Shown here: piece by piece, positions 1 through 64,000 of the stretch
How positions within the stretch are numbered: position 1 is the stretch's first letter
How the letters are laid out: each line of letters starts with the position of its first letter
Assembly: GCA_000004695.1 (NCBI GenBank)
Contig: CM000152.2
Location: forward strand, 5,664,001-5,728,000
DNA length: 64,000 nucleotides
Direction of reading: 5' to 3'
From: Dictyostelium discoideum
Taxonomy: Eukaryota
Position numbers and translations under genes: made by a program
Notes under the pieces: generated by a model
The model's database searches: none
Seen by the model: only the letters and a program-made list of their open reading frames with translations
What the model was told of the DNA's origin: nothing

Positions 1-215
1 AATAAATAACCAATTCAACAACAAATAATAAATAATAAATAAAATAAAAAAAAAAAAAGAATATAAAATTTATATTTTTTTTTTTTTAAAAAAAAGCAAT
101 AAATAAATAAAAAAAAATAAAAAAAAGAAATAATTAAAAATTACTTTTTACCTTTTTTAAAAATTAATTAATAGTATTTTTTAGTTTTTTTTTTTTTATT
201 ATTTTTTTATTATTT

Positions 216-1670
216 TTAAAGTCTTTTTTTAATAATGAAATTATTAATTGGTGGTTGATAAGCAATACCAAAAGAACCTATATCATTTAATGGTTCTAAA
301 GTTGGATTAATAAATTGATAACGATTTATTAAAGTTGCTAAAACTGTAAAAATTTCACAATCTGCCAATGATTTACCAACACAATCTCTAACACCAGTAC
401 CAAAATGAACTAAATTTGTTTGACCACCACCAAACATATTATTTGAACCAGTTTCAATGAATCTTTCAGGTATAAATGATTTTGACATTGGAAATGTTTT
501 TTCACATAAATGAGTAGAGAAAACATTTTGAATGATTTGAGTACCTTTAGCTATTTTATAACCTTCAATTTCAACATCTTCACTTGTAATATGTGGTAAA
601 CCTATTAAAATAACAGAATATAATCTATAAACTTCTTTCATAACTAATGAAAGATATGGTATTGATGAACGATATAAACTATGTCTAATTACAATTTCAT
701 CATGACCATCGTCACTTTTTTTAAGATTATTTTTAATTTCATTAAAAAGCTTTTCTTGACAATTTGAATTATTTACAAGAGCAATTAATGTAAAAATTGT
801 TGAATTTGAAGTTGAATCTACACCAGCTAAAAAAACATCAACACATGTACTAACAACACTAGTCCAACTAATTTTACCATTATGATATTCTTTTAATAAT
901 TTACCAATTATTGTTCCATCATCATCATCATCATCATCTTCATTTTGTTGTTGTTTCTGTTGTTTTTGTAGTTGTTTATTATTTTTATAATTTTCAATTA
1001 ATTTATTTAAATGATCACATAAAATTGGATAAAATTTAAAAAATTTGTTTTGTTTATAAAATGGTTTTAAAATTGGAATAAAGTCAGACATAATTGGATT
1101 ACCACCATAATGTAAAAATTCGATAATAACATCTACAATATCTTGATTACTTTTGTCTTGATATGAATTATTTATAGTACCAAATAGAAAACGTAATATT
1201 ATATTTAAGGAAAATAATTTAAAATACATATTTAATGAAAATGGTAAACCATCTTGACAATGTTTATCTAATTGTTTACAAAGATTTTCACATTCTAAAA
1301 CTATATGATTTTCCATTTTTTTTATTTTATTAGATGTGATTTCTGTTAAAATTAATTTTTTTAATGTTGAATGAATTTCATCATTTGATCCAATTAAATT
1401 TTTACATCCATTGGCCTCAAATCTACTCAAATGTTGAAATCTTGGTGCAAATATTTGAGAATTTTCAATAAATGCTTTTTTAAATATTGGATAGCCAGTG
1501 AAAACAACTGTTTCAATATTACCTAATCTTATTGAATAAATTACTCCATACTTTTCATACCATTTTTGAAATTGAATATGTGGATCCTTATTAATTTGAA
1601 GTAAATTTCCAAAAATTGGTAATCTAATTGGTCCTGGTATTTTTGAATTAATTTTACTAATTCTATTATT
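216..1670 (-). CDS. cytochrome P450 (main exon; start/membrane-anchor exon upstream not resolved)
   Basis: ORF 216..1430 continues in frame to ~1670 (KIKNNRISKINSKIPGPIRLPIFGNL proline hinge) where an in-frame stop implies an upstream spliced exon. Heme-binding loop FGTGVRDCVGK (FxxGxRxCxG) and a PERF-like FIPERF motif are present. Confidence 0.85.
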   Translation of the reverse strand, partial: NNRISKINSKIPGPIRLPIFGNLLQINKDPHIQFQKWYEKYGVIYSIRLGNIETVVFTGYPIFKKAFIENSQIFAPRFQHLSRFEANGCKNLIGSNDEIHSTLKKLILTEITSNKIKKMENHIVLECENLCKQLDKHCQDGLPFSLNMYFKLFSLNIILRFLFGTINNSYQDKSNQDIVDVIIEFLHYGGNPIMSDFIPILKPFYKQNKFFKFYPILCDHLNKLIENYKNNKQLQKQQKQQQNEDDDDDDDGTIIGKLLKEYHNGKISWTSVVSTCVDVFLAGVDSTSNSTIFTLIALVNNSNCQEKLFNEIKNNLKKSDDGHDEIVIRHSLYRSSIPYLSLVMKEVYRLYSVILIGLPHITSEDVEIEGYKIAKGTQIIQNVFSTHLCEKTFPMSKSFIPERFIETGSNNMFGGGQTNLVHFGTGVRDCVGKSLADCEIFTVLATLINRYQFINPTLEPLNDIGSFGIAYQPPINNFIIKKRL

Positions 1671-1961
1671 CTTTATTTTTTAAAATAATAATTAATAATA
1701 GTAATGATAGTAACAATAAATAATAATAAATAATATTTTTTTTTTTTTTTTTTTTTTTTAATATTGAATTTATTACATTTTTAAAAAAAATTATTAATGA
1801 TATTATTAATATTAAAATTGAAATATATAAATTCATTTTTTTTTTTTTTTTATTATATATTTAAATTCAATAAATAATATATGATTAATTTAAAAAAAAG
1901 AATTTATAGAAATGAACAAGAAAAAAAAATTAAATAAAAAATAAAAAAAAAAATAAATAAT

Positions 1962-1995
<34 letters not shown>

Positions 1996-2462
1996 TGGGG
2001 AGATAGAAGGGTTTATTTTATACATGATAACATTTATTACCTTAAATGGAATTATTTTTTAAAAATTTTAATTGGTAGTTTAATTTTTTTTTTTTTTTTT
2101 ATGTTAATGAATAATTATGAATTAAATAATTTTTAAATTTGTTTTTTTTAGATTTTTTTTTTTTTTTTTTATTATTTTTTTTATTTGAATGAAATGGCAT
2201 AAAAAAAAAAAAGTTATAAGACAATTTTCACTAAATTACTCTTCTTTAAAACATTTTTTTTTGTTTATTTAATTAATTTATTTTTAAAAAGTTATTTGAT
2301 TGAATATTAAATAACAATTAACTTGTTTGCGCCAAAATTTTTTTTTTTATTTTTTTAATTTTTGTTATCCTATTTTTAACTTTTATTTTTTTTTATTTTT
2401 TTTTTATTTTTATTTTTTTACTTTTTCTATTTTTTTTTAATTTTTTTTTTTTAACTCCCGCG

Positions 2463-2894
2463 ATGGAAAGAATTCTTTCCATTTCTTTAACACCTGCAAT
2501 GGAAAGAATTCTTTCACTTGAGCAAGAAGCTCAATTAATTCAATGGATTGAAGAAGAGATTGATCTAAACCAAACAGTCACAAAAGATCGTATTAAAAAA
2601 CGTGTTTGCACTATGTTCACTGAAAGAGTTGGCAAACCACGTGATTCTGTTAGTGATGACTGGTGGCTCAATTTTCGTAATCGACATCCAGAGATTAAAT
2701 TAAAGTTAGTGAAATTCCAAGACCTTAAACGTCCAGATGCCGCTAAAACTCTCGATAAAGCTGGTTTTTGGGAGCGTGCATGGGAAATTATAGAAAGAAA
2801 TCGTATTAAACCACAAAATGTGGTTAATATCGATGAAAAGGGTATATTATTTACAAAATCAAATTTCAAGGTAATATTTACATATAAATATTAA
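2463..2894 (+). mobile_element. pogo/Tc1-like DNA transposase fragment (CENP-B/Tc5-type HTH plus start of DDE domain)
   Basis: ORF encodes LSLEQEAQLIQWIEEE...DDWWLNFRNRHPEIKL (HTH_Tnp_Tc5-like) followed by NVVNIDEKGIL (start of the DDE_1 catalytic domain), then truncates. Confidence 0.55.
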
Positions 2895-2904
2895 AATTAA
2901 TTGC

Positions 2905-3070
2905 AACACCACCCGAATTGAGGGAACGACTAATAGCACTTCTTGAAATACCAAAGAGATTTGCAATTTCTTGTTGAGTGGAACTATTGTCTTTCTGTGT
3001 ATACATTTTCACAGCGGCTGTCAGATTTACTCCTGAAAGAATTGAACAAATGTCAAATTCTATTTAAAAA
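2905..3070 (-). mobile_element. transposase N-terminal HTH (psq/CENP-B-like) fragment, inverted relative to the adjacent fragment
   Basis: Minus-strand translation LSGVNLTAAVKMYTQKDNSSTQQEIANLFGISRSAISRSLN matches the N-terminal DNA-binding HTH of pogo-like transposases. Confidence 0.45.
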
Positions 3071-4013
3071 TAAAATGTTTTTTTTTATTTATTATTTGCA
3101 CAGTTGTAATATTATAAATATATTAAAATGAAAAAAAAATAAAAAATTTGCCATTTTAAGTTGTCCTTAGTTTGTCATTTATTGAAAAAAAAAATTAAAA
3201 AAAAAATTATTTAATCTGCAATCTATAAAAAATTTCAAAAAAACACAAACGTGCAAAACAGGGCGGGTGTAATTTTTTTTTTTCTCAACTATTGGAATTG
3301 CCATATCTCCTATATTCAGATTAACAAGAAATAAAAAAAATTTAAGTGTTGTTAAATAAATATTTTTTTTTTTTTTTTTTTTTTTAAAAAATTTGTTTGT
3401 TATTTAAAATTTTATTATCATCTTCATTAACATTGTTTTTAATTAATTAATCTGAAAACTATATGATTTAAGTTCGTAATATGCTATTTTTTTTTTTTTA
3501 AATCTTTTTCAAGTTTTTTATTATTTTTCTTTTCTTTTTTTTTTTTCTTTTTTTTTCTTATTTTTAAATTATTTTTTTTTTTTTTTTTTTTTTTTTAGAT
3601 ATTTGACTCTATTTTTATTATTGGTTAGAGAAAACAATTTAACATAAAATTTTTTAATTAATATTAATTTCAGATAAAAAAGAAAAAAAAAAAATGTTCA
3701 CAGAAGTTATTGTATTATTTATTTTTTTATTTTATTATTTTCATTATTAAAACTTTTTTTTTCTTGTTTATTTATTTTTTTATTATTTTTTTTCCAATTC
3801 TATTATTATAAAACTCCTTTTTATTATATTTTTGTGTACCTTAATAATAAATCACATACATTTACACAAACATACAATTTAATTAAAAAAATTGGTCAAA
3901 AAAAAAAAAAAAAAAATGATCACATTCATTCCATTTAACTATTTCCAAGAAAAAAAAGGAAAATTTTGTTTATTTATTTAGTTATTTTTTTATTTTTTTA
4001 TATAAATATAAAT

Positions 4014-5465
4014 TTATTTTCTTTTTTTAATAATAAAATAATTATCAGGTGATTGATTTGCTAAACCAATTATACCATTTTCATTTAATGGTTTTGAAAG
4101 AACAGGATTTAAAAATTGATATCTATTAATAAGTGTTCCTAATACTGTAAATAATTCACAATCAACAACATTTTTACCAATACAATCTCTACTACCTGCA
4201 CCAAATTGTACTAAATTTGTTGTACCACCACCAAACATAAAATTATTACCACTATCTGAAAATCTTTCAGGATTAAAATCATTTGGTGATTTAAAGAAAT
4301 CTTTTGATTTATGAGATAAGAAAATATTTTTAAATACTTGAGTACCTTTTGAAATTTTATAACCATTTATTTCCATATCTTGAGTTGTAATAATTGGTAA
4401 ACCTAATAAAGCAACTGGAAAATTTCTATAAGTTTCTTTCATTACCATTGAAAGATATGGTATTGATAAACGATATAAACTATGTTTTAAAATAATTAAA
4501 TCATCAATATTATTATTATTATTATTTTTTAATAATTCATTTTTAATTTCATTATAAAGTTTTTCTTGACAATTTGGATTATTAATTAATGCAATTAATG
4601 AAAAATTTAATGAATCTGAAACAGTATCAGTACCACCAACAGTTAAATCAACACAAGTACCAACTAAATTATCCCATGTTATTTTACCATTTTTAAATTC
4701 TTTAAATAATTTTAAAAATATTGTTATATTATTTTCATCATTATCATCATCATAATTATTTTCAATGAATTTTAATTTTAAATTATTTATAATATTTTCA
4801 ATTAAAATTATTAATTTTTTATAAATTTTTAAAAATTTATTTTGATTAATATTTTCAAAATATTTTACTAATGGTATAAAATCAGAAATTATTGGATCAC
4901 CAGCACCTTCAACTAATTCAAGTATTAAATTTATAATTTCAATTATTTTTTCATTATCATATTGATAATTTAAACCAAATAAAAATCTAAATATAATATT
5001 TAATGAAAATAATTTACCATAAAATTTAAATTTAAATGGTAAACCAGATTCACAATGGTTATCTAAATGTTTACATAGTTTTTCACATTCTAAAATTATA
5101 TAATTTTCTTGTTTTTTTAATTTTGTTAATGTCATTTCTGATAATATAATCTTTTTTAAATTTGAATGTGTTTCACCATTGGTAAATGTTAAATCTGAAC
5201 AATTATTAAATTGAATTTTACTACGATATTCATATCTTTTTTGAAAAACATTTGAATTATCAATAAATGATTTCTTTATAATTGGATAACCTGTTAAAAT
5301 TATTGTTTCAATATTACCCATTCTAATTCTATAAATTGGTCCATATTTTTTATACCATTTTTTAAAAACTTTATTTGGATTATTTTTTAATTGATGTAAA
5401 TTACCAATAATTGGTAAACCAATTGGTCCTGGTATTTTTGAATTAATTTTATTAATTCTATTTTT
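4014..5465 (-). CDS. cytochrome P450 paralog 2 (main exon)
   Basis: ORF 4014..5321 extends in frame to a (T)n-CAG acceptor at ~5466 (KNRINKINSKIPGPIGLPIIGNL). Heme loop FGAGSRDCIGKNVVDCE and PERF-like NPERF are present. A hydrophobic anchor-like segment (LILIIIIIILTLFIFEK) lies ~90 bp upstream but no in-frame ATG was found. Confidence 0.85.
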   Translation of the reverse strand, partial: KNRINKINSKIPGPIGLPIIGNLHQLKNNPNKVFKKWYKKYGPIYRIRMGNIETIILTGYPIIKKSFIDNSNVFQKRYEYRSKIQFNNCSDLTFTNGETHSNLKKIILSEMTLTKLKKQENYIILECEKLCKHLDNHCESGLPFKFKFYGKLFSLNIIFRFLFGLNYQYDNEKIIEIINLILELVEGAGDPIISDFIPLVKYFENINQNKFLKIYKKLIILIENIINNLKLKFIENNYDDDNDENNITIFLKLFKEFKNGKITWDNLVGTCVDLTVGGTDTVSDSLNFSLIALINNPNCQEKLYNEIKNELLKNNNNNNIDDLIILKHSLYRLSIPYLSMVMKETYRNFPVALLGLPIITTQDMEINGYKISKGTQVFKNIFLSHKSKDFFKSPNDFNPERFSDSGNNFMFGGGTTNLVQFGAGSRDCIGKNVVDCELFTVLGTLINRYQFLNPVLSKPLNENGIIGLANQSPDNYFIIKKRK

Positions 5466-5468
5466 CTG

Positions 5469-5512
<44 letters not shown>

Positions 5513-5659
5513 TTAAAAACTATAAAAATTTAAAAAAAAAAAAAAAAATTATTTTTTATTACTTTTTCAAATATAAATAAAGTTAAAATTATTATAATAA
5601 TAATTAAAATTAATTTCTTTTTTTTTTTTAAATTAATAACATAAAAAAATCAAAATTTT

Positions 5660-5694
<35 letters not shown>

Positions 5695-5713
5695 ATTTAT
5701 GAAAAAATTTAAC

Positions 5714-5744
<31 letters not shown>

Positions 5745-5799
5745 ATAATAAAATTAAATAAATTAAACCAATTTTTAATATTTTTATTTATTTTAACCC

Positions 5800-5833
<34 letters not shown>

Positions 5834-5990
5834 GTAAATCTATATCTAAAATTATAAATAAACCACTAACCTACTATTTAAATTAATTTTTTATTTATTT
5901 TCTTTTTTTAATTAAAAATTTAACATTTGGTGGATGAAGAATAAGACTTAATTTACCTTTATCATTTAAAGGTATTGAAGGTTTTGGATT

Positions 5991-6383
5991 TTAAAATTCA
6001 TATCTATTAATTAGAGTTGCTAATAATGTAAAAATTTCACTGGTTGCTAAAGATTTACCAATACAATCTCTATTTCCAAGACCAAATTGTACCATATTTG
6101 TATCACCACAACCATAAATAAATTTATTACCACTTTCAATATTTCTTTCAGGTATAAAATGATTTGGTAATTTAAAAAAATCTTCATGTCTATGTGATTG
6201 ATAAAAATTTTTAATAATTTGAGTACCTTTTTTAATTTTAAAACCATCAATTTCAATATCATTATCTATTAAAACTGGTAAACCTAATACACCAACAGGA
6301 TATAATCTATAAACTTCTTTCATAATCATTGAAGGGTAAGTAATTGATGAACTATAATTACTATTTTTAATAATTAATAAATC

Positions 6384-6426
<43 letters not shown>

Positions 6427-6465
6427 TTATTATTTTTATTATTATTATTATTATTTAGAGATTCT

Positions 6466-6560
<95 letters not shown>

Positions 6561-7251
6561 TAGAGATTCTTCATTATTATTATTATTATTAAAAGATTCC
6601 TCACTACTATTATTATTAATTAATGATTTTTGAATTTCATTATAAAGTTTTTCTTGACAACTTTGATTATTTGTTCATAGAATTAATGAAAATATAAGTG
6701 TATCACTACTTGTATCCGTACCACCAATACAAAGATCACAAATATATTATCCCAATTTAATAAACCATTATTAAATTCATCTAATAATTTCACAACTATT
6801 GATTGATTTTTATTTTTATCAATTATACCATTTTCAATTTGATTTTCCAAATAGTAAACAAAGAATTATATATAATGAAAAATGTTTTAAAAAATCATAA
6901 ATTGATATACCATCACCAAGATGTAGAATTGATTCATCATTTATTGTTTTATCAATATTATTACATAATTTTTCAACTTGTAATAAAATATAATTTTCAA
7001 TTATTTTAACTTTTGTTTAAGTTAATTCTGAATGAATTATTTTTCTTAATAATTTATATTGTTCACCATTACATATTAATAAATTTGAATTATTATTCAT
7101 TTTAATTTTACTTGAAAATTGATATCTATTTGAAAAAATTGTTGGATAATCTTTAATTGATCTTTTCATAATTGGATAACCAGTTAAAACTACAGTTTCA
7201 ATAGATCCAAGTTTAATTTTATAAATTGGACCAAATTTTTCATACCATAAC

Positions 7252-7260
<9 letters not shown>
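5991..7260 (-). pseudogene. cytochrome P450 paralog 3, decayed (in-frame stops, frameshifts, internal microsatellite)
   Basis: The C-terminal ORF 5991..6329 keeps FGLGNRDCIGKSLATSE. Upstream homologous segments carry in-frame TGA/TAA where paralogs have LIALINNPNCQEKL and SEMTLTKLK (here LIL*TNNQSCQEKL and SELT*TKVK), plus frame breaks and a ~200-bp (AAT)n block. Confidence 0.7.
6388..6592. repeat. (ATT)n/(AAT)n microsatellite inside P450 pseudogene
   Basis: Near-perfect trinucleotide array with two 'tagagattcttca' interruptions. Confidence 0.9.
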
Positions 7261-7298
<38 letters not shown>

Positions 7299-8054
7299 AA
7301 ATTGAATTACTTTTTTTTATTATATTTCAAAAAGTGGTCAATATCTATATTTGAATCTATACTTCAATAAATTAATATATTTATTATTTAAATAAAACAG
7401 TTTTAAAACCTCTTTTCCCAAACTATTGGTGGTTTTAAAAAAAAAAAAAAAAAAAAAATTAATTTTTTTTTTAATTTTATTTTCCCACTAAGACTTTTTT
7501 TTGAAAATAATAAATAATTAATAATTTGAGAGATAAAAATCTATTGATATAAGGGAATTATAGATTTTGATATAGGGTTTTATTTTTTTTTATTTTTTTT
7601 TTTTTTTTTTATTTTTTTTTTTTATATAAAATTAAATTATATATTTTTTAATATTAATGGTTTAGAATATCAAACCTATTTTAAGAGGCAAAGTAATTAT
7701 GAAATATATAATTTCATAATTACTCATCATGATATTTGCCAAACTCTTCCCAAATTTAATGTGATGGCAATATTGATCATAATAAATAAAGGAACATACA
7801 ATTAAAAAAAAAACATTAGTTTAATATTTTTTTAAACCAAATTGATAATCATAGTTTATCAACATTAAAGCAAGTAAACTATAATTAATAGTTTTATATA
7901 TGAATTTTAATGTATACAAACACACGAATGTTGCAAATCTTGAATCAAAATATATAAAACTAAAAAATTATTATTATAATTGTTGTTTGGTTATTTCTTT
8001 ATTTCTAAACATATACTCAATTAATAACTAATAAATTGTAGAAATAAAAGAAAA

Positions 8055-8200
8055 TTGTTGTAGGGAATTTTCAATAAAATTTCACTACAGTAGCGTAGTG
8101 AATTTTATTATTTAATTTCACTACAGTAGCGTAGTGAAAAAAAAAAATCACTGACCCTAAATTTTTTTTTTTTCAAAAAACAAATAAAGTTTATTAAATT
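8055..8200. repeat. left terminal inverted repeat
   Basis: Matches the reverse complement of 13035..13180 over ~145 bp with 1-2 mismatches. Confidence 0.85.
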
Positions 8201-8332
8201 ATTATCTTTTATTTGATTATTAGTTCTATATAAGTTTTTTTATTTTTTTTTTTTTTTATTTTATTTTTTTTTTTTTTTATTTTATTTTTTTTTTTTTTTT
8301 TGCGCCAAAACTTTTTTTTTTTTTCCCCAACA

Positions 8333-8367
<35 letters not shown>

Positions 8368-8586
8368 TTTCATTTTCCCAAAATGAAACAAGATAAAATA
8401 AATGAAATTATAAATTATTTAAAATTTATTGAAGATAATAATTTTGAAAATACTAAACATAAAAATTATAAATTTTTACATGATGAGTAAATATTTTTCC
8501 TTACAATAACACAATCATTTTTTAAATTCTGACCAATAAAAAACAGAAACAGAAAAGAAAAATTATTTAGAATTGAAAAAAAAGTC

Positions 8587-10703
8587 ATGAATTGTGGCGG
8601 AGATAGAAATATATCAAAAGAAGTGTGTTTAGAAGTAATTAATGATTATAGAATGGTATCACTCTGGGAAGAAATGCATAAAGGTCATATAGGAAGAGAT
8701 GCAACCTATGGGAACTACAAGACTAAATATTATAATATGGGATTGTATTCTTTTGTATCTGATGCAGTAGATACGTGTGACATTTGCCAACGAAATAGAA
8801 TAAAAGGTTTGGTATCAATCATTTTTATATGATGTTTTGTAACTTTTATATTAAAACTCTTTTAATAATTTAAATAAATTAATAGGTATAACAAAGGATT
8901 TTGCTCCAATTGTAGATACCGAGGAATACTCAAGATTGGTTTATGATTTAACATCAATTAAAGGTGAACATAAAGAAAAAGTTACATACGATGATGATAA
9001 TGAAAAGATACTAACTAAACTAGATGATCTTATCCAATATGACTCTGTACAACCGTACGACACCGATGTTGTTTACATTATTCTATGCATAGATTCTTTT
9101 ACAAAATTTGCTACTGGAAGGTATTTATTTTTTATTTATTAATTTATTAGTTTTCTTTTTTTATTTTAATTATCATTTATTTTTTAGATGTTTGACAACA
9201 AAGAGAACAGTTCCCATATACAATTTTTTGGCTCTCACGTACTTTGGCAAACCTGTGAAAGTATGGCACTGCGATAATGGACGTGAATTTAAAAACAAAG
9301 TCCAAAAAGAATTCCTAAAACTTTTTCCAGGCTCCAAGTCAGCACATGGAGCTCCTCGTACACCAACAACTCAAGGTATGGTAGAAAGATTGAATCGAAC
9401 TATCAAGGAGAGGATCTCAAAATTAAAACAACAAGAGTATGATATTGTGAACAATATAAATTATCGATATGTTTATTAATTAATCATTTATAAATAAATT
9501 TTAGTTTTCTTGATGGTACTTCTAGGTCTCTTTCTGAACTATTAAAACAAGCTTTGTATGATTACAATAATACAAAAACAAGAACAATTAAAATGACACC
9601 ATCTCAAGCTGTTGGTATTGTTCCTTTGTTTATTAATGTTCAATCAGAACAAGACTCTCAATCAATTGGTGTTTCAGATGTTTCAAAAGAAGAAAGAACA
9701 GCTATTATTCTTGAAAATCTCACAAGTTACCAAAATCAATGGAATTCAAAACCACCAAAGGGATTGAAAGTTGGTGATACTGTACTCTTTCTAGAAATTA
9801 AAAAAAATAATGTAAGTAATTAAAACATAAAGATTAATAATATATGAAACAGTAATAATTAACAAATTTTATATTTAATTCTAATAGAAAATATTGATTT
9901 TGTGTAAAATTCATAAGGTAATACAGGAAGACACTAAACAACTTTATAAACTTGAATTTTTGGAAGATGGAATCAATAGCCTTCAAAAAAAAGGTTTATA
10001 CTCTGGTTTTGTAGGAGGTAACAAGTTGGTTCTTTATAAACAATCAACAGTTGATATTTTTAGAACATCGCCAAACATACAAAAAGATATTGATTCTTTT
10101 ACTTCTGGTCTTTATTTAAATAATGATGGGAAAGTTATTGAATTTCTGGTTCAGTTTATTAAAAATCTTGGTAAGGATTTATCCAATTTCAACTTGCATC
10201 AATTGGTAACACAAAATGATCCATTTAGGGTTTTGGAAGATGCTCTTAACAATCCATCAAATATTCCACCTATCATTAACGATAATCCATTTCAACACAA
10301 ACTCAATAATGAAATGGAACAAGAAGAAATACTCCCATTTTTAAATAATAATCCAACAGCGCCAAATTTAATGAATTGTTTGAGAAAGGATATGAATTTA
10401 AAAGAAATAGTACCACCAATACCTCAAGTGCAAATAATACCATCGTATACTATACCACAATCTGGTAGTGGTATAGTAACAACTGTTAAACGTCTCAGAG
10501 GCCGTCCTCATAAGATACCAATTGTTAATAAACCTCCTTTAAAATCACATTCTAAACCATCCAAATCACCTCTCAAATCACCATCCATTTCACCTTCCAA
10601 TTCACCATTTAAATCACCATTTAAATCACCTTCCAAATCACCATTTAAATCACCTCACAGCAAAGAAAAATGCACCTTTAAAGCAAATTTAAAGAAAAGT
10701 TGA
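8587..10703 (+). CDS. integrase-type transposase (HHCC zinc finger, rve DDE core, SH3-like GDTVLF, AT-hook/SPKK tail), 5 exons
   Basis: Proposed join 8587..8806, 8886..9120, 9188..9436, 9505..9811, 9888..10703. Motifs: HKGH...CDIC (HHCC); LCIDSFT (first D); WHCDNGREF (second D); QGMVERLNRTIKE (E); GDTVLFLEIKK; RGRPHK AT-hook then (SPxK)n repeats. Exon phases are consistent. Confidence 0.75.
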
Positions 10704-11892
10704 TTTAAATTGGATTTAAATTGAATTTAAAGCCGCGTTTAAAAAATTCATTTTTAAGGTAATTTTTAAGGTAATTTTTAAGATATTTAAAAATGCCTTT
10801 AAAATTTGCTTTAAAATAAATTTTTAAGCAATTTTAAAGGTGATTTTAAAGGTGATTTTAAAGGTGATTTTTAAGGTAATTTTTAAGATAATTTTTAAGA
10901 TATTTAAAAATACCTTTAAAATTTATTTTAAATTAATTTTAAATAGGATTTAAAGTAGATTAAAAGTAGATTTAAAGTGAATTTAAATTTCCTTTAAACA
11001 TAAATTTAAGGTTTTTAATAAAAAAGATCTAATTTTAGCACAAAAAAATGGGGATAAAATATTCTATCATTTTTAAATTTTTCATCAAAGCAATCAAATG
11101 GTGTAATGGTTGATGAGACTACCCTTTGATAGAGGGTCGGGGGATCGAATCCCTTTTGGGTAATTTTTGAAAAATTAAAAAAAAATTTTAAAAAATTTAT
11201 CCGTTAAATAACGGATTCGAACTCAGGACCTCGCTTTTAAAGCCATTAAAAAGGTAATTTTAAAGGTAATTTTAAAGGTAATTTTTAAGGTGATTTTAAA
11301 GTAACCTTAAAAATTACCTTTAAAATTACCTTTAAAATTACCTTTTTAATGGCTTTAAAAGCGAGGTCCTGAGTTCGAATCCGTTATTTAACGGATAAAT
11401 TTTTTAAAATTTTTTTTTTAATTTTTCAAAAATTACCAAAAGGGATTCGATCCCCCGACCCTCTATCAAAGGGTAGTCTCTTCAACCATTACACCATTTG
11501 ATTGCTTTGATGAAAAATTAAAAATGATTGATTTTTTTTTCCCCATTTTTTTGTTCTAAAATTAGATCTTTTTTATTAAAAACCTTAAATTTATGTTTAA
11601 AGGAAATTTAAATTCACTTTAAATCTACTTTAAATCTACTTTAAATCCTATTTAAAATTAATTTAAAATAAATTTTAAAGGTATTTTTAAATATCTTAAA
11701 AATTATCTTAAAAATTACCTTAAAAATCACCTTTAAAATCACCTTTAAAATCACCTTTAAAATTGCTTAAAAATTTATTTTAAAGCAAATTTTAAAGGCA
11801 TTTTTAAATATCTTAAAAATTACCTTAAAAATTACCTTAAAAATGAATTTTTTAAACGCGGCTTTAAATTCAATTTAAATCCAATTTAAATC
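10702..11892. repeat. 1.19-kb near-perfect palindrome (about 590-bp arms, 12-nt central spacer)
   Basis: 10702..11290 is the reverse complement of 11303..11892 with a few mismatches. The arms contain tandem 12-13-mers (aaggtgatttt/aaggtaatttt), a tRNA-like anticodon arm (ACCCT-TTGATAG-AGGGT) plus a GATCGAATCCC T-loop-like motif, and a second GGATTCGAACTCAGGACCTCGC motif. Confidence 0.9.
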
Positions 11893-12484
11893 CTTAAGCA
11901 ATTAATTATTAAGCGATTAAGGTGTTTTCTTTGCTGTGTTCCAAATCACCATCCATTCACTTCCAATCACCATTAAATCCCTTCCAATTCACCTTTTAAA
12001 TCACCATTTAAATCACCTTCCAAATCACCATCAATAGGAAAAATCGTTAATGTGATCCTTCAAAAAAAGTTGCAAAAACAAAGTTAACAAGGACACAAAA
12101 ATTAGAACTTGATTTGGTTGCAATTAATAGAAGGGGGTATGGGGAAATTAGAAAATAAAAACAAGTGGCCAAATCAAAAAAACAAAAAAAACACAAATCA
12201 ACACAAAAAATTAAAAAAAAAAAAAAAAATTAAAAATTAAAAAAAAAAAAAAATTGAAAAAAATAAAAAAAAATTACATTTGTTAAAAAAAATAAAAAAA
12301 AATAAAAAAAAATAAAACTTAAAAAAAATTGAAAAAACAAAATAAAAAAAAAAAATTGAAAAAACAAAATAAAAAAAAATTTCAAAAAAAAAGAATGATC
12401 GAAGAATTAATAGATTCGATAAAACTCTTAAGAAATTTAGCCATTGAATATGGCAATGAAGAATAGTTAGATTCAGAGGAAAAT

Positions 12485-12793
12485 TTGACTAAATTCCTCG
12501 AAAAAGCAGCCAAAGTACTATATGTAAATAGTGGTGATGCTTTAATCGTTAAAAATCCAAATATGATGTTAGAAGCATTAGAATTAAAATCAAAACAATT
12601 TCACCAACATTGTGTAAAAACTGTAATAGAAAACGAATTATATTTGGACTTTTTTGTATACAAAGGAAAATGCAAAAACATCAAATGCACCAGAGGTAAC
12701 AAAGCTAGAAAAAATTCAATTGTGTGCAGTGTTTACAGTGATATGGTAAATCAAGCAATTGAACAACTCAGGGAGTTAATAAAAATAAATTAA
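12485..12793 (+). CDS. hypothetical small ORF inside transposon
   Basis: 102-aa ORF between the palindrome and the right TIR, preceded by a short ATG ORF (12400..12471). No recognizable domain. Confidence 0.3.
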   Translation: MTKFLEKAAKVLYVNSGDALIVKNPNMMLEALELKSKQFHQHCVKTVIENELYLDFFVYKGKCKNIKCTRGNKARKNSIVCSVYSDMVNQAIEQLRELIKIN

Positions 12794-12933
12794 TAAAAAT
12801 AAATTAAAAAAAAAAAAATTGAAAAAAAAAAAAAATTAACAATAATAATAAATAAAATAATAATTAAAACAAAAATAAAAATTACAATTTAATAAACAAA
12901 TAAAAATTGAAAAAAATTTAAAAAAAAAAATTG

Positions 12934-12973
<40 letters not shown>

Positions 12974-13034
12974 AACAATAATTATAATAAAAATAAATAA
13001 AATAATAATTAAAACAAAAAATAAAATTTCAATT

Positions 13035-13180
13035 TAATAAACTTTATTTGTTTTTTGAAAAAAAAAAAAATTTAAGGTCAGTGATTTTTTTTTTTCACTA
13101 CGCTACTGTAGTGAAATTAAATAATAAAATTCACTACGCTACTGTAGTGAAATTTTATGGAAAATTCCCTACAACAAAAT
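13035..13180. repeat. right terminal inverted repeat
   Basis: Reverse complement of 8055..8200. Confidence 0.85.
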
Positions 13181-13311
13181 AGTTAAGAACAATTAAAATA
13201 ATGATTTTTTTTAGTCTTGATTCAGCACATTGGTATTTTAATAGGTTTCTTTAAAAACGGAAAATAAAATTAAAAAAAAAATAAAAAAAAAATTAAGTGT
13301 GTTCCAGAAAG

Positions 13312-13347
<36 letters not shown>

Positions 13348-13614
13348 AAAAGGCAGAATTAAATTAATTTTTCAGCACTTTTATGGTGAAATTTTTACAT
13401 CCCCACCCCAAAAAAAATATAAAAACAATTTTTTTTTAGATTTCATACAAATAAAAACATTGCTATTTTTTGATTATTTTTTTTTTTTTTTTTTACCTAA
13501 AAGCGGTATATTGTTATATTTTATTACATTTTTAAATTTTTAGATTTTTAAATTTTTAAATTTTTATATTGTTATATGTTGATATTTTTGGTTATATTAT
13601 GATTACTACTACCT

Positions 13615-13615
<1 letters not shown>

Positions 13616-13651
<36 letters not shown>

Positions 13652-15900
13652 TATAATGGAATTGGGTTTGGAGTGTTCGGGTTATGCCATGATGTGTTGA
13701 AGTTGATTATTAATTGGTCTCTGTTATTTAATTTGTATATTGTTTCATTCCTTTCGATCTTCTTTATTAAAATGAATTTCTCTATTTTAATTAAGTTGGT
13801 TAGTTCTTTTTCAATTAATGTTGGATCAAATGAGGGTGGAGATTTAGATTCGTCTTGATTGAATAGTTTGTGACAAATTATTCTCCATAGTTGATGTATA
13901 ATTATGCCGATTAAATTTGGGTAGATTCTTTCTTTTTTATTTGTTTTGCTAATATCTAGTGAATTGAGATCCCAATTTCTGATCTTGAAGAATGAGAGAT
14001 TGTTGAATGTTGAAATTATTATGTTTTCTATTTCTTTTACTTGCATACAGTCTATAAAAAGGTGAGTGTATGGGTCACGGATTATATTGTTACAGATTTT
14101 GCATGGTACGTTACGTTCATAGTTGATTCCAGGAAGTGACCTTGAGAAAAATCTGAATAGTGTATTTCTACCTTTTTGATGTGATATGTGGTTGATATGT
14201 TGGAAGATGGATGGTATGTTGATGTTATTTATTGAAATTAGATTTTTTTGTCCATCTGTTTTTCTTATTGATTTGTATTTGTGAGTGATTAACATGTTAT
14301 AGATTTCTTTAAGTTGAAGTGGCTTTTTGTTTTGACCTTTGATACAATCAGGTAGTGATTTTAGTTTATTGTGTTGTGGTGCAAAGTTGTTTCTAAAATC
14401 TTTCCATCTGTCTACCATCTCTCTTAATCCAATTGATATATATTTGCTGTTGCTGATTTGTTCCATATACCATTCTTGTAGTATGTTGCATGCTTTTATC
14501 TTGATAATGTGTAATAATCTATTCATGTTCCAAACTTTGAATGCTATTTGTCTGATACCTAAGTCCCACATCTTAATTCCACCTTCTTTCCAATCACCGT
14601 ATGCTCTATCCATTGTCATTAATGTTCTATATTTATGTTCTTCTGTGTATGTATTTTTAATTGCGGAGAAGAGGAACCATTTAATGATATTGTTTAGTTC
14701 AGTAATGTGTGATTCATTTAGTGAGTCTAGATATTGATGGTAGGATAATCTCGATAGCGCATATGTTTTGACAATTGTCATCTTTGCTCTTATTGTAGTT
14801 GCTTGACTTTTCCAATTGTTTAAGCTATCTTTGATTGAGTTGATGATTGATGTGATTTTTGAATTGAGGCCCACTTTCGTGAAATTGAGACCCAAGTATC
14901 TTTCTGGAGCTTCACTAATCTTAAATGGGAGGTTTGGTGGTATATTACCAATGCATATCATAACAGTTTTCTCTTGATTAAGTTTTGAAGATGTACCTAG
15001 ACAGTAGTTGTTGATTTTATCCAATACTAATTTTAATTCTTCTGCTGAGTTGTTGAAAGTTGACATATCATCTGCGAATGCTGTTAGCTTGATTCTTTTC
15101 TGGTCTGATAATTTAAATCCTTTAATTTCGTTTTCTTTAAGTATATCAATTAGTAGTGCTTCCATTACAAGTGCAAATATTGTTGGTGATAATGGATCTC
15201 CTTGTTTTGTGCCTCTGTTAACTGTAATGTGTCCCACCAGGAAGTCATTTATCTTGATCTTATTCGTTGTTTCTTTTAATAGATTCATTATTAATTCTAC
15301 TATCGTTTTTGGTATGCCAATGTGGCTCAATGTTCTTCTGATACTTTTGTGGCTAATTGAGTCGAAAGCTTTGTTGAAATCGAAGAATGTGATTAACGTA
15401 GTACTGTTTCTTGATTTGTTTGCTCTTTCGATTACCTCCTTCATTATTTGAATATTATCTTGGATGTAACGATTTGGAACAAACCCATTTTGAAATTTGT
15501 TTATTATTTTCTTTGTAACTGCAAGTAAACGGTTGTTGATGATCTTACTTAATAGTTTGTAGTCCGTATTGAGTAGAGTAATTGGTCTTCTATTAGCTAT
15601 TTGTAGTTCATCTCCTTTCTTGAATAGTGTTGTGATAAATCCTTCTTTGAATTTTGGATTGATTTCTTTTTGATTAGTTAATGTATCATTAAATACTTTT
15701 GCTAAGATTGTTGAAAGTGATGCAGAGTGGTTTCTATATAATGCAGCATTGATTCCATCTAGTCCTGGAGATTTGTGTGGATTAGAATTTTTAATTGCAT
15801 TATTGACTTCTTTTGGTGTGATTGCACTATCTAATGATAGTCTGGAAATGTATTGTTTGTCCACTATCCATTTATCCAATAGTTCCCTATTTTTTGATTA
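13616..15900 (-). mobile_element. 5'-truncated non-LTR (LINE-like, TRE-type) retrotransposon
   Basis: RT ORF with a poly(A) tail (plus-strand T34 at 13616..13649). The 5' junction lies ~55 bp from the 3' end of the tRNA-Ser-like gene at 15957..16052 in the same orientation. Confidence 0.8.
13651..15879 (-). CDS. reverse transcriptase ORF2 (endonuclease domain missing), C-terminal CCHC-like zinc knuckle
   Basis: Motifs RRPITLLNTDYKLLSKIINNRL, FFDFNKAFDSISH, FADDMSTF (YxDD box), C-terminal CKICNN...HLFIDC. Confidence 0.85.
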
Positions 15901-15956
15901 TTGATTTAGTTAAACTGAACATATAAACAATGTAATGCATCAAAACACAAAAGATT

Positions 15957-16052
15957 CGACGCCTGCAGGATTTGAACCTGCGCCCCCGAAGGGATTGAAT
16001 TACTCTTTTATATGATTCGAGTCCAACTCATTAACCACTCTGACAAAGCGTC
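15957..16052 (-). tRNA. tRNA-Ser(CGA)-like gene with a 15-nt intron
   Basis: Acceptor GACGCTT/AGGCGTC (one G-U); D-loop GAGTGGTTAA; anticodon stem TTGGA/TTCAA with loop CTCGAA(A), anticodon CGA; intron TCATATAAAAGAGTA after position 37; long variable arm CCCTTCGGGGG; T-arm GCAGG-TTCAAAT-CCTGC. Confidence 0.55.
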
Positions 16053-16139
16053 ACAATTTTTAGATGATTTTATCTGCATTTCTCAATTGAAATTAGAGAG
16101 GATAATGTTCATAGTAAACTGAATAAATTTATTCAAATT

Positions 16140-16178
<39 letters not shown>

Positions 16179-16514
16179 TTTAACTGTTTTAATTCTATTT
16201 AAATTATATATTACCTTTTTTGATAATTAAATAAGAATTTTTTAAATTAATTTTTTTTTTATATTTTAAATATTTTGTAAATTTTTTGGATGTTTGTGAT
16301 TTTTGTATATTTTATACTTTCATTTTGGGTGGGTTCAGTTCCTTAATTCGAAGGATCAAAATAAACAAAATCATCTCTAGGAACCTCAAAAAGTTCAATG
16401 GAACACATCATATAAAACAATACTCTTCCTAAAAAAATGAAATTTGAAAGATTACAATGGAATTATGACTATTTAAATACTTTTTTTATTATTATTATTA
16501 TTTTTTTATTATTT

Positions 16515-16811
16515 TCATTTTAATATTTTCAATTTTTTTTCAAAGAATTCTTGATATGTTTCAGATGGAAATGAACCGGCAGAGAGCTTATCTAAACACT
16601 TCATCATGTAATTGAAAACAAGAGGGTTCCAGTCTTGTTGGCCCTTGGAAATTATTTGTTTATTTGATACATCAGTAGAGTTGAAACCTAAGCACACCAA
16701 TTCAATATTATTTTTAGTATAGCCTTTCTTGTTGTGGATCCTATTTACAGATAATTTGAAAACTCTATTATTTTCTCCAATATCACCGAGCTGATAGTGA
16801 ATTTGGCTCAT
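16515..16811 (-). CDS. hypothetical ORF (possible 3' exon of Cys-rich gene)
   Basis: 98-aa ORF; overlaps in another frame the end of a CxxC-containing exon (~16829..16960). The VCLGFN motif is weakly reminiscent of HNH/EndoVII-type nucleases. Confidence 0.3.
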   Translation of the reverse strand: MSQIHYQLGDIGENNRVFKLSVNRIHNKKGYTKNNIELVCLGFNSTDVSNKQIISKGQQDWNPLVFNYMMKCLDKLSAGSFPSETYQEFFEKKLKILK

Positions 16812-17073
16812 CTGGTCTTCTTACAAATTTGGCCTTGGTAATGGCACATCTATCATCATTATTATCACATAGTTTTTCTAATGTTTCTCTTGTTAAACTA
16901 AATTTTCCATATTTTCCATTTTTTTATATGTTGATGGGATCTTTTGTTTGCATTATTTGAAATGTTACGCATAAAATAAGTGTTACCTCCTTTTGACCTG
17001 AATTATTAAAAAAAAAAAAAAAAAAAAAAAATTAAAAACTATAATAAGAATATGCGAAATAATAATAAAAAAC

Positions 17074-17436
17074 TTACAAACACATTTTACATGTCAATAC
17101 ATTTTCTCTTTCATAATTCCATAATGGTTTATCTTGTAAACAACCTATACATTTTTTAAAAATATTAACATCACAATTCTTTAAAAGATCTTTGAAATTA
17201 TCCGATCTTTTAAAGGGAACTATTAATTCATCTTCACTTGAAATGTGTTTCAATTTAAGAAATGAATCTCTTGGATATTTAAAACAATGTTGAGTTATTC
17301 TATGATTAACATCAATATCATTATGATACAAAATACAATGGCCAATATAATTTACAGTAAAAATGTTACAACCAATACAATAACCATTTACTATTTCTGA
17401 ATTTTTTTTTCTTTTTTCAATTCTTCTTCCTCTCAA
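17074..17436 (-). CDS. hypothetical Cys-rich (multiple CxxC) protein exon
   Basis: 120-aa ORF with GYCIGC...GHC and CIGC...CKMC pairs, plus downstream KLCDNNDDRCAITKAKF in an adjacent exon. Confidence 0.35.
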   Translation of the reverse strand: MRGRRIEKRKKNSEIVNGYCIGCNIFTVNYIGHCILYHNDIDVNHRITQHCFKYPRDSFLKLKHISSEDELIVPFKRSDNFKDLLKNCDVNIFKKCIGCLQDKPLWNYERENVLTCKMCL

Positions 17437-17621
17437 CCATTATTTTTATACATCTAACACAGGTTTCAAAAATTCAACTATAAAATGATGACGGTGAACG
17501 AAGTCTATTACAAAATTTACATATTATAAAACTTTTAAAACTTTTATAAATTGAAAGAAAAAAAAAAAAAAAAGATTAATAATTTTTATAAAATATAATA
17601 CTTCATTGATTAATTTTATAA

Positions 17622-18185
<564 letters not shown>

Positions 18186-18253
18186 TATAATAATAATAAA
18201 ATAGAAATAATATAATGGGAACCTAAGATTGAATGTGGAAATCAAAAAAGGAT

Positions 18254-18306
<53 letters not shown>

Positions 18307-18673
18307 TAATTTTTTATTTTTTTTTTTTTACAATTCAATAGAATAATTTAATCGTATATAATACTTATCTCTCTTACATCATATAAATATAGGTTTGTTA
18401 AAATTATAATTTTTTTAAGAATTAATGTATCTTTTTATATTGTAAAATATTAATGAGGTTTACTCTTATTTCAATCATATTAGTTTCATTTTATTTATTG
18501 TCGAAAAGTTATTTAGGCCAAGGCTAGTGAAAAGCTGTATTCAGTGGGCAGAAACTGGACTCACCATATAGATGCAGGCAGTGACTCTTCAGTGAATCGG
18601 AGCAGGTTACCTGAGTGGCAGTCCCTTAATACAAATTAGTTTACTATGAACATTATCCTCACTAATTTCAATT

Positions 18674-18776
18674 TTTTTTTTTGACGCAATTATTAATTGC
18701 TTCTCCCTGAGATGCTAGATCTCATTTTATTTGTAGTTTTTTACAGGGTCTCTAAAAGAGGGGTTAGTTTACTTTT

Positions 18777-18816
<40 letters not shown>

Positions 18817-18846
18817 TATATTTTCTTTAAAAAGTTCTCACTAATT
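18674..18846 (-). mobile_element. retroelement 3'-end fragment (TRE5-like C-module plus oligo(A)) flanked by a 16-bp target-site duplication
   Basis: Insert is bounded by the direct repeat ctcactaatttcaatt (18658..18673 and 18847..18862). Its core (18683..18775) matches the reverse complement of 46078..46165. Has T9 and T47 runs (A-runs on the minus strand). Confidence 0.5.
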
Positions 18847-18894
18847 TCAATTGACAAATGCAGATAAAATCATCTGAAATTTGTGACGCTTTGT

Positions 18895-18977
18895 CAGAGT
18901 GGTTATTGAGTTGGACTCGAAGCATATAAAAGAGTAATTCAATCCCTTCGGGGGCGCAGGTTCAAATTAAGTAGTAA
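18895..18977 (+). pseudogene. truncated tRNA-Ser(CGA)-like pseudogene
   Basis: Near-identical to the minus-strand gene at 15957..16052 (D-arm A to T, loop T to G changes) but ends after the T-loop, lacking the 3' T-stem/acceptor. It shares the ~60-bp conserved 5' flank. Confidence 0.5.
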
Positions 18978-19059
18978 TGGATAATTAATTACACAACAAC
19001 AGAAGATATTGCCAAGTTTTATAAAACTAGATTTTGTTGGTTCAATATATTTTAATATC

Positions 19060-19090
<31 letters not shown>

Positions 19091-19181
19091 ATTATTAAAA
19101 AAAAAAAAATTTAATCAATATAATTAATGTAATGTAATTAGAAATAATATTAATAATTAATTTATTTATTTATTTATTAAT

Positions 19182-19212
<31 letters not shown>

Positions 19213-19945
19213 TATTTATTTTTGTTTATAGTTTTTTTAATTTTGTATGGCCCCAAAATTTTTGAGACTAAACAAATCCATAACGAAAATTTAAAACTGG
19301 GCTTTGTCCATATTTCCCCGCCCATCTGTTTTTATTTTTTTTTTTTTTGTTTTAAAACCATCATAATTACAAAAATAATAACAATAAAATAAAAATAAAT
19401 TAATTCATTTTATAAGTAGCGACAAAAAAAAAAAATAGGTTAAAAAATTATTAATTGATTTGATCTGAAAAAAAAGTAAATATAAAAAAAAAATAAAAAT
19501 TTAAAAAATAAAATTAAATATTTGATACCCAAATACTACACCAAACCAAACTAAATAAAAATAAAAAAAACAAATATATAAAAAAAAAAAAAAAAAAAAT
19601 ATAAGAATTAAAAAAAAAGTTGGGTTTTGGTATCGAAAATTTTTAAAAATAACAAAAGAATAACATCAAAAACTCACTATATATAGAATGTTTTTTTATT
19701 GTTTATTTATTTCTTATTTATTAGAATAAAAAAAAAAACAATAATATAAAAAAAAATAATATAAAAAAAAAAATAAAAAAAAAATAAAAATAAATTAAAA
19801 CAAAAAGAATTCGATATTATTTAAAATTTTTTTTTTTTTTTTTTTTTTCTTTTTTAAATTAATAATTTTATTATTTTATTATATTATTTTTATACTATTA
19901 ATTTATATTAATAACTATAAAGAACTATTTAAATAATAATATATT

Positions 19946-20002
<57 letters not shown>

Positions 20003-20659
20003 GCAATCTTTTTTTAAATTAAATCCATTGGATATCACAATATATTTTTTTTTTAAAATTTAATGATTATTTTTTTTTAAAAAAACAATTATGATCATTC
20101 TACTTTTATTGAACAAATCCATTTCTATCTTGGGTTTAATGCTTTTACTAAATAATTATTATAAAAATATAAAAAAAAACACAATAAAAAAAATTATATA
20201 AAATAAAAAATAAAATAATAAAATAATAATAAAAATATCTTTATAAAGAACAATTGCTCCACAAAAATAAAAAACAATAATAAAAAAATCTTAATATTAA
20301 AATAAAATATCTTTATAATAATTTCACAATATAAAAAAAATAAAAAATAAAAAAAAATAAAAAATAAAAATAAGTAAAAAGGCAAAAATAATTGTAGTTC
20401 ACCCCCCAATTAAATTTCAATTTTTTCAATTTTTTTTTTAATTTTTTTTAATTTTTTTTTTTTTTCAAATTTTTTTTTTTTTTTTTTTGCTATCCCATTT
20501 TTTTTTTCATAAAATTTTATTTCAATTTCAAACCAAAACATAAAATGTAAGTTTTTTTTTTGTATAGAGATATTAAATTTTTTTTTGAATCTGATTATTA
20601 ACCTACTTATTATTACTATTATTATTACTATTATTTTAAAACCACCAATAGAATTAAAA

Positions 20660-21426
20660 ATGACAACTGTTAAACCAACCTCCCCAGAAAACCCACGTGT
20701 CTTCTTTGATATCACCATCGGTGGTGTTGAAGCCGGTAAAGTAGTTATGGAATTATATGCCAACACTGTCCCAAAGACTGCTGAAAACTTCAGAGTAAGT
20801 ATATTTATATTTTTTATAATTAAAGTGTAAAGATTACAAAACTTTAAAAAACTAACCTTTATTTATTATTTTTATTTATTTATTTATTCATTTTTTCAAT
20901 TATTAATAATAGGCTTTATGTACTGGTGAAAAAGGTATCGGTAAATCAGGCAAACCATTATCATACAAAGGATCATCTTTCCATCGTGTTATCACCAACT
21001 TTATGTGTCAAGGTGGTGACTTTACCATGGGTAATGGTACTGGTGGTGAATCAATCTACGGTAACAAATTTGCTGATGAAAACTTCAAATTAAAACATTT
21101 CGGTCAAGGTACACTCTCAATGGCCAACGCTGGTGCCAACACCAATGGTTCACAATTCTTTATCTGTGTTGCTCGTATGTATATTAAGATCAACACCTCC
21201 CTCTTTTATAAATTTTTATTAAAAAAAAAAAAACATTTTATTAATTTTTTTTTTTTTTTTCTTCTCTCTCTTTCAAAAAACAGCAACTGATTGGTTAGAC
21301 GGTAAACACGTTGTATTCGGTTTTGTCACTGAAGGTATGGATGTCGTTAAAAAGATGGAAGCTGCTGGTTCACAATCAGGTAAAACTACCAAACCAGTCG
21401 TCATTGCCAACTGTGGTCAACTTTAA
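20660..21426 (+). CDS. cyclophilin-type peptidyl-prolyl cis-trans isomerase, 3 exons
   Basis: join 20660..20794, 20913..21174, 21284..21426. Motifs [50 protein letters not shown]. Confidence 0.9.
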
Positions 21427-21684
21427 ATTATCAACATATAGCTTTTTTATAATAATTAATAATAATAAAAAGAATTGATTCAATTTTTTTTTGTACCTTT
21501 GTAATTTTTCAAATTAATTTAATTATTTTTATTTAATTATTTAATTTTTTTTTTTTAAGTTTTTTTTTTTTTTTTTTTTTTTTATAATAAAAAAATTTTA
21601 ATTGTATATTTATTTACTTATTTATTTTTTATATATATTATCAATATCAAAATGTTAAAATATTTTAAAACATTTTACAATCAA

Positions 21685-21718
<34 letters not shown>

Positions 21719-21993
21719 TTTTTAAGAATCATCTAAGTTTGCGCACTTTTTTTGTAATGTATATAATATTTTTAAAATATAAATAAATGGTTTTTTTTTA
21801 TTGATTGTAAAATTTTAATCAAATGTTATTTTTTTTTTAATAATTAACAAAATTTGGTCTTGTAAAGAAAATATTTGAACTTTTGGTTGTGATTTGATTT
21901 TTGAATTCATTTTGATCATTGTTTGATTTATTTTGAAATAAAGATGATTTAAAGATATTGATTTTATTATTTGATATTGAAATTAATGATTCT

Positions 21994-22027
<34 letters not shown>

Positions 22028-22593
22028 TTAGAATTTACTTTTTTTTTTTTTTTTTATGGTTATTTTAAATAAAAAACTTAATAACATTTTTTTTTTTTTT
22101 TTTTTTTTTATAGTATTTATTTGATTTTTTTATAGTTATTTTTTATTTTATAGTATTTATTTGATTTTTTTTTAAAAAAAAAAAAAAATTATTAATATTG
22201 TTTTATTTTATTTTTATTTTTTAAAATCACTAACCGTAACAATTATTTGTAAAAATGTTATGTTGACATAAAAATTTAAATATTTTTAAACAAAATAAAA
22301 AAATAAAAAGAAATAAACAAAATTAAAAAACAAGGAAAATTATGATGACGATGATGATAATGATGATCTCCAAATAAAATAATAAATATAATATGAATAT
22401 AATATAATTAATTCTACACAATTATAAATAAAAAGGAAAAAAAGAATTTGTAGTTTTTTTTTTTATTTTTTATTATTTTATTTTATTTTTTTTTTAATTT
22501 ATTTAAATAAATATTAAATTTATCAAAATGAATTTTTAAAAAAGGATTAAAAGTTTTAGTTGTATTTAAATAATTTAAATTATATTGAAATTT

Positions 22594-24292
22594 TTACTTG
22601 GAATCATCTTTAACCAATTCATATTCATCCAAGAATGAATAAATAAAATTCCAATTACAAAAAGTGAAAATATAATTAATATCATAAAGTTTTGAAAATG
22701 ATGATTCTGAAATTGAAATTCTTGAAATATCTAAAGAACCATCATTAATTTTAGATTGAATTAATTTAATTTGATAATAATTTAATATTGTAACATCTAA
22801 AAATTTAATAATTAAAAATTTATTATTATTATCATAATCATTAATAATTTTATTTAATGACCAATTAAATAAACAATTTGATTGATCATCATTATTATTA
22901 TTATTATTATTATTTTTTAATTTTGAAATTATTTGTTGTAAACAATAGGGTGAATTAAATTTATAACCTAATTGATCATACATAAACTTTGAAACTATTA
23001 AATTTTTTGAATCTGTAATTGAAAAATCTAAATCCATTGAACCAATTTTATTATCATGAATAAATTGAATTAAATTTAAATTACCATTTGAAATTATATT
23101 TGTTGAAATTAATCTATTACTCCAATTAAATAATTGATTAAATTTTAATGAATTAAAATAATAATAAATTATAAATTCATTTTCAATCTGATCATCAGCA
23201 AATAATAATAATGAATCAATTTTAATACCAAGTTTTTTAAACCAATAAATATAAATTAAATTACCAATTTCTAATAAATAATTTTCTTGATTTTTAATTG
23301 AAAAAAGAATTGATTTTAAAAATTTTTCAATCAATTCTTTACTTTTTTCTTTTAAAAATAAAAGATTTAAAAATTTAATTTGATTTTCAATCGTTATATT
23401 ACAATTTTCATTGAGATTTAATAATTCTAAATTATTATTATTAATTGAATTTTCATTTTTAAAATTATTTGAAAATTGAAAATTAAAAGTATTTTCAAAT
23501 TTTGATAAGGTTTCAATTAAATTTAAATCACAAAATTTCATTGCAATTGATAAAATATCATCAGATTTTAATAAACAATTTTGTTGAATTTCATCATCAT
23601 CATCATCATCATCATCATCTTTACAAGTTTCATTTATAATGGTTCTATAAATTAATTCTTCCTCTTTATATTGACATGAAAATAATAATACTAAATTTGC
23701 CCAATCATAATCACTAAAAATTTGATAAAAATTTGAAATATTATAATCAATTTTTAAATAATCAAAAATTAATAATCTCTTTATTTCTCTTTTTAAATTA
23801 AAATTTTCAAATTTAATTAATTCTAAATCTTCAAATTTTCCTTTTAAATTTAAAATTATATTTTTTTTTTCTCCTTCTTCTTCTTCTTCTTCTTTATTTT
23901 CAATTGAATCTAACCAATTATTTTTAATTTCATCATCACTATTATTATTATTTTTATTTTTATTTTTATAATTATTATAATTATTATTTAAATTTAATAC
24001 ACCAAATAGAACTATTTTAGATAAAAATTTATTATTTTGTTGTTTATTACATTTATTATTTATAAATTGTTCATCTTTATTTATAAAAATTAAATCTTGT
24101 TTTTCTAATAAATAAAAATCATTATTTAATAATAATTCTTTATTATTATTAAAATTTAATAAATAATTAAACTTTTTTAAAATTGCAAGATATTTTTGAT
24201 TTCTAAAAACTATTGAACTTAAAAATAATGAAGATTTTATAAAATTTATAAACTTTTCATTAATTTCAAATTCTTTATTATTATTTTTATTA

Positions 24293-24380
<88 letters not shown>

Positions 24381-25568
24381 TACTATTACTATTACTATTA
24401 CTATTACTATTACTATTACTATTACTATTACTATTACTATTACTATTACTATTACTATTACTATTATTATTACTATTATTATTACTATTACTACAATGAA
24501 ATATTTTTTTATATTTTAAAAATTCTTTTCTAAGAATGAAAAAATTGAAATTTAATTTTATACCGAATTCATGATAAAGTTTTTTTAATAATTTAAAATC
24601 TAATTTTAATAATTTTTTAAAATAAATATCATTTCTACTTGGTTCGAACCATATACCATTTGATATTTTGATAGTTGTTGTTTTTATTGGTGTTGTTGTT
24701 GGTGGTACAATTGGTAAATTATTTAATAAAAAAAAGTTTTCAATAATTAAATTTCTATTTTTAGATTGTAAAGAATAATAAAAAATTCATCTATATTATA
24801 ATCTTTAATACCAATTTTATTATAAATAAAATTTATAATTTTAAAATTACCAAAATAAATTGCGACATCTAATAATGTAATTTCTTTATTATTATTATTA
24901 TTATCATCATCATCTTTACTACTAATATTACTAATACTACTATTATTTTTTTGTTGTTTTTTATTATTATTATTTAAATATTGGAAAATAGTATTTGAAA
25001 TTTTAAAATGATTTTTTAATTCTTCATTTGTTAAATTATTTTTTAAATTTTTATAAACAATTTTAAAAAATTGATAATTTTTTGAAAAAATTGAAAAAAC
25101 CAATAAATTATTATTTCTATCATTTGAGCTATTATTATTATTAAAATTATTATTTCCAAATGAATAAATTAATTTTTTATAATTTATTTTATAAAATTTA
25201 TTAAAAATTTCTTTTTCTTTATTTTTTAAATAAAGAGATTGTTGTTGCTCTTGTTCTTGTTGTTGTTTTTGTTCTTGAAATTCTTTTAATTTTAAAGGTA
25301 CAATTTCAACAAATGATGATAATGTTTTTATATCAAATATTTCATCAATAAATTCTTCATCATTATTAATTTTATAAAACATTAATTGATAATGTTTATT
25401 TGAAATTACCCATTTCAATGTTATTTCATCATATTTACAAATTTGTGTAAATGATTTACTATTATTTGTTATTTGTCTATTATAATATCTGATGTAATCA
25501 TATATTTTATTAATTAAAAATAAATTATTAAATATTAATTTATATAATTCATAATTTTTATCTTTCAT
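22594..25568 (-). CDS. hypothetical large Asn-rich protein gene (several ORF segments; structure unresolved)
   Basis: ORFs 22594..23541 and 24747..25568. The open frame continues upstream of 23541 through DDDDDDDD and (SN)n tracts to ~24500. A one-nucleotide frame offset sits between the 24747 ORF and the downstream coding-like segment. Confidence 0.4.
24290..24480. repeat. (ATT)n then (AGTAAT/ACTATT)n microsatellites (coding poly-N / SN repeats)
   Basis: Direct tandem repeats visible in the sequence. Confidence 0.85.
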
Positions 25569-25921
25569 TTAATTATTTATTTAATATTTGTTGCATGTAT
25601 GTGATTTTAAAAAAAAAAAAAAAAAAATAAAAAAAAAAAAATTAAAAAAAAATAAAAAATAAAAAAAAAAAAAGATTAAAAATCTTTTTTGATTATAAAA
25701 AAAAAAAAAAATTAAAAAAAAAATTAAATTAAAATGCCATGCAAAACAAATTCAAAATGTGGGATTTTATTAAACAATTGAGAATTTTTATATGGCAAAA
25801 AAAAAAAAAAAAAGAATTTGCTTTTATGCCTATATTTTAAACAATTAAAACAAGTTTCTACCAAAATAAAATTAAAAATAAATATTTAAAATAAAATAAA
25901 AAAAATTAATCCAAACCGGCA

Positions 25922-25987
<66 letters not shown>

Positions 25988-26010
25988 ATGCGACAATTTG
26001 ACAGATTTCG

Positions 26011-26041
<31 letters not shown>

Positions 26042-26072
26042 ATATTTTTTTTTTTTAATTTAATTTCCAAAA

Positions 26073-26333
26073 ATGATTAAAAATTGTATAAATAAACAAA
26101 CTACAAAAAATTATTTTAATATTTTAATATCAGAATTAAATAATAACTATAAAAATGTTCAACTTTTAACATTTTCAAATCTTTTTATAAATAATAATAA
26201 TAATAAATATCAATATAATAATTATTCAAGAAAACCACCAAAATTTGATCAAGAAGAAGAAGAAGAAAAAAGTAATAGATCAATTAAAAGAGATAGACAA
26301 TATAATAAATTATTAACATTACCTGGTAGAGTA

Positions 26334-26377
<44 letters not shown>

Positions 26378-27388
26378 TAACAATTTATTAATTATTATTT
26401 TAATTTATTTTTTTTTTTTTTTTTTTATTTTTTTTATTTATTTTTTAATAAATATATAATAAAAAAAAAAAAGAATTTAAAACAACAATTAAAAATTTTA
26501 AAAGATAATCCAATTGAAGTTTTAAAAAAAGTTAAAGAAGTACCAATGTCAGAATTTTTAGAAGTTAAAGCATTTGATATTAAAGAAAAAATTGAAAATA
26601 TTGAAAATTTAAATGAAAAAGAGATTAAACAAAAAGAAAGAGAAATTAAAAAGATAAAGAATCAAATAGTTTTTGAAATGTCAAGAGAGGAAACATCATT
26701 TGATAATATTTATATGGTTGATTGTTTATCGAAAATGAATTATGCAATTCATGAAATTAAAAAAGAGAAATTGATTGGATTAGATATTGAAGCCATTGAA
26801 ATGGGTAAAAAAGGTGATATTTCATTGGTTCAAATTTCAACACCCAATGGTAGAATCTATCTTTTTGATATTATTAAAATGGGTGCTAATGTAACACCAT
26901 TCAAGTATGGTTTAAAAGAGGTTTTAGAATCTGTTAAAATTTTAAAGGTTGTACATGATTGTAGACGTGATAGTGAAATTCTATTCCATCGTTATCAAGT
27001 TGCATTGGCTCACGTTTATGATGTTCAAATCGCTCATGCTTTGGTTCAAAAAAAGATTCAAGGTAATATTCCAATTCGTCGTTATGGTTTCAATGAATTG
27101 ATTGATCTATATACCTCTAGAAAATATTCAGAAATTTGTATTGATATTAAATTTAAAGTGAAACAACAATTTGAAAATCAACCTGAAGTTTGGGCAAAAA
27201 GACCTTTACCAAAAGATTTCATTGATTATGCAAGTTTAGATGCCGCTTGTTTATTACCAATTTATTATCATATTAAACCAAAATTACAATCAAATTTTGA
27301 TCGTAGATTTTTAAAAACTCATTTTAATGAACAATTAACTTATTTTAAAGATTCAATTAGACAATTATATCCAAGAAATTTAATTTAA
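26073..27388 (+). CDS. DEDDy-type 3'-5' exonuclease domain protein (WRN-exo/Mut-7/EXD-like), 2 exons
   Basis: join 26073..26330, 26474..27388. Motifs LDIEAIE (Exo I), VVHDCRRDSEILF (Exo II), YASLDAACLLPIY (Exo III). Confidence 0.8.
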
Positions 27389-27442
27389 AAAAATAAATAA
27401 ATAAAATGAATAATAATATTTTTTATAAAATGTAATTTTTTG

Positions 27443-27481
<39 letters not shown>

Positions 27482-27747
27482 TTTTTTTTCACTTTTTTTC
27501 TTTTCGCTTTTTTTTTTTTTCACATTTTTATTTTTCACATTTTTTTGTCAACAAAATTTTCACATTTTTTATAGTTTTTTAGAAAATATCACATATATGA
27601 AAACAATAAAAAAAAAATAAAAATAAAATAAAATAAAAGAATATTAATTAATTAATTATAAGAAAGAAAGAATAAATAAACAAACCAAATAAATAAATAA
27701 ATAAATAAACGAATAATATACAAATACTACATTTTATAAATCAAACT

Positions 27748-28035
27748 ATGAATAAGAGTGTGTCCATTAATAGTGAACATAAAAAAAAGATTTTAAAATT
27801 ATTTAGAAATATATTAAGAGTATATATAGTTTTTTTTTTTTTTTTATATATTTATAAAGATGATTATAATATATTAACACTAATTTATTTTTTAAAATAC
27901 TATTAGGAAAGACTGGGATTTCCAACTGAAAATAGGAGAGAATATATATTAATTAAAACAAGACAAGAATTTAGAAAAGCGAAAAATGAAACTGATCCAA
28001 AGAAATTAAGAGGTTTAACAATGTAATTTATCTTT

Positions 28036-28098
<63 letters not shown>

Positions 28099-28463
28099 GA
28101 TTGGAATAGGGTTGTTGTGACAAGATTAAAAAAAAAGAATCAGATGTTCTTTTAATATTTTCATAAAAACATATCATGTTCTTTTTTTAAGGGAATTAAT
28201 CATTTAATGTTTTAATTATTAACTTTATTATTTATTTTAGTATTGGAAATACACAATTAGATACAGTTATAGTTCAAGCGAAACATCTTAGTTCAATTTT
28301 AGATAGAGAACCAACACAATATGAACAAAGAAATAATTTATCATATGAAGAATATAAAAAAGATAAAAGTACTGAAAATGATAAAACCTTAAAAATATTT
28401 CCAGAATTTTTAAATAAAAAGAAAATAAAGAAAAAGAAAAACCCAGAAGACGATATAAATTAA
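27748..28463 (+). CDS. LYR-motif (complex1_LYR/LYRM-family) small protein, 3 exons
   Basis: join 27748..27819, 27907..28022, 28241..28463. ILKLFRNILR...ENRREYILIKTRQEFRKAKNETDPKKL resembles LYRM1/4 family proteins. Exon phases are consistent. Confidence 0.65.
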
Positions 28464-28624
28464 TAAATAATAAATAATAAAATATAATGGATTAAAAAAA
28501 AATAAAAAAAAAAAAGTAAAAAAAAAAAAAAGAAATATAAAAAATAACACATATAACAATTGTAAAAAAAAAAGAAAAAAAAAAAAGAAATAAAGAAATA
28601 AAAAAATCATTTAAATTATTATAC

Positions 28625-28659
<35 letters not shown>

Positions 28660-28687
28660 TTTTAAAAAATTTCAAATTTATTTGTAA

Positions 28688-30949
<2,262 letters not shown>

Positions 30950-31518
30950 TTAAATTTTTTTTTTTTTTTATTTATTAATCTTTCATTAATTAAAAGATTA
31001 ATGATGAAAATTTAAGATTATTTTGGTATAAATTAAAATATCCTTATTATATTTAAATATCTTTTATCTTTATAAAAATAATTCATTCGCCAAAAAAAAA
31101 AAAAACAATAACCATGTAAATAAACTCGTATCGTTTTTTCAAAATTCAATTTTCATTTTTATTTTTTTTTTATTTTTTTTTTTTTAAAAAAAATAACGTT
31201 CAAAATCGATATTTAATAATATTTTAATTATTTAAAAATATAAAATAATAATAAAATAATTAAATAATATAATTGTTATTATAATTTTAAAAATAAACGA
31301 TAATTTTTAAAAAATGAAATAAATTATTTTTTAAAAAAAATAATATAATTAAAAAATAAAATTAAAAATTAAAAATTAAAAAATGAAAAAAAAAAAAAAC
31401 GAAAAAAAAAAAAAACAAAACAAAAAAAAAAAACAAATCGAAAAGATTAATTTTTTTTTTTCTTTTATTTTTAAAACCTTATTGTTTAATTACAGTTGTA
31501 TTAATATAAAAATTTAAA

Positions 31519-32365
31519 ATGCCAGGTAATAATTTTATATATTAATGTTTTTTTTTTTTTTTTTTTTCTAAACAATTTTTCCTATTCATTTTTTAAATAA
31601 TTTTTATTAATTATATAATTTTTTTCATTTTTTTATTTTTATTTTTTTTTTTAAAATTTAAATCTAAATTTAGAATATGGATCATTAGAATATTGGGATG
31701 ATAGATATACAAATTTAACAATTAAAAAAGATTTTGATTGGTATCATGGTTATCCAACATTAAAAGTATTTTTAAATAAATTTTTCAAAAAAAAGGATAA
31801 AATTTTAATGATAGGTTGTGGTAATAGTAAATTAGGAGAAGATATGAACGATGATGAATTTGTTGACATTATCAATATGGACTATTCAGAGCCATTGATT
31901 GAATATATGAAAGAAAGAACTAAAGGAAGAATTGGATTAGAATATTTAACAATGGATGGCAGAGATATGAAACCATTCTTCAAAGATAATCACTTTGACC
32001 ATGTTTTCGATAAAGGTACATTAGATGCAGTCATGTGTAGTGATGATGATAATGAAAATGCAAAACAGATTTTATTAGAAGTTAGTAGAGTACTTAAACC
32101 TGGTGGTTTCTTCATTGTAATGACATATGGTTCACCAGAATCACGTTTACCATTATTAAATAATCCAATTCATAATTGGACTACCGAGTTAAGAATGGCA
32201 GGTTCAAATGAAAACTCTCAAATGAATCAATGTCATTATGTCTATATTTGTAATAAAAATTCTGAAAATGGTGAATCAATGAAACATACCTTTCCAATTG
32301 AAACTCATTCTCATTTTTTAAATTCTTCAATTGGTGAAGTACCTTTAGAAATTTTAAAATTGTAA
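31519..32365 (+). CDS. SAM-dependent methyltransferase, METTL13 N-terminal / EEF1AKMT4-like (7-nt first exon)
   Basis: join 31519..31525, 31674..32365. EYGSLEYWDDRYT... then ILMIGCGNS (motif I), DMNDDEFVDIINMDYS, FDKGTLDA, LKPGGFFIVMTYG. Confidence 0.8.
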
Positions 32366-32609
32366 AAAAAAAAAAAATAAAAAAAATAAAAATATATATT
32401 TATATATTATCTATTTATTTATAATAAATTTTTTTTGTTTAATTATTTTTTTAAAAAAATAAAAATAAAAAAAAAAGAAAAAGATAATAAATAAAAAGGT
32501 TTTTTTTTTTTATTATTATTTTTTATTTTTTTTTTATTATTTTTTTTTATGGCATTAAAATTATTTTATACCATTATCATCACCCAACAAAATTTTTATT
32601 ATTATTTAT

Positions 32610-34400
32610 TTAAACCATTGTTGTATTTGAACGTTGTCTAACATTATTTTCATATTCAAGAATTGTTGGAATTTTTGGGATTGGTTTTGGTGGTAAAGTT
32701 AATGAGGGTGGTTTTGGTGGTAAAATTGGTAATTGACTTTGATTTTTAGTTGGTGAAATTGGATTTGAATCACTATTACCACCAATTTGTGGTGGTATTG
32801 ATAAAGGTGGTATATTGGTTGATGTTGGCGTTGTAGGTTGTAATGTATTTGATTCATTAGTTGTTATTGGTGTTATTGGTAAAAGTTTACATTTATTTTT
32901 ATCAGGTAATGGTGGTGGTAAATTTGGATATAATTGTGATTGACTTTGACTATTTAAAGTAGGTGTTGTTGTTGATTTTATTATTGGATCTGATGATGGT
33001 GGTGGTAAATTTGGATATAATTGTGATTGACTATTTGAAGTAGGTGTTGGTGGTATTGGATTTGATGGTGGTAAACGATGGGTTGTTGTTGTTGTTGTTG
33101 GTTGTGGTGAGGGAGTTGTTGTTGTTGTTGTTGTTATTATTCTTGGTGACAGTGATGGTTCATTATTATCATCAATTGATGAAGTTATTATTGGTGGTGG
33201 TAAAGTTGTATTTGTTGTGTTTGATGATAAAATAGGTGAAATTGGTGGTGGAGGTAACGCAGATAAAATACTAGCTGTAGTGAAATTTGGTGAAGATCCA
33301 ATTGGAGATCTTGGACTAATTGGATTTTTACTAGATAAATAAGAAGATGATGATGTTGAATTTTGAGAAGATGGTGGCGAAACGAAATCAGTTTGTGCTC
33401 TTGCTTGTCTAGTTCTTGGTTGAAATAAATTTGGATCCTCAAAGATTTCATCATAATTTAATAAAATACTTGACATTAATGTTTTAGTAGATTTTGAATC
33501 TTCAACTGTAAATTGTAAAATTTCTAAATCTGTATTTGCTTGTGGTCTTAATATTGTTGGTAAAAATACTATAGACACTGTAATTATTAAATAATATTTT
33601 TAAAAAATAAATTAAATTAAATTTTATACATATGTGTATTAATATTTATTAATTAAAAAAAAAAAAAAAAAAAAACTTTTAAAAATACTTACATGCATCA
33701 GGTGTCATTTTATTTACATTTGAATTTTCAACAACTTTTTGAAGGAAACTAAATATATATTTCATAACTTTTCTATTAAATGGTGGTAAATGTGCAATAA
33801 CTTTTTTAAGTAATTCAACTTTAACTTTTTCATCTGCTATAGCTATATATATTAAATATAAATTAATTGTTAATATATTTATTATAAAAAAAAAAAATTT
33901 AAAAAAATAAATTAAAACCTACATTCACAAGCAATAAACATATCATAATGTTCAAAAGTACAAAGAGGAACTTTTAATTCCCTCAAGTATGCTTTTAAAA
34001 GTGATGCTACAACATGAGCTTCATGGGGTGGAAAATTTACAGGTTTATCATTATCATAGAGAGATCTATAGCTTTGAATTGATGCTAATGAGCCATTTTC
34101 TCTAAAAATACCTGGGGTTTGTAACCCAAATAGTTGTAGATAATCAATGGTTTGTACTAAAATGGTTGGTAATTCCTCTTCAAATAAAAATGGTAAACTA
34201 CCACCAAAAACTTTTTTAACATTATTATTATTATTATTATTATTTATATTATTATCTTTCTCTATTTCTTGATTCTTTTTTTTATCTTTTGATTTTTTAT
34301 CTTTTTTTTCTTTTTCTTTAATTTCTTTTTCTTTATCCCTATCTTTATCTTTTTCTATATTTTCTAAATTCTCTTTTTCTTTTTTTTTACCAAATTTCAT
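32610..34400 (-). CDS. RhoGAP-domain protein with Pro/Thr/Ser-rich C-terminal tail, 3 exons
   Basis: join 33923..34400, 33693..33842, 32610..33577. GIFRENGS...[18 protein letters not shown] (Arg-finger region), [18 protein letters not shown]. Confidence 0.8.
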
Positions 34401-34640
34401 TTTTTATTTATATATGTATATATTTATTTTTTTTTTTTTTTTATTTTTTTTTATTATGCTTTTTTTTTTTAATATTGGTTTTTTACTATTAATTTATTAT
34501 TTTTTTTATTAATAGCAATTAATAAAATTTTTTTTTTTCTTTATTTTCTTTTTTTTTTTTTTTGTTCAATAAAAAAAATTAATTAATTAATTAATTAATT
34601 AAACTTTTATTATTTAAAGGTGGTTGTTGGAATGAAAAAA

Positions 34641-34676
<36 letters not shown>

Positions 34677-35821
34677 GTGTATGGGGTGTAAGTTTAAACA
34701 GAAAAAAAAAAAAATAAAAATAAAAAAGAAAAATAATAAATTAAGTTATTTTTTATTTTATTTTTTTAAAAAAAAAATAAAAAAATAAAAATAATTATTA
34801 TTATTATTAATTAAATAAATAAATAAATAAATAAACAAATAAAATAAAATTTTTTTTTGGGGTTTTTTTTTTTTTTTTAATAATGCACAAAAAAAAAATA
34901 TATATATATTTATTTGTGTATGAATTGTAGTTAATGGAATGATGATGTGTGATGGATGTAAATTTTTTGTGTGTTTGTTATTTTTAATTATTTTAATTTT
35001 TTTTTTTAATTTTTTTTTTTTTTTATTTAAAAATTATTATTGCAATTATTATAATTATTATAATTATATCAAATTATTATTATTTTTATCACTATTATTA
35101 CTATTATTACTATTATTGCTTTTATTATGGGTTTTTTTTTTTTTTTTTTAAAAGATTAAAATAAAAAAAAATAATAAAAAATAAAATAAAATAAAATTTT
35201 ATTATTATTTATTTTTAAATTTTTTGATATGGGTATCTCGCATTAATAATATAGATATATGGTGTGTTTTTTATGAGTGTGTGAGCTCACGAATAAGAGG
35301 TGTGTGATATAAATTTTTTTTTTTTTTTTTTTTTTTTAATTTTTTTTTTTTTAAAATTTATATATATTTTTTTTTTATATAAGTAAAACTTTAATTTTAT
35401 ATAGTTTTTTTAATTTTTTTGAATGTGTAAATAGCAGTCTTGTATGTAAATTTATAAAGTGGATTATTTATTTTAGATTAAAAAAAAAAAAATTGAAAAA
35501 TAATTAAAAAAAAAAAAAGTAAAAAAAAAAAACTTTGTGCGTACTCTTTCGTTCAAATCTAGATTCATATAATTTTTATATGAAAAAAAAAAAAAAATCA
35601 AAAAATAAAATGAAAAAAAAAATCAAAAAAAAAATCAAAAAAAAAAAAAAAAAAAAAAAAAAAACAAAAATAAATAAAAAAAAACAAAAAAATTCTGATA
35701 AAATAAAAAATAAAAAATAAAAAATAAAATTAATAAAAAAAAAAAAAAAAAAATATTTATATGATTTATTTGAAAAATTTTAAATTAAAAAATAATTTTA
35801 TTTAATTAATTAAAATAAAAA

Positions 35822-38800
35822 TTAAACGGTTGCTTCAATTGGTTTCTCAGACTTTAAATTTGGCGAGAATTTTAAAACTGAATAAGGAATATTTGAGGTT
35901 AAACTTGGTGCAATACTATTAATTAAACTATTACCATTATTATTGATATTATTATTACTATTATTATTGATATTATTATTTAGACCATTATTATTATTAT
36001 TATTATTATTGATATTATTGATATTATTCATATTATTATTAGGATTATTATTATTAGGATTATTATTATTATTATTATTAATAATTTGTTTTCTTGATTT
36101 ATCTTTAAAGAATAAAACGATAATTAAAATGACAACAGCACAAATTGCAATATAACCAGTGATAGCTAATTGTGAAGAATCGGTTTCATTTGGATAACGA
36201 TCACTACCACGAGTATTTGGTACGGTTAGAGGTGGAATAACTTTATCACGTTGTTCCCATGTGATATTTAAGTATTTCTCTAAATTGGGCCATTGTGGAT
36301 CAGGGAATTGATTTGGATAGATTTGATTACCACAAGTTTGAGCCAACATGACCGATTCAGGTTTACTAACGATCTTGGAAAACTTTTTCATCTCTTTAAT
36401 TGAACCACTATCGGTTGTTCTACTTGGTAGTTCCAATTGTTTTAATGATTTTGAAATTGGTAATAACGGTCTATGTAATGTGCCAATGGTTGGGAAATAA
36501 TTGGTAATTGAAGGACTACCCTCTTTCAATACTGATAAAATATCTTCAATTAACCAAAAACAATCTAACCTATTCTTATCCTTATTTGGTGATTCATCTA
36601 AACAATTTGAATCACCAAATACAACAATATTACCACTTGAATAAATTGAATTATCTTCTTTTTTTTCTTTATTCTTTTTATTATTATTATCACTATTACT
36701 ATTATTATTATTACTATTGCTATTATTACTATCACTATTACTGTTGGTACTACTACTACTACTAGTACTACTACTAGTATTATCAACAATACTATTATCA
36801 GAACTATCTTGAGTTGATTCATCATCATTATTATTAATACTTGATTCAATATTATTATTATTTTTTAAAATTCTTTTTGAAATTATAGTTGAATTTGAAT
36901 CATTAGTTGAATCAGAACTATCAGAACTATGTTCATTTTCTAAAGTTGTTGGTTGAAAGAAACCTAATACAGGTACTTTTGATTGTGAAGTTCTACCTTT
37001 AGTGATGAGACGAGTTTGATCTACTAATGAAGCTTCTAAAATTTTACCACCAGCAGGGAAACCAATGATAGAGGTACCTGATGAAAATGTTGAAACTTTA
37101 TTACCTACAGAGAATTCACCATTGTAAATACTATCACCAAAATAAATTCCAAACACTGATAGGAAATCATTGAGAGCTGGTACATTTGAACCACCAGTAG
37201 CGGGTGACCATAATTGTTGAGTATTATCATCATGAAATTCAATTAATTTCATCACCTCGGTATTATACCAATCTGCGAAAACTATTAAATTCAAACCATG
37301 ATTTCTAACATCCTCTTCAATCTTTTTAATTTCTGATGGTAAAAACTCTTCCTCTGGGTCAATGATCATCAATGTACCATAGTTTGATGGATTGAAACAA
37401 GTCAATGGTGAGCCAATCACCTCTACAAAGTAACCCAATTGTGTTAACTTTCCATAAAGTTTTCTAAAATTGGTATGAATATGATCACCATTCCAATCGA
37501 ATGGTTCATTCTTTGTTTCCAATGAATCACGTGGGAAAAATCCTAATGGATAACGTAGATTATGAAATTGATCCCAAAGTATACGACGTTCTCTTGGTGG
37601 TTTTGGTATAATTTGAACACGTACAGGTAATTGTATTGTATAATAATTTCTAGATAATGTTGATTTAATATTATTATTGTTGATATTATTATTATTATTA
37701 TTATCAATTGCAATTATAACTTCAACAGAACCTTCAGCAACACCATTAAATGATTGTGATTCTTCAGGTACAGTAAAGAAAATACCTAAATGACCAGTCC
37801 ATGGCCAAATGGTTGATTGATAAGAAAAGTCAACTTTTAAATGATGACCATTTCTAGAGGCATTCCAATAGGTGTTTACAATTTCACCACTTACACTAAT
37901 ACCATTTAGAATGGTAGCATTCACAATGATTGGCATTGAGGTATGATAAAGTTTTTGAGTACAATAAGGCCAGAGGTATGGACATGTATCTTTATTAGTT
38001 GGTAAGAAATCCAATTGTGATGGTGATATGGTTATCTTGGGTCTGTAATGATCCAATAGGCTCTTTGCACCCAATACGTTCAATTTGCCATTACCCTGTT
38101 CGAAAATACCTGCATTTTTAATTTTTTCAGCACTTTCAATGAGAACTTGCTTCATTGAGGAGGGGTTGATAATGCTTTTATCCTTCACAGTTGAGATTAG
38201 CAATGCAATGGCACCACTCACCACTGGTGAAGAGACTGAAGTGCCCGATAATGCTTTACAATTATCATCATGACCATTCAATGGCGAGCCGTAAACACCC
38301 GATCCATAGGCCACGATGTCTGGTTTAACCCTACCATATCCATGTGGTAGTTCCCATGTGGTCATACCTCTGCTAGAGAATGATGCCAATTGGTCGTTGT
38401 AATCTATACCACCCACACCAATCACATCGGATTGGTCGGCTGGGTTATTTAAAGTACCATACAACGGACCGTCATTGCCAATGGCCGAAACCACAATGAT
38501 CTTATTTGCAGACACTTCCCACACCTTTTCAACAAATGGTTTATCCATGAAATCAGGTCCACCAATTGAAAGATTCAATACGTCAACTTTGGTTAGAATC
38601 ACATGATTGAAGGCATCAATGAACCAACTTGTGAATGAAACCTTCTCAGAATTGAAAACCCTATAGATATAAATCTCTGCATCTGGTGCAAAACCCATAC
38701 ATTTCTCTGAGGAACTTGCAATTATACCCGTAACAAATGTACCATGACCAATGGTATCAGTATTACTCTTTTTCTTATTTTCAACTTTTTCACGTGCCCA

Positions 38801-39110
38801 ATCGGTTATCTCTACAACATTTGAAAAATGAGGATGATCCTTTGCCAAACCTGTATCAAATACTGCAACTTTTGTACCTCTACCTGTGAATCCTTGATTC
38901 CACAATTTCCTCACATTAAACAAATCCGTAATCTGTATATGATCATTAATCGATTTCAATTTTCTACCAACACTTTGATTATAATCTCTACCATTCATCT
39001 CTAAATCAATCATTTCTTCTGGTATCTCTTGATGAATTCTACCATACATTTTTAAATTATCATTAATTTCATTATCATTTTTATTATTATTATTTTCATC
39101 ATCTTCATTT

Positions 39111-39151
<41 letters not shown>

Positions 39152-39817
39152 ATTATCATCTTCACTACTTGTTTGCCATTTTTTTAACATTGATTCATGA
39201 ATTTTTCTTTCTGGAAATATATGTTTAATATTTGAATCTTGTGATAGAATTTTTAAAATTGGATCTAATGATGATTGTTTATTACTTGTGATTTCTACTA
39301 ATGCAAAATCAGATGGATATTTTGAAGCTGGATTATTTCTTGGTATAATTTTCCAATCAATTAATTGATTTTGATTTTTTATACTTTGTTTTATCTTTTT
39401 TTCATTTCTATTAAGAATTTCATTTAAATAAGATTGATGCTCTTTTTGATCAATATACTTTTTAAACATTATTATATATTCTTTTACTAAATTATTTTTA
39501 TTTTTATTTTTAAATTCATTATCATTTATTAATAATGGTGATACATTTGTTGATGTTTTTATTATTGTTGTTGTTGAACAATTATTATATTCTTTAAAAT
39601 TTACAAAATTATTATTATTATTATTATCATTATTGTTATTATTATTATTATTACTATTATTATTATTATTATAAGCTACTACTACATTTTTACTATTACT
39701 ATTTAAATTATTATTATTATTATTTTTATTATTAAAAATATTTAAACTATCACTATATAAAAAAATTAAAATAAATGTTATGGTAAAAAACCATTTATAG
39801 TTTATTATTGTAATCAT
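35822..39817 (-). CDS. subtilisin-like serine protease, site-1 protease (S1P/MBTPS1)-like, signal peptide plus C-terminal TM
   Basis: Catalytic triad contexts VAVFDTGL (Asp), GHGTFVTGIIAS (His), GTSVSSPVVSGAIALL (Ser); N-terminal hydrophobic signal; C-terminal TM ITGYIAICAVVILIIVLFF; 1331 aa, single exon. Confidence 0.8.
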
Positions 39818-39985
39818 TTTTTTTTGATTTTTTTTATTTTGATTTTTTTTATTCTTTTTCTTATTCTTTTTAATTTTTTTAAATTTTTTTATTATTATAA
39901 TTTTTTTATATACATATAGATTTTGTTGGTGAGTAGTTTTTTTTAGTGCGAGAAAAAAAGAGTTATGTGAAAAAAAAAAAAATTT

Positions 39986-40022
<37 letters not shown>

Positions 40023-40422
40023 TAATTTTTTTTTTTTTTATTTTTATTTAATTTTTTTAATTGCCTTTCCGAGAATCCACATCTTTTTACACAAAAAAAA
40101 AAAAAACAAAAAAATATAAAAAAAAACTAAAAAAAGATAAAAAAGATAAAAAAAACCAAAAAAGAATAAATAAAAATAAAAAAGATATAAATAAGAAATA
40201 ATAAAATTTAATCGTTTCGTTTTTAGAAATCGAGCTGTAAAGTTTTTTTTTTTTTGAAATTTAACAAATCTTATCTTTTTGGAACAATAAAATTTAAAAA
40301 TAAATATCCATTTATTGATTTATTGTTATTTTAAAATTTTATTGTTAATTTTATTGTTTTGTAATTATTGTTATAGTTTTATTATTACTATTTTTCTTTA
40401 TTAAAGAAACTTTTTAAATAGT

Positions 40423-40671
40423 TTAAAGACCAGCTTTATTTAAACTCTCAGCAACATTAAACAATAAACCACTAACTAAACCAGTTTGGACTTTATTTTC
40501 AGTGAATTGGATCATTGAGTTTTTATTATCAATCAAGGTTGATTTGGTTGAGTTAACTTTAGAGATTGATGAAATTGAAGCTAAATTAAAATAAATTAAA
40601 ATTATTAGTATTTTTTTTTATTTTTTATTTTTTTTTTTTTTCCCAATATTTTAATAATTAATATTTACCAA
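40423..40671 (-). CDS. small (56 aa) protein, paralog A of a divergent gene pair
   Basis: join 40659..40671, 40423..40580. MSLF|ASISSISKVNSTKSTLIDNKNSMIQFTENKVQTGLVSGLLFNVAESLNKAGL, with a phase-1 intron after the 13-nt first exon. Confidence 0.5.
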
Positions 40672-41170
40672 AGAGAGACATTTTTTAATTATTTGATTAT
40701 AATTGATTGTTTTGATTTGATGAAATTTTTTTTTATTTTATCTTATTTATACTTTTTTTTTTTTTAATGATAAATTTTTTTTTTTTTTTTTTTTTTTATT
40801 TTTATTGTTATTGTTGATTTTAATTTTTTGTAAAAGAGAATACCCAATAAAAAGAAATATTTTAAAAAATTATAGTATTAAATGTCGTGAATTAATTTAA
40901 ATTAATCTTTGACATTTTAAAATTGTAATTCGTTTTAAAATTTTGTAAAATTGTTTTCAAAAATTAATTAGTTGTAAATCATTTTTTTAAAAAATTATGG
41001 GGTCAAAGAAATAATAATATACTCATTAATTAATTAATTGTTTTTTTTTTTTTTTTTTAACACACAACTACCAAATAATTAGTATTTTCTTCATTTTTTT
41101 CGGTAATATTTTAAAAATTATACCTTAAATCTTCGGCTAATTAAATATTAAAAATAATTTATTTATTATA

Positions 41171-41207
<37 letters not shown>

Positions 41208-41278
41208 GATATATAAATAATCATTTTTTTTTCTTTTTTTCAAAAACATAAATCAAATAAAACTAATCAAAATTTAAA

Positions 41279-41529
41279 ATGTCTCTCTTTGGTAAATATT
41301 TATGGTTTATATATATTTTAATATTATAAAAAACAATTAATCTAATTTTTAATTAATAAATGAAGATTCAATTTCTTCAATCTCCAAAGTTATTTCAACA
41401 CCAAATAAGTCATATTTGAATAATAATAAAAATTCAATGGCCCAATTCACTGAAAATAATGTCCAATCAGGTCTCGTTAGTGGTTTATTATTTAATGTTG
41501 CTGAAAGTTTAAATAAAGCCGGTCTTTAA
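41279..41529 (+). CDS. small (58 aa) protein, paralog B
   Basis: join 41279..41291, 41366..41529. MSLF|DSISSISKVISTPNKSYLNNNKNSMAQFTENNVQSGLVSGLLFNVAESLNKAGL, with the same intron position as paralog A. Confidence 0.5.
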
Positions 41530-42516
41530 AATAAAACCTTTAAAAATGTCAAATCCATTTATCTAATATTACAATTACAATTAATAAAATTACGTCATTA
41601 TTTTTGAAATTTTAAAATATTTAAAAACAGATTTTTTTTTTTAATTTTTTTATTTTTTAAAATTGTGTTAATTTTATATTTATAATTTTATCCCCGATAA
41701 AAATTTTAACCCCTAAATTTATTTTAATATAGGAAATAAATAAAAAAATAAAAACCCAACAATAAAAAAACAAAAAAAAAAAAAAAAATAAAAACAAAAA
41801 AAAGAAATAAAAATATTATAAAACCAGAAATTTAAAATAACTAAAACTTTAAAAATTACAATTAAAATAAAAAAAAAAAAAAACAATAACATAAAACAAT
41901 GTTATTTATTAATTTTAACGAAAGTGATATAAAAAATATTGGTTCAAATTCAACAATTTTATCAAACCATTCAAATTGTAATATATTCCCAAATGATGAA
42001 AATTATTTAAACAATATTAAAAATAATGAAAGAAGTAATATAGATCAAACCATCCTTTGTCTAACTTCAAAATTTCAAAATTTAAATTATCAATAAAAAC
42101 CAATAATTAATAAATTTTTATTACTACATAGGTTTTTTTTTTTTTTTTTTTTTTTTTTCGAAACCCAGACAGTAAAAAATAAAAGATTATTTATTTTTTT
42201 TTATTTTTTGTGTAATAATGTTTAAAATTTATATTAGAATTTTTTTAAAATAAAAAGGAATTAGTTTATTTATGAATTTTTTTTTTTTTTTTTAAGATAA
42301 TAGTTTAAAATATATATAAAATTAATTAAATAATATCCAATTAGAGATTATTTTATTTTGGGTGCATTAAATTGACCTATATGTTGCGATTAAGTTTTTC
42401 AATTATTGGTATTGTCAAAAAACAATAATACATTTTTTCAGTGTTATTTTTTTGGGCCATTTGGTTGACTCTGTTTTTGAACGAAGTTCGGATTTTGTTC
42501 TACCAAGTAAAAATTT

Positions 42517-42587
42517 TGCGTATGCCGGGAATCGAACCCGGTTCAACTGCTTGGAAGGCAGCTATCATACCACTAGACCACATACGC
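42517..42587 (-). tRNA. tRNA-Gly(UCC), copy 1
   Basis: GCGTATGTGGTCTAGTGGTATGATAGCTGCCTTCCAAGCAGTTGAACCGGGTTCGATTCCCGGCATACGCA. Cloverleaf with anticodon loop CTTCCAA, T-arm CCGGGTTCGATTCCCGG, acceptor GCGTATG/CATACGC. Near-identical to metazoan tRNA-Gly-UCC. Confidence 0.9.
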
Positions 42588-42953
42588 TTTGTTGATGATT
42601 TTTTGTAGTTAATGCTCAAATAAGTTTTAATAAAAAATTTGATTATTTACACACGTAGCACAACCATCAAACCTCAATAAATATATTACATCACTCAACA
42701 CACTCTACCCCCAACTTTAAAAAAAAAAAAACCATATAAGGTAAAAAAGGCACCTGTAAAATATTTAATAATAAAACGAGATATATCTCAAGAAAAAGCA
42801 ACTAAAAATTGCTTTATTCCATTCAAAAAAAAAAAAATTTTGATTATTTTTTTTTTATTTATTTATATATTTATTTTTAAATACGCTTCATTGATGAATT
42901 TTTTAATGAATTATGAACGAAGTTCGGATTTTGTTTTACCCAAGCAAAAATTT

Positions 42954-43024
42954 TGCGTATGCCGGGAATCGAACCCGGTTCAACTGCTTGGAAGGCAGCT
43001 ATCATACCACTAGACCACATACGC
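42954..43024 (-). tRNA. tRNA-Gly(UCC), copy 2 (tandem duplicate)
   Basis: Identical 71-nt sequence within the second unit of the tandem duplication. Confidence 0.9.
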
Positions 43025-43074
43025 TTTGTTAATGAGATTTTTGTAATAAAGTCACTCTATAAAATTAATATTAA

Positions 43075-44268
43075 GCAAAGTAGATGATACGGTGAACAAA
43101 CTGGAAAACCTCACAAAATGCTATTCGAGCGTGTCATCAACGCTAAAAGGTAGAATCACAATCCTCAAATCATACCTGCTGTCCCAACTAACATTCCAAC
43201 TATACATCAACGAAATAAATGACATAAAGAAACTGGAGAACGTTAATGCCAACATGTTATTCAAAGGGGACAGGTGGGCTATCTCAAAAGAAAGGAGCAG
43301 AAGAGACTATGAAATTGGAGGCCTGGAACTCTGGAATATGGCAACCAGATCCAATGCCCAGAAAGCATGGATATACGAACAATACCTCAGAGAAAAAGAC
43401 GACCAGAACTGCCCTCCACATATGGAAGTCTGGAAGTCGGAAAAAGAAAACTCACTATCAAGGATTCACATCAAATGCTGGAAAGCCTGGAAGTTGTTGC
43501 ACCACCCAAGAGAGCGAATAACTCTCAAACTAAACCAAGTCAAACCCAAATACGAAAACAAACAAAAATTAAAAGTAATCTATAGAAACATGATGGATAT
43601 CAAATACAAGGGATGGAACAAACACCAGCCAACAACAGGTCAAAAACTGATTCAAAAGAACATTAATCACCCAATTCTACCATTCAGAGAAGCCAGATCA
43701 ATCACAACTATCAAAGGAAGAGACTTAGCATGGAGATATCTACTCAAGGCACTTCCAAAACACCATGGGGAGAATTGCCACTCATGTAAAGAAGAAGAAT
43801 CGTCTATGCACATCTTCTTCGAATGCAAATCAATAAAACAGAATATCGACTCAATCTATCAAAAGGTCTGTAAAGACTCCAACAACACTTACCACGGTCC
43901 ATGGAGCGAAAAAGTTCTCGGAAAACTACTCACACCATTCTCATCAAATCTGATAGGAGCCATTATGGAATCGATATGGTACAGAAGAAATCAAATAAAA
44001 TTCAACGATAACACTACAATAATAACAGAGACCCAAATAATTCATAAAATCAAAAAAGCGAGAGATGCCGAATGGGATAGAACAAGAAAGATAGTAGAAA
44101 AACAACTACGTCAAGAACTAAGATGCACTGATAACCGAGAGTCAATCAATCGGACCGCATCAATAAAAAGAAGACTCGAAAAATTCAGCCACAACTGGAA
44201 CTCGAAACTCATGCCCATAAACATCCCGGAACACTTCATACCATACTGCTCATATAACACCAACTACT

Positions 44269-44313
<45 letters not shown>

Positions 44314-44436
44314 ATAACAATAATAATAATAATAATAATATAATAATAATAATAATATAATAATAATAATATAATAATAATAATAATATAATAATAATAA
44401 TAATAAAAAAAAAAATAAGAATAACAAGAAAAAAAG

Positions 44437-44470
<34 letters not shown>

Positions 44471-44527
44471 AAATAAACTCTCATAGAACACACTCAAATT
44501 GAGTGATGTTATTAAAAAAAAAAAAAA
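43075..44527 (+). mobile_element. 5'-truncated tRNA-targeted non-LTR retrotransposon copy A (ORF2 C-terminal part, family X)
   Basis: ORF 43092..44273 is homologous to the C-terminal region of the RT ORF at 13651..15879 (AKTYALS-type segment, CCHC HSCKEEESSMHIFFECK). 3' UTR with (AATAAT)n and terminal ...gagtgatgttatt plus A15. Flanked by the 11-bp direct repeat attaatattaa (43064..43074 and 44528..44538). Its 5' end faces tRNA-Gly copy 2, ~50 bp upstream. Confidence 0.7.
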
Positions 44528-44538
44528 ATTAATATTAA

Positions 44539-45687
44539 CTCAACTTCATCAACCTATATGGGCAGACTCATAATGGCAAAAACATATGCACTATCTCAGT
44601 TAACGTTCCACACTTACATCAACACCACACCACAACACAATAGTATTGAAAATAACATCGTAAAATTTGTTTTCAACACAAAATCTAAAAACTCTCTTTC
44701 ACTACAAAGAAGACAAAACAACTATATCAATGGTGGCCTAAACTTATGGAACCTGAAGACAAGAGAACTAGCACAGAAAGCATGGCTATTCGAAAGATAC
44801 CTCCACCAAAGAGTAAGTAACACTCCTAGTTCATATATAAAACTGTGGGAAGAGGAACTCAAAAACAACAACAACAACAAAACAACAACAAAACAAAAGC
44901 AACTACAACTACACTGGCAATGCAAGCAAGCATGGACCCAATTAAAAACTCCACAAAATAAACAAACACATTACGAACACCTCCCAAAATTAAAAAAAAT
45001 ATACGAGGATATGATGACAACTCAATCTCCTGAACACAACAAATTCATACCAACTCCTGGCCAAAAAGAAATAATGACCAAAATTAATAGCAAACACCTT
45101 CCATTTAAAGAAATCAAAAAAATAATAAACATGAAAGGTAGAGATCTATTATGGAGATACACACTGAAAGCACTACCAAAAATATACAACATGCCATGCC
45201 AACAGTGTGGGGAAGATGAGACTTCAGAACATATATTCTTCAACTGCAAAGCCCACATCAAAAACACACAAGAAATCTTCAACTACACCCTAACTAAGTG
45301 TGGACACACCACTCACACCTGGAATGTGAAGATTTTAAACCATCTACAAATTGCACTAGTAGCCAATTTAATAGCTATTATATTCGAAAAAATCTGGCAC
45401 AAAAGAAATAAACTCATTCACGATGAAAAAGAAATAATAATTCACAGACAACAAGTCATACGTGAACTAATTAAAACACAAAGAGCTGCATGGGACAGGA
45501 CACAAGCGGTTATAAACAAAACATTAAGAATCAAATCAAAGCAACGGCCAGAAGAACAAAATAAATTAGACTCACTAATCTCGCTAAAGCTATTACAATT
45601 TAGCAGACAATGGAACTCACCTCTTCATGCAATAGAACTTCCTAAACATCTCAAAAAATACAATAATTCACTCAGTACTTTCTATAA

Positions 45688-45736
<49 letters not shown>
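44539..45736 (+). mobile_element. 5'-truncated non-LTR retrotransposon copy B (different family, ORF2 C-terminal part)
   Basis: ORF 44558..45691 is paralogous to copy A (AKTYALSQLTFHTYI, CQQCGEDETSEHIFFNCK). Ends in a ~48-nt poly(A). Confidence 0.7.
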
Positions 45737-45739
<3 letters not shown>

Positions 45740-46031
45740 GGAACCCAAGTTAATCAGAAAATTTCCAGATTTTTAACTTTTTAAAGAAAAATAAAAAAGA
45801 TAGAAAGAAAATAAAATGAAAATCACAAACAACACCACAAATATTAAGCAACACAAATGCCTACAAAAAATAAGCGAAATTGTGGATAAAACTCAATTAA
45901 AAAAAAAACAATTCAAATACGTCATAAACATCAATCACGAACCAGACGATAAAATAAAAAAAGATTTAGAAAAAAGTTTGGACAAAAAAGATGTTTTAAT
46001 CAAAAGTAATAATACAATTCAAAATTCGAAA

Positions 46032-46069
<38 letters not shown>

Positions 46070-46190
46070 TAAACCAACCCCTCTTTTAGAGACCCTGTAA
46101 AAAAAAAAAAAATAAAATAAAATAAAATGAGATCTAGCATCTCAAGGAGAAGCAAATAATAATTGCGTTATCCAATTCAAAAAAAAAAAA
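45737..46190 (+). mobile_element. retroelement 3' region with TRE5-like C-module and terminal oligo(A)
   Basis: The 46078..46165 module (cctcttttagagaccctgtaaaa...gagatctagcatctcaaggagaagcaaataataattgcgtt) is also found inverted at 18683..18775. A12 at 46179..46190 is followed by a copy of the 15-bp TSD tctataaaattaata. Confidence 0.55.
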
Positions 46191-46205
46191 TCTATAAAAT
46201 TAATA

Positions 46206-46252
46206 GACCCGGAACACTTCATACCATACTGCTCATATAACACCAACTACTC

Positions 46253-46283
<31 letters not shown>

Positions 46284-46338
46284 AACAATAATAATAATAA
46301 TAATAATATAATAATAATAATAATAAAATAATAATAAT

Positions 46339-46372
<34 letters not shown>

Positions 46373-46385
46373 TAAGAATAACAAG

Positions 46386-46437
<52 letters not shown>

Positions 46438-46497
46438 AAACTCTCCTAGAACACACTCAAATTGAGTGATGTTATTAAAAAAAAAAAAAAAATTAAT
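46206..46497 (+). mobile_element. extreme 5'-truncated 3' end of a family-X retroelement (older insertion)
   Basis: ~93% identical to 44222..44520 (cccggaacacttcatacc...(AATAAT)n...caaataaactctc.tagaacacactcaaattgagtgatgttatt plus A-run). Confidence 0.7.
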
Positions 46498-46801
46498 AGA
46501 TATTAAATATGCTTATTACATTACTAATTATAGTTGACACACATTTAAATAATATAATAATAATAATAATAATAATACTGTCAACTCATTATAAATAATA
46601 TAAATACTAAAGAATAATTTTATTAACAATATTGAATATCATAAAATATATATTAATATTAAATAAAGATAACAAAATATTATTCAATTATATAATTATT
46701 AATTATATATATTATAAAGTTAACAAGCTTCATTACATTTTGAAGTAAATGCTCAAACAAGTTTTATATCAAATAATTTTATTTTTTTATCAATTTTATT
46801 T

Positions 46802-48216
46802 TTAAATGCAAGTGGGTATGTAACAACATTTCCCGCAATCATTTGGATCCGCCTCATTATAACAAAATGGAGCCAGTATATATTTACACTTTGAACCTTC
46901 TGATTTTTCACAATCCAAAGAATCACAAGATAAACAATCTGATTGAAATTTAATACATTTTGGTCGAATTTTATCAGATAAGTGGTAGTGTTCCACGCAA
47001 ACTGAGTCGTGTGGACAGGTATAATTTTGGCAAATGGATTTATGAGGTATATTTATTTCTTCGATTGGAACTGTAATAATAATGTGTGACCCATCAACAA
47101 TATACCCAGATGATTGATAACCGGTATCAATGCTAGAAGTTGGGTCGCTAGTATAAAATGATGTTGAGGTGGCTGATCCTGTTGTTGGAGTTGTTGTTGC
47201 TGATCCTGTTGTTGATCCTGTTGTTGGAGTTGTTGTTGCTGATCCTGTTGTTGATCCTGTTGTTGATCCTGTTGTTGCTAATCCTGTTGTTGGAGTTGTT
47301 GCTGATCCTGTTGTTGCTGATCCTGTTGTTGCTGATCCTGTTGTTGCTGATCCTGTTGTTGCTGATCCTGTTGTCGGAGTTGAAGAAGCTGTTATTGTTG
47401 TTTCTTTGCCTGTTGTTGAAGTTTTTGAGGTTGTAGTAGATGCTAGTCCTGTACTTGAAGTTAATGTCGATCCAGTTGTTTTTCCTGTACTTGAAGCTGG
47501 AGTAGTAGTCTTTCCTATTGTTGATCCAGTTGTAGAGGTAGTAGTCTTTCCTATTGTTGTTAAAGTTGTTGAAGTAGGGGTCTTTCCTACTGTTGATCCA
47601 GTTGTAGGGGTAGTAGTCTTTCCTATTGTTGATCCAGTTGTAGAGGTAGTAGTCTTTCCTATTGTCGTTAAAGTTGTAAAGGAAGGGATCTTTCCTATTG
47701 TTGTTAAAGCTGTTGAAGTAGTGGCCTTTCCAGTTGTTGAAGTTGAAGGTGCTGTAGTGGTAGTTGTAGGTGATGTAGTGGTAGTTGTAGGTGATGTAGT
47801 GGTAGTTGTGGGTGATGTAGTGGTAGTAGTTGTTAATGTTGTGGGTGATGTGGTGGTGGTGGTTGTAGCTCCTGTTGTTGAAGTTGTAGGTGATGCAGTT
47901 GTTGTTATTGTTGTTGTTGTTGTTTTTCCTATAGTTGGTCCTACAGTTGTTGTAGAGGTTGTGGGTGATGTGGTAGTTGTTGTTCCTGTAGTTGTGGAAG
48001 TTGTAGGTGATGTGATGGTTGTTGCCCCTGTAGTTGTAGGTGATGTGGTGGTTGTTGTTGCTCCTGTAGTTGTAGGTGATGTGGTGGTTGTTGTTGCTCC
48101 TGTAGTTGTTAAAGTAGTGGTCTTTCCTGTTGTTGATACATTAGTTGTTGAAGTTGTAGGTGATGTAGTGGTTGTTGTTGTTCCTGTAGTTGTTGATGTT
48201 GTGGGTGATATAGTGG

Positions 48217-48254
<38 letters not shown>

Positions 48255-48272
48255 GCTGTTGTTGTTGTTGCT

Positions 48273-48305
<33 letters not shown>

Positions 48306-49232
48306 CCAGTAGTTGTAGAGGTTGTAGGTGATGTTGTTGTTGCTCCTGAAGTTGTGGATGAAGTAGCCATTCCTGTTGTATTTGTTATTGTAGTGGTCCC
48401 CACACATTGTGGAGTTTTTGAGCAACAATGAGATCCTAAACATTGTGTGGTTTGGACATACTCACATGGTGATCCTTGACAGTCAATTTCTGAACATTTT
48501 TGAGCTTTAATTTTAAATAAAAAAAAAAAAAATAAAAAAAAAATTAGGGGTTATTTTTATTTTTTTTAATTAATCACTAATTTCATAAAATACTTACGAG
48601 GTATGTTATAAACTTCAAAATCTTTTTGAGGTATACATATAGACCAAAGCTCGATGATTTGATTAGTTGATTTTTGAATGACACATGATAAATTATTTCT
48701 ATAACAATGATTCAAAGGATCATTTATACATACATTAACTTGTTGACCACAACAACCAGGAAATACCAACCATTTACAATTGGGGTAGTATGAATTACAA
48801 TTTTGTTCAACGGTAATATCTTCACAATCAACTATTTAATAATAATTTTTAATTTTAATTTTTTTTTTTTTTTTTTTTTTTTTAACTAATAATTATTATT
48901 ATTTACTTACAATCATTTCTTGGGAGAGTTGTTCGTCCAAGATTTGTTGGCGCAAAACTGGGTGAGCATGTGTCATCTATGCAACTGGTTCCCTCTGGAC
49001 ATAAATTTGTAAGTGTACATGACCCATTGAAACACATATTTTTTAGGCAACCATTATCGTTGGTAGTGTCACATTCTACTGATGAGTATCGACATCCTTT
49101 TCCTTCAACACAAGATTCTATTGTACATGGATCGGAATCATCACATTTCAATTTACTGCAAGGTTCAATTGAATTTACTAAATAAAATAATAAAAATAAA
49201 TTAATAATTAATAAAAAAATTATTTTTAATTT

Positions 49233-49235
<3 letters not shown>
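46802..49235 (-). CDS. secreted Thr-rich mucin-like protein with N- and C-terminal Cys-rich domains, 3 exons
   Basis: join 48911..49235, 48598..48831, 46802..48504. Signal peptide MKLKIIFLLIINLFLLFYLVNS; Cys-rich modules (CDDSDPCTIESC..., CCGQQVNVC, CEYVQTTQCLGSHCCSK); ~400 aa of degenerate TSPTTSTTTG/T-rich repeats; C-terminal Cys cluster ...CGKCCYIPTCI. Confidence 0.7.

Positions 49236-49323
<88 letters not shown>
49236..49323. repeat. ~88-nt uninterrupted poly(T) (poly(A) on the gene's sense strand) abutting the mucin-like gene start codon
   Basis: Homopolymer directly 5' of the ATG of the minus-strand gene. Confidence 0.9.
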
Positions 49324-50263
49324 CTAATTATAGATATGTCAAATAAAAATCAAAAATTTAAAATAAAGATGAAATAAAATAAAATTAAAACAAAACAATT
49401 ATATAATTATTTATTATGCTTATAAATTAATTATTTCTTTTAAAGTAGTCCAAAAAATAAAAAATAAAAAAAAAAAAAAAAAAAAAAGTAAAAATATTAT
49501 TAAATGTAAAAATATTATTATTATTTTAAATGAATAAATTTGTAAATTGGATTATTTATCAAATTTTTTTAAAATTTTTTAAAAAAAAAAAAAAATTTAC
49601 GATTGCTATGTAATAAATGTTTATTAAAATTTTTTTTTTTTTTTTCTTTTTATTTGATTTAGGTTGGTGTGTGCTAAAAAAAAAAAATAATATTAAAAAA
49701 AAAAAAAAAATAATATTAAAAAAAAAAAATAATAGTAATATAAAAATAAATTTATACATATAAATTCATTGCAAATATAATTATAATGTTATAGAAATAA
49801 TAATTTTGACATTTTTATTTATGTGTTTGATTTGTTTATTGTGACATTTTTTTTTGAAAAAAATTTTTTTTTTATTTTTTTTTTTTTATTTTATTTTAAA
49901 TTTACATAAGAAAATTTTTTTTGTTTAATTAATTTTGTCCAAAAAGGGTTAATTATATATACCCTTCTTCAATTCATAGAAATTAAATAATAATACTGTT
50001 TCGGAAAACTTTTTTTGACAGTTGATTTTTTTTTTTTTTTTTAAAATTTTTTTTTTTTATTTTTTTTTTTTCAAATTTTTTTTTTTTTTTTAAATTTTTA
50101 TTTTTATTTTTTTTTTGTCTCATTAAATTATCTTTTTTTTTTCAAACTTTATTTTTTTTTTTTCATTTTCAAATTAAATCTGAACCGATTGTTTTTTTTT
50201 TTTTTATTTTTTTTTTTCATTTTTTTGTAAAAAAAAAAAAAAATATAAATATATAAAGAAAAA

Positions 50264-53026
50264 ATGACTAAAAAAGGTAAAAAAACACACATACACACAT
50301 ATATAGATATTTATGGTGCACATTCTAATAATAATTTAATTAATTATTTATTATATTTATAGATATGCAATTATCAGCAGATGAACTTGCACAAATAACA
50401 CCATCAAAACCAAAAAGAATATCAATTCCATCAATAAAATCACCAATTGGAAAAAGAAAAAATACTGAAGAAGATGATGAAAATCATCAAACAACTACAA
50501 CAACCACAACAACAACAACAACAGAAGAAGATTCTCTAAATAAAAAACAAAAACTTAATACTGAAAATAATATTACATCAACAGATAACAACAATAATAA
50601 TCACAATAATACAGAAACAACAACAACAACAACAAAAGCACCATTAAAATTAAAAATTAAACTTTCTTCTCCACCAACACCAAATAATAATAATAATAAT
50701 AATAATAATACAACAACATCAAATAATACAGATTCAACAATGTTATCACCATCAAAAGATGATAATAATAATAAAATTAAATCACCAAGAGGATCAAAGA
50801 AAAAAGAAAAAGCAAATGTAGTTATTGATTCAACAGATGAAGAAAGAGAGTTGAAAAAAGCAGAGAAGAAACAAAAACGTCAATCTAAAAAAGAACAAAA
50901 AGAAAGAGAACAAAAAGAAAAGGAGGAATCTAAACATATAGATATTAGTGGTGATGATAATGGCGGTGGTGGTGAGGGAGAGGAGGATGAGGAGGAGGAT
51001 GATGATGGAAATCACAATTTCATTTCAACACCACCATTATTAGATCCAAATACTGATAGGGAAGAAATTGATAGAGAAAAGAAGAAAAGAGAAGAAGTTG
51101 AGGATACTGAAATTCAAAATACTCCACAAGAGAAACTCAATCATTATAAGAAAATATTTGGACAAATCATTCAACTTTTAATGAAAAAGGATACACATGG
51201 TTTCTTTTATTCACCAGTGACTGAGCAAATTGCACCAAATTATTTTAAATACATTAGAGAACCAATGGATTTCGAAACCATGTTAAAAAAGAATAAAGAG
51301 TTTCGTTATTTAAATATTGATAAATTTCAATACGATTTCACACTAATTTGTGAGAATTGTATGAAATATAATGATTCAGCTTCAGTTTATTATAAAGAAG
51401 CCAAAAGATTATTAACCAATGGTAGATCAATCATTCAATCATTTCGTTCAAAAGTTGAATCAACTGAAGGTAAACCATTGGCAATTGGTCCTGTTACTGC
51501 TGTCCCTTCTGCTGCAACCTTAAGAGAAAGAGAAAGAAAAGCAAATCAAATTTATAATCCTCCTTCACCTTCAACTAATAACATTATAACTACTACCAAT
51601 AACAACACTACTACAGCTACAACAACAACAACAACAACACCATCAAAAAGAGCTCAAAGAGGTAGGAAAAAGAAAGAAGAGTCATCAGAAGAAGAATTAT
51701 CAGAAGAGGAAGAAGAGGAAGAGGAAGAAGGTGGTGGTGAAGAGGTTGGTGGTAAAAGTGGTGCAGAAGAAAAAAAAGGTGAGGAGGAGGAGGAGGAAGA
51801 AGAAATTGAGGAAGAAGAGGAGGAGGAAGGTGGTGATAAGGTTAAAAATGGGGGTAGTGGTGGCGTTGGTGGTGATAAAACTGCAGGTGGTGGTGGCGGT
51901 GGTAATGGTGGTGAAAAACTATCAAGATACAAGATAAAGAAACAACAAGCGGCCGCCGCAGCAGCAGCACAACAGGCAGCACAACATGCAGCACAACAAG
52001 CGGCAGCAGCACAACAACAAGCAGCTCAACAACAAGCAGCAGCAGTACAACAACAACAACAATTGATTCAACAAGCAATGTTACAACAACAGGCACAAAT
52101 GCAAATAAACCAACGTTTCTATGGTTTACCAGCCGTAATTCCAAGTAATTCACCAATCCAACAAAATGTTTATTTAGAACCAACTCAATACACTCAACGA
52201 CCTACCAAACAATCATTACCAAAGAGAAAGTATGTAAAGATTGATTTACAACCAAAAGTACAATCACCACCAGAATCTTTAAAAACTTCATTCTCTCTCA
52301 TTAAATCGATTAGTGATGATGCAAATGTATTGATTTCACCAGCTTCAAGCTTTAAACCTGCCGTATACAATATGTATGTTCCAATAGTTGGTAATACACC
52401 AATTGGTTCTTATCAAGTACTTGGTCAAAATATTGAACCAAATTTTTTAAAAATTAATGAATTACCAAATTTAATTGAACAACCACAACCACAACCAATA
52501 AAAGATATTACTGAACCAATGATTATTGAATCATCACAACAACCACAACAACAACCACAACAACAACCACAACAACAAGATGCGAATAATACTACAACAA
52601 CAACAACAACAACTTTACCAACCGAAAGTACCGAAAATCAAGTAGAAATTCAAGTAGAGATACCAAATACTACTACTACCAATACTACTCAACAACCACC
52701 ATTAGAACAATCACAAGAACAACAACAGCAACAACAACAACAACCACTTGAATCAATGAATACTCAAATTGATGGAAATGATACAACTACACCTCAAACT
52801 CAAATTGAAGTTGAAACACTTCAACAACAATTACAACAATTACAACAGCAACAAATAGTTGAAGTTCAAAAAGCGGCCGAATTACAAAAAATGTTTAGAG
52901 AACCATTTATTCCAAACCCAGATTTAGTTGAACAAATGGGTATTGATAAACCAGTTTTATTTAATGAAATTCCAAATTATCTTTCAATTAAATATAAATT
53001 AAATGATAATAGTAATAATAATAATA

Positions 53027-53125
<99 letters not shown>

Positions 53126-53975
53126 GTTTTATAAAATCAGATGAACAAAAATCAATATTTAAAAATGATATTCCAATTGAATTAATACCAAATGAAACTA
53201 TTCAATTTTTAAATCAACAAATGTCAAGTCTTATAAAGAGTGGTAGTTTTAATTTTAATAAAGAAATCAATGATTCAATTCAAAGTAAAACTCAAACTTA
53301 TATTGAAAATCGTATTCAACAAACAAGTGCTTCTGAAGTTTCAATTGATACTGATCAATTTAAACAAGTTGGTGAAATTTTAAAGAGTAAAGGTGTCGAT
53401 ATTGAATTTTTAAATTCATTAATAGTTTCAACTCCACCATTACAAACTAATGAAAATATTACTTCACCTTCATTAAATAATCAACAACAACCACAACAAC
53501 AGCAACAACAACAACAACAAGATGTAAATAATAATAACAACACTAATACTAATCAAACTCAACAATCATCACCACAATTACAGCCAATGCAAATTGAAAC
53601 AACTACAACAACAAATAATAATACTACAACAACAAGTTTAACAACATCACCAGTAACACCAAATACATTATTACTTCAAGAACATCAAGAACAATTTATT
53701 CAAACTTTTAATCAAATTTTAAGAGAAAATTATGAAGAGTTATTTAGATTACAAGTTTCACAATATCATAGAAATGGTTTCCCAAGAGCTTCAGAGGATG
53801 AATTCCAAAAAATTTCAACCGTTACTGAAAATATTAAAGCCATCGGATTACAATTACCACCTTCTGCTTTAGTTAGTTCAAAGAAATCCTTAAGACAAGC
53901 TATAGCTAAAAGTGGTTTATTCATTGGCTCTGGTAGAAGACCAAGAATTTCTAATAATAATAATATGGATGAATA

Positions 53976-53976
<1 letters not shown>
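50264..53976 (+). CDS. bromodomain-containing nuclear protein with acidic/basic low-complexity regions and poly-Q/N tracts (13-nt first exon)
   Basis: join 50264..50276, 50363..53976. Bromodomain FFYSPVTEQIAPNYFKYIREPMDFETM...YNDSASVYYKEAKRL; KKQKRQSKKEQKEREQKEKEE; polyE/G; polyQ/A; N40 tract. Confidence 0.8.
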
Positions 53977-54012
<36 letters not shown>

Positions 54013-54471
54013 ATAGAAAAAACTAAAAATAATAAAAAAAAAAAAAAAATATACACCTTCCCCGAAACAATGAAATTTTATTAATAAAAAAAAAAAAAAT
54101 AGAAGAAAATCAAGAAGAAAAACCACTTTTAAAATAGATTTGTCAAATCTAAGGTTTTTTTTTTTTTTTTTTTGAAAAAATAGATTCTTTTATTTTAAAA
54201 ATCACTTGATTCTTTCTTGTAACGGAATTCAGCCAATAACAAAATTTTTGGATTTTTTTTTTTTTTTTCTTTTTTTTTTTTTTTGTTGACCGAAAAAAAA
54301 AAAAAAAAAAAATATTAATGGGTCAAATCATATATCATAGTTTTTTAAAAAAAAGATTTTTTAATTTAATCGTTTTGAATGATTATAGTGGAGGAATGAA
54401 ATTGGTTAACCAAGCAAATTCTAATTTTAATATTTTTTTTTATTTTTATTTTTTTTAATTTTTCAAGAAAG

Positions 54472-54502
<31 letters not shown>

Positions 54503-57346
54503 ACAATAGATAGTTTTATAATCTTGTTTCTATCCAAAAAAAAATAATTAATTATTTTTTTTTTTCAATAACCTTTTTTTAGTATAAAGGTAAGTAATCA
54601 AAAAAAAAAAAAATTAAAAAGATTTTTTTTTTATTATTTTATTTTATTTTATTTTAAACTTAGATATACCCTTCTTCATTATTATTCAAAAAATTGTTTT
54701 AAAAATATTTGACCTTTTTTTTTTTTTTAATTTTATTACTTTTTTGTTTTAATCAATGTTTTTTTTTTTTTTTTTTTTAAAGGAGCATATTGTTTGTGTT
54801 AAACATGACAAATTTGTTTTCTTTTAATTAATTAGATATACTTTTTCATTTTAAAAGTTTTTTTAAAATCTATTCAAATATTATGGAAACAATATCTTGA
54901 TTTTAATTAAATTATCAAAATATTAACCAAAAAAAAAAAAATTACCATTTTTGTATTGTGGGGGTTTAAAAAATTTGTAAGTCAAAAAGATTAGATTTTT
55001 TTTTTTTTTTTTAAAAACAATATTTACCACACTTTGATTTGAAAAAAAAAAAAAATCACAATTTTTTTTTTTTTTTTTTTATAACCAAAAGTGTCATCAA
55101 TCAAATATTTGATTTATTTACAACTAATTGTGATATAAAGTGTTAAATAAGAAATATGATTTAGTTTTTATTTTAATTGTTTTTTTTATTATTTTAATTT
55201 TTTATTTATTTTATTTAAACTTTTAAAATAAATATTTTTTAGTTGACTTAGGTCACGTTGTACCACTCATTCTTTTTCTTTTTTTTTTTTGTTTTTTTCA
55301 GAAAACAAAAAAATAAATAAATAAATAAATAAAATAATAAAAGATAAAATGTAAAATAATTGAGCTATTCATCACTCATTTATAATCATAAATCATTCTC
55401 GTGCCCACACACACCCACACACCCACACACACACACCACAACAACCTTTTTCCACTGGATCAACACATACTTTAAACCACACATAACAAAACACACTTCC
55501 ACAAAAAAAAAAAAAAAATAAAAATAAAAATAAAAAAAAAAAAAATCCACATCAATACTTGTACTTTACTTTTTGTTATACTCTGTCGAGATATATTTGT
55601 TAAATGAATTTTAAAATAATTATGATCTAATCACACAACAAAAAGATTTTTTTTTTTTCTTTGGGGTTTTTTTCATTTATTTTAATTATTTTAATTATTT
55701 TGATTATTTATGGATAAATTTATTAATTTATTGATTTTTTTATTTTAAAACAAAAAAAAAAAAAAAAAATAAAATTTTAATTTCTTTTTTTGTATAAATT
55801 TTAAAATTTATTTATAGGTTATTAATTAATATGTTCAATATTATTTTAAAATAAAATTAAATAATTAAATAATTATAATTATAATAATAATAATAATAAT
55901 AACTGCCAAAATAAATATCGTCATATAAATTTTTTTTATAAATATAATTTTTTTCATCAATAAAAATTGATATAGAAATAGATTTAAAACTTAAAATAAT
56001 TATAGATAAAAAAAAAAAAAAAAAAAAAAAAAAAATAAAATCATTTTTTTTTGTTTTTTTTCTAATTTTAAATTTTCTAATTTATTTTAAAAAGTAGGTA
56101 TATAATAAAGGACTTTATATTTTTTTATTTATAATTTTTTTTTTTTTTTTATTAATTTTAAAAATTTATTTTATTTTAAAATAAAAAAAAAAAATAGTTT
56201 TGATTTATTTTTATAATTTTATTTTTATTTTTGGGCCTTAATATATTAATAATCCATTCATTTAATATAAAAAAAGGTAAATGACAAAAAAAAAAAAAAA
56301 AAATCACACAATGATTCTTTAAATAATATGGTCAAAATTATTGTAATATGGTTTTTTTTTTATTTTTTTTTTTATTTTTTTTTCAAATCACAATCATTCA
56401 CTAAATTTTTTTTTTTTTTATTTTACCTAAAGATTTTTTATTATAAAATAATCAAATAAATATACTCAAAAATGTAAAAAAAAAAAAAAACAAAAAAAAA
56501 AAAAAAAAAAAAAAAAAGAACCACACAATAAACTCTACATTTTAAATGCTTTTACAATATATGTAATCGTTTTAAAACATTCAATTAAAAAAAAAAAAAA
56601 AAAAATCACAACAACCCCACTTTTTTTTTTATAATTCAAACTTTTTTTTCTATTACACACTAGTACCCCTTTTACTTTTTTCTAATTAGCCCCCACTCAC
56701 TCATTCAAATTTAACATTAACATTTAGTAAAAAAAAAAAATAATAAAATAATTAAATTATTTAAAAAAAAATAATAATAAAAAAAAAAATAACAATTAAT
56801 TTTTTTTAATTGTTATTTTTTTTTTTTAATTATTTTTTTATTTTTGTTTAAAATTGGTTATCAAATTAATCAAAAAAAATAAACATTAATGTTGTTGTAA
56901 TTCGTGTGTGTGTGCTAATATTTATTACAGTTAAAAAAAAAAAAACAAAAACAAAAACAAAAACAAAAATAAACAAATTAAAGGTTATATAAATTTTTTA
57001 ATACTTGTATTTTTAAAAAAGTAAGAAAAATATTTTTTTTTTTTTTTTTTTCTTTTTCCTTTGTTTTAAATCAGTTAAAAGATAAATAATTATTATTTTT
57101 TTTTTTATTGGGTATAATTTTTATTTAGTGGTTAATTTAATTTATTTTATTTCATTTTTTTTTTTTTAAAAAATAAAAATAAAAAAATAAAAAATAATTT
57201 ATCTAATCAAAAAATTTTTCTTTTTTTTTTTTATTTAAAAATTAATTAATTAATTACATTAATGTAGTTTAATTTTTTTTTTTATTAAAATTTTTTTTGT
57301 AATTTTATTTTTTTAAGAACGGAAAAGAAAATAAAATAAAAAAAAA

Positions 57347-59844
57347 ATGAAATTTAATAAATTATATTTATATAAACTTGAAGGTCAAGATAAGAAATCA
57401 TCAGTATATAGTTTAATAACACATCCAGTTCCAAGTATAGTTTTAGCGTACTTTTTTATGGTTTTAGTTGTAGTATGTCCATTATATGATGAAAGTGAAC
57501 AATTGACCAAAGGAAATTTAATATATTTATTGGTATATTTACCATGTGTAACATTTTTTTGTTTTGCAGTATTCTTCCCATTGACATTTACATTTTTAAA
57601 TTTACCTAGAATTCCATTCAATGTGAAATCAACATTTCTTTACCTAACGATTTGGGTATTCTTTTTATCATTTTGTCATTTAGTTTTCATGTTAATTGGT
57701 ATATTTCCAATACCATTCGAATGGATAATCATTTCATTTGGTGTTGGTGTACCATTGGTTTATTTATTAGTTTGGTTAAGTATTTCAAAACATGTTAAAT
57801 CTGGAAAAGATACAAATCATTCAACATTAGTATCAGAAGTTTTAAATGAAAATTCAACATCACAATATGGTAATTATAGTAGTAATTCATATCGTCATAA
57901 TCTTTATCAATATGAAAAAAATGGTGCAGATATTGAATCACCACAGTTATCAACAACATCAGCAACAACAACAACTTCAAATTTAACTCCACCATCAATG
58001 ATGTTTTATAAAAAAGATAGTAGTAATAATAATAATATTATTAATACAAATACTACTACTACTACTTCTACTACTATTAATAATAGTAATAGTAATATTA
58101 ATACACCAATACAAAAAACTGAATTCATTAATGAAACTTCACAAGTTGGTATACCATTAAAAGAAATTTATTCATCAAGTCAAATTAATTCAAATCCACT
58201 TTTAATTGGTTTAAGTTTAAATGAGTCATCTCAACAACAACATCAACAACCTCAACAACAACAACAACAACAACAATTAAAACTTTCAAAAACATTATCA
58301 GAATCACCATCAAAATCAAATCCAAAATCATTATCAAATTCATTCATTCAAAATTTATGTGTAAATGATGGTGCAAATGAAAATATTGAAGAAATAATTA
58401 ATATTGATAAACATGTAAATAATAATATTAATAAAAATAATAAGTGTAATAATAATAATAATAATATATCAAGTAATAATACAAGTAGCGTAAATTTAAA
58501 TAATTTAAATACAATTGGTGATGATATTGAAGAAAATGATGGTGGTAAAAGTATTGGTAGTAGTGTTTCAGGTTCACCAAGATCATCTATTGATATTCCA
58601 TTCGATTTATCAATTGAACCTGGTGGTATAACTTCACCAAAATTAAATAGTTGTAATAATAGTAATAATAATAATAGTAATGGAAGAATCATTGAAATTC
58701 CAAAATTAAATAATAATGTAGAATTTGAAAATAAAAAAGAATCAACAAATACAACATCATTAGATGATAATTTCATTTCAGCAACAACCCCAAGAAATTA
58801 TAATTCATCAACAAATAAAAGTTTCTTTTCAAAAGATGGTTTCTTTTTTAAATGGTGGATTGTATCATCAACGATTATTTTAGGTCCATTTGGTTATGCA
58901 ATTTTTCATATTTTCCTTTTTGCTTTCTATAGTGTAACAAATAATATTTTCCAAGTTATTCTTATCGTATCTTTTCAAATCATTGTATTTATATATAAAT
59001 TAATCTTTAGATTATCATTTCATAGAATGAGAAGAAATTTACCAAATATCCCATTAAGGTATGTAAATTTAAAATAATAATAATAATAAATAATAAAAAT
59101 AATAATAATAATAATTAATCAATTAACCACCTCTCCCCTCTCCCTTCCCCCTCATTTTTATTTTTATTTTAAATATTTAGAGTATTTCAAGATGGTAGAG
59201 TTTTATTTTTATTTTGGTTAGAATTAAGTTCACATTGTTTCTTTTCTATGGTATTTCCACATGTCGGAGCATGGTATATGATTATTATTTATTTGGCGTT
59301 GGAAGCTGTGACATTGACATTACAAATATTTGTTGATACTATTGCATTTAGAAATTGGTGTATTAGAACATTTGAAAAGTTGTATGAACATTTTTATTTG
59401 ATAAAATATGAAGGTGTTTTAATGTACAATATTTTAGGTCAAAATGGTGATTTGGATAGAACAGTATCATTGGAGATCTTTTTCTTTAATACTGTTGCAA
59501 GAGCGTTATCGGGTTTCGCATATATTGTATTCTCATTAACAATTTATTATGGACCAAATCAAGAATACTACCCAACTATTAAATCATTATCAGAATTTAA
59601 TTATTTTCTAACATTATTATATGCTTTTGCTTCATTAACAACCGCTTTAATTCATATGTACATTTTTAAAAGAATACTTAAACATGTTTATAAAATTAAT
59701 TTAATTAAAAGAGGTATTCAAGTTTGGGGAAGAAAACCTGATGTTGCTTTCTTTTTCATTACAAATTGTTTCATATTGCCACTTGTTGTATTATTACAAC
59801 AAAATAATGCTGTTAGTTTTTTAATTTCAAATTTAAATAAATAA
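57347..59844 (+). CDS. hypothetical polytopic membrane protein, 2 exons
   Basis: join 57347..59058, 59181..59844. Four or more N-terminal TM helices, a long Ser/Asn/Gln-rich linker, then ~6 C-terminal TM helices. Donor AG|GTATGT and acceptor TTTAG|AG keep the frame. Confidence 0.6.
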
Positions 59845-60205
59845 ATAAATAAAAAAAAAAAATAAAAAAAAATATGTATTAAAAAAAAAAAAAAAAAAAA
59901 AAATTATTTTCTATTTTTAATTTATTTTTAACCCATTTCATTTTATTTCTAAAATTAGATTTTTTATTTCCTATATCATTTTTAATTTAATTTAAATTAT
60001 TTATAACCCACCCTTTAAAAAATACAATTATAGGTTTATTAATTATTTTATTATAATTTTTTAATTTATTTATTTATTTTTTTATTTGAAATTAAAAATT
60101 GTTTAAAAAAAAAAAGTGTATAAATAATTTTTTTTTTTTTCATTTTATTTTTTATTTTATTTTATTTTTATTTGTTTTTTAATAATTATAATTAATATTA
60201 TTAAT

Positions 60206-60763
60206 ATGGGAAATAATCATTCAACTTATGAAAAATTAGAAATTGGAAGTAAATGTCAATCATTGAAAGTAATTAATAATGAAAAAGTTGGTGATGTTTA
60301 TTTAGTGATGTATTCTGAAATTAAAGATGGAGAAAGTAAAAATGAAATTAATAATAAAAAACCATCAAGTTTTTTAAATGATATTCATTATACAATTGTT
60401 ATTGATGTTGCTGGTGAATCTAATGATGAGAATGGTATAATGGGATTAGAAGTTCATATTGTATTAGAAAAGAATTCTAAAAAGATTCAATTGTGTTTTG
60501 AAAGAAAATTTGGTGAAAATCAAATATACCAAGAATTATCAATGTATTTAGGTAAAATTGAAAATATTTACCACAAAGATCAACCATTGGAATGGTATTT
60601 TGGATTAAATAGAGTAATTTTAACTGAATGGTTTAATGAATTTATTGAAAATGAAAATAGAGGTGATAAATGGTCAATCTATAGTAATTGCTATACTTTT
60701 TCAAAATTTTTAATTGAAAAGTTTAAATTTAATAATATTTATCAATTGAATTGGCCTCATTAA
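60206..60763 (+). CDS. hypothetical protein with N-myristoylation consensus (MGNNHS) and a possible NlpC/P60-or PPPDE-like Cys motif
   Basis: 185-aa ORF; N-terminal MGxxxS; C-terminal SNCYTFSKFL resembles the NC[EN]HF catalytic Cys context of LRAT/PPPDE-type papain-fold proteins (weak). Confidence 0.4.
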   Translation: MGNNHSTYEKLEIGSKCQSLKVINNEKVGDVYLVMYSEIKDGESKNEINNKKPSSFLNDIHYTIVIDVAGESNDENGIMGLEVHIVLEKNSKKIQLCFERKFGENQIYQELSMYLGKIENIYHKDQPLEWYFGLNRVILTEWFNEFIENENRGDKWSIYSNCYTFSKFLIEKFKFNNIYQLNWPH

Positions 60764-61284
60764 TTTCTTAATTTTAATATTTTCAAATATAGAGAAAAAA
60801 ATAAAAAAAAATTAAAAAAAAAAAAAATAAATAAAAAAAAAAATAAATTAAAAAAAAAAAATGAAATATTAAAAAAATATAAAAAATAAAAGAGGTTTTA
60901 GAAAAAAAAAAATCTAAAAAAATTCCTCAAAAGGACATTCAAAAATAGATCAAAACAAAACCCTTTTATTATTTTCATTATTAATTAAAGACTTTGGAAA
61001 TTCAAAGAGAAATAAATATTAAATAAAAAAAAATAAAAAATAAAAAAAAAATAAAAAAGAATATAGTAATATTTTTTTTTTTTTTTTTATTTATTTATTA
61101 TTTTTTTTTTTTATTTTTATTATTTTTTTTTTTATTAACAATTATAAATTACCGTAATTATTATTATTATTATTATTATTATTATCAATCATTGTAATAA
61201 TCAAAATATCAAAATTACCTAAAAAAGAATTAATGTAAATAACGATATTAAAAAATAAAACAATTGTTATATTTTATTGTTTAA

Positions 61285-61324
<40 letters not shown>

Positions 61325-61466
61325 TTAAAAAAAAAATAAAAACTTTTTAAAAAATAAAAATAAAAATAAAATTTGTTAAGCGATTTATTCTTTTATTATT
61401 TTTTATTTGTTTTATTTTTTTTTGCATTATTTGTTTTTTTTTTTAATATTAATTAATTTTTTTGAT

Positions 61467-61508
<42 letters not shown>

Positions 61509-62441
61509 AGGGCAAGTTCAAATTAAATTATTTTTTTTTTTTATTTTTTATTTTTTTTTAAATTTTCATTAATGGGCGAACGAAATTTGTAGAAAAATAA
61601 ATACACTTTTTAAACACACCCACACACTTGGTTCGTGTAATATATAAGACACCCACTTATATATATACACATATAACATATATTAAACGATAAATATATG
61701 TAAAAAAAAAAAAATTAATGATATAATTATTTTAATAATTTTATATTGTTGTTGTTGTTGTTAATATTATTGTTGTTGTTTTGTTATCGTACATAAATTA
61801 TATGAACCCACATACACACAATTTTACTAAATTTAATGTAATAATAATAATAATAATGTTTATTATATATAAAAATTGTCATCATAATATCACATTTAAC
61901 ATTATTTTTTTATAATTTTTGTTTTGTGTTTTTTTTTTTTTTCTTTCTTATTTAATATTTTCGTTTTCCTTTATTAAAAACAAATAAAAGTATTCTCTTA
62001 AATTTTACACTTGGTATACATTTATGTAACCATATTTAATTCATATACTATCTAAAAAAAATAAAAAATAAAAAAATAAAAAAAAAAAAAAATTAAAAAA
62101 TAAAATAAATAAATTAACAAATATTAAAAAAAAAAAAAAAAAAAAACAAAACACAAAAAAAAAAAAAAAAAAAAAAACAAACAACAAATAAAAAAAAAAA
62201 TTATTTATTATATTGTTAAAACACTATTATTATTATTCATTAATTTATACTTCATTTATTTCTATTTATTAATTTATAAATATTTTAAAATTAATAATAA
62301 AAATAATAATTATTTTAATAAATAATATTAATAATAATAAAAAAAATAATAATAATTAAAAAAAAAAATAAAAAAAAAAAAAAAAAAAAAAAAAAAATAA
62401 AAATTGTACTTTTAAAATACTATTAGACATTTTTCATAACA

Positions 62442-62473
62442 ATGTCAAATTACTTGAACGCAAACTCAACAGA

Positions 62474-62520
<47 letters not shown>

Positions 62521-62822
62521 TTAATAATAATTTTAATACAACAGATTTTAAAATTGTTGGCAATTTCAATACCCCACCAATTGGGAGCAATAACAATAAT
62601 AACAATAATAATAATAGCATATCAACTCAATCTCTTCAAACGATTAATGAATGTAATAGTGGAGGAGAACAGTCACCAAAAATTAAAACCAATAATAATT
62701 CATATAATACACCAGTTTCATCATCAACGTCCACAACTGGTACGAATACAACACCAATGAAGTCTACACCAATTCATAACTCTTTACAAAATATTTTTAA
62801 AAATGCAAATAGGTCAAATTTA

Positions 62823-62898
<76 letters not shown>

Positions 62899-62927
62899 GT
62901 GGTTGTGGGAGTGGTAGTTTAAATAGT

Positions 62928-62970
<43 letters not shown>

Positions 62971-63169
62971 GTAATAATAATAATAGTAATAGTAATAGTA
63001 ATAGTAATAATAATAATAATAGTAATAGTAATAATAATAATAATAATAGTAATAGTAATGCATACCCGTTAAAATATTATCAACATCCTCAGCAATCATG
63101 TTCAAATTTGGATTCTTTTGAAAATTTATCACCATTAAGACAATCATCAACTTTATTAAATTTTAGTTC

Positions 63170-63219
<50 letters not shown>

Positions 63220-64000
63220 GTAATAATAATAGTAGTAATAATAATAATAAGAATAATAGTAGTAAAAATAAAGTAGGAGGTGGAAATAATAAAAATAATG
63301 GTGGTGATGATAGCGCTCAATTTATTTCATCTGATAATAAATATAATACTGTTGGAAATGAAACTCATCATCATCATCATCATCAACTTCATAATCATCG
63401 TCATTCAAATGTTCAAGGTAGTTCATCACCAATTAAATCATCACCAAAATTAATATCTTCACAATCTCTTGGTAATATTTTTAGTCAAATCTCACCAAAT
63501 ATAGCTTTAACAACAAATATATCACCACATGGATCACCATTTTCCTCTTCATCATCTTCAAGAAAATCATCTTCATCTCCTTCTTTTTTAAATCAAAATA
63601 ATCAAAACAATCCAAATAATCAAAATAATCAAAATAATTCAACATCTCCACATGAAAAGTCATTTTTAAATAATTCAAATGATAGTTTTGATTATAATGA
63701 TAATTCAAAAAGATTAAGAAATAGATTAACTAGAAATACAGGGTATAGTAGTACAGGTAGCATTGGAAATAGTAGCAGTAGTAGTTTTTATAATAATAAT
63801 AACGAAAATAGTAATATATATTCAAAAATTAAACATACAAGAAGTAGTAGTGGCGGTAATAAACCATCACCAAAATATTTTCAAACTTCACAAGCAATAT
63901 ATACTCCACCATATCCACAACCATATCCACAACCACCTCAACTACCACCACCATCATCATCATCATCATTATCTAAAGAAAATGATAATGTCGACAACAA
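62442..64000 (+). CDS. partial (3'-incomplete) Asn/Ser-rich low-complexity protein
   Basis: ATG at 62442 (MSNYLNANSTE...). The frame stays open through poly-N, poly-H and PYPQP tracts to the window end. The antisense poly-Y ORF 62929..63150 is an artifact. Confidence 0.5.

Follow-up and report, generated by a model that had tools for sequence, protein, structure and literature searches.

The 5.1-kb element at positions 8056 to 13176 of a 64,000-nt stretch of Dictyostelium discoideum DNA (assembly GCA_000004695.1, contig CM000152.2; hereafter the window, whose positions are used as coordinates) is, judged by its sequence, one genomic copy of the known cut-and-paste transposon Tdd-4. Its last coding exon is interrupted by a second transposon, labelled M here for the CACAGC...GCTGTG element nested in this Tdd-4, which the window assembly presents as a 1,283-bp pseudo-palindrome. 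The whole explanation, namely a Tdd-4 copy with a nested unrelated transposon whose palindromic form is most likely an assembly chimera, is considered highly probable.

A preliminary description of this locus had delimited an element of 5.1 kb at 8055-13180 with near-identical 145-bp TIRs, and both observations were confirmed with slightly refined limits. The element and its ends are as follows:

8056..13176, + strand: Tdd-4 copy (Ginger2/Tdd DNA transposon) with the nested insertion; 5,121 bp, 5'-TG...CA-3' ends
8056..8200, + strand: left TIR, 145 bp (TIR alignment)
8081..8102, + strand: 22-mer copy 1 (TTCACTACAGTAGCGTAGTGAA), candidate transposase-binding site (exact match)
8117..8138, + strand: 22-mer copy 2 (exact match)
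13031..13176, - strand: right TIR, 146 bp, one T more (TIR alignment)
13094..13115, - strand: 22-mer copy 3, right TIR (exact match)
13130..13151, - strand: 22-mer copy 4, right TIR (exact match)

Alignment of the two TIRs over 145/146 bp revealed two mismatches and one indel, and the left/right differences at position 18 (A/C) and position 103 (C/T) were identical in every copy of the element. The 22-mer occurs in four exact copies, two per TIR in mirrored orientation, where none would be expected by chance; the copies start 26 and 62 nt from either element tip, and this offset was identical in all Tdd-4 ends (7 loci). The 22-mer had been described as palindromic, which holds only in part, with 8-nt arms around a 6-nt non-palindromic centre and 18 of the 22 positions self-complementary. 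Far from being confined to this locus, TIRs with TG...CA tips and the 22-mers were found in every copy. A 5-bp TSD, which the preliminary description had proposed to look for in the flanks, is imperfect at the window copy itself (AAAAT vs AAATA), and perfect ones were observed at the sister copies in L001 (TCATC), L004 (CATAT) and L006 (ATGAC); inspection of the flanks of the L005 copy revealed no 5-bp TSD.

Removal of the block 10656-11938 accounts exactly for the length in excess of 3.8 kb (5,121 - 1,283 = 3,838), as had been anticipated when this excess was first attributed to an internal palindromic block. The remaining 3,838 bp showed 99.0-99.3% end-to-end identity to three uninterrupted 3.8-kb copies (L004 7681-11501, L005 7686-11500 and L006 7677-11507). 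TDD-4 has been listed as an element of 3,839 bp with a 5-bp TSD in the Ginger2/Tdd group (Bao, Kapitonov & Jurka 2010, PMC2836005, Table 2). The name Tdd-4 is given here on the basis of that published length and TSD and of the AX4 annotation, identity having been measured against genomic copies. The assignment to a Tdd-4-type, integrase-encoding transposon was upheld, and the suggestion of a related undescribed family was abandoned, since the element is Tdd-4 proper with about 99% nucleotide identity and a protein equal to DDB_G0282355.

The transposase gene comprises six exons and five GT-AG introns, and not the five exons first proposed. Its coding segments and their displaced remainder are distributed as follows:

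8383..8486, + strand: transposase exon 1 (spliced product = DDB_G0282355)
8547..8806, + strand: exon 2, HHCC zinc-binding motif (Integrase_H2C2 at residues 76-119)
8886..9120, + strand: exon 3, region of the first catalytic Asp (gene model, Pfam)
9188..9436, + strand: exon 4, WHCDNG ... GMVERLN, second Asp and Glu of the DDE triad (Pfam, PDB matches)
9505..9811, + strand: exon 5 (gene model)
9888..10655, + strand: exon 6, native part, which stops within the SPXX repeats at residue 640 (alignment with P0017)
10656..10703, + strand: 16 codons plus stop contributed by the nested element, HSKEKCTFKANLKKS* (ORF, alignment)
11939..12158, + strand: displaced remainder of exon 6, the rest of the SPXX repeats and a basic tail ...INRRGYGEIRK*, put out of frame by losses of single bases as far as 12057
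12395..12793, + strand: downstream Tdd-4 ORF region (MIEELIDS...; compare the P0003 C-terminus)

Splicing of the six exons yields a protein with 100% identity to DDB_G0282355 / XP_640275.1 from the AX4 annotation. The HHCC and DDE integrase architecture recognised from the start was supported by a Pfam match to Integrase_H2C2 above its cut-off (E=1e-7), with rve and rve_3 under theirs, and by PDB sequence matches to the RSV, PFV and HIV integrase cores (E about 1e-5); in the protein alignment, H79, H82, C112, C115, D229 and E266 were invariant. For the SH3-like domain that the preliminary description had also proposed, no SH3-type family was matched by Pfam in the Tdd-4 protein, and the AlphaFold model of this protein (mean pLDDT 36) placed beta strands at 375-437 at low confidence. 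The integrase-like transposase, with its HHCC and DDE domains and its SPXX tail, presumably recognises the pair of 22-mers within each 145-bp TIR, and it would cut at the TG...CA tips and insert through a 5-bp staggered cut.

The copy had been taken for intact. However, the last coding exon is disrupted by the insertion, so that the product retains only 640 of 715 native residues, followed by 16 foreign ones and a stop, and it diverges from the 715-aa P0017 at residue 641. Comparison with the other copies, which had been recommended as a check of ORF integrity, revealed a broken frame and a frameshifted downstream remainder. Tdd-4 was reportedly described by Wells in 1999, and its C-terminus is said to carry about 15 tandem SPXX repeats; about 16 units were counted in uninterrupted copies (P0017), and in the window the insertion separates them into two parts. 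The downstream ORF region harbors an in-frame TAG (12464-12466) that is common to other copies, and it was predicted as a separate gene of 110-114 aa in L004-L006. With both TIRs intact, the window copy may be mobile at best in trans, through the uninterrupted copies.

The block responsible for this truncation was resolved into the following parts:

10656..11938, + strand: nested M insertion as a 1,283-bp pseudo-palindrome (breakpoints, termini, monomer comparison)
10656..11345, + strand: M positions 1-691, subfamily 2, left arm (match to the L003 monomer)
11254..11341, no strand: M's own hairpin, a 38-bp perfect stem with a 12-nt loop, on which the palindrome pivots (centre 11297/11298)
11346..11892, - strand: additional M segment in inverted orientation (from M about 600 to 47), probably chimeric (absent from L003)
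11893..11938, + strand: right end of M, lacking single bases at many positions (comparison with L003)

The insertion breakpoints are exactly the termini of M, and the site lies within the SPXX-repeat coding region. Elsewhere, M monomers of 759 bp with CACAGC...GCTGTG ends were flanked by a 2-bp TSD of variable sequence in 11/11 cases; the sites comprise positions outside Tdd-4 and, within another Tdd-4 copy, three further positions. An autonomous relative of 5,034 bp shares the same ends and a 2-bp TSD, and M-related proteins fall into two subfamilies of about 45-50% identity, to which a short non-autonomous form is added. The family's transposase showed no resemblance to known families, and the AlphaFold model of its 814-aa protein (pLDDT 37) was unusable. 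By the evidence of its termini and copies, M is a 759-bp non-autonomous element inserted into Tdd-4 and unrelated to it.

The preliminary description had also considered a Tdd-4 derivative, or a related undescribed family, in which a palindromic passenger would form part of the element. Such a passenger would fit an internal block and a length of 5.1 kb against 3.8 kb. However, the block is bounded by termini and a 2-bp TSD of its own and occurs as independent monomers at many other sites, so it is not cargo of a Tdd-4 derivative. In addition, ordinary Tdd-4 copies without the block match the backbone at about 99% identity, and the block destroys the reading frame. A passenger belonging to the element is therefore scarcely credible.

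Other identities suggested for the insert were discarded. A tRNA was reported by ARAGORN only at a relaxed threshold, with none at the default setting and none in Rfam, and membership in mir-548/mir-968 was rejected as Rfam matches were sub-threshold (42.8 bits; gathering score 90) and reflected generic AT-rich hairpins. The 12-bp repeats of the insert (family D5) also look like SPXX repeats read on the opposite strand, which raised the idea that homology had guided the insertion to this site. This was rejected on account of the discrete ends of M and its 2-bp TSD at 11 unrelated sites.

The same locus was available in an independent, near-identical long-read assembly (L003) from a different stock, probably AX2-214; the window itself is taken for the Sanger AX4 reference in view of its gene identity and the behaviour of its homopolymers. 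Only five substitutions, all non-coding, separated it from the window in 11 kb, with identical flanks and insertion site. The internal palindrome that had been noted at this locus is present in the window at 10656-11938, but absent from the corresponding site in L003, which contains a single 759-bp monomer flanked by a clean CT TSD. This monomer is 98.8% identical to the reference monomer L001 7299-8056, and the SPXX region downstream of it is in frame and identical to that of uninterrupted copies. The left arm in the window matched the L003 monomer at 762/763 positions (window 10576-11345 vs L003 10200-10979), and the segment 11346..11892 carried subfamily-1 variants together with private T-to-A changes. 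In fact, the arms differed at all three subfamily-diagnostic sites, the left belonging to subfamily 2 and the right to subfamily 1. Since it has the other subfamily's variants at these sites, the right arm is not a copy of the left one; on this ground, a simple fold-back duplication of the monomer already at the site was rejected, both as a biological event and as a snap-back artefact on one molecule.

Sequence quality also deteriorates beside the right arm. The window is shorter than L003 at 15 positions in 19 kb, all of them within 11916-12239 and 13 of the 15 within 11916-11980; about 14 are single-base deletions at 11916-12057, adjoining the right arm, and mostly remove one base out of a short run. 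Because L003 has a plain monomer, the arms derive from different subfamilies and about 14 single-base deletions are clustered there, the 1,283-bp palindromic form is, on these sequence comparisons, most likely an assembly chimera. Reads of another M copy would have been joined in reverse orientation through the 38-bp hairpin of M, and the true structure would then be a 4.6-kb Tdd-4 with a single M monomer.

Could the error lie in L003 instead? Some assemblers and polishers have trouble with perfect palindromes, and on such general knowledge the palindrome might exist in both strains and have been collapsed to a monomer by the long-read assembly behind L003. However, the L003 monomer is canonical from end to end, with its close match in L001 and its perfect CT TSD, and the downstream SPXX region is in frame and identical to that of uninterrupted copies. 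The 70-bp right end and the TSD, both degraded in the window, would not be regained through a collapse, nor does a collapse agree with arms of different subfamilies. A collapsed palindrome is accordingly judged very improbable.

A rearrangement specific to the window's strain is formally possible because L003 comes from a different stock, and the two are different assemblies. The palindrome would then be real and would have arisen after the split from the L003 lineage, when a break or stalled fork at the M hairpin was repaired by a template switch onto another M copy, leaving an inverted duplication with 0.6-kb arms in the Tdd-4 gene and, if transcribed, a long hairpin RNA. Palindromes are known to form at hairpins of this kind, the pivot coincides exactly with the 38-bp perfect hairpin, and an ectopic template would account for the subfamily-1 variants of the right arm. 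However, several events would be needed in a lineage only five substitutions per 11 kb away from L003, and the roughly 14 single-base deletions and the clustered T-to-A changes resemble base-calling errors, not repair scars. Moreover, no dimeric M was found among the 12 other copies. For these reasons, a real palindrome in the window's strain is regarded as unlikely, and the fuller version, in which a very recent hairpin-pivoted inverted duplication from a second M copy inside a transcribed transposase gene leads to hairpin RNA, is more doubtful still.

Were the palindrome real, read-through transcription would yield an RNA that pairs with itself over about 600 bp; this hairpin could feed RNAi and silence the M family, as a naturally occurring counterpart of Mu killer in maize. 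Under the preferred reading of an assembly chimera, about 0.5 kb (11346-11892) and the error-rich stretch beyond it are probably absent from the genome itself. As regards annotation, DDB_G0282355 represents a transposase truncated by a nested transposon, and gene models in newer assemblies run through nested M, as seen at the N-terminus of P0004 and within P0001. The element itself is already known, an ordinary Tdd-4 copy of little biological consequence. Tdd-4 and its integrase-like transposase have reportedly been known since 1999. Its placement in the Ginger2/Tdd group dates from 2010 (PMC2836005).

Regarding known systems, M is presumably DDT-S by published nomenclature, for which thug family would be an alternative name. 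The DDT family (DDT-A/-B autonomous, DDT-S short) is, like M, known only from Dictyostelium and multi-copy, with two protein subfamilies and a short non-autonomous form; in the literature found, thug and DDT received passing mentions only. The transposases of Dictyostelium DNA transposons have been reported to resemble no known family (PMC5633606), as was observed for M, and the DDT family co-localises with Tdd elements (PMC2665215).

The Tdd-4 protein shares with the integrases of retroviruses and LTR retrotransposons the HHCC zinc domain and the RNase-H-like DDE core, in agreement with the RSV, PFV and HIV matches. Unlike them, Tdd-4 is a DNA transposon delimited by TIRs and lacks a reverse transcriptase, and its C-terminal part is an SPXX repeat tail. 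Tdd-5 (AF298206; Glockner 2001, via Bao 2010, PMC2836005) belongs to the same superfamily as Tdd-4. A Tdd-5-like element in L004/L008 has the terminal 16 nt TGTTGTAGGGAATTTT in common with Tdd-4 and a ...AGTGAATTTT motif where the first 22-mer sits, but protein identity to Tdd-4 is just 44-46% (44% for P0004) and the core of its 22-mer differs; by these comparisons, the window element clearly belongs to the Tdd-4 rather than the Tdd-5 lineage. With Tdd-4, it shares the 3.84-kb backbone, the 145-bp TIRs with TG...CA tips, and a multi-intron gene for an HHCC and DDE integrase-like transposase with a C-terminal SPXX run; a 5-bp TSD is seen in sister copies. It departs from Tdd-4 in its own imperfect 5-bp flanks and in a protein cut short by the nested block, which measures 1.28 kb here and 0.76 kb in the sister assembly.

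Sequence comparison identifies the 5.1-kb element of the window as Tdd-4, a transposon already known and already annotated, whose sole unusual feature, an internal palindrome, is probably not real. The element lies in very AT-rich DNA (21% G+C in the window), together with the following features:

219-1430, minus strand: cytochrome P450 gene, upstream of Tdd-4
4017-5321, minus strand: second cytochrome P450 gene, upstream of Tdd-4
8056-13176: Tdd-4 copy, 5,121 bp, with tips 5'-TG...CA-3'
13654-15879, minus strand: 742-aa reverse-transcriptase ORF (retrotransposon), starting 475 bp downstream of Tdd-4
42517-42587, minus strand: tRNA-Gly(UCC) gene
42954-43024, minus strand: second tRNA-Gly(UCC) gene, 437 bp from the first

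TDD-4 was described as a 3,839-bp element of the Ginger2/Tdd group with 5-bp target-site duplications (TSDs) (Bao, Kapitonov and Jurka, PMC2836005). It was observed that the alignment of the window with the Tdd-4 copy of the comparison locus L001 breaks after 10655 and picks up again at 11939, and that the element without 10656-11938 (1,283 bp) measures 3,838 bp. Over its full length, this backbone was 99.0-99.3% identical to three uninterrupted 3.8-kb copies (L004 7681-11501, L005 7686-11500 and L006 7677-11507), which, along with the integrase domains found, bears out the Tdd-4-like integrase transposon of the preliminary description and leaves no place for the undescribed family that it had considered.

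The terminal inverted repeats (TIRs), held to be near-identical and of about 145 bp, are indeed 145/146 bp long and differ in the alignment by two substitutions and one T. The 22-mer TTCACTACAGTAGCGTAGTGAA occurs in four copies, which begin 26 and 62 nt from each tip, and in none of 100 shuffles; the two copies per TIR had been correctly recognized, while the palindrome attributed to them is only partial (18/22 self-complementary positions, with 8-nt arms around a non-palindromic 6-nt centre). Folding predicted a small hairpin for every copy as single-stranded DNA. The TIRs, whose presence in other copies had been proposed as a check, were found in all Tdd-4 copies examined, with the 22-mers at identical offsets. 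Since the left/right differences are alike in all copies (A/C at position 18 and C/T at position 103; 8073 and 8158 versus 13159 and 13073 in the window, and equal positions in L001, L004 and L006), they are features of the family, and the asymmetry of the Tdd-4 ends is constant and not a product of random decay. An end fragment at the locus L008 (4257-4350) harbored three 22-mers in tandem, with 36-bp spacing, versus the usual two. The window copy is flanked by AAAAT versus AAATA (5 bp, imperfect match), and perfect 5-bp TSDs were found at the sister copies of L001 (TCATC), L004 (CATAT) and L006 (ATGAC).

The transposase gene comprises six exons, not the five formerly counted, joined by five GT-AG introns and encoding a 656-aa product:

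8383-8486: exon 1
8547-8806: exon 2
8886-9120: exon 3
9188-9436: exon 4
9505-9811: exon 5
9888-10703: exon 6

The HHCC and DDE residues are kept. In Pfam, Integrase_H2C2 scored over its cut-off and rve and rve_3 slightly under theirs, and the putative SH3-like segment matched no Pfam family; the PDB sequence search recovered the catalytic cores of RSV, PFV and HIV integrases (E ~1e-5), and the AlphaFold model of the Tdd-4 protein had a pLDDT of 36. All 656 residues of the product (100%) agreed with DDB_G0282355 / XP_640275.1 (AX4) and likewise with KAM9950558.1 from a newer assembly, which means that the gene had been annotated before; the window-encoded proteins are identical to Dictyostelium discoideum proteins. 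The 715-aa product of the uninterrupted copies (P0017) equals the window protein to residue 640, amid the SPXX repeats, past which the latter presents 16 foreign codons and a stop. The remainder of exon 6, with further SPXX units and the basic tail ...INRRGYGEIRK, was displaced to 11939-12158 and frameshifted. In this way, the apparently intact element in fact encodes a product truncated, by a nested insertion, at residue 640 of 715. A downstream Tdd-4 ORF is split by an in-frame TAG at 12464-12466 (MIEELIDS...GNEE, stop, then LDSEENL...); its presence also in L003, the orthologous locus, and in the AX4 model DDB_G0292352 makes it a family feature, which a small intron may bypass.

From what is known of integrase-type DDE transposases and of the Ginger2/Tdd group, the enzyme would bind the subterminal 22-mers as candidate sites, cut at the CA-3' ends and join these to the target with a stagger of 5 bp. 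The window copy, without half of the SPXX repeats and without the basic tail, is probably not autonomous; since both of its TIRs are intact, the uninterrupted copies should be able to mobilise it in trans.

The excess of 1.28 kb had been regarded as a palindromic passenger of a Tdd-4 derivative. At L001, a discrete 758-760-bp unit with the termini CACAGCAAAGAAAAA...TTTTTCTTTGCTGTG is present four times, three of them elsewhere within the L001 Tdd-4 copy, and related copies were found as follows:

L001, 5108-5867, 7299-8056, 9108-9867 and 10978-11736: nested-element copies
L003, 10274-11032: nested-element copy
L005 and L008: further nested-element copies
L009, 4218-9251: larger autonomous relative, 5,034 bp, with the ends of the short element and a TG duplication

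A 2-bp direct duplication of varying sequence (TA, AA, GA, CT, AC, GC, AT) stands beside all 11 monomers of the fetched loci. The separate termini, the 2-bp TSD and the occurrence at other sites indicate that the excess is a nested transposon with its own ends, not Tdd-4 cargo. The family termini are CACAGCAA(A/T)GAA...GCTGTG, with a 2-bp TSD of any sequence. The L009 element encodes a 275-aa ORF and an 814-aa protein, whose multi-copy, Dictyostelium-only family forms two subfamilies (~45-50% identical) and has no match in Pfam or PDB. The nested family fits the DDT-A/-B/-S nomenclature and is presumably the published DDT family. It also agrees with published statements that the proteins of Dictyostelium DNA transposons are unlike any known transposase (PMC5633606) and that DDT and Tdd elements co-localise (PMC2665215).

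Rfam returned solely sub-threshold hairpin look-alikes. A weak tRNA-like relic, detected by ARAGORN at a relaxed threshold only, lies at 11092-11162 (element positions 437-507), mirrored at ~11433-11503, and two B-box-like motifs, GGATCGAATCC and GAGTTCGAATCC, lie on opposite strands; the relic is curious, since tRNA genes are the targets of this genome's TRE retrotransposons. The nested element also has repeats with a 12-bp period (GGTGATTTTAAA) that are similar, in reverse complement, to the SPXX coding repeats of Tdd-4 (TCACCATTTAAA), as seen for 10533-10668 versus 10750-10950 and 11640-11850 (repeat family D5). Gene models of newer assemblies run through the nested element at L001 6001-9022 (P0001), L008 8001-11307 (P0004) and L003 10666-11896, and the element encodes the P0001 segment DLAFKAIKKVILKVILKVIFKVIL and the P0004 N-terminus MGIKYSIIFKFFIKAIKW; the read-through models P0001 and P0004 are annotation artefacts.

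The palindrome was evaluated against L003, which is the same locus, with flanks and Tdd-4 alike, in the independent Nanopore and Illumina assembly GCA_054883475.1 (chromosome CM142509.1), from a set including the lab strain AX2-214 (bioRxiv 10.1101/2025.08.01.668227). Five substitutions separate window 338-11339 from L003 1-10957, and 11767-19259 corresponds to L003 10864-18321. The L003 insertion is a single 759-bp monomer (10274-11032); its CT duplication is clean, the reading frame beyond it is undamaged, and the Tdd-4 there measures 4,590 bp. A palindrome collapsed to this monomer in the L003 assembly is unlikely. Outside 11916-12239 the shorter homopolymers belong to L003 (19 kb compared). 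No dimer was found among 12 other copies of the nested element.

Window 10576-11345, including the left arm (10656-11345), is identical to L003 at 762/763 positions, continuing through the element's hairpin (38-bp perfect stem, dG -35.6 kcal/mol, z = -11), past which 11346-11892 is an inverted copy of element positions ~600 to 47. Three sites separate the monomers into two subfamilies. Subfamily 2 includes the left arm and the L003 monomer; the right arm, which also presents private clustered T-to-A changes, conforms to subfamily 1 at each of the three, so it was not copied from the left arm. A real strain-specific rearrangement using an ectopic template would also join the two subfamilies, and is considered rather improbable. 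Directly after the right arm, in the true right end of the element and the 120 bp beyond, 11916-12057 shows ~14 single-base deletions relative to L003, mostly one base missing from a short run, one of which takes out the C of the CT duplication. L003 is longer than the window at 15 positions in the compared 19 kb; all of them lie within 11916-12239, a pattern indicative of a low-quality stretch. The simplest reading, held with good confidence, is therefore that the window's assembly contains a chimeric junction, at which reads of another element copy would have overlapped in reverse orientation via the self-complementary hairpin, the low-quality stretch bridging this junction to the true right flank. 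Altogether, the earlier observation was largely correct and its broad classification right, and its intactness and possible novelty fail.

Compared with known systems, a Tdd-5-like element (L004 13463-16370; L008 7200-7608) has the first 16 TIR nt, TGTTGTAGGGAATTTT, in common with Tdd-4, but its core differs at the site of the first 22-mer, which fits a common cleavage site and element-specific binding sites. The CAC... termini and 2-bp TSD of the nested family are, in turn, reminiscent of the CACTA/Mirage/Chapaev group, to which they suggest a candidate link.

Follow-up and report, generated by a model that had tools for sequence, protein, structure and literature searches.

A head-to-head pair of short two-exon genes in Dictyostelium discoideum, probably members of the hssA/2C/7E (sigN) family

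The hssA/2C/7E (sigN) family was described as 96 related D. discoideum genes with proteins of <120 aa (Vicente et al., 2008, PMC2257962). In 89 of these genes a 13-nt exon-1 ORF is followed by a single intron and a second exon with the remaining ORF (PMC2257962), and the 13-bp first exon was restated by Kin et al. (2018, PMC6198379). Head-to-head gene pairs within the family and GBF sites in sigN promoters were also described (PMC2257962). Serine, cysteine and glycine make up a large share of SigN proteins, and a hydrophobic segment was predicted at aa 54-76 of SigN1 (PMC2257962). For SigN Group 2, vesicular staining and antibody-induced disaggregation of mounds were reported; a role in secretion or in the extracellular matrix was proposed, and no extracellular or plasma-membrane signal was found (Vicente et al., PMC2257962). 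An effect at the RNA level was reported for hssA, a frame-shifted construct of which still suppressed a culmination defect (Kin et al., 2018, PMC6198379). SRCP1 (serine-rich chaperone protein 1) of D. discoideum has an anti-aggregation activity that is exerted via its C-terminus. One gene of the locus analysed here, DDB_G0282399, was picked by Wu et al. (2021, PMC8554618) from a class of small-protein genes found with PANTHER. Its CRISPR knockout, a 28-bp frameshifting deletion, left development and spore germination normal (PMC8554618).

The window is the whole stretch of 64,000 nucleotides that was analysed (D. discoideum assembly GCA_000004695.1, contig CM000152.2, positions 5,664,001 to 5,728,000, forward strand), and all coordinates are given within it. 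Positions 39900-42100 were read and the exons were spliced and translated by script. This yielded two 2-exon genes in head-to-head orientation, whose start codons lie at 40681 (-) and 41279 (+) and are separated by exactly 597 bp (40682-41278). The parts of the two genes are as follows.

41279-41291, + strand: gene A, exon 1 ORF, 13 nt, ATGTCTCTCTTTG
41292-41365, + strand: gene A, intron, 74 nt, GTAAAT...AAG, phase 1
41366-41529, + strand: gene A, exon 2 including the stop codon, residues 5-58
40681-40669, - strand: gene B, exon 1 ORF, 13 nt, ATGTCTCTCTTTG, the same as in gene A
40668-40581, - strand: gene B, intron, 88 nt, GTAAAT...TAG, phase 1
40580-40423, - strand: gene B, exon 2 including the stop codon, residues 5-56

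The gene A product has 58 aa (MSLFDSISSISKVISTPNKSYLNNNKNSMAQFTENNVQSGLVSGLLFNVAESLNKAGL) and the gene B product 56 aa (MSLFASISSISKVNSTKSTLIDNKNSMIQFTENKVQTGLVSGLLFNVAESLNKAGL). In both genes codon 5 is split by the phase-1 intron, and the initial 21 nt, from the ATG through the splice donor, are the same (ATGTCTCTCTTTGGTAAATAT; exon part ATGTCTCTCTTTG, intron part GTAAATAT). The proteins are 83% identical by BLASTP and 86% by MAFFT, values that replace the approximately 75% given by the first-pass annotation, and the coding sequences are 87% identical. The same annotation had proposed an inverted duplication with about 600 bp of shared upstream sequence. The 597 bp are indeed common to both genes; the inverted repeat, with arms at 40419-40550 and 41402-41533 (132 nt, 85%), takes in the coding parts only, and the intergenic part is not palindromic.

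Both genes were found to be annotated in D. discoideum AX4. Hypothetical protein DDB_G0282401 (P0001) matches the gene A product at 100% identity, and hypothetical protein DDB_G0282399 (P0002) matches that of gene B equally. The published DDB_G0282399 sgRNA was located at 40525 and the screening primers at 40430 and 40697, all as exact matches (Wu et al., 2021, PMC8554618). Although no homolog had come to mind when the locus was first read, the 13-nt first exon is the hssA/2C/7E (sigN) signature and the N-terminal halves of both proteins are matched by PF05710 ('Coiled'). This match runs over residues 1-39/41 and takes up profile positions 1-39 of 90 only; it scores 26.6 bits for gene B, above the gathering cut-off of 21.4, and 18.8 bits for gene A, below it.

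The pair agrees with the published family (PMC2257962) in the 13-nt exon-1 ORF, in the short, AT-rich phase-1 intron (74 or 88 nt) before a second exon, and in the N-terminal motif M-(S/T)-(L/I)-(F/L)-x-SISSI. The same gene structure was found in the D. citrinum and D. firmibasis orthologues. Also shared are a product of <120 aa (56 and 58 aa), a head-to-head arrangement over a common intergenic region, here a putative promoter, restriction to Dictyostelium, developmental induction with a prestalk bias (in published data, induction of both genes and a prestalk bias of DDB_G0282399), and the lack of a phenotype in single knockouts and, for sigN, even in a 13-gene knockout. The differences lie in the body of the protein and in timing. 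SigN proteins have 87-99 aa and are rich in serine, cysteine and glycine, whereas the pair has 56-58 aa with no cysteine and only three glycines per protein. The family N-terminus is kept in the pair as MSLFxSISSISKV; positions 40-90 of PF05710 are unmatched, and a distinct, conserved C-terminal helix, GLVSxLLFxxAxxxxKAGL, stands in place of the Gly/Ser/Cys-rich body. Induction occurs at 16-20 h (culmination) in the pair and at 10-12 h in sigN. The intergenic region of the pair is non-palindromic with one G-box-like site, against two pairs of such sites in sigN.

Comparison with the canonical family was made with a single member, P0013, which is matched by PF05710 at 68 bits over positions 6-90. 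BLASTP against P0013 aligned the first 13 residues only. With hhalign, the profile of the short proteins placed GLVSGLLFNVA opposite GNLVGGVLVGVG of this one canonical protein at 15.7% probability. No Pfam match was obtained for the C-terminal 32 aa of gene A. When the list of 96 genes (Vicente et al., 2008, Additional file 1, old DDB IDs) was compared by size and intron length, no entry could be assigned to either gene; that list holds no 58-aa entry, and its sole 56-aa entry on chromosome 3 is sigN183 (exon 1 of 10 nt, intron of 85). On the combined evidence we regard the locus, with considerable confidence, as the annotated pair DDB_G0282399 (-)/DDB_G0282401 (+), short-form members of the hssA/2C/7E (sigN; PF05710) family. 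The object is thus already known: annotation exists for both genes, the family has been published together with its gene structure, and a knockout of one gene has been made. Since the features that had seemed unusual are the published signature of a known family, the finding is an ordinary one.

Relatives were sought by sequence and by profile. A single-sequence search of an index of 5.8 billion proteins returned both genes themselves and one D. citrinum orthologue only, and profiles were needed for the wider set. Two profiles were used: the first, built from the pair and the D. citrinum orthologue, was run on 1.84 billion representatives, and the other on the 5.8-billion index. Significant full-length matches came solely from D. 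discoideum, D. citrinum and D. firmibasis, all of them 56-63 aa long and of the same layout. The 1.84-billion search gave one further match, to six short stretches of a 3424-aa protein (P0006). At E ≤ 0.001, among the approximately 1.8 billion proteins, the first profile reached no canonical members of the family. The short proteins found in the profile searches, besides the pair, are listed by species.

D. discoideum: DDB_G0285549, DDB_G0282037, DDB_G0282039 and DDB_G0279125
D. firmibasis: RB653_006349, RB653_006365, RB653_006248 and RB653_004322
D. citrinum: ACTFIV_011054

The short subfamily therefore has at least six members in D. discoideum. One of them, DDB_G0279125, bears the name sigN183 in a table supplied by Kin et al. 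(2018, PMC6198379), and as sigN183 is the 56-aa, chromosome-3, 10-nt-exon entry of Vicente et al., the subfamily is tied to the published family list. PF05710 was matched by 11 of 11 subfamily sequences at E ≤ 10, with a best value of 9.8e-6. Invariant or nearly invariant positions are F4, S6, I7, S9-V13, N14, F32, N35, G40-S43, L45, L46, A50, G57 and L58. The four D. discoideum siblings have the short architecture and the C-terminal motif and are 44-52% identical to gene A. They depart from the pair in details: sigN183 has a 10-nt exon-1 ORF (MLY...), DDB_G0282037 and DDB_G0282039 have 62-63 aa and a duplicated LVxG motif, and DDB_G0282037 is prespore- and cup-biased. A single copy of the DDB_G0282037/DDB_G0282039 type is present in D. 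firmibasis. The delineation of this short subfamily, with a conserved C-terminal helix of its own, is a small addition of the present analysis. A 68-aa D. firmibasis member (L005) combines the same C-terminal motif with a canonical-type MTII N-terminus, so that the C-terminal module is not exclusive to MSLF proteins.

Structure was predicted with AlphaFold2 from a 10-sequence alignment. A C-terminal alpha-helix was predicted at residues ~41-55 (LVSGLLFNVAESLNK) with pLDDT 82-86; the remainder stayed below 60 and the mean pLDDT was 62.5. No relatives with solved structures were found. The N-terminal 20 aa have a mean Kyte-Doolittle hydropathy of 0.2-0.45, and the one hydrophobic stretch lies at the C-terminus. 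A tail anchor or transmembrane C-terminus was considered and rejected, the best 19-residue Kyte-Doolittle mean being 0.87.

The order of genes around the pair is a homologue of MBTPS1/site-1-protease (35822-39817, -), gene B, gene A and a 65-aa ORF (41899-42096). This block is kept in D. citrinum (L001) and D. firmibasis (L002), in both of which the pair again lies head to head with 13-nt first exons. Nei-Gojobori dN/dS was 0.21-0.50 in all six pairwise comparisons between D. discoideum and D. citrinum. Given a syntenic divergent pair with the same exon layout in two other species, together with these ratios, the pair is not a chance occurrence. The syntenic pairs and the splicing bear out the initial description of a paralogous, divergent pair of 2-exon genes (56 and 58 aa, 13-nt first exon); that the two might be fragments of a larger gene, which had been named as a possible objection, is excluded, and A and B are real, separate genes. 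The coding sequence is under purifying selection, which argues for a translated, constrained protein.

The two halves of the coding sequence group differently. Upstream of CDS column 92, seven informative sites back groupings across species, and a 6-nt indel is common to positional orthologues. At columns 113-167, all ten informative sites, synonymous ones included, group the paralogues by species, as none do upstream. Identity in the 3' half is 89%, 93% and 92% within the three species, against 71-83% between them, and the D. firmibasis paralogues are 94% identical over the whole CDS. Each species retains one 'MAQF' and one 'MIQF' copy of the pair. The approximate tract is given below.

41463-41529, + strand: concerted-evolution tract, the part of gene A coding for the C-terminal helix; partner 40423-40489 of gene B

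The simplest reading of these alignments is that the duplication is old and that the inverted copies have been homogenised repeatedly by gene conversion.

The region between the genes was aligned with its D. citrinum counterpart. The two are collinear and 70% identical over 637 columns, with conserved islands. Its features are as follows.

40682-41278, no strand assigned: common intergenic region, 597 bp, 12% G+C; putative bidirectional promoter with both 5' UTRs
40740-40752, - strand: TATA-like box of gene B by likely function, GTATAAATAAGAT, 59-71 nt upstream of the ATG; aligned with GTATAAATAACTT in D. citrinum
40830-40862, no strand assigned: best-conserved intergenic block, GTAAAAGAGAATACCCAATAAAAAGAAATATTT, 32/33 identical in D. 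citrinum; candidate shared regulatory element
41060-41066, - strand: G-box/CA-rich heptamer ACACACA (TGTGTGT on the - strand), found by regex scan; putative site that fits the GBF consensus (T/G)G(T/G)G(T/G)G(T/G)
41210-41223, + strand: TATA-like box of gene A by likely function, TATATAAATAATCA, 56-69 nt upstream of the ATG; aligned with GTATAAATACTCG in D. citrinum

A TATAAATA box thus precedes the ATG of each gene by 56-71 nt, and the 5' leaders of both genes are conserved. The ACACACA at 41060 is the only G-box-type heptamer of the intergenic region and is aligned with CCACACC in D. citrinum. A palindromic promoter of the kind described for sigN Group 2 (PMC2257962) was rejected, the inverted matches within the region being noise from A/T runs. 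From the co-expression of the genes and the conservation of the sequence, we infer that the 597-bp region is a shared bidirectional promoter of the culmination stage, with a TATA box for each gene and conserved elements in its centre.

Expression was taken from published RNA-seq data, in which the genes are off during growth and early development and come on together late. The supplement of Kin et al. (2018, PMC6198379) holds time-course values from Parikh 2010 and the authors' own cell-type TPM. The values for DDB_G0282399 (PMC6198379) are as follows.

Time course: 0 at 0, 4 and 8 h; 1.2 at 12 h; 284 at 16 h; 1413 at 20 h; 556 at 24 h
Prespore and prestalk: 0 and 2.9
Cup, spore, stalk and vegetative: 0.32, 0.08, 9.7 and 0

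The profile of sigN183 has nearly the same shape, with a peak at 20 h, and is prestalk-only and stalk-enriched. DDB_G0282401 and DDB_G0282399 stand in adjacent rows and the same columns of Additional file 7 of Rosengarten et al. (2015); by tab count, the columns in question belong to UP_Hr18_rapid and UP_Hr20_gradual on the filter-development sheet. As both genes are in the same up-lists, both are transcribed and co-induced at culmination, and the transcript support that had been asked for at the outset is available for both.

Any account of the biochemical role of the pair is conjecture. The proteins would be translated, non-enzymatic and largely disordered, and would probably act in prestalk or stalk cells, where the C-terminal helix might serve, at low confidence, for self-association or for binding a partner. 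Redundancy may exist between A and B and extend to at least four sibling genes. A more specific proposal is that the six short proteins (56-63 aa) form a functionally distinct clade of hssA/sigN, with the pair held together by recurrent conversion because its products act jointly, for example as a hetero-oligomer, in the terminal differentiation of stalk cells. We consider this proposal unlikely as it stands.

The conserved C-terminus had at first been taken as amphipathic, and a secreted peptide had been suggested. In its full form this would make the products secreted, amphipathic or antimicrobial-type peptides that are exported from prestalk and stalk cells to the slime sheath, the stalk tube or the environment. 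The confident prediction of the C-terminal helix, expression in the stalk lineage, which builds extracellular matrix, and the vesicular SigN staining with the secretion or matrix proposal of Vicente et al. (PMC2257962) all speak in its favour. However, the N-terminus is Ser-rich and polar, and a hydropathy scan, which is not a dedicated signal-peptide predictor, found no hydrophobic core there of the signal-peptide kind. For the C-terminal 18-mer the helical hydrophobic moment comes to a modest 0.31, a value reached by 892 of 10000 shuffles (9%), the net charge is +1/+2, and cysteines are absent; nor did Vicente et al. see the sigN products outside the cell or at the plasma membrane (PMC2257962). 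The suggestion is thus unsupported, and we judge export of this kind to be quite improbable.

The hssA result of Kin et al. (PMC6198379) raises the analogous case that the functional product would be RNA and not protein, with which the very short ORFs and the phenotype-free 28-bp frameshifting knockout would agree. Against it stand dN/dS of 0.21-0.50 in 6/6 comparisons and the preservation of ORF, length and C-terminal motif in three species and six D. discoideum paralogues while the introns vary from 74 to 88 nt, and a function at the RNA level would seem very improbable here. The other analogy is with SRCP1, by which the products would be small aggregation-suppressing chaperones and the C-terminal helix the counterpart of the SRCP1 pseudo-amyloid domain. 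SRCP1 is likewise small, Ser-rich and Dictyostelium-specific, is placed in the small-protein class of DDB_G0282399 (Wu et al., 2021, PMC8554618) and has its functional part at the C-terminus; the likeness is drawn from published descriptions. Such a chaperone would fit with the layout of the pair, in which a polar, disordered region is followed by a conserved hydrophobic segment at the C-terminus. SRCP1 differs in having 88 aa and an activity, the suppression of polyQ aggregation, assigned to a pseudo-amyloid C-terminal domain, whereas the C-terminus of the pair is predicted to be helical, not beta, and its expression is limited to late development and not constitutive. A chaperone of this type would accordingly be a most doubtful assignment, and we retain the reading of the pair as translated, short-form hssA/2C/7E proteins.

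The locus has little import beyond Dictyostelium annotation: the 13-nt exon and the divergent pair were published in 2008 as the signature of a family of ~100 genes, and for family function the locus is no more testable than other members. What is added is modest: the short subfamily has been delineated, a clean concerted-evolution signature is seen in three species, and errors of annotation were noted in newer assemblies.

These errors affect one copy of the pair in each of the other two species. The second D. citrinum copy (L001, 9304..9057) is absent from the called genes, and for the second D. firmibasis copy the annotation gives a 30-aa fragment beginning at an internal Met. Several orthologues are mis-modelled or missed in new Dictyostelium assemblies because the 13-nt exon is overlooked.

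In sequence comparison, the synteny of the head-to-head pair formed by gene A (DDB_G0282401) and gene B (DDB_G0282399) is anchored by a site-1 protease homologue, which carries long Asn-rich inserts and shares 90-96% identity with its D. citrinum and D. firmibasis counterparts. The same syntenic block includes a third tiny conserved gene, a 65-aa ORF immediately 3' of gene A:

Window 35822-39817, minus strand: 1331-aa ORF, membrane-bound transcription factor site-1 protease homologue (PF23090, 1e-99; PF00082; PF23094; PF23001)
Window 41899-42096, plus strand: 65-aa single-exon ORF, MLFINFNESDIKNIGSNS...

Counterparts of the 65-aa ORF were found at the syntenic loci of D. citrinum (L001 10580-10759, 72% amino acid identity, absent from the called genes) and D. 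firmibasis (L002 4753-4565, annotated at 62 aa).

Within the pair, codon ~30 (window 41450-41452 in gene A, 40502-40504 in gene B) distinguishes the copies, one reading MAQF or VAQF and the other MIQF in all three species. D. discoideum and D. firmibasis carry the two versions on the same sides of the pair, and D. citrinum has them the other way round. A conversion boundary effect could account for this pattern, as could a maintained dimorphism.

The 13-nt first exon is overlooked by gene models in new Dictyostelium assemblies (L002 5307..5050, minus strand; L001 9304..9057, minus strand; and L003 10001-10727, the D. dimigraforme locus). D. firmibasis RB653_006365 was annotated at 30 aa against a true product of 56 aa, and the second D. 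citrinum copy of the pair (that at L001) is without any called gene. The 105-aa canonical family member ACTA71_001693 from D. dimigraforme has a spurious-looking N-terminus (MIKKVIFWMRYKK...) that the PF05710 match does not cover; a divergent partner of this gene starts at L003 9780 on the minus strand.

Three small family genes are clustered at another D. firmibasis locus (L005 4001-5232):

sigN183 orthologue, whose exon 1 is 10 nt long
68-aa member, starting MTII and ending GLLVSGIVYSVGSLLERMGL
55-aa member, starting MSLF, with an unrelated C-terminus containing Cys and Trp

The end of the 68-aa member is the short-subfamily C-terminal motif, here placed behind a canonical-type N-terminus. 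The cluster suggests that C-termini are modular within the hssA/sigN family.

Small-protein groups described in the literature include gtaG-dependent short proteins and a 57-aa family (PMC8327917). The product of DDB_G0285549, a short-subfamily sibling of genes A and B, is 57 aa long.

The window also contains a tandem tRNA gene pair, spaced 437 bp from start to start:

Window 42517-42587, minus strand: tRNA-Gly(UCC) gene 1
Window 42954-43024, minus strand: tRNA-Gly(UCC) gene 2

Follow-up and report, generated by a model that had tools for sequence, protein, structure and literature searches.

The choice of integration slot by TRE5-A is attributed in the literature to its ORF1 protein, which contacts TFIIIB bound upstream of the tRNA gene. 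Yeast Ty3/Ty1 elements are similar in that the Pol III complex (TFIIIB/TFIIIC) sets the position and the same tRNA genes are hit repeatedly, but they are LTR retrotransposons with an integrase, whereas TRE5 elements use an APE endonuclease and target-primed reverse transcription, leading to oligo(A) tails, 5' truncations and target-site duplications (TSDs) of variable length. TRE5 copies are reported 47±3 or 44–54 bp upstream of the mature tRNA coding sequence, under the strict rule that an element turns its 5' end towards the 5' end of the tRNA (PMC5391098, PMC5911963), and with TSDs of 10–16 bp (PMC9012585). At 91/98 tRNA genes already occupied, de novo TRE5-A integrations were found, forming tandems (Spaller et al. 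2017, PMC5391098); Barth et al. (2022, PMC9012585) reported one "above" a resident TRE5-A.2. That TRE5 elements integrate serially at occupied tRNA genes has thus been published before, and the array described here is a clean but ordinary example of it. Its likeness to the TRE5-A(bsr)/TRE5-A tandems (PMC5391098, PMC9012585) lies in the fixed-distance integration at occupied sites and in a head-to-tail stack whose youngest member lies nearest the tRNA. The published tandem cases are mostly experimental TRE5-A(bsr) events, whereas the present array arose naturally, brings together two families (X, A, X) and has kept all three TSD pairs, its order being readable.

In the window (the whole stretch of 64 kb of Dictyostelium discoideum DNA that was analysed), three 5'-truncated non-LTR elements lie in series upstream of one of two tRNA-Gly(UCC) genes of identical sequence (Table 1). 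The orientation rule is respected, both tRNA genes being on the minus strand and all three elements on the plus strand with the oligo(A) on the distal side. From the tRNA outward, the array consists of copy A (family X, TRE5-B-like), a TRE5-A element and a family-X fragment (TRE5-B-like), each with an oligo(A) end and its own TSD. Counted from +1 of tRNA-Gly copy 2 (43024) to the 5' junctions, the distances are 50 bp for copy A, 46 bp for TRE5-A and 47–48 bp for the outer X fragment (the latter on the reconstructed empty site), all inside the published TRE5 window; at other loci these families are found 45–48 bp from the tRNA. The TSDs measure 11(–14) bp for copy A, 15 bp for TRE5-A and 9(–12) bp for the X fragment. 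These variable TSDs, the oligo(A) tails, the 5' truncation of all copies and the extra "ttaa" at the TRE5-A 5' junction are hallmarks of target-primed reverse transcription, and the array very probably results from three independent TRE5 events of this kind in one slot 46–50 bp upstream of tRNA-Gly copy 2. The preliminary description of this DNA had read the locus as three serial head-to-head TRE5-type insertions at a site about 46 bp from the tRNA, with overlapping TSDs and the oldest copy outermost; the TSDs, the distances of about 47 bp and the orientation bear this out, and all of its strings and coordinates proved correct on re-checking.

Table 1. Features of the tRNA-Gly locus (positions in the window)
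Feature	Position	Strand	Basis or remark
tRNA-Gly(UCC) copy 1	42517–42587	-	ARAGORN and Rfam RF00005, 68 bits
TRE5-C-like 3' fragment, third TRE5 family	42649–42837	+	ORF tail and C-module
tRNA-Gly(UCC) copy 2, targeted gene	42954–43024	-	ARAGORN and Rfam RF00005
15-bp TSD of TRE5-A, left copy (tctataaaattaata)	43056–43070	+	unique pair in window
11-bp TSD of copy A, left copy (attaatattaa; up to 14 bp with leading A's)	43064–43074	+	once in empty allele, L004 9956–9966
Copy A, 5'-truncated family-X (TRE5-B-like) element, newest insertion	43075–44527	+	ORF; absent from L004
11-bp TSD of copy A, right copy (attaatattaa)	44528–44538	+	abuts copy A 3' end
Middle insertion, 5'-truncated TRE5-A.1	44539–46190	+	97.7% over 1669 bp to single L001 element
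TRE5-A.1 ORF2 C-terminus	44540–45691	+	layout
TRE5-A.1 internal oligo(A)	45692–45736	+	layout
TRE5-A.1 B-module, 292 bp, ORF1 ATG at 45816	45737–46028	+	layout
TRE5-A.1 A-run plus C-module	46029–46178	+	layout
TRE5-A.1 terminal oligo(A)	46179–46190	+	layout
15-bp TSD of TRE5-A, right copy (tctataaaattaata)	46191–46205	+	unique pair in window
X-fragment TSD, left copy (attaataga; 8–12 bp depending on A's)	46199–46207	+	overlaps 15-mer by 7 nt
Outer X fragment, 284 bp, 5'-truncated, probably the oldest insertion	46208–46491	+	matches copy A 44225–44527; present in L004
X-fragment TSD, right copy (attaataga)	46492–46500	+	runs on into original upstream flank

The published structure of TRE5-A.1 is AB-ORF1/ORF2-BC, with ORF2 followed by a B-module of about 290 bp carrying the ORF1 start, a C-module of 134–137 bp and an oligo(A) (PMC3159450). 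The middle element presents this 3' architecture and is contiguous with one element at another locus (L001), which lies 45–48 bp upstream of a tRNA-Met gene and has an unrelated TSD. Counted from the 3' end of the C-module (position 1 = 46178), the bases T15, C26, A35 and C38 all match the published positions (4/4; PMC3159450), and the last 54 nt have a predicted two-stem fold (MFE −11.3 kcal/mol, z −2.65). The ORF of 372 aa is identical to AX4 DDB_G0282405, one of a cluster of RT-zinc-finger fragments from AX4. On the basis of the published architecture, the L001 element and the AX4 ORF, we identify the middle element as TRE5-A.1 (formerly DRE, a tRNA gene-targeted non-LTR retrotransposon of D. 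discoideum, L1 clade), which it also resembles by its position upstream of the tRNA, its head-to-head orientation, the length of its TSD and the extra bases at its 5' junction; it differs in being the last 1.65 kb of a 5.7-kb element and non-functional. The preliminary description had taken this stretch for a part "B" joined to a TRE5-like 3' module, a possible chimera. A chimera is rejected, the layout being the published one and the element matching a single L001 counterpart end to end as one contiguous TRE5-A.1. TRE5 ORF2 is characterized by APE, RT and zinc-finger domains. In both ORFs, the one of the middle element and the one of copy A, only the C-terminal ~390 residues of ORF2 are left; both have a CCHC knuckle (Pfam zf-RVT below threshold, E 0.042), and longer relatives carry RVT_1. 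To judge from their sequence, all three copies were dead on arrival, being devoid of promoter, ORF1, endonuclease and RT domain. The protein names in the database all read "hypothetical protein".

Copy A contains the C-terminal 399 codons of ORF2 in an uninterrupted frame with a CCHC zinc knuckle (to 44273), then a tract of oligo(A)/(AAT)n, a unique 3' end that includes a hairpin (44471–44513) and the oligo(A) tail; its ORF2 tail shares 37% aa identity with that of TRE5-A. The outer fragment comprises the final 15 ORF2 codons, the 3' UTR and an oligo(A). Its match to copy A (46208–46498 vs 44225–44534) is 90% overall because the oligo(A) and (AAT)n lengths differ, the non-repetitive parts being identical at 48/48 and 43/44 positions (91/92 nt). 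A full X-like element in L002 shares its 3' end with copy A and has about 80% nt identity to the X of the window and a B-module-like 5' UTR with the ORF1 ATG. No similarity to the B-module or C-module of TRE5-A was found in the 3' UTR of X (44274–44513), and TRE5-B is described as having neither C-module nor 3' B-module (PMC3159450, PMC4559204). X shares with TRE5-B this absence and the position and orientation typical of TRE5: three independent events (copy A, outer fragment, L002) lie 46–50 bp upstream of tRNAs with the 5' end facing them. It also has an ORF2 tail homologous to that of TRE5-A and a 3' end that combines a tract of oligo(A)/(AAT)n with a terminal hairpin of its own. By elimination and from the published description, family X fits TRE5-B. 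A second family devoid of C-module, Y, is present in strain GCA_054859385.1 with 54% aa identity to X, and either X or Y could be a sister of TRE5-B not described so far; that one of them represents an eighth, undescribed TRE family is less likely. TRE3 elements are found about 100 bp (40–150 bp) downstream of tRNA genes. A TRE3 identity is rejected, every X and TRE5-A-type copy seen lying 45–61 bp upstream of a tRNA; the family-X and TRE5-A insertions themselves lie at 45–50 bp, with the element 5' end facing the tRNA.

The 15-mer tctataaaattaata is found at 2 sites in the 64 kb, both of them junctions, for an expectation of 0.01 in shuffled sequences (at least 2 matches in 0/100 shuffles); together with the 46 bp between TRE5-A and the tRNA, this is in agreement with the earlier proposal of a 15-bp TSD made by an insertion at the ~46-bp site. 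Between the left 15-mer and the body of TRE5-A lie 4 nt, "ttaa", which are extra or microhomology bases of the 5' junction and were afterwards incorporated in the copy A TSD; the element may start at 44537 instead, the "aa" there being microhomology. Taken singly, the repeats of 9 bp and 11 bp are common in the 79% A+T DNA of the window: attaatattaa occurs 8 times (2.55 expected), 6 of these away from the ends of copy A, and attaataga 6 times. The count of attaatattaa alone is weak evidence for a TSD; the copy A duplication is real because the 11-mer is placed exactly at both ends of the element and an empty allele exists in L004. With such counts, with "attaata" in every flank and with an L001 TSD that also begins with ttaata, the flanking repeats might be chance AT-rich matches or conserved element termini, and serial insertion at one site an over-interpretation. 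This is barely credible in view of the 15-mer, of the unrelated flanks of other TRE5-A and X copies (ttgaaattagtgag, ttcattacaaa, tatacattct) and of the empty allele, which has the 11-mer once, as host sequence before insertion. Element termini in particular are rejected: the TRE5-A copies (L001, L002, L003 and one at 18.7 kb of the window) and the L002 X-like copy share terminal bases and oligo(A) with unrelated TSDs, the L002 X-like element ending with ...gggtgatgttatt(A)n and then the TSD ttcattacaaa, not ttaata, and therefore the repeats are host DNA. The outer fragment had been presented as an old family-X element of which only the 3' 290 bp remained. It does appear to be the oldest and is the outermost, but no later cutting down took place, since its own TSD shows that it was inserted as a short 5'-truncated copy. 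This TSD was absent from the preliminary description.

Between the window and the orthologous locus of D. discoideum assembly GCA_054883475.1 (L004) there are about 15–20 true SNPs in 19.6 kb, and L004 therefore belongs to a different isolate. The outer X fragment is present there and copy A is absent: window positions 34573–43074 and 44525–49255 adjoin, overlapping by 14 bp, in a sequence that runs ...tctataaaattaatattaa|ctcaacttcat..., with the 11-mer once. This is precisely the junction predicted for the site before insertion, so that copy A is the newest of the insertions. The comparison with empty-site alleles suggested at the outset has thus succeeded for the newest step, and L004, with the 11-mer lying exactly at both ends of copy A, agrees with the order proposed then, copy A coming last, into the left copy of the 15-bp TSD, and making the 11-bp TSD. 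Gain and loss are judged here from the alleles of the window and L004, and a precise deletion of copy A between its 11–14-bp TSD copies in the L004 lineage would leave exactly the L004 sequence. Such a loss is unlikely, precise excision of a 1.45-kb non-LTR insert via an 11-bp repeat being rarer than insertion polymorphism and the uninterrupted frame suggesting that copy A is young. Alleles devoid of the TRE5-A copy or of the outer X fragment were not found; since only copy A has an empty allele, the order of the first two insertions is read from the nesting of the TSDs.

Local DNA rearrangement (unequal crossing-over, gene conversion or segmental duplication between X copies) could also produce such an array, for example if the outer fragment had been copied from the tail of copy A, or the reverse. 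The 91/92 identity in unique sequence would result either from independent insertions of the same source or from copying, and the tRNA unit is itself duplicated (42475–42607 vs 42911–43045, 94.8% match within the window), with a second local repeat at 46729–46787 matching 42592–42648. However, every unit has its own oligo(A) and its own TSD, nested in the correct order, the two X copies have oligo(A) and microsatellite tracts of different lengths, and the same stacking, with triple TSD copies, recurs in other strains at unrelated genes, tRNA-Phe (L002) and tRNA-Leu (L003). The outer fragment is not derivable from copy A, because L004 has the one without the other, and a rearrangement, already largely refuted by this allele, is very unlikely.

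Under three serial insertions, a 284-bp 5'-truncated family-X copy would first have entered ...tctataaaattaataga|tattaaatatgc..., duplicating (a)ttaataga. A 1.65-kb 5'-truncated TRE5-A.1 (ORF2 end, B-module, C-module) would have followed, duplicating tctataaaattaata and adding 2–4 extra bases (ttaa) at its 5' junction; the 1.45-kb 5'-truncated copy A would have come last, duplicating attaatattaa, in part the earlier TSD and in part the extra bases. The position of the slot could be set from the tRNA gene by the contact of the TRE5-A ORF1 protein with TFIIIB upstream of it, the mechanism drawn from the literature. With the slot measured from the tRNA, each new copy would land between the tRNA and the previous copy, the older ones being pushed outward. 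Family X (TRE5-B-like) is usually regarded as a low-copy relative of active TRE5-A. Tentatively, at slightly under an even chance, we read the array as a sign of recent retrotransposition of family X in natural populations of D. discoideum: the tRNA-Gly slot would have been hit twice by near-identical X sources, before and after TRE5-A, and the latest copy is still polymorphic between isolates. If true, TSD-resolved stacked arrays could act as a relative clock of how active the three TRE5 families have been.

The third of these families is probably represented upstream of tRNA copy 1. TRE5-C has its C-module directly after ORF2, with no 3' B-module, and over the last 87 nt has about 78% identity to TRE5-A (PMC3159450). 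The fragment found here consists of the last ~23 ORF2 codons, an oligo(A), a diverged C-module and (A)13; its C-module is 75–82% identical, depending on gap treatment, to the final 87 nt of that of TRE5-A, with a similar predicted two-hairpin fold, in agreement with TRE5-C. The ORF tail THVAQPSNLNKYITSLNTLYPQL* has its match in the tail of P0159, from the cluster of AX4 DDB_G0293280 (P0008), which shares 54% identity with the TRE5-A tail. The fragment is flanked by an 11-bp TSD, tttgattattt (42638–42648 and 42839–42849), and its 5' junction is located 61 bp upstream of tRNA copy 1.

The two tRNA-Gly(UCC) genes lie in a duplicated 135-bp unit (94.8% identical), in a window with a G+C content of 21%, and since both are on the minus strand, the upstream side of copy 2 is to the right of 43024. 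Serial retroelement insertions had been proposed there in a preliminary description, and every string quoted for them was found in place. The 15-mer occurs only twice in the 64-kb window, at 43056 and 46191, where 0.01 occurrences would be expected. By count alone, neither the 11-mer attaatattaa (8 matches, 2.55 expected) nor the 9-mer attaataga, a repeat that the description had not mentioned (6 matches, 3.33 expected), is rare in the window; all the same, the positions of both coincide exactly with element ends. The retroelement ORFs had their best matches, at 99% identity, in Dictyostelium discoideum, a well-studied model genome.

Main features of the tRNA-Gly locus and related elements (window coordinates)
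Feature	Position	Strand	Description
tRNA-Gly(UCC) copy 1	42517-42587	-	71 nt, identical to copy 2
tRNA-Gly(UCC) copy 2	42954-43024	-	71 nt, identical to copy 1
TRE5-C-like 3' fragment	42649-42837		between the two tRNA-Gly genes; ORF2 tail, oligo(A), diverged C-module, (A)13
15-mer	43056-43070, 46191-46205		TSD of the middle element
11-mer attaatattaa	43064-43074, 44528-44538		TSD of copy A
Copy A	43075-44527		5'-truncated family X element
Middle element	44539-46190		ORF2 C-terminus, oligo(A), 292-bp segment with ATG-initiated ORF (45816), A-run, 111-nt terminal module, oligo(A)
372-aa ORF	44573-45691		identical to AX4 protein DDB_G0282405
Outer X fragment	46208-46491		family X; TSD attaataga
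Family X hairpins (predicted)	44487-44510, 46451-46474		about 10 bp, directly before the oligo(A)
TRE5-A-type fragment	18672-18836	-	about 165 bp; few bases of the B-module start, A-run, C-module

The flanking repeats had been read as host duplications (target site duplications, TSDs) rather than element termini, and this reading holds, as ends of the same families meet other flanks elsewhere. The TRE5-A-type 3' ends at three loci of other assemblies (L001, L002 and L003) and at 18672-18836 in the window all terminate in ...ccaattc/gcgtc(A)n, and beyond them lie differing sequences, each matching the opposite side of its own element; likewise, the flank after the X-like copy of L002 is ttcattacaaa, not ttaata. 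The decisive test was the orthologous locus L004 of D. discoideum (GCA_054883475.1, CM142509.1:5774818-5795936). Window positions 34573-43074 align with L004 1474-9966 and 44525-49255 with 9953-14651; the two blocks meet across the position of copy A, which is therefore absent from L004. The empty site called for earlier in another strain was thus obtained, and reads aaagtcactctataaaattaatattaa|ctcaacttcat, with a single 11-mer. L004 retains the TRE5-A copy, the 15-mer, the X fragment, both tRNAs and the TRE5-C-like piece, and roughly 15-20 genuine SNPs over 19.6 kb indicate that the window and L004 come from different isolates. Copy A could have been lost in L004 by a precise deletion; we regard it as an insertion polymorphism between two D. 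discoideum isolates. A homologue search with the flanking S1P-protease gene gave no D. discoideum orthologue among the matches listed, poly-N words having probably saturated the candidates, and exact look-ups of the flanking ORFs (110-aa, 1331-aa S1P-protease and 1203-aa) for the locus in more strains returned no record.

The middle element had been described as B plus a TRE5-like 3' module, possibly chimeric. This chimera is ruled out by an end-to-end match, in one block (97.7% over 1669 bp), to a single 5'-truncated element of L001 (GCA_054883475.1), which lies 45-48 bp upstream of a tRNA-Met with a TSD, ttaataaatata, unrelated to that of the window. The published structure of TRE5-A.1 is AB-ORF1/ORF2-BC, with a 290-bp B-module containing the ORF1 start and a 134-137-bp C-module as 3' end (PMC3159450), and the layout of the middle element is that of its 3' part. 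The 111-nt terminal module ends in ...gcgttatccaattc; all four C-module bases mutated in PMC3159450 (T15, C26, A35 and C38, numbered back from the 3' end) recur here with 46178 as position 1, and a two-stem fold is predicted for the last 54 nt. The single-block alignment, the layout, the C-module bases and the fold therefore identify the middle element as an ordinary TRE5-A.1 3' part. An exact look-up of a 377-aa version of its ORF gave no record, only the 372-aa ATG-2 version being matched.

Copy A and the outer fragment belong to a second family at the stack, family X, whose ORF2 tail shares 37% identity with that of TRE5-A; Pfam searches on the ORF2 tails returned zf-RVT alone, below threshold. 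In the 3' UTR of X, an oligo(A)/(AAT)n tract is followed by a unique end, ...aacacactcaaattgagtgatgttatt(A)n, and both the B- and the C-module are absent. The predicted terminal hairpin is kept in the L002 relative (11810-11835) by a compensatory change, ctc/gag to ccc/ggg, and may be a functional counterpart of the C-module stem-loops of TRE5-A. This relative (GCA_054859355.1) is a near full-length X-like copy with about 80% nucleotide identity to X, a shared 3' end and a B-module-like 5' UTR with the ORF1 ATG; it is part of a stack upstream of a tRNA-Phe, with the TSD ttcattacaaa present three times. In three independent events, family X inserted 46-50 bp upstream of tRNA genes, with the 5' end facing the tRNA, and it behaves as a TRE5. 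Since TRE5-B is the TRE5 without C-module and without 3' B-module (PMC3159450, PMC4559204), X fits TRE5-B by elimination, the name resting on published structural descriptions. A further family without C-module, Y (P0010, P0011, P0014; 54% amino acid identity to X), was seen in GCA_054859385.1 only (L003 7804-9772), 45 bp upstream of a tRNA-Leu(UAA) and stacked on an older C-module-only fragment, with the TSD tatacattct present three times.

Within L002 (3116-11860), the TRE5-A-type element starts at the A-module and is stacked on the X-like element, both with the identical 11-bp TSD ttcattacaaa. The former carries a foreign AT-rich insert of about 0.55 kb with inverted repeats at its flanks (about 3825-4400), and the latter an apparent insertion of about 2 kb between 9103 and 11123.

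Comparison of the junctions bears out the nesting of flanks proposed earlier and suggests the following order. Before the insertions, the site would have read tRNA-...gtaataaagtcactctataaaattaatagatattaaatatgc... In a first step, the 284-bp X copy would have inserted with the TSD (a)ttaataga and its junction at 47-48 bp. The fragment had been taken as the leftover (290 bp) of a longer old element; truncation by the later insertions is ruled out by its own TSD, which indicates that it inserted short. TRE5-A would have inserted second, giving the 15-bp TSD, a junction at 46 bp and ttaa added at the 5' junction, of which the 'aa' may be a microhomology with ...ggaactcaac, as in L001; the precedence of the X copy is deduced from the nesting of the TSDs. 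Copy A inserted third, with its junction at 50 bp. In its TSD, 7 nt come from the older TSD and the other 4 (ttaa) from the TRE5-A junction. These distances are inside the 47+/-3 bp and 44-54 bp windows published for TRE5, the lengths of the TSDs agree with the 10-16 bp on record and the strict orientation rule is obeyed throughout the stack (PMC5391098, PMC5911963, PMC9012585). In the mechanism proposed in the literature, the APE endonuclease would nick the DNA at a distance fixed by the tRNA gene with its bound TFIIIB/TFIIIC, and the ORF1 protein of TRE5-A would bind subunits of TFIIIB; target-primed reverse transcription would then start at the oligo(A) end, its frequent early stop giving 5' truncations. 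As the ruler would be anchored on the tRNA gene, a site already occupied would stay a target and older copies would shift outward.

Such serial integration has been documented: 91 of 98 tRNA genes already carrying TRE5-A received a tagged TRE5-A, giving tandems (PMC5391098), and in Nanopore reads a newly integrated copy lay 'above' a TRE5-A.2 already resident (PMC9012585). The finding is therefore a neat, correct reading of a known phenomenon, and opens neither a new mechanism nor a new element class. Two other strains likewise carry triple-TSD stacks, each at an unrelated tRNA gene. The youngest copy is nearest to the tRNA and TSDs are partly made of earlier TSDs and junction filler, giving a compact natural record of position-specific retrotransposons reusing a 'safe' landing site that the Pol III machinery defines. 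The behaviour established experimentally for TRE5-A is confirmed and extended to a second family without C-module. Two points are modestly new: two copies of this family entered the slot, with near-identical sources (91/92 nt identical in the unique parts), and the copy A polymorphism suggests recent activity of family X, which to our knowledge was not known as mobile.

The TRE5-C-like fragment is flanked on both sides by an 11-bp TSD, tttgattattt (42638-42648 and 42839-42849), and is placed 61 bp from tRNA copy 1 on its upstream side, somewhat beyond the usual 44-54 bp. Its last approximately 23 ORF2 codons match the tail of P0159, a cluster member of AX4 DDB_G0293280 (P0008), and its C-module is 75-82% identical to the last 87 nt of TRE5-A, with a similar predicted fold. 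It fits TRE5-C as structurally described in publications, and with X and TRE5-A the tandem tRNA-Gly pair thus bears pieces of all three TRE5 families.

Around the tRNA genes, the upstream flank of copy 1 (42592-42648) is found again at 46729-46787 (79.7% over 59 bp, E 2.6e-8), about 230 bp right of the element stack, and 42881-42905, just downstream of copy 2, resembles a tRNA 5' end with its flank; both suggest that parts of the tRNA unit were also duplicated at an older date. A by-eye search for an extragenic B box (GTCnnnnGTTCRAnYC) in the conserved flank downstream of the tRNAs gave nothing convincing. About 350 bp downstream of copy 1, a (T)30 run is followed by cgaaacccagacag (42129-42175); its reading as a minus-strand TRE3 3' end was dropped, neither TSD nor homologue being found. 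Two small similar intron-containing ORFs, inverted and both starting MSLFGK..., lie on the stretch from the S1P-protease gene to the tRNAs (40400-40700, minus strand; 41280-41530, plus strand), where the L004 annotation calls no gene. Far from this locus, the TRE5-A-type fragment listed in the table lacks most of the B-module relative to 45737-46028, and its 14-bp TSD, ctcactaatttcaa, is found at 18658 and at 18837. A tRNA-like copy, 3'-truncated and intron-containing, starts at 18885 on the plus strand (region 18658-18975), and the 5' junction of the fragment is 48 bp upstream of this copy, whose intact paralogue, c[15956,16053], is called Thr(CGT) with a 15-nt intron by ARAGORN and resembles a tRNA-Ser.
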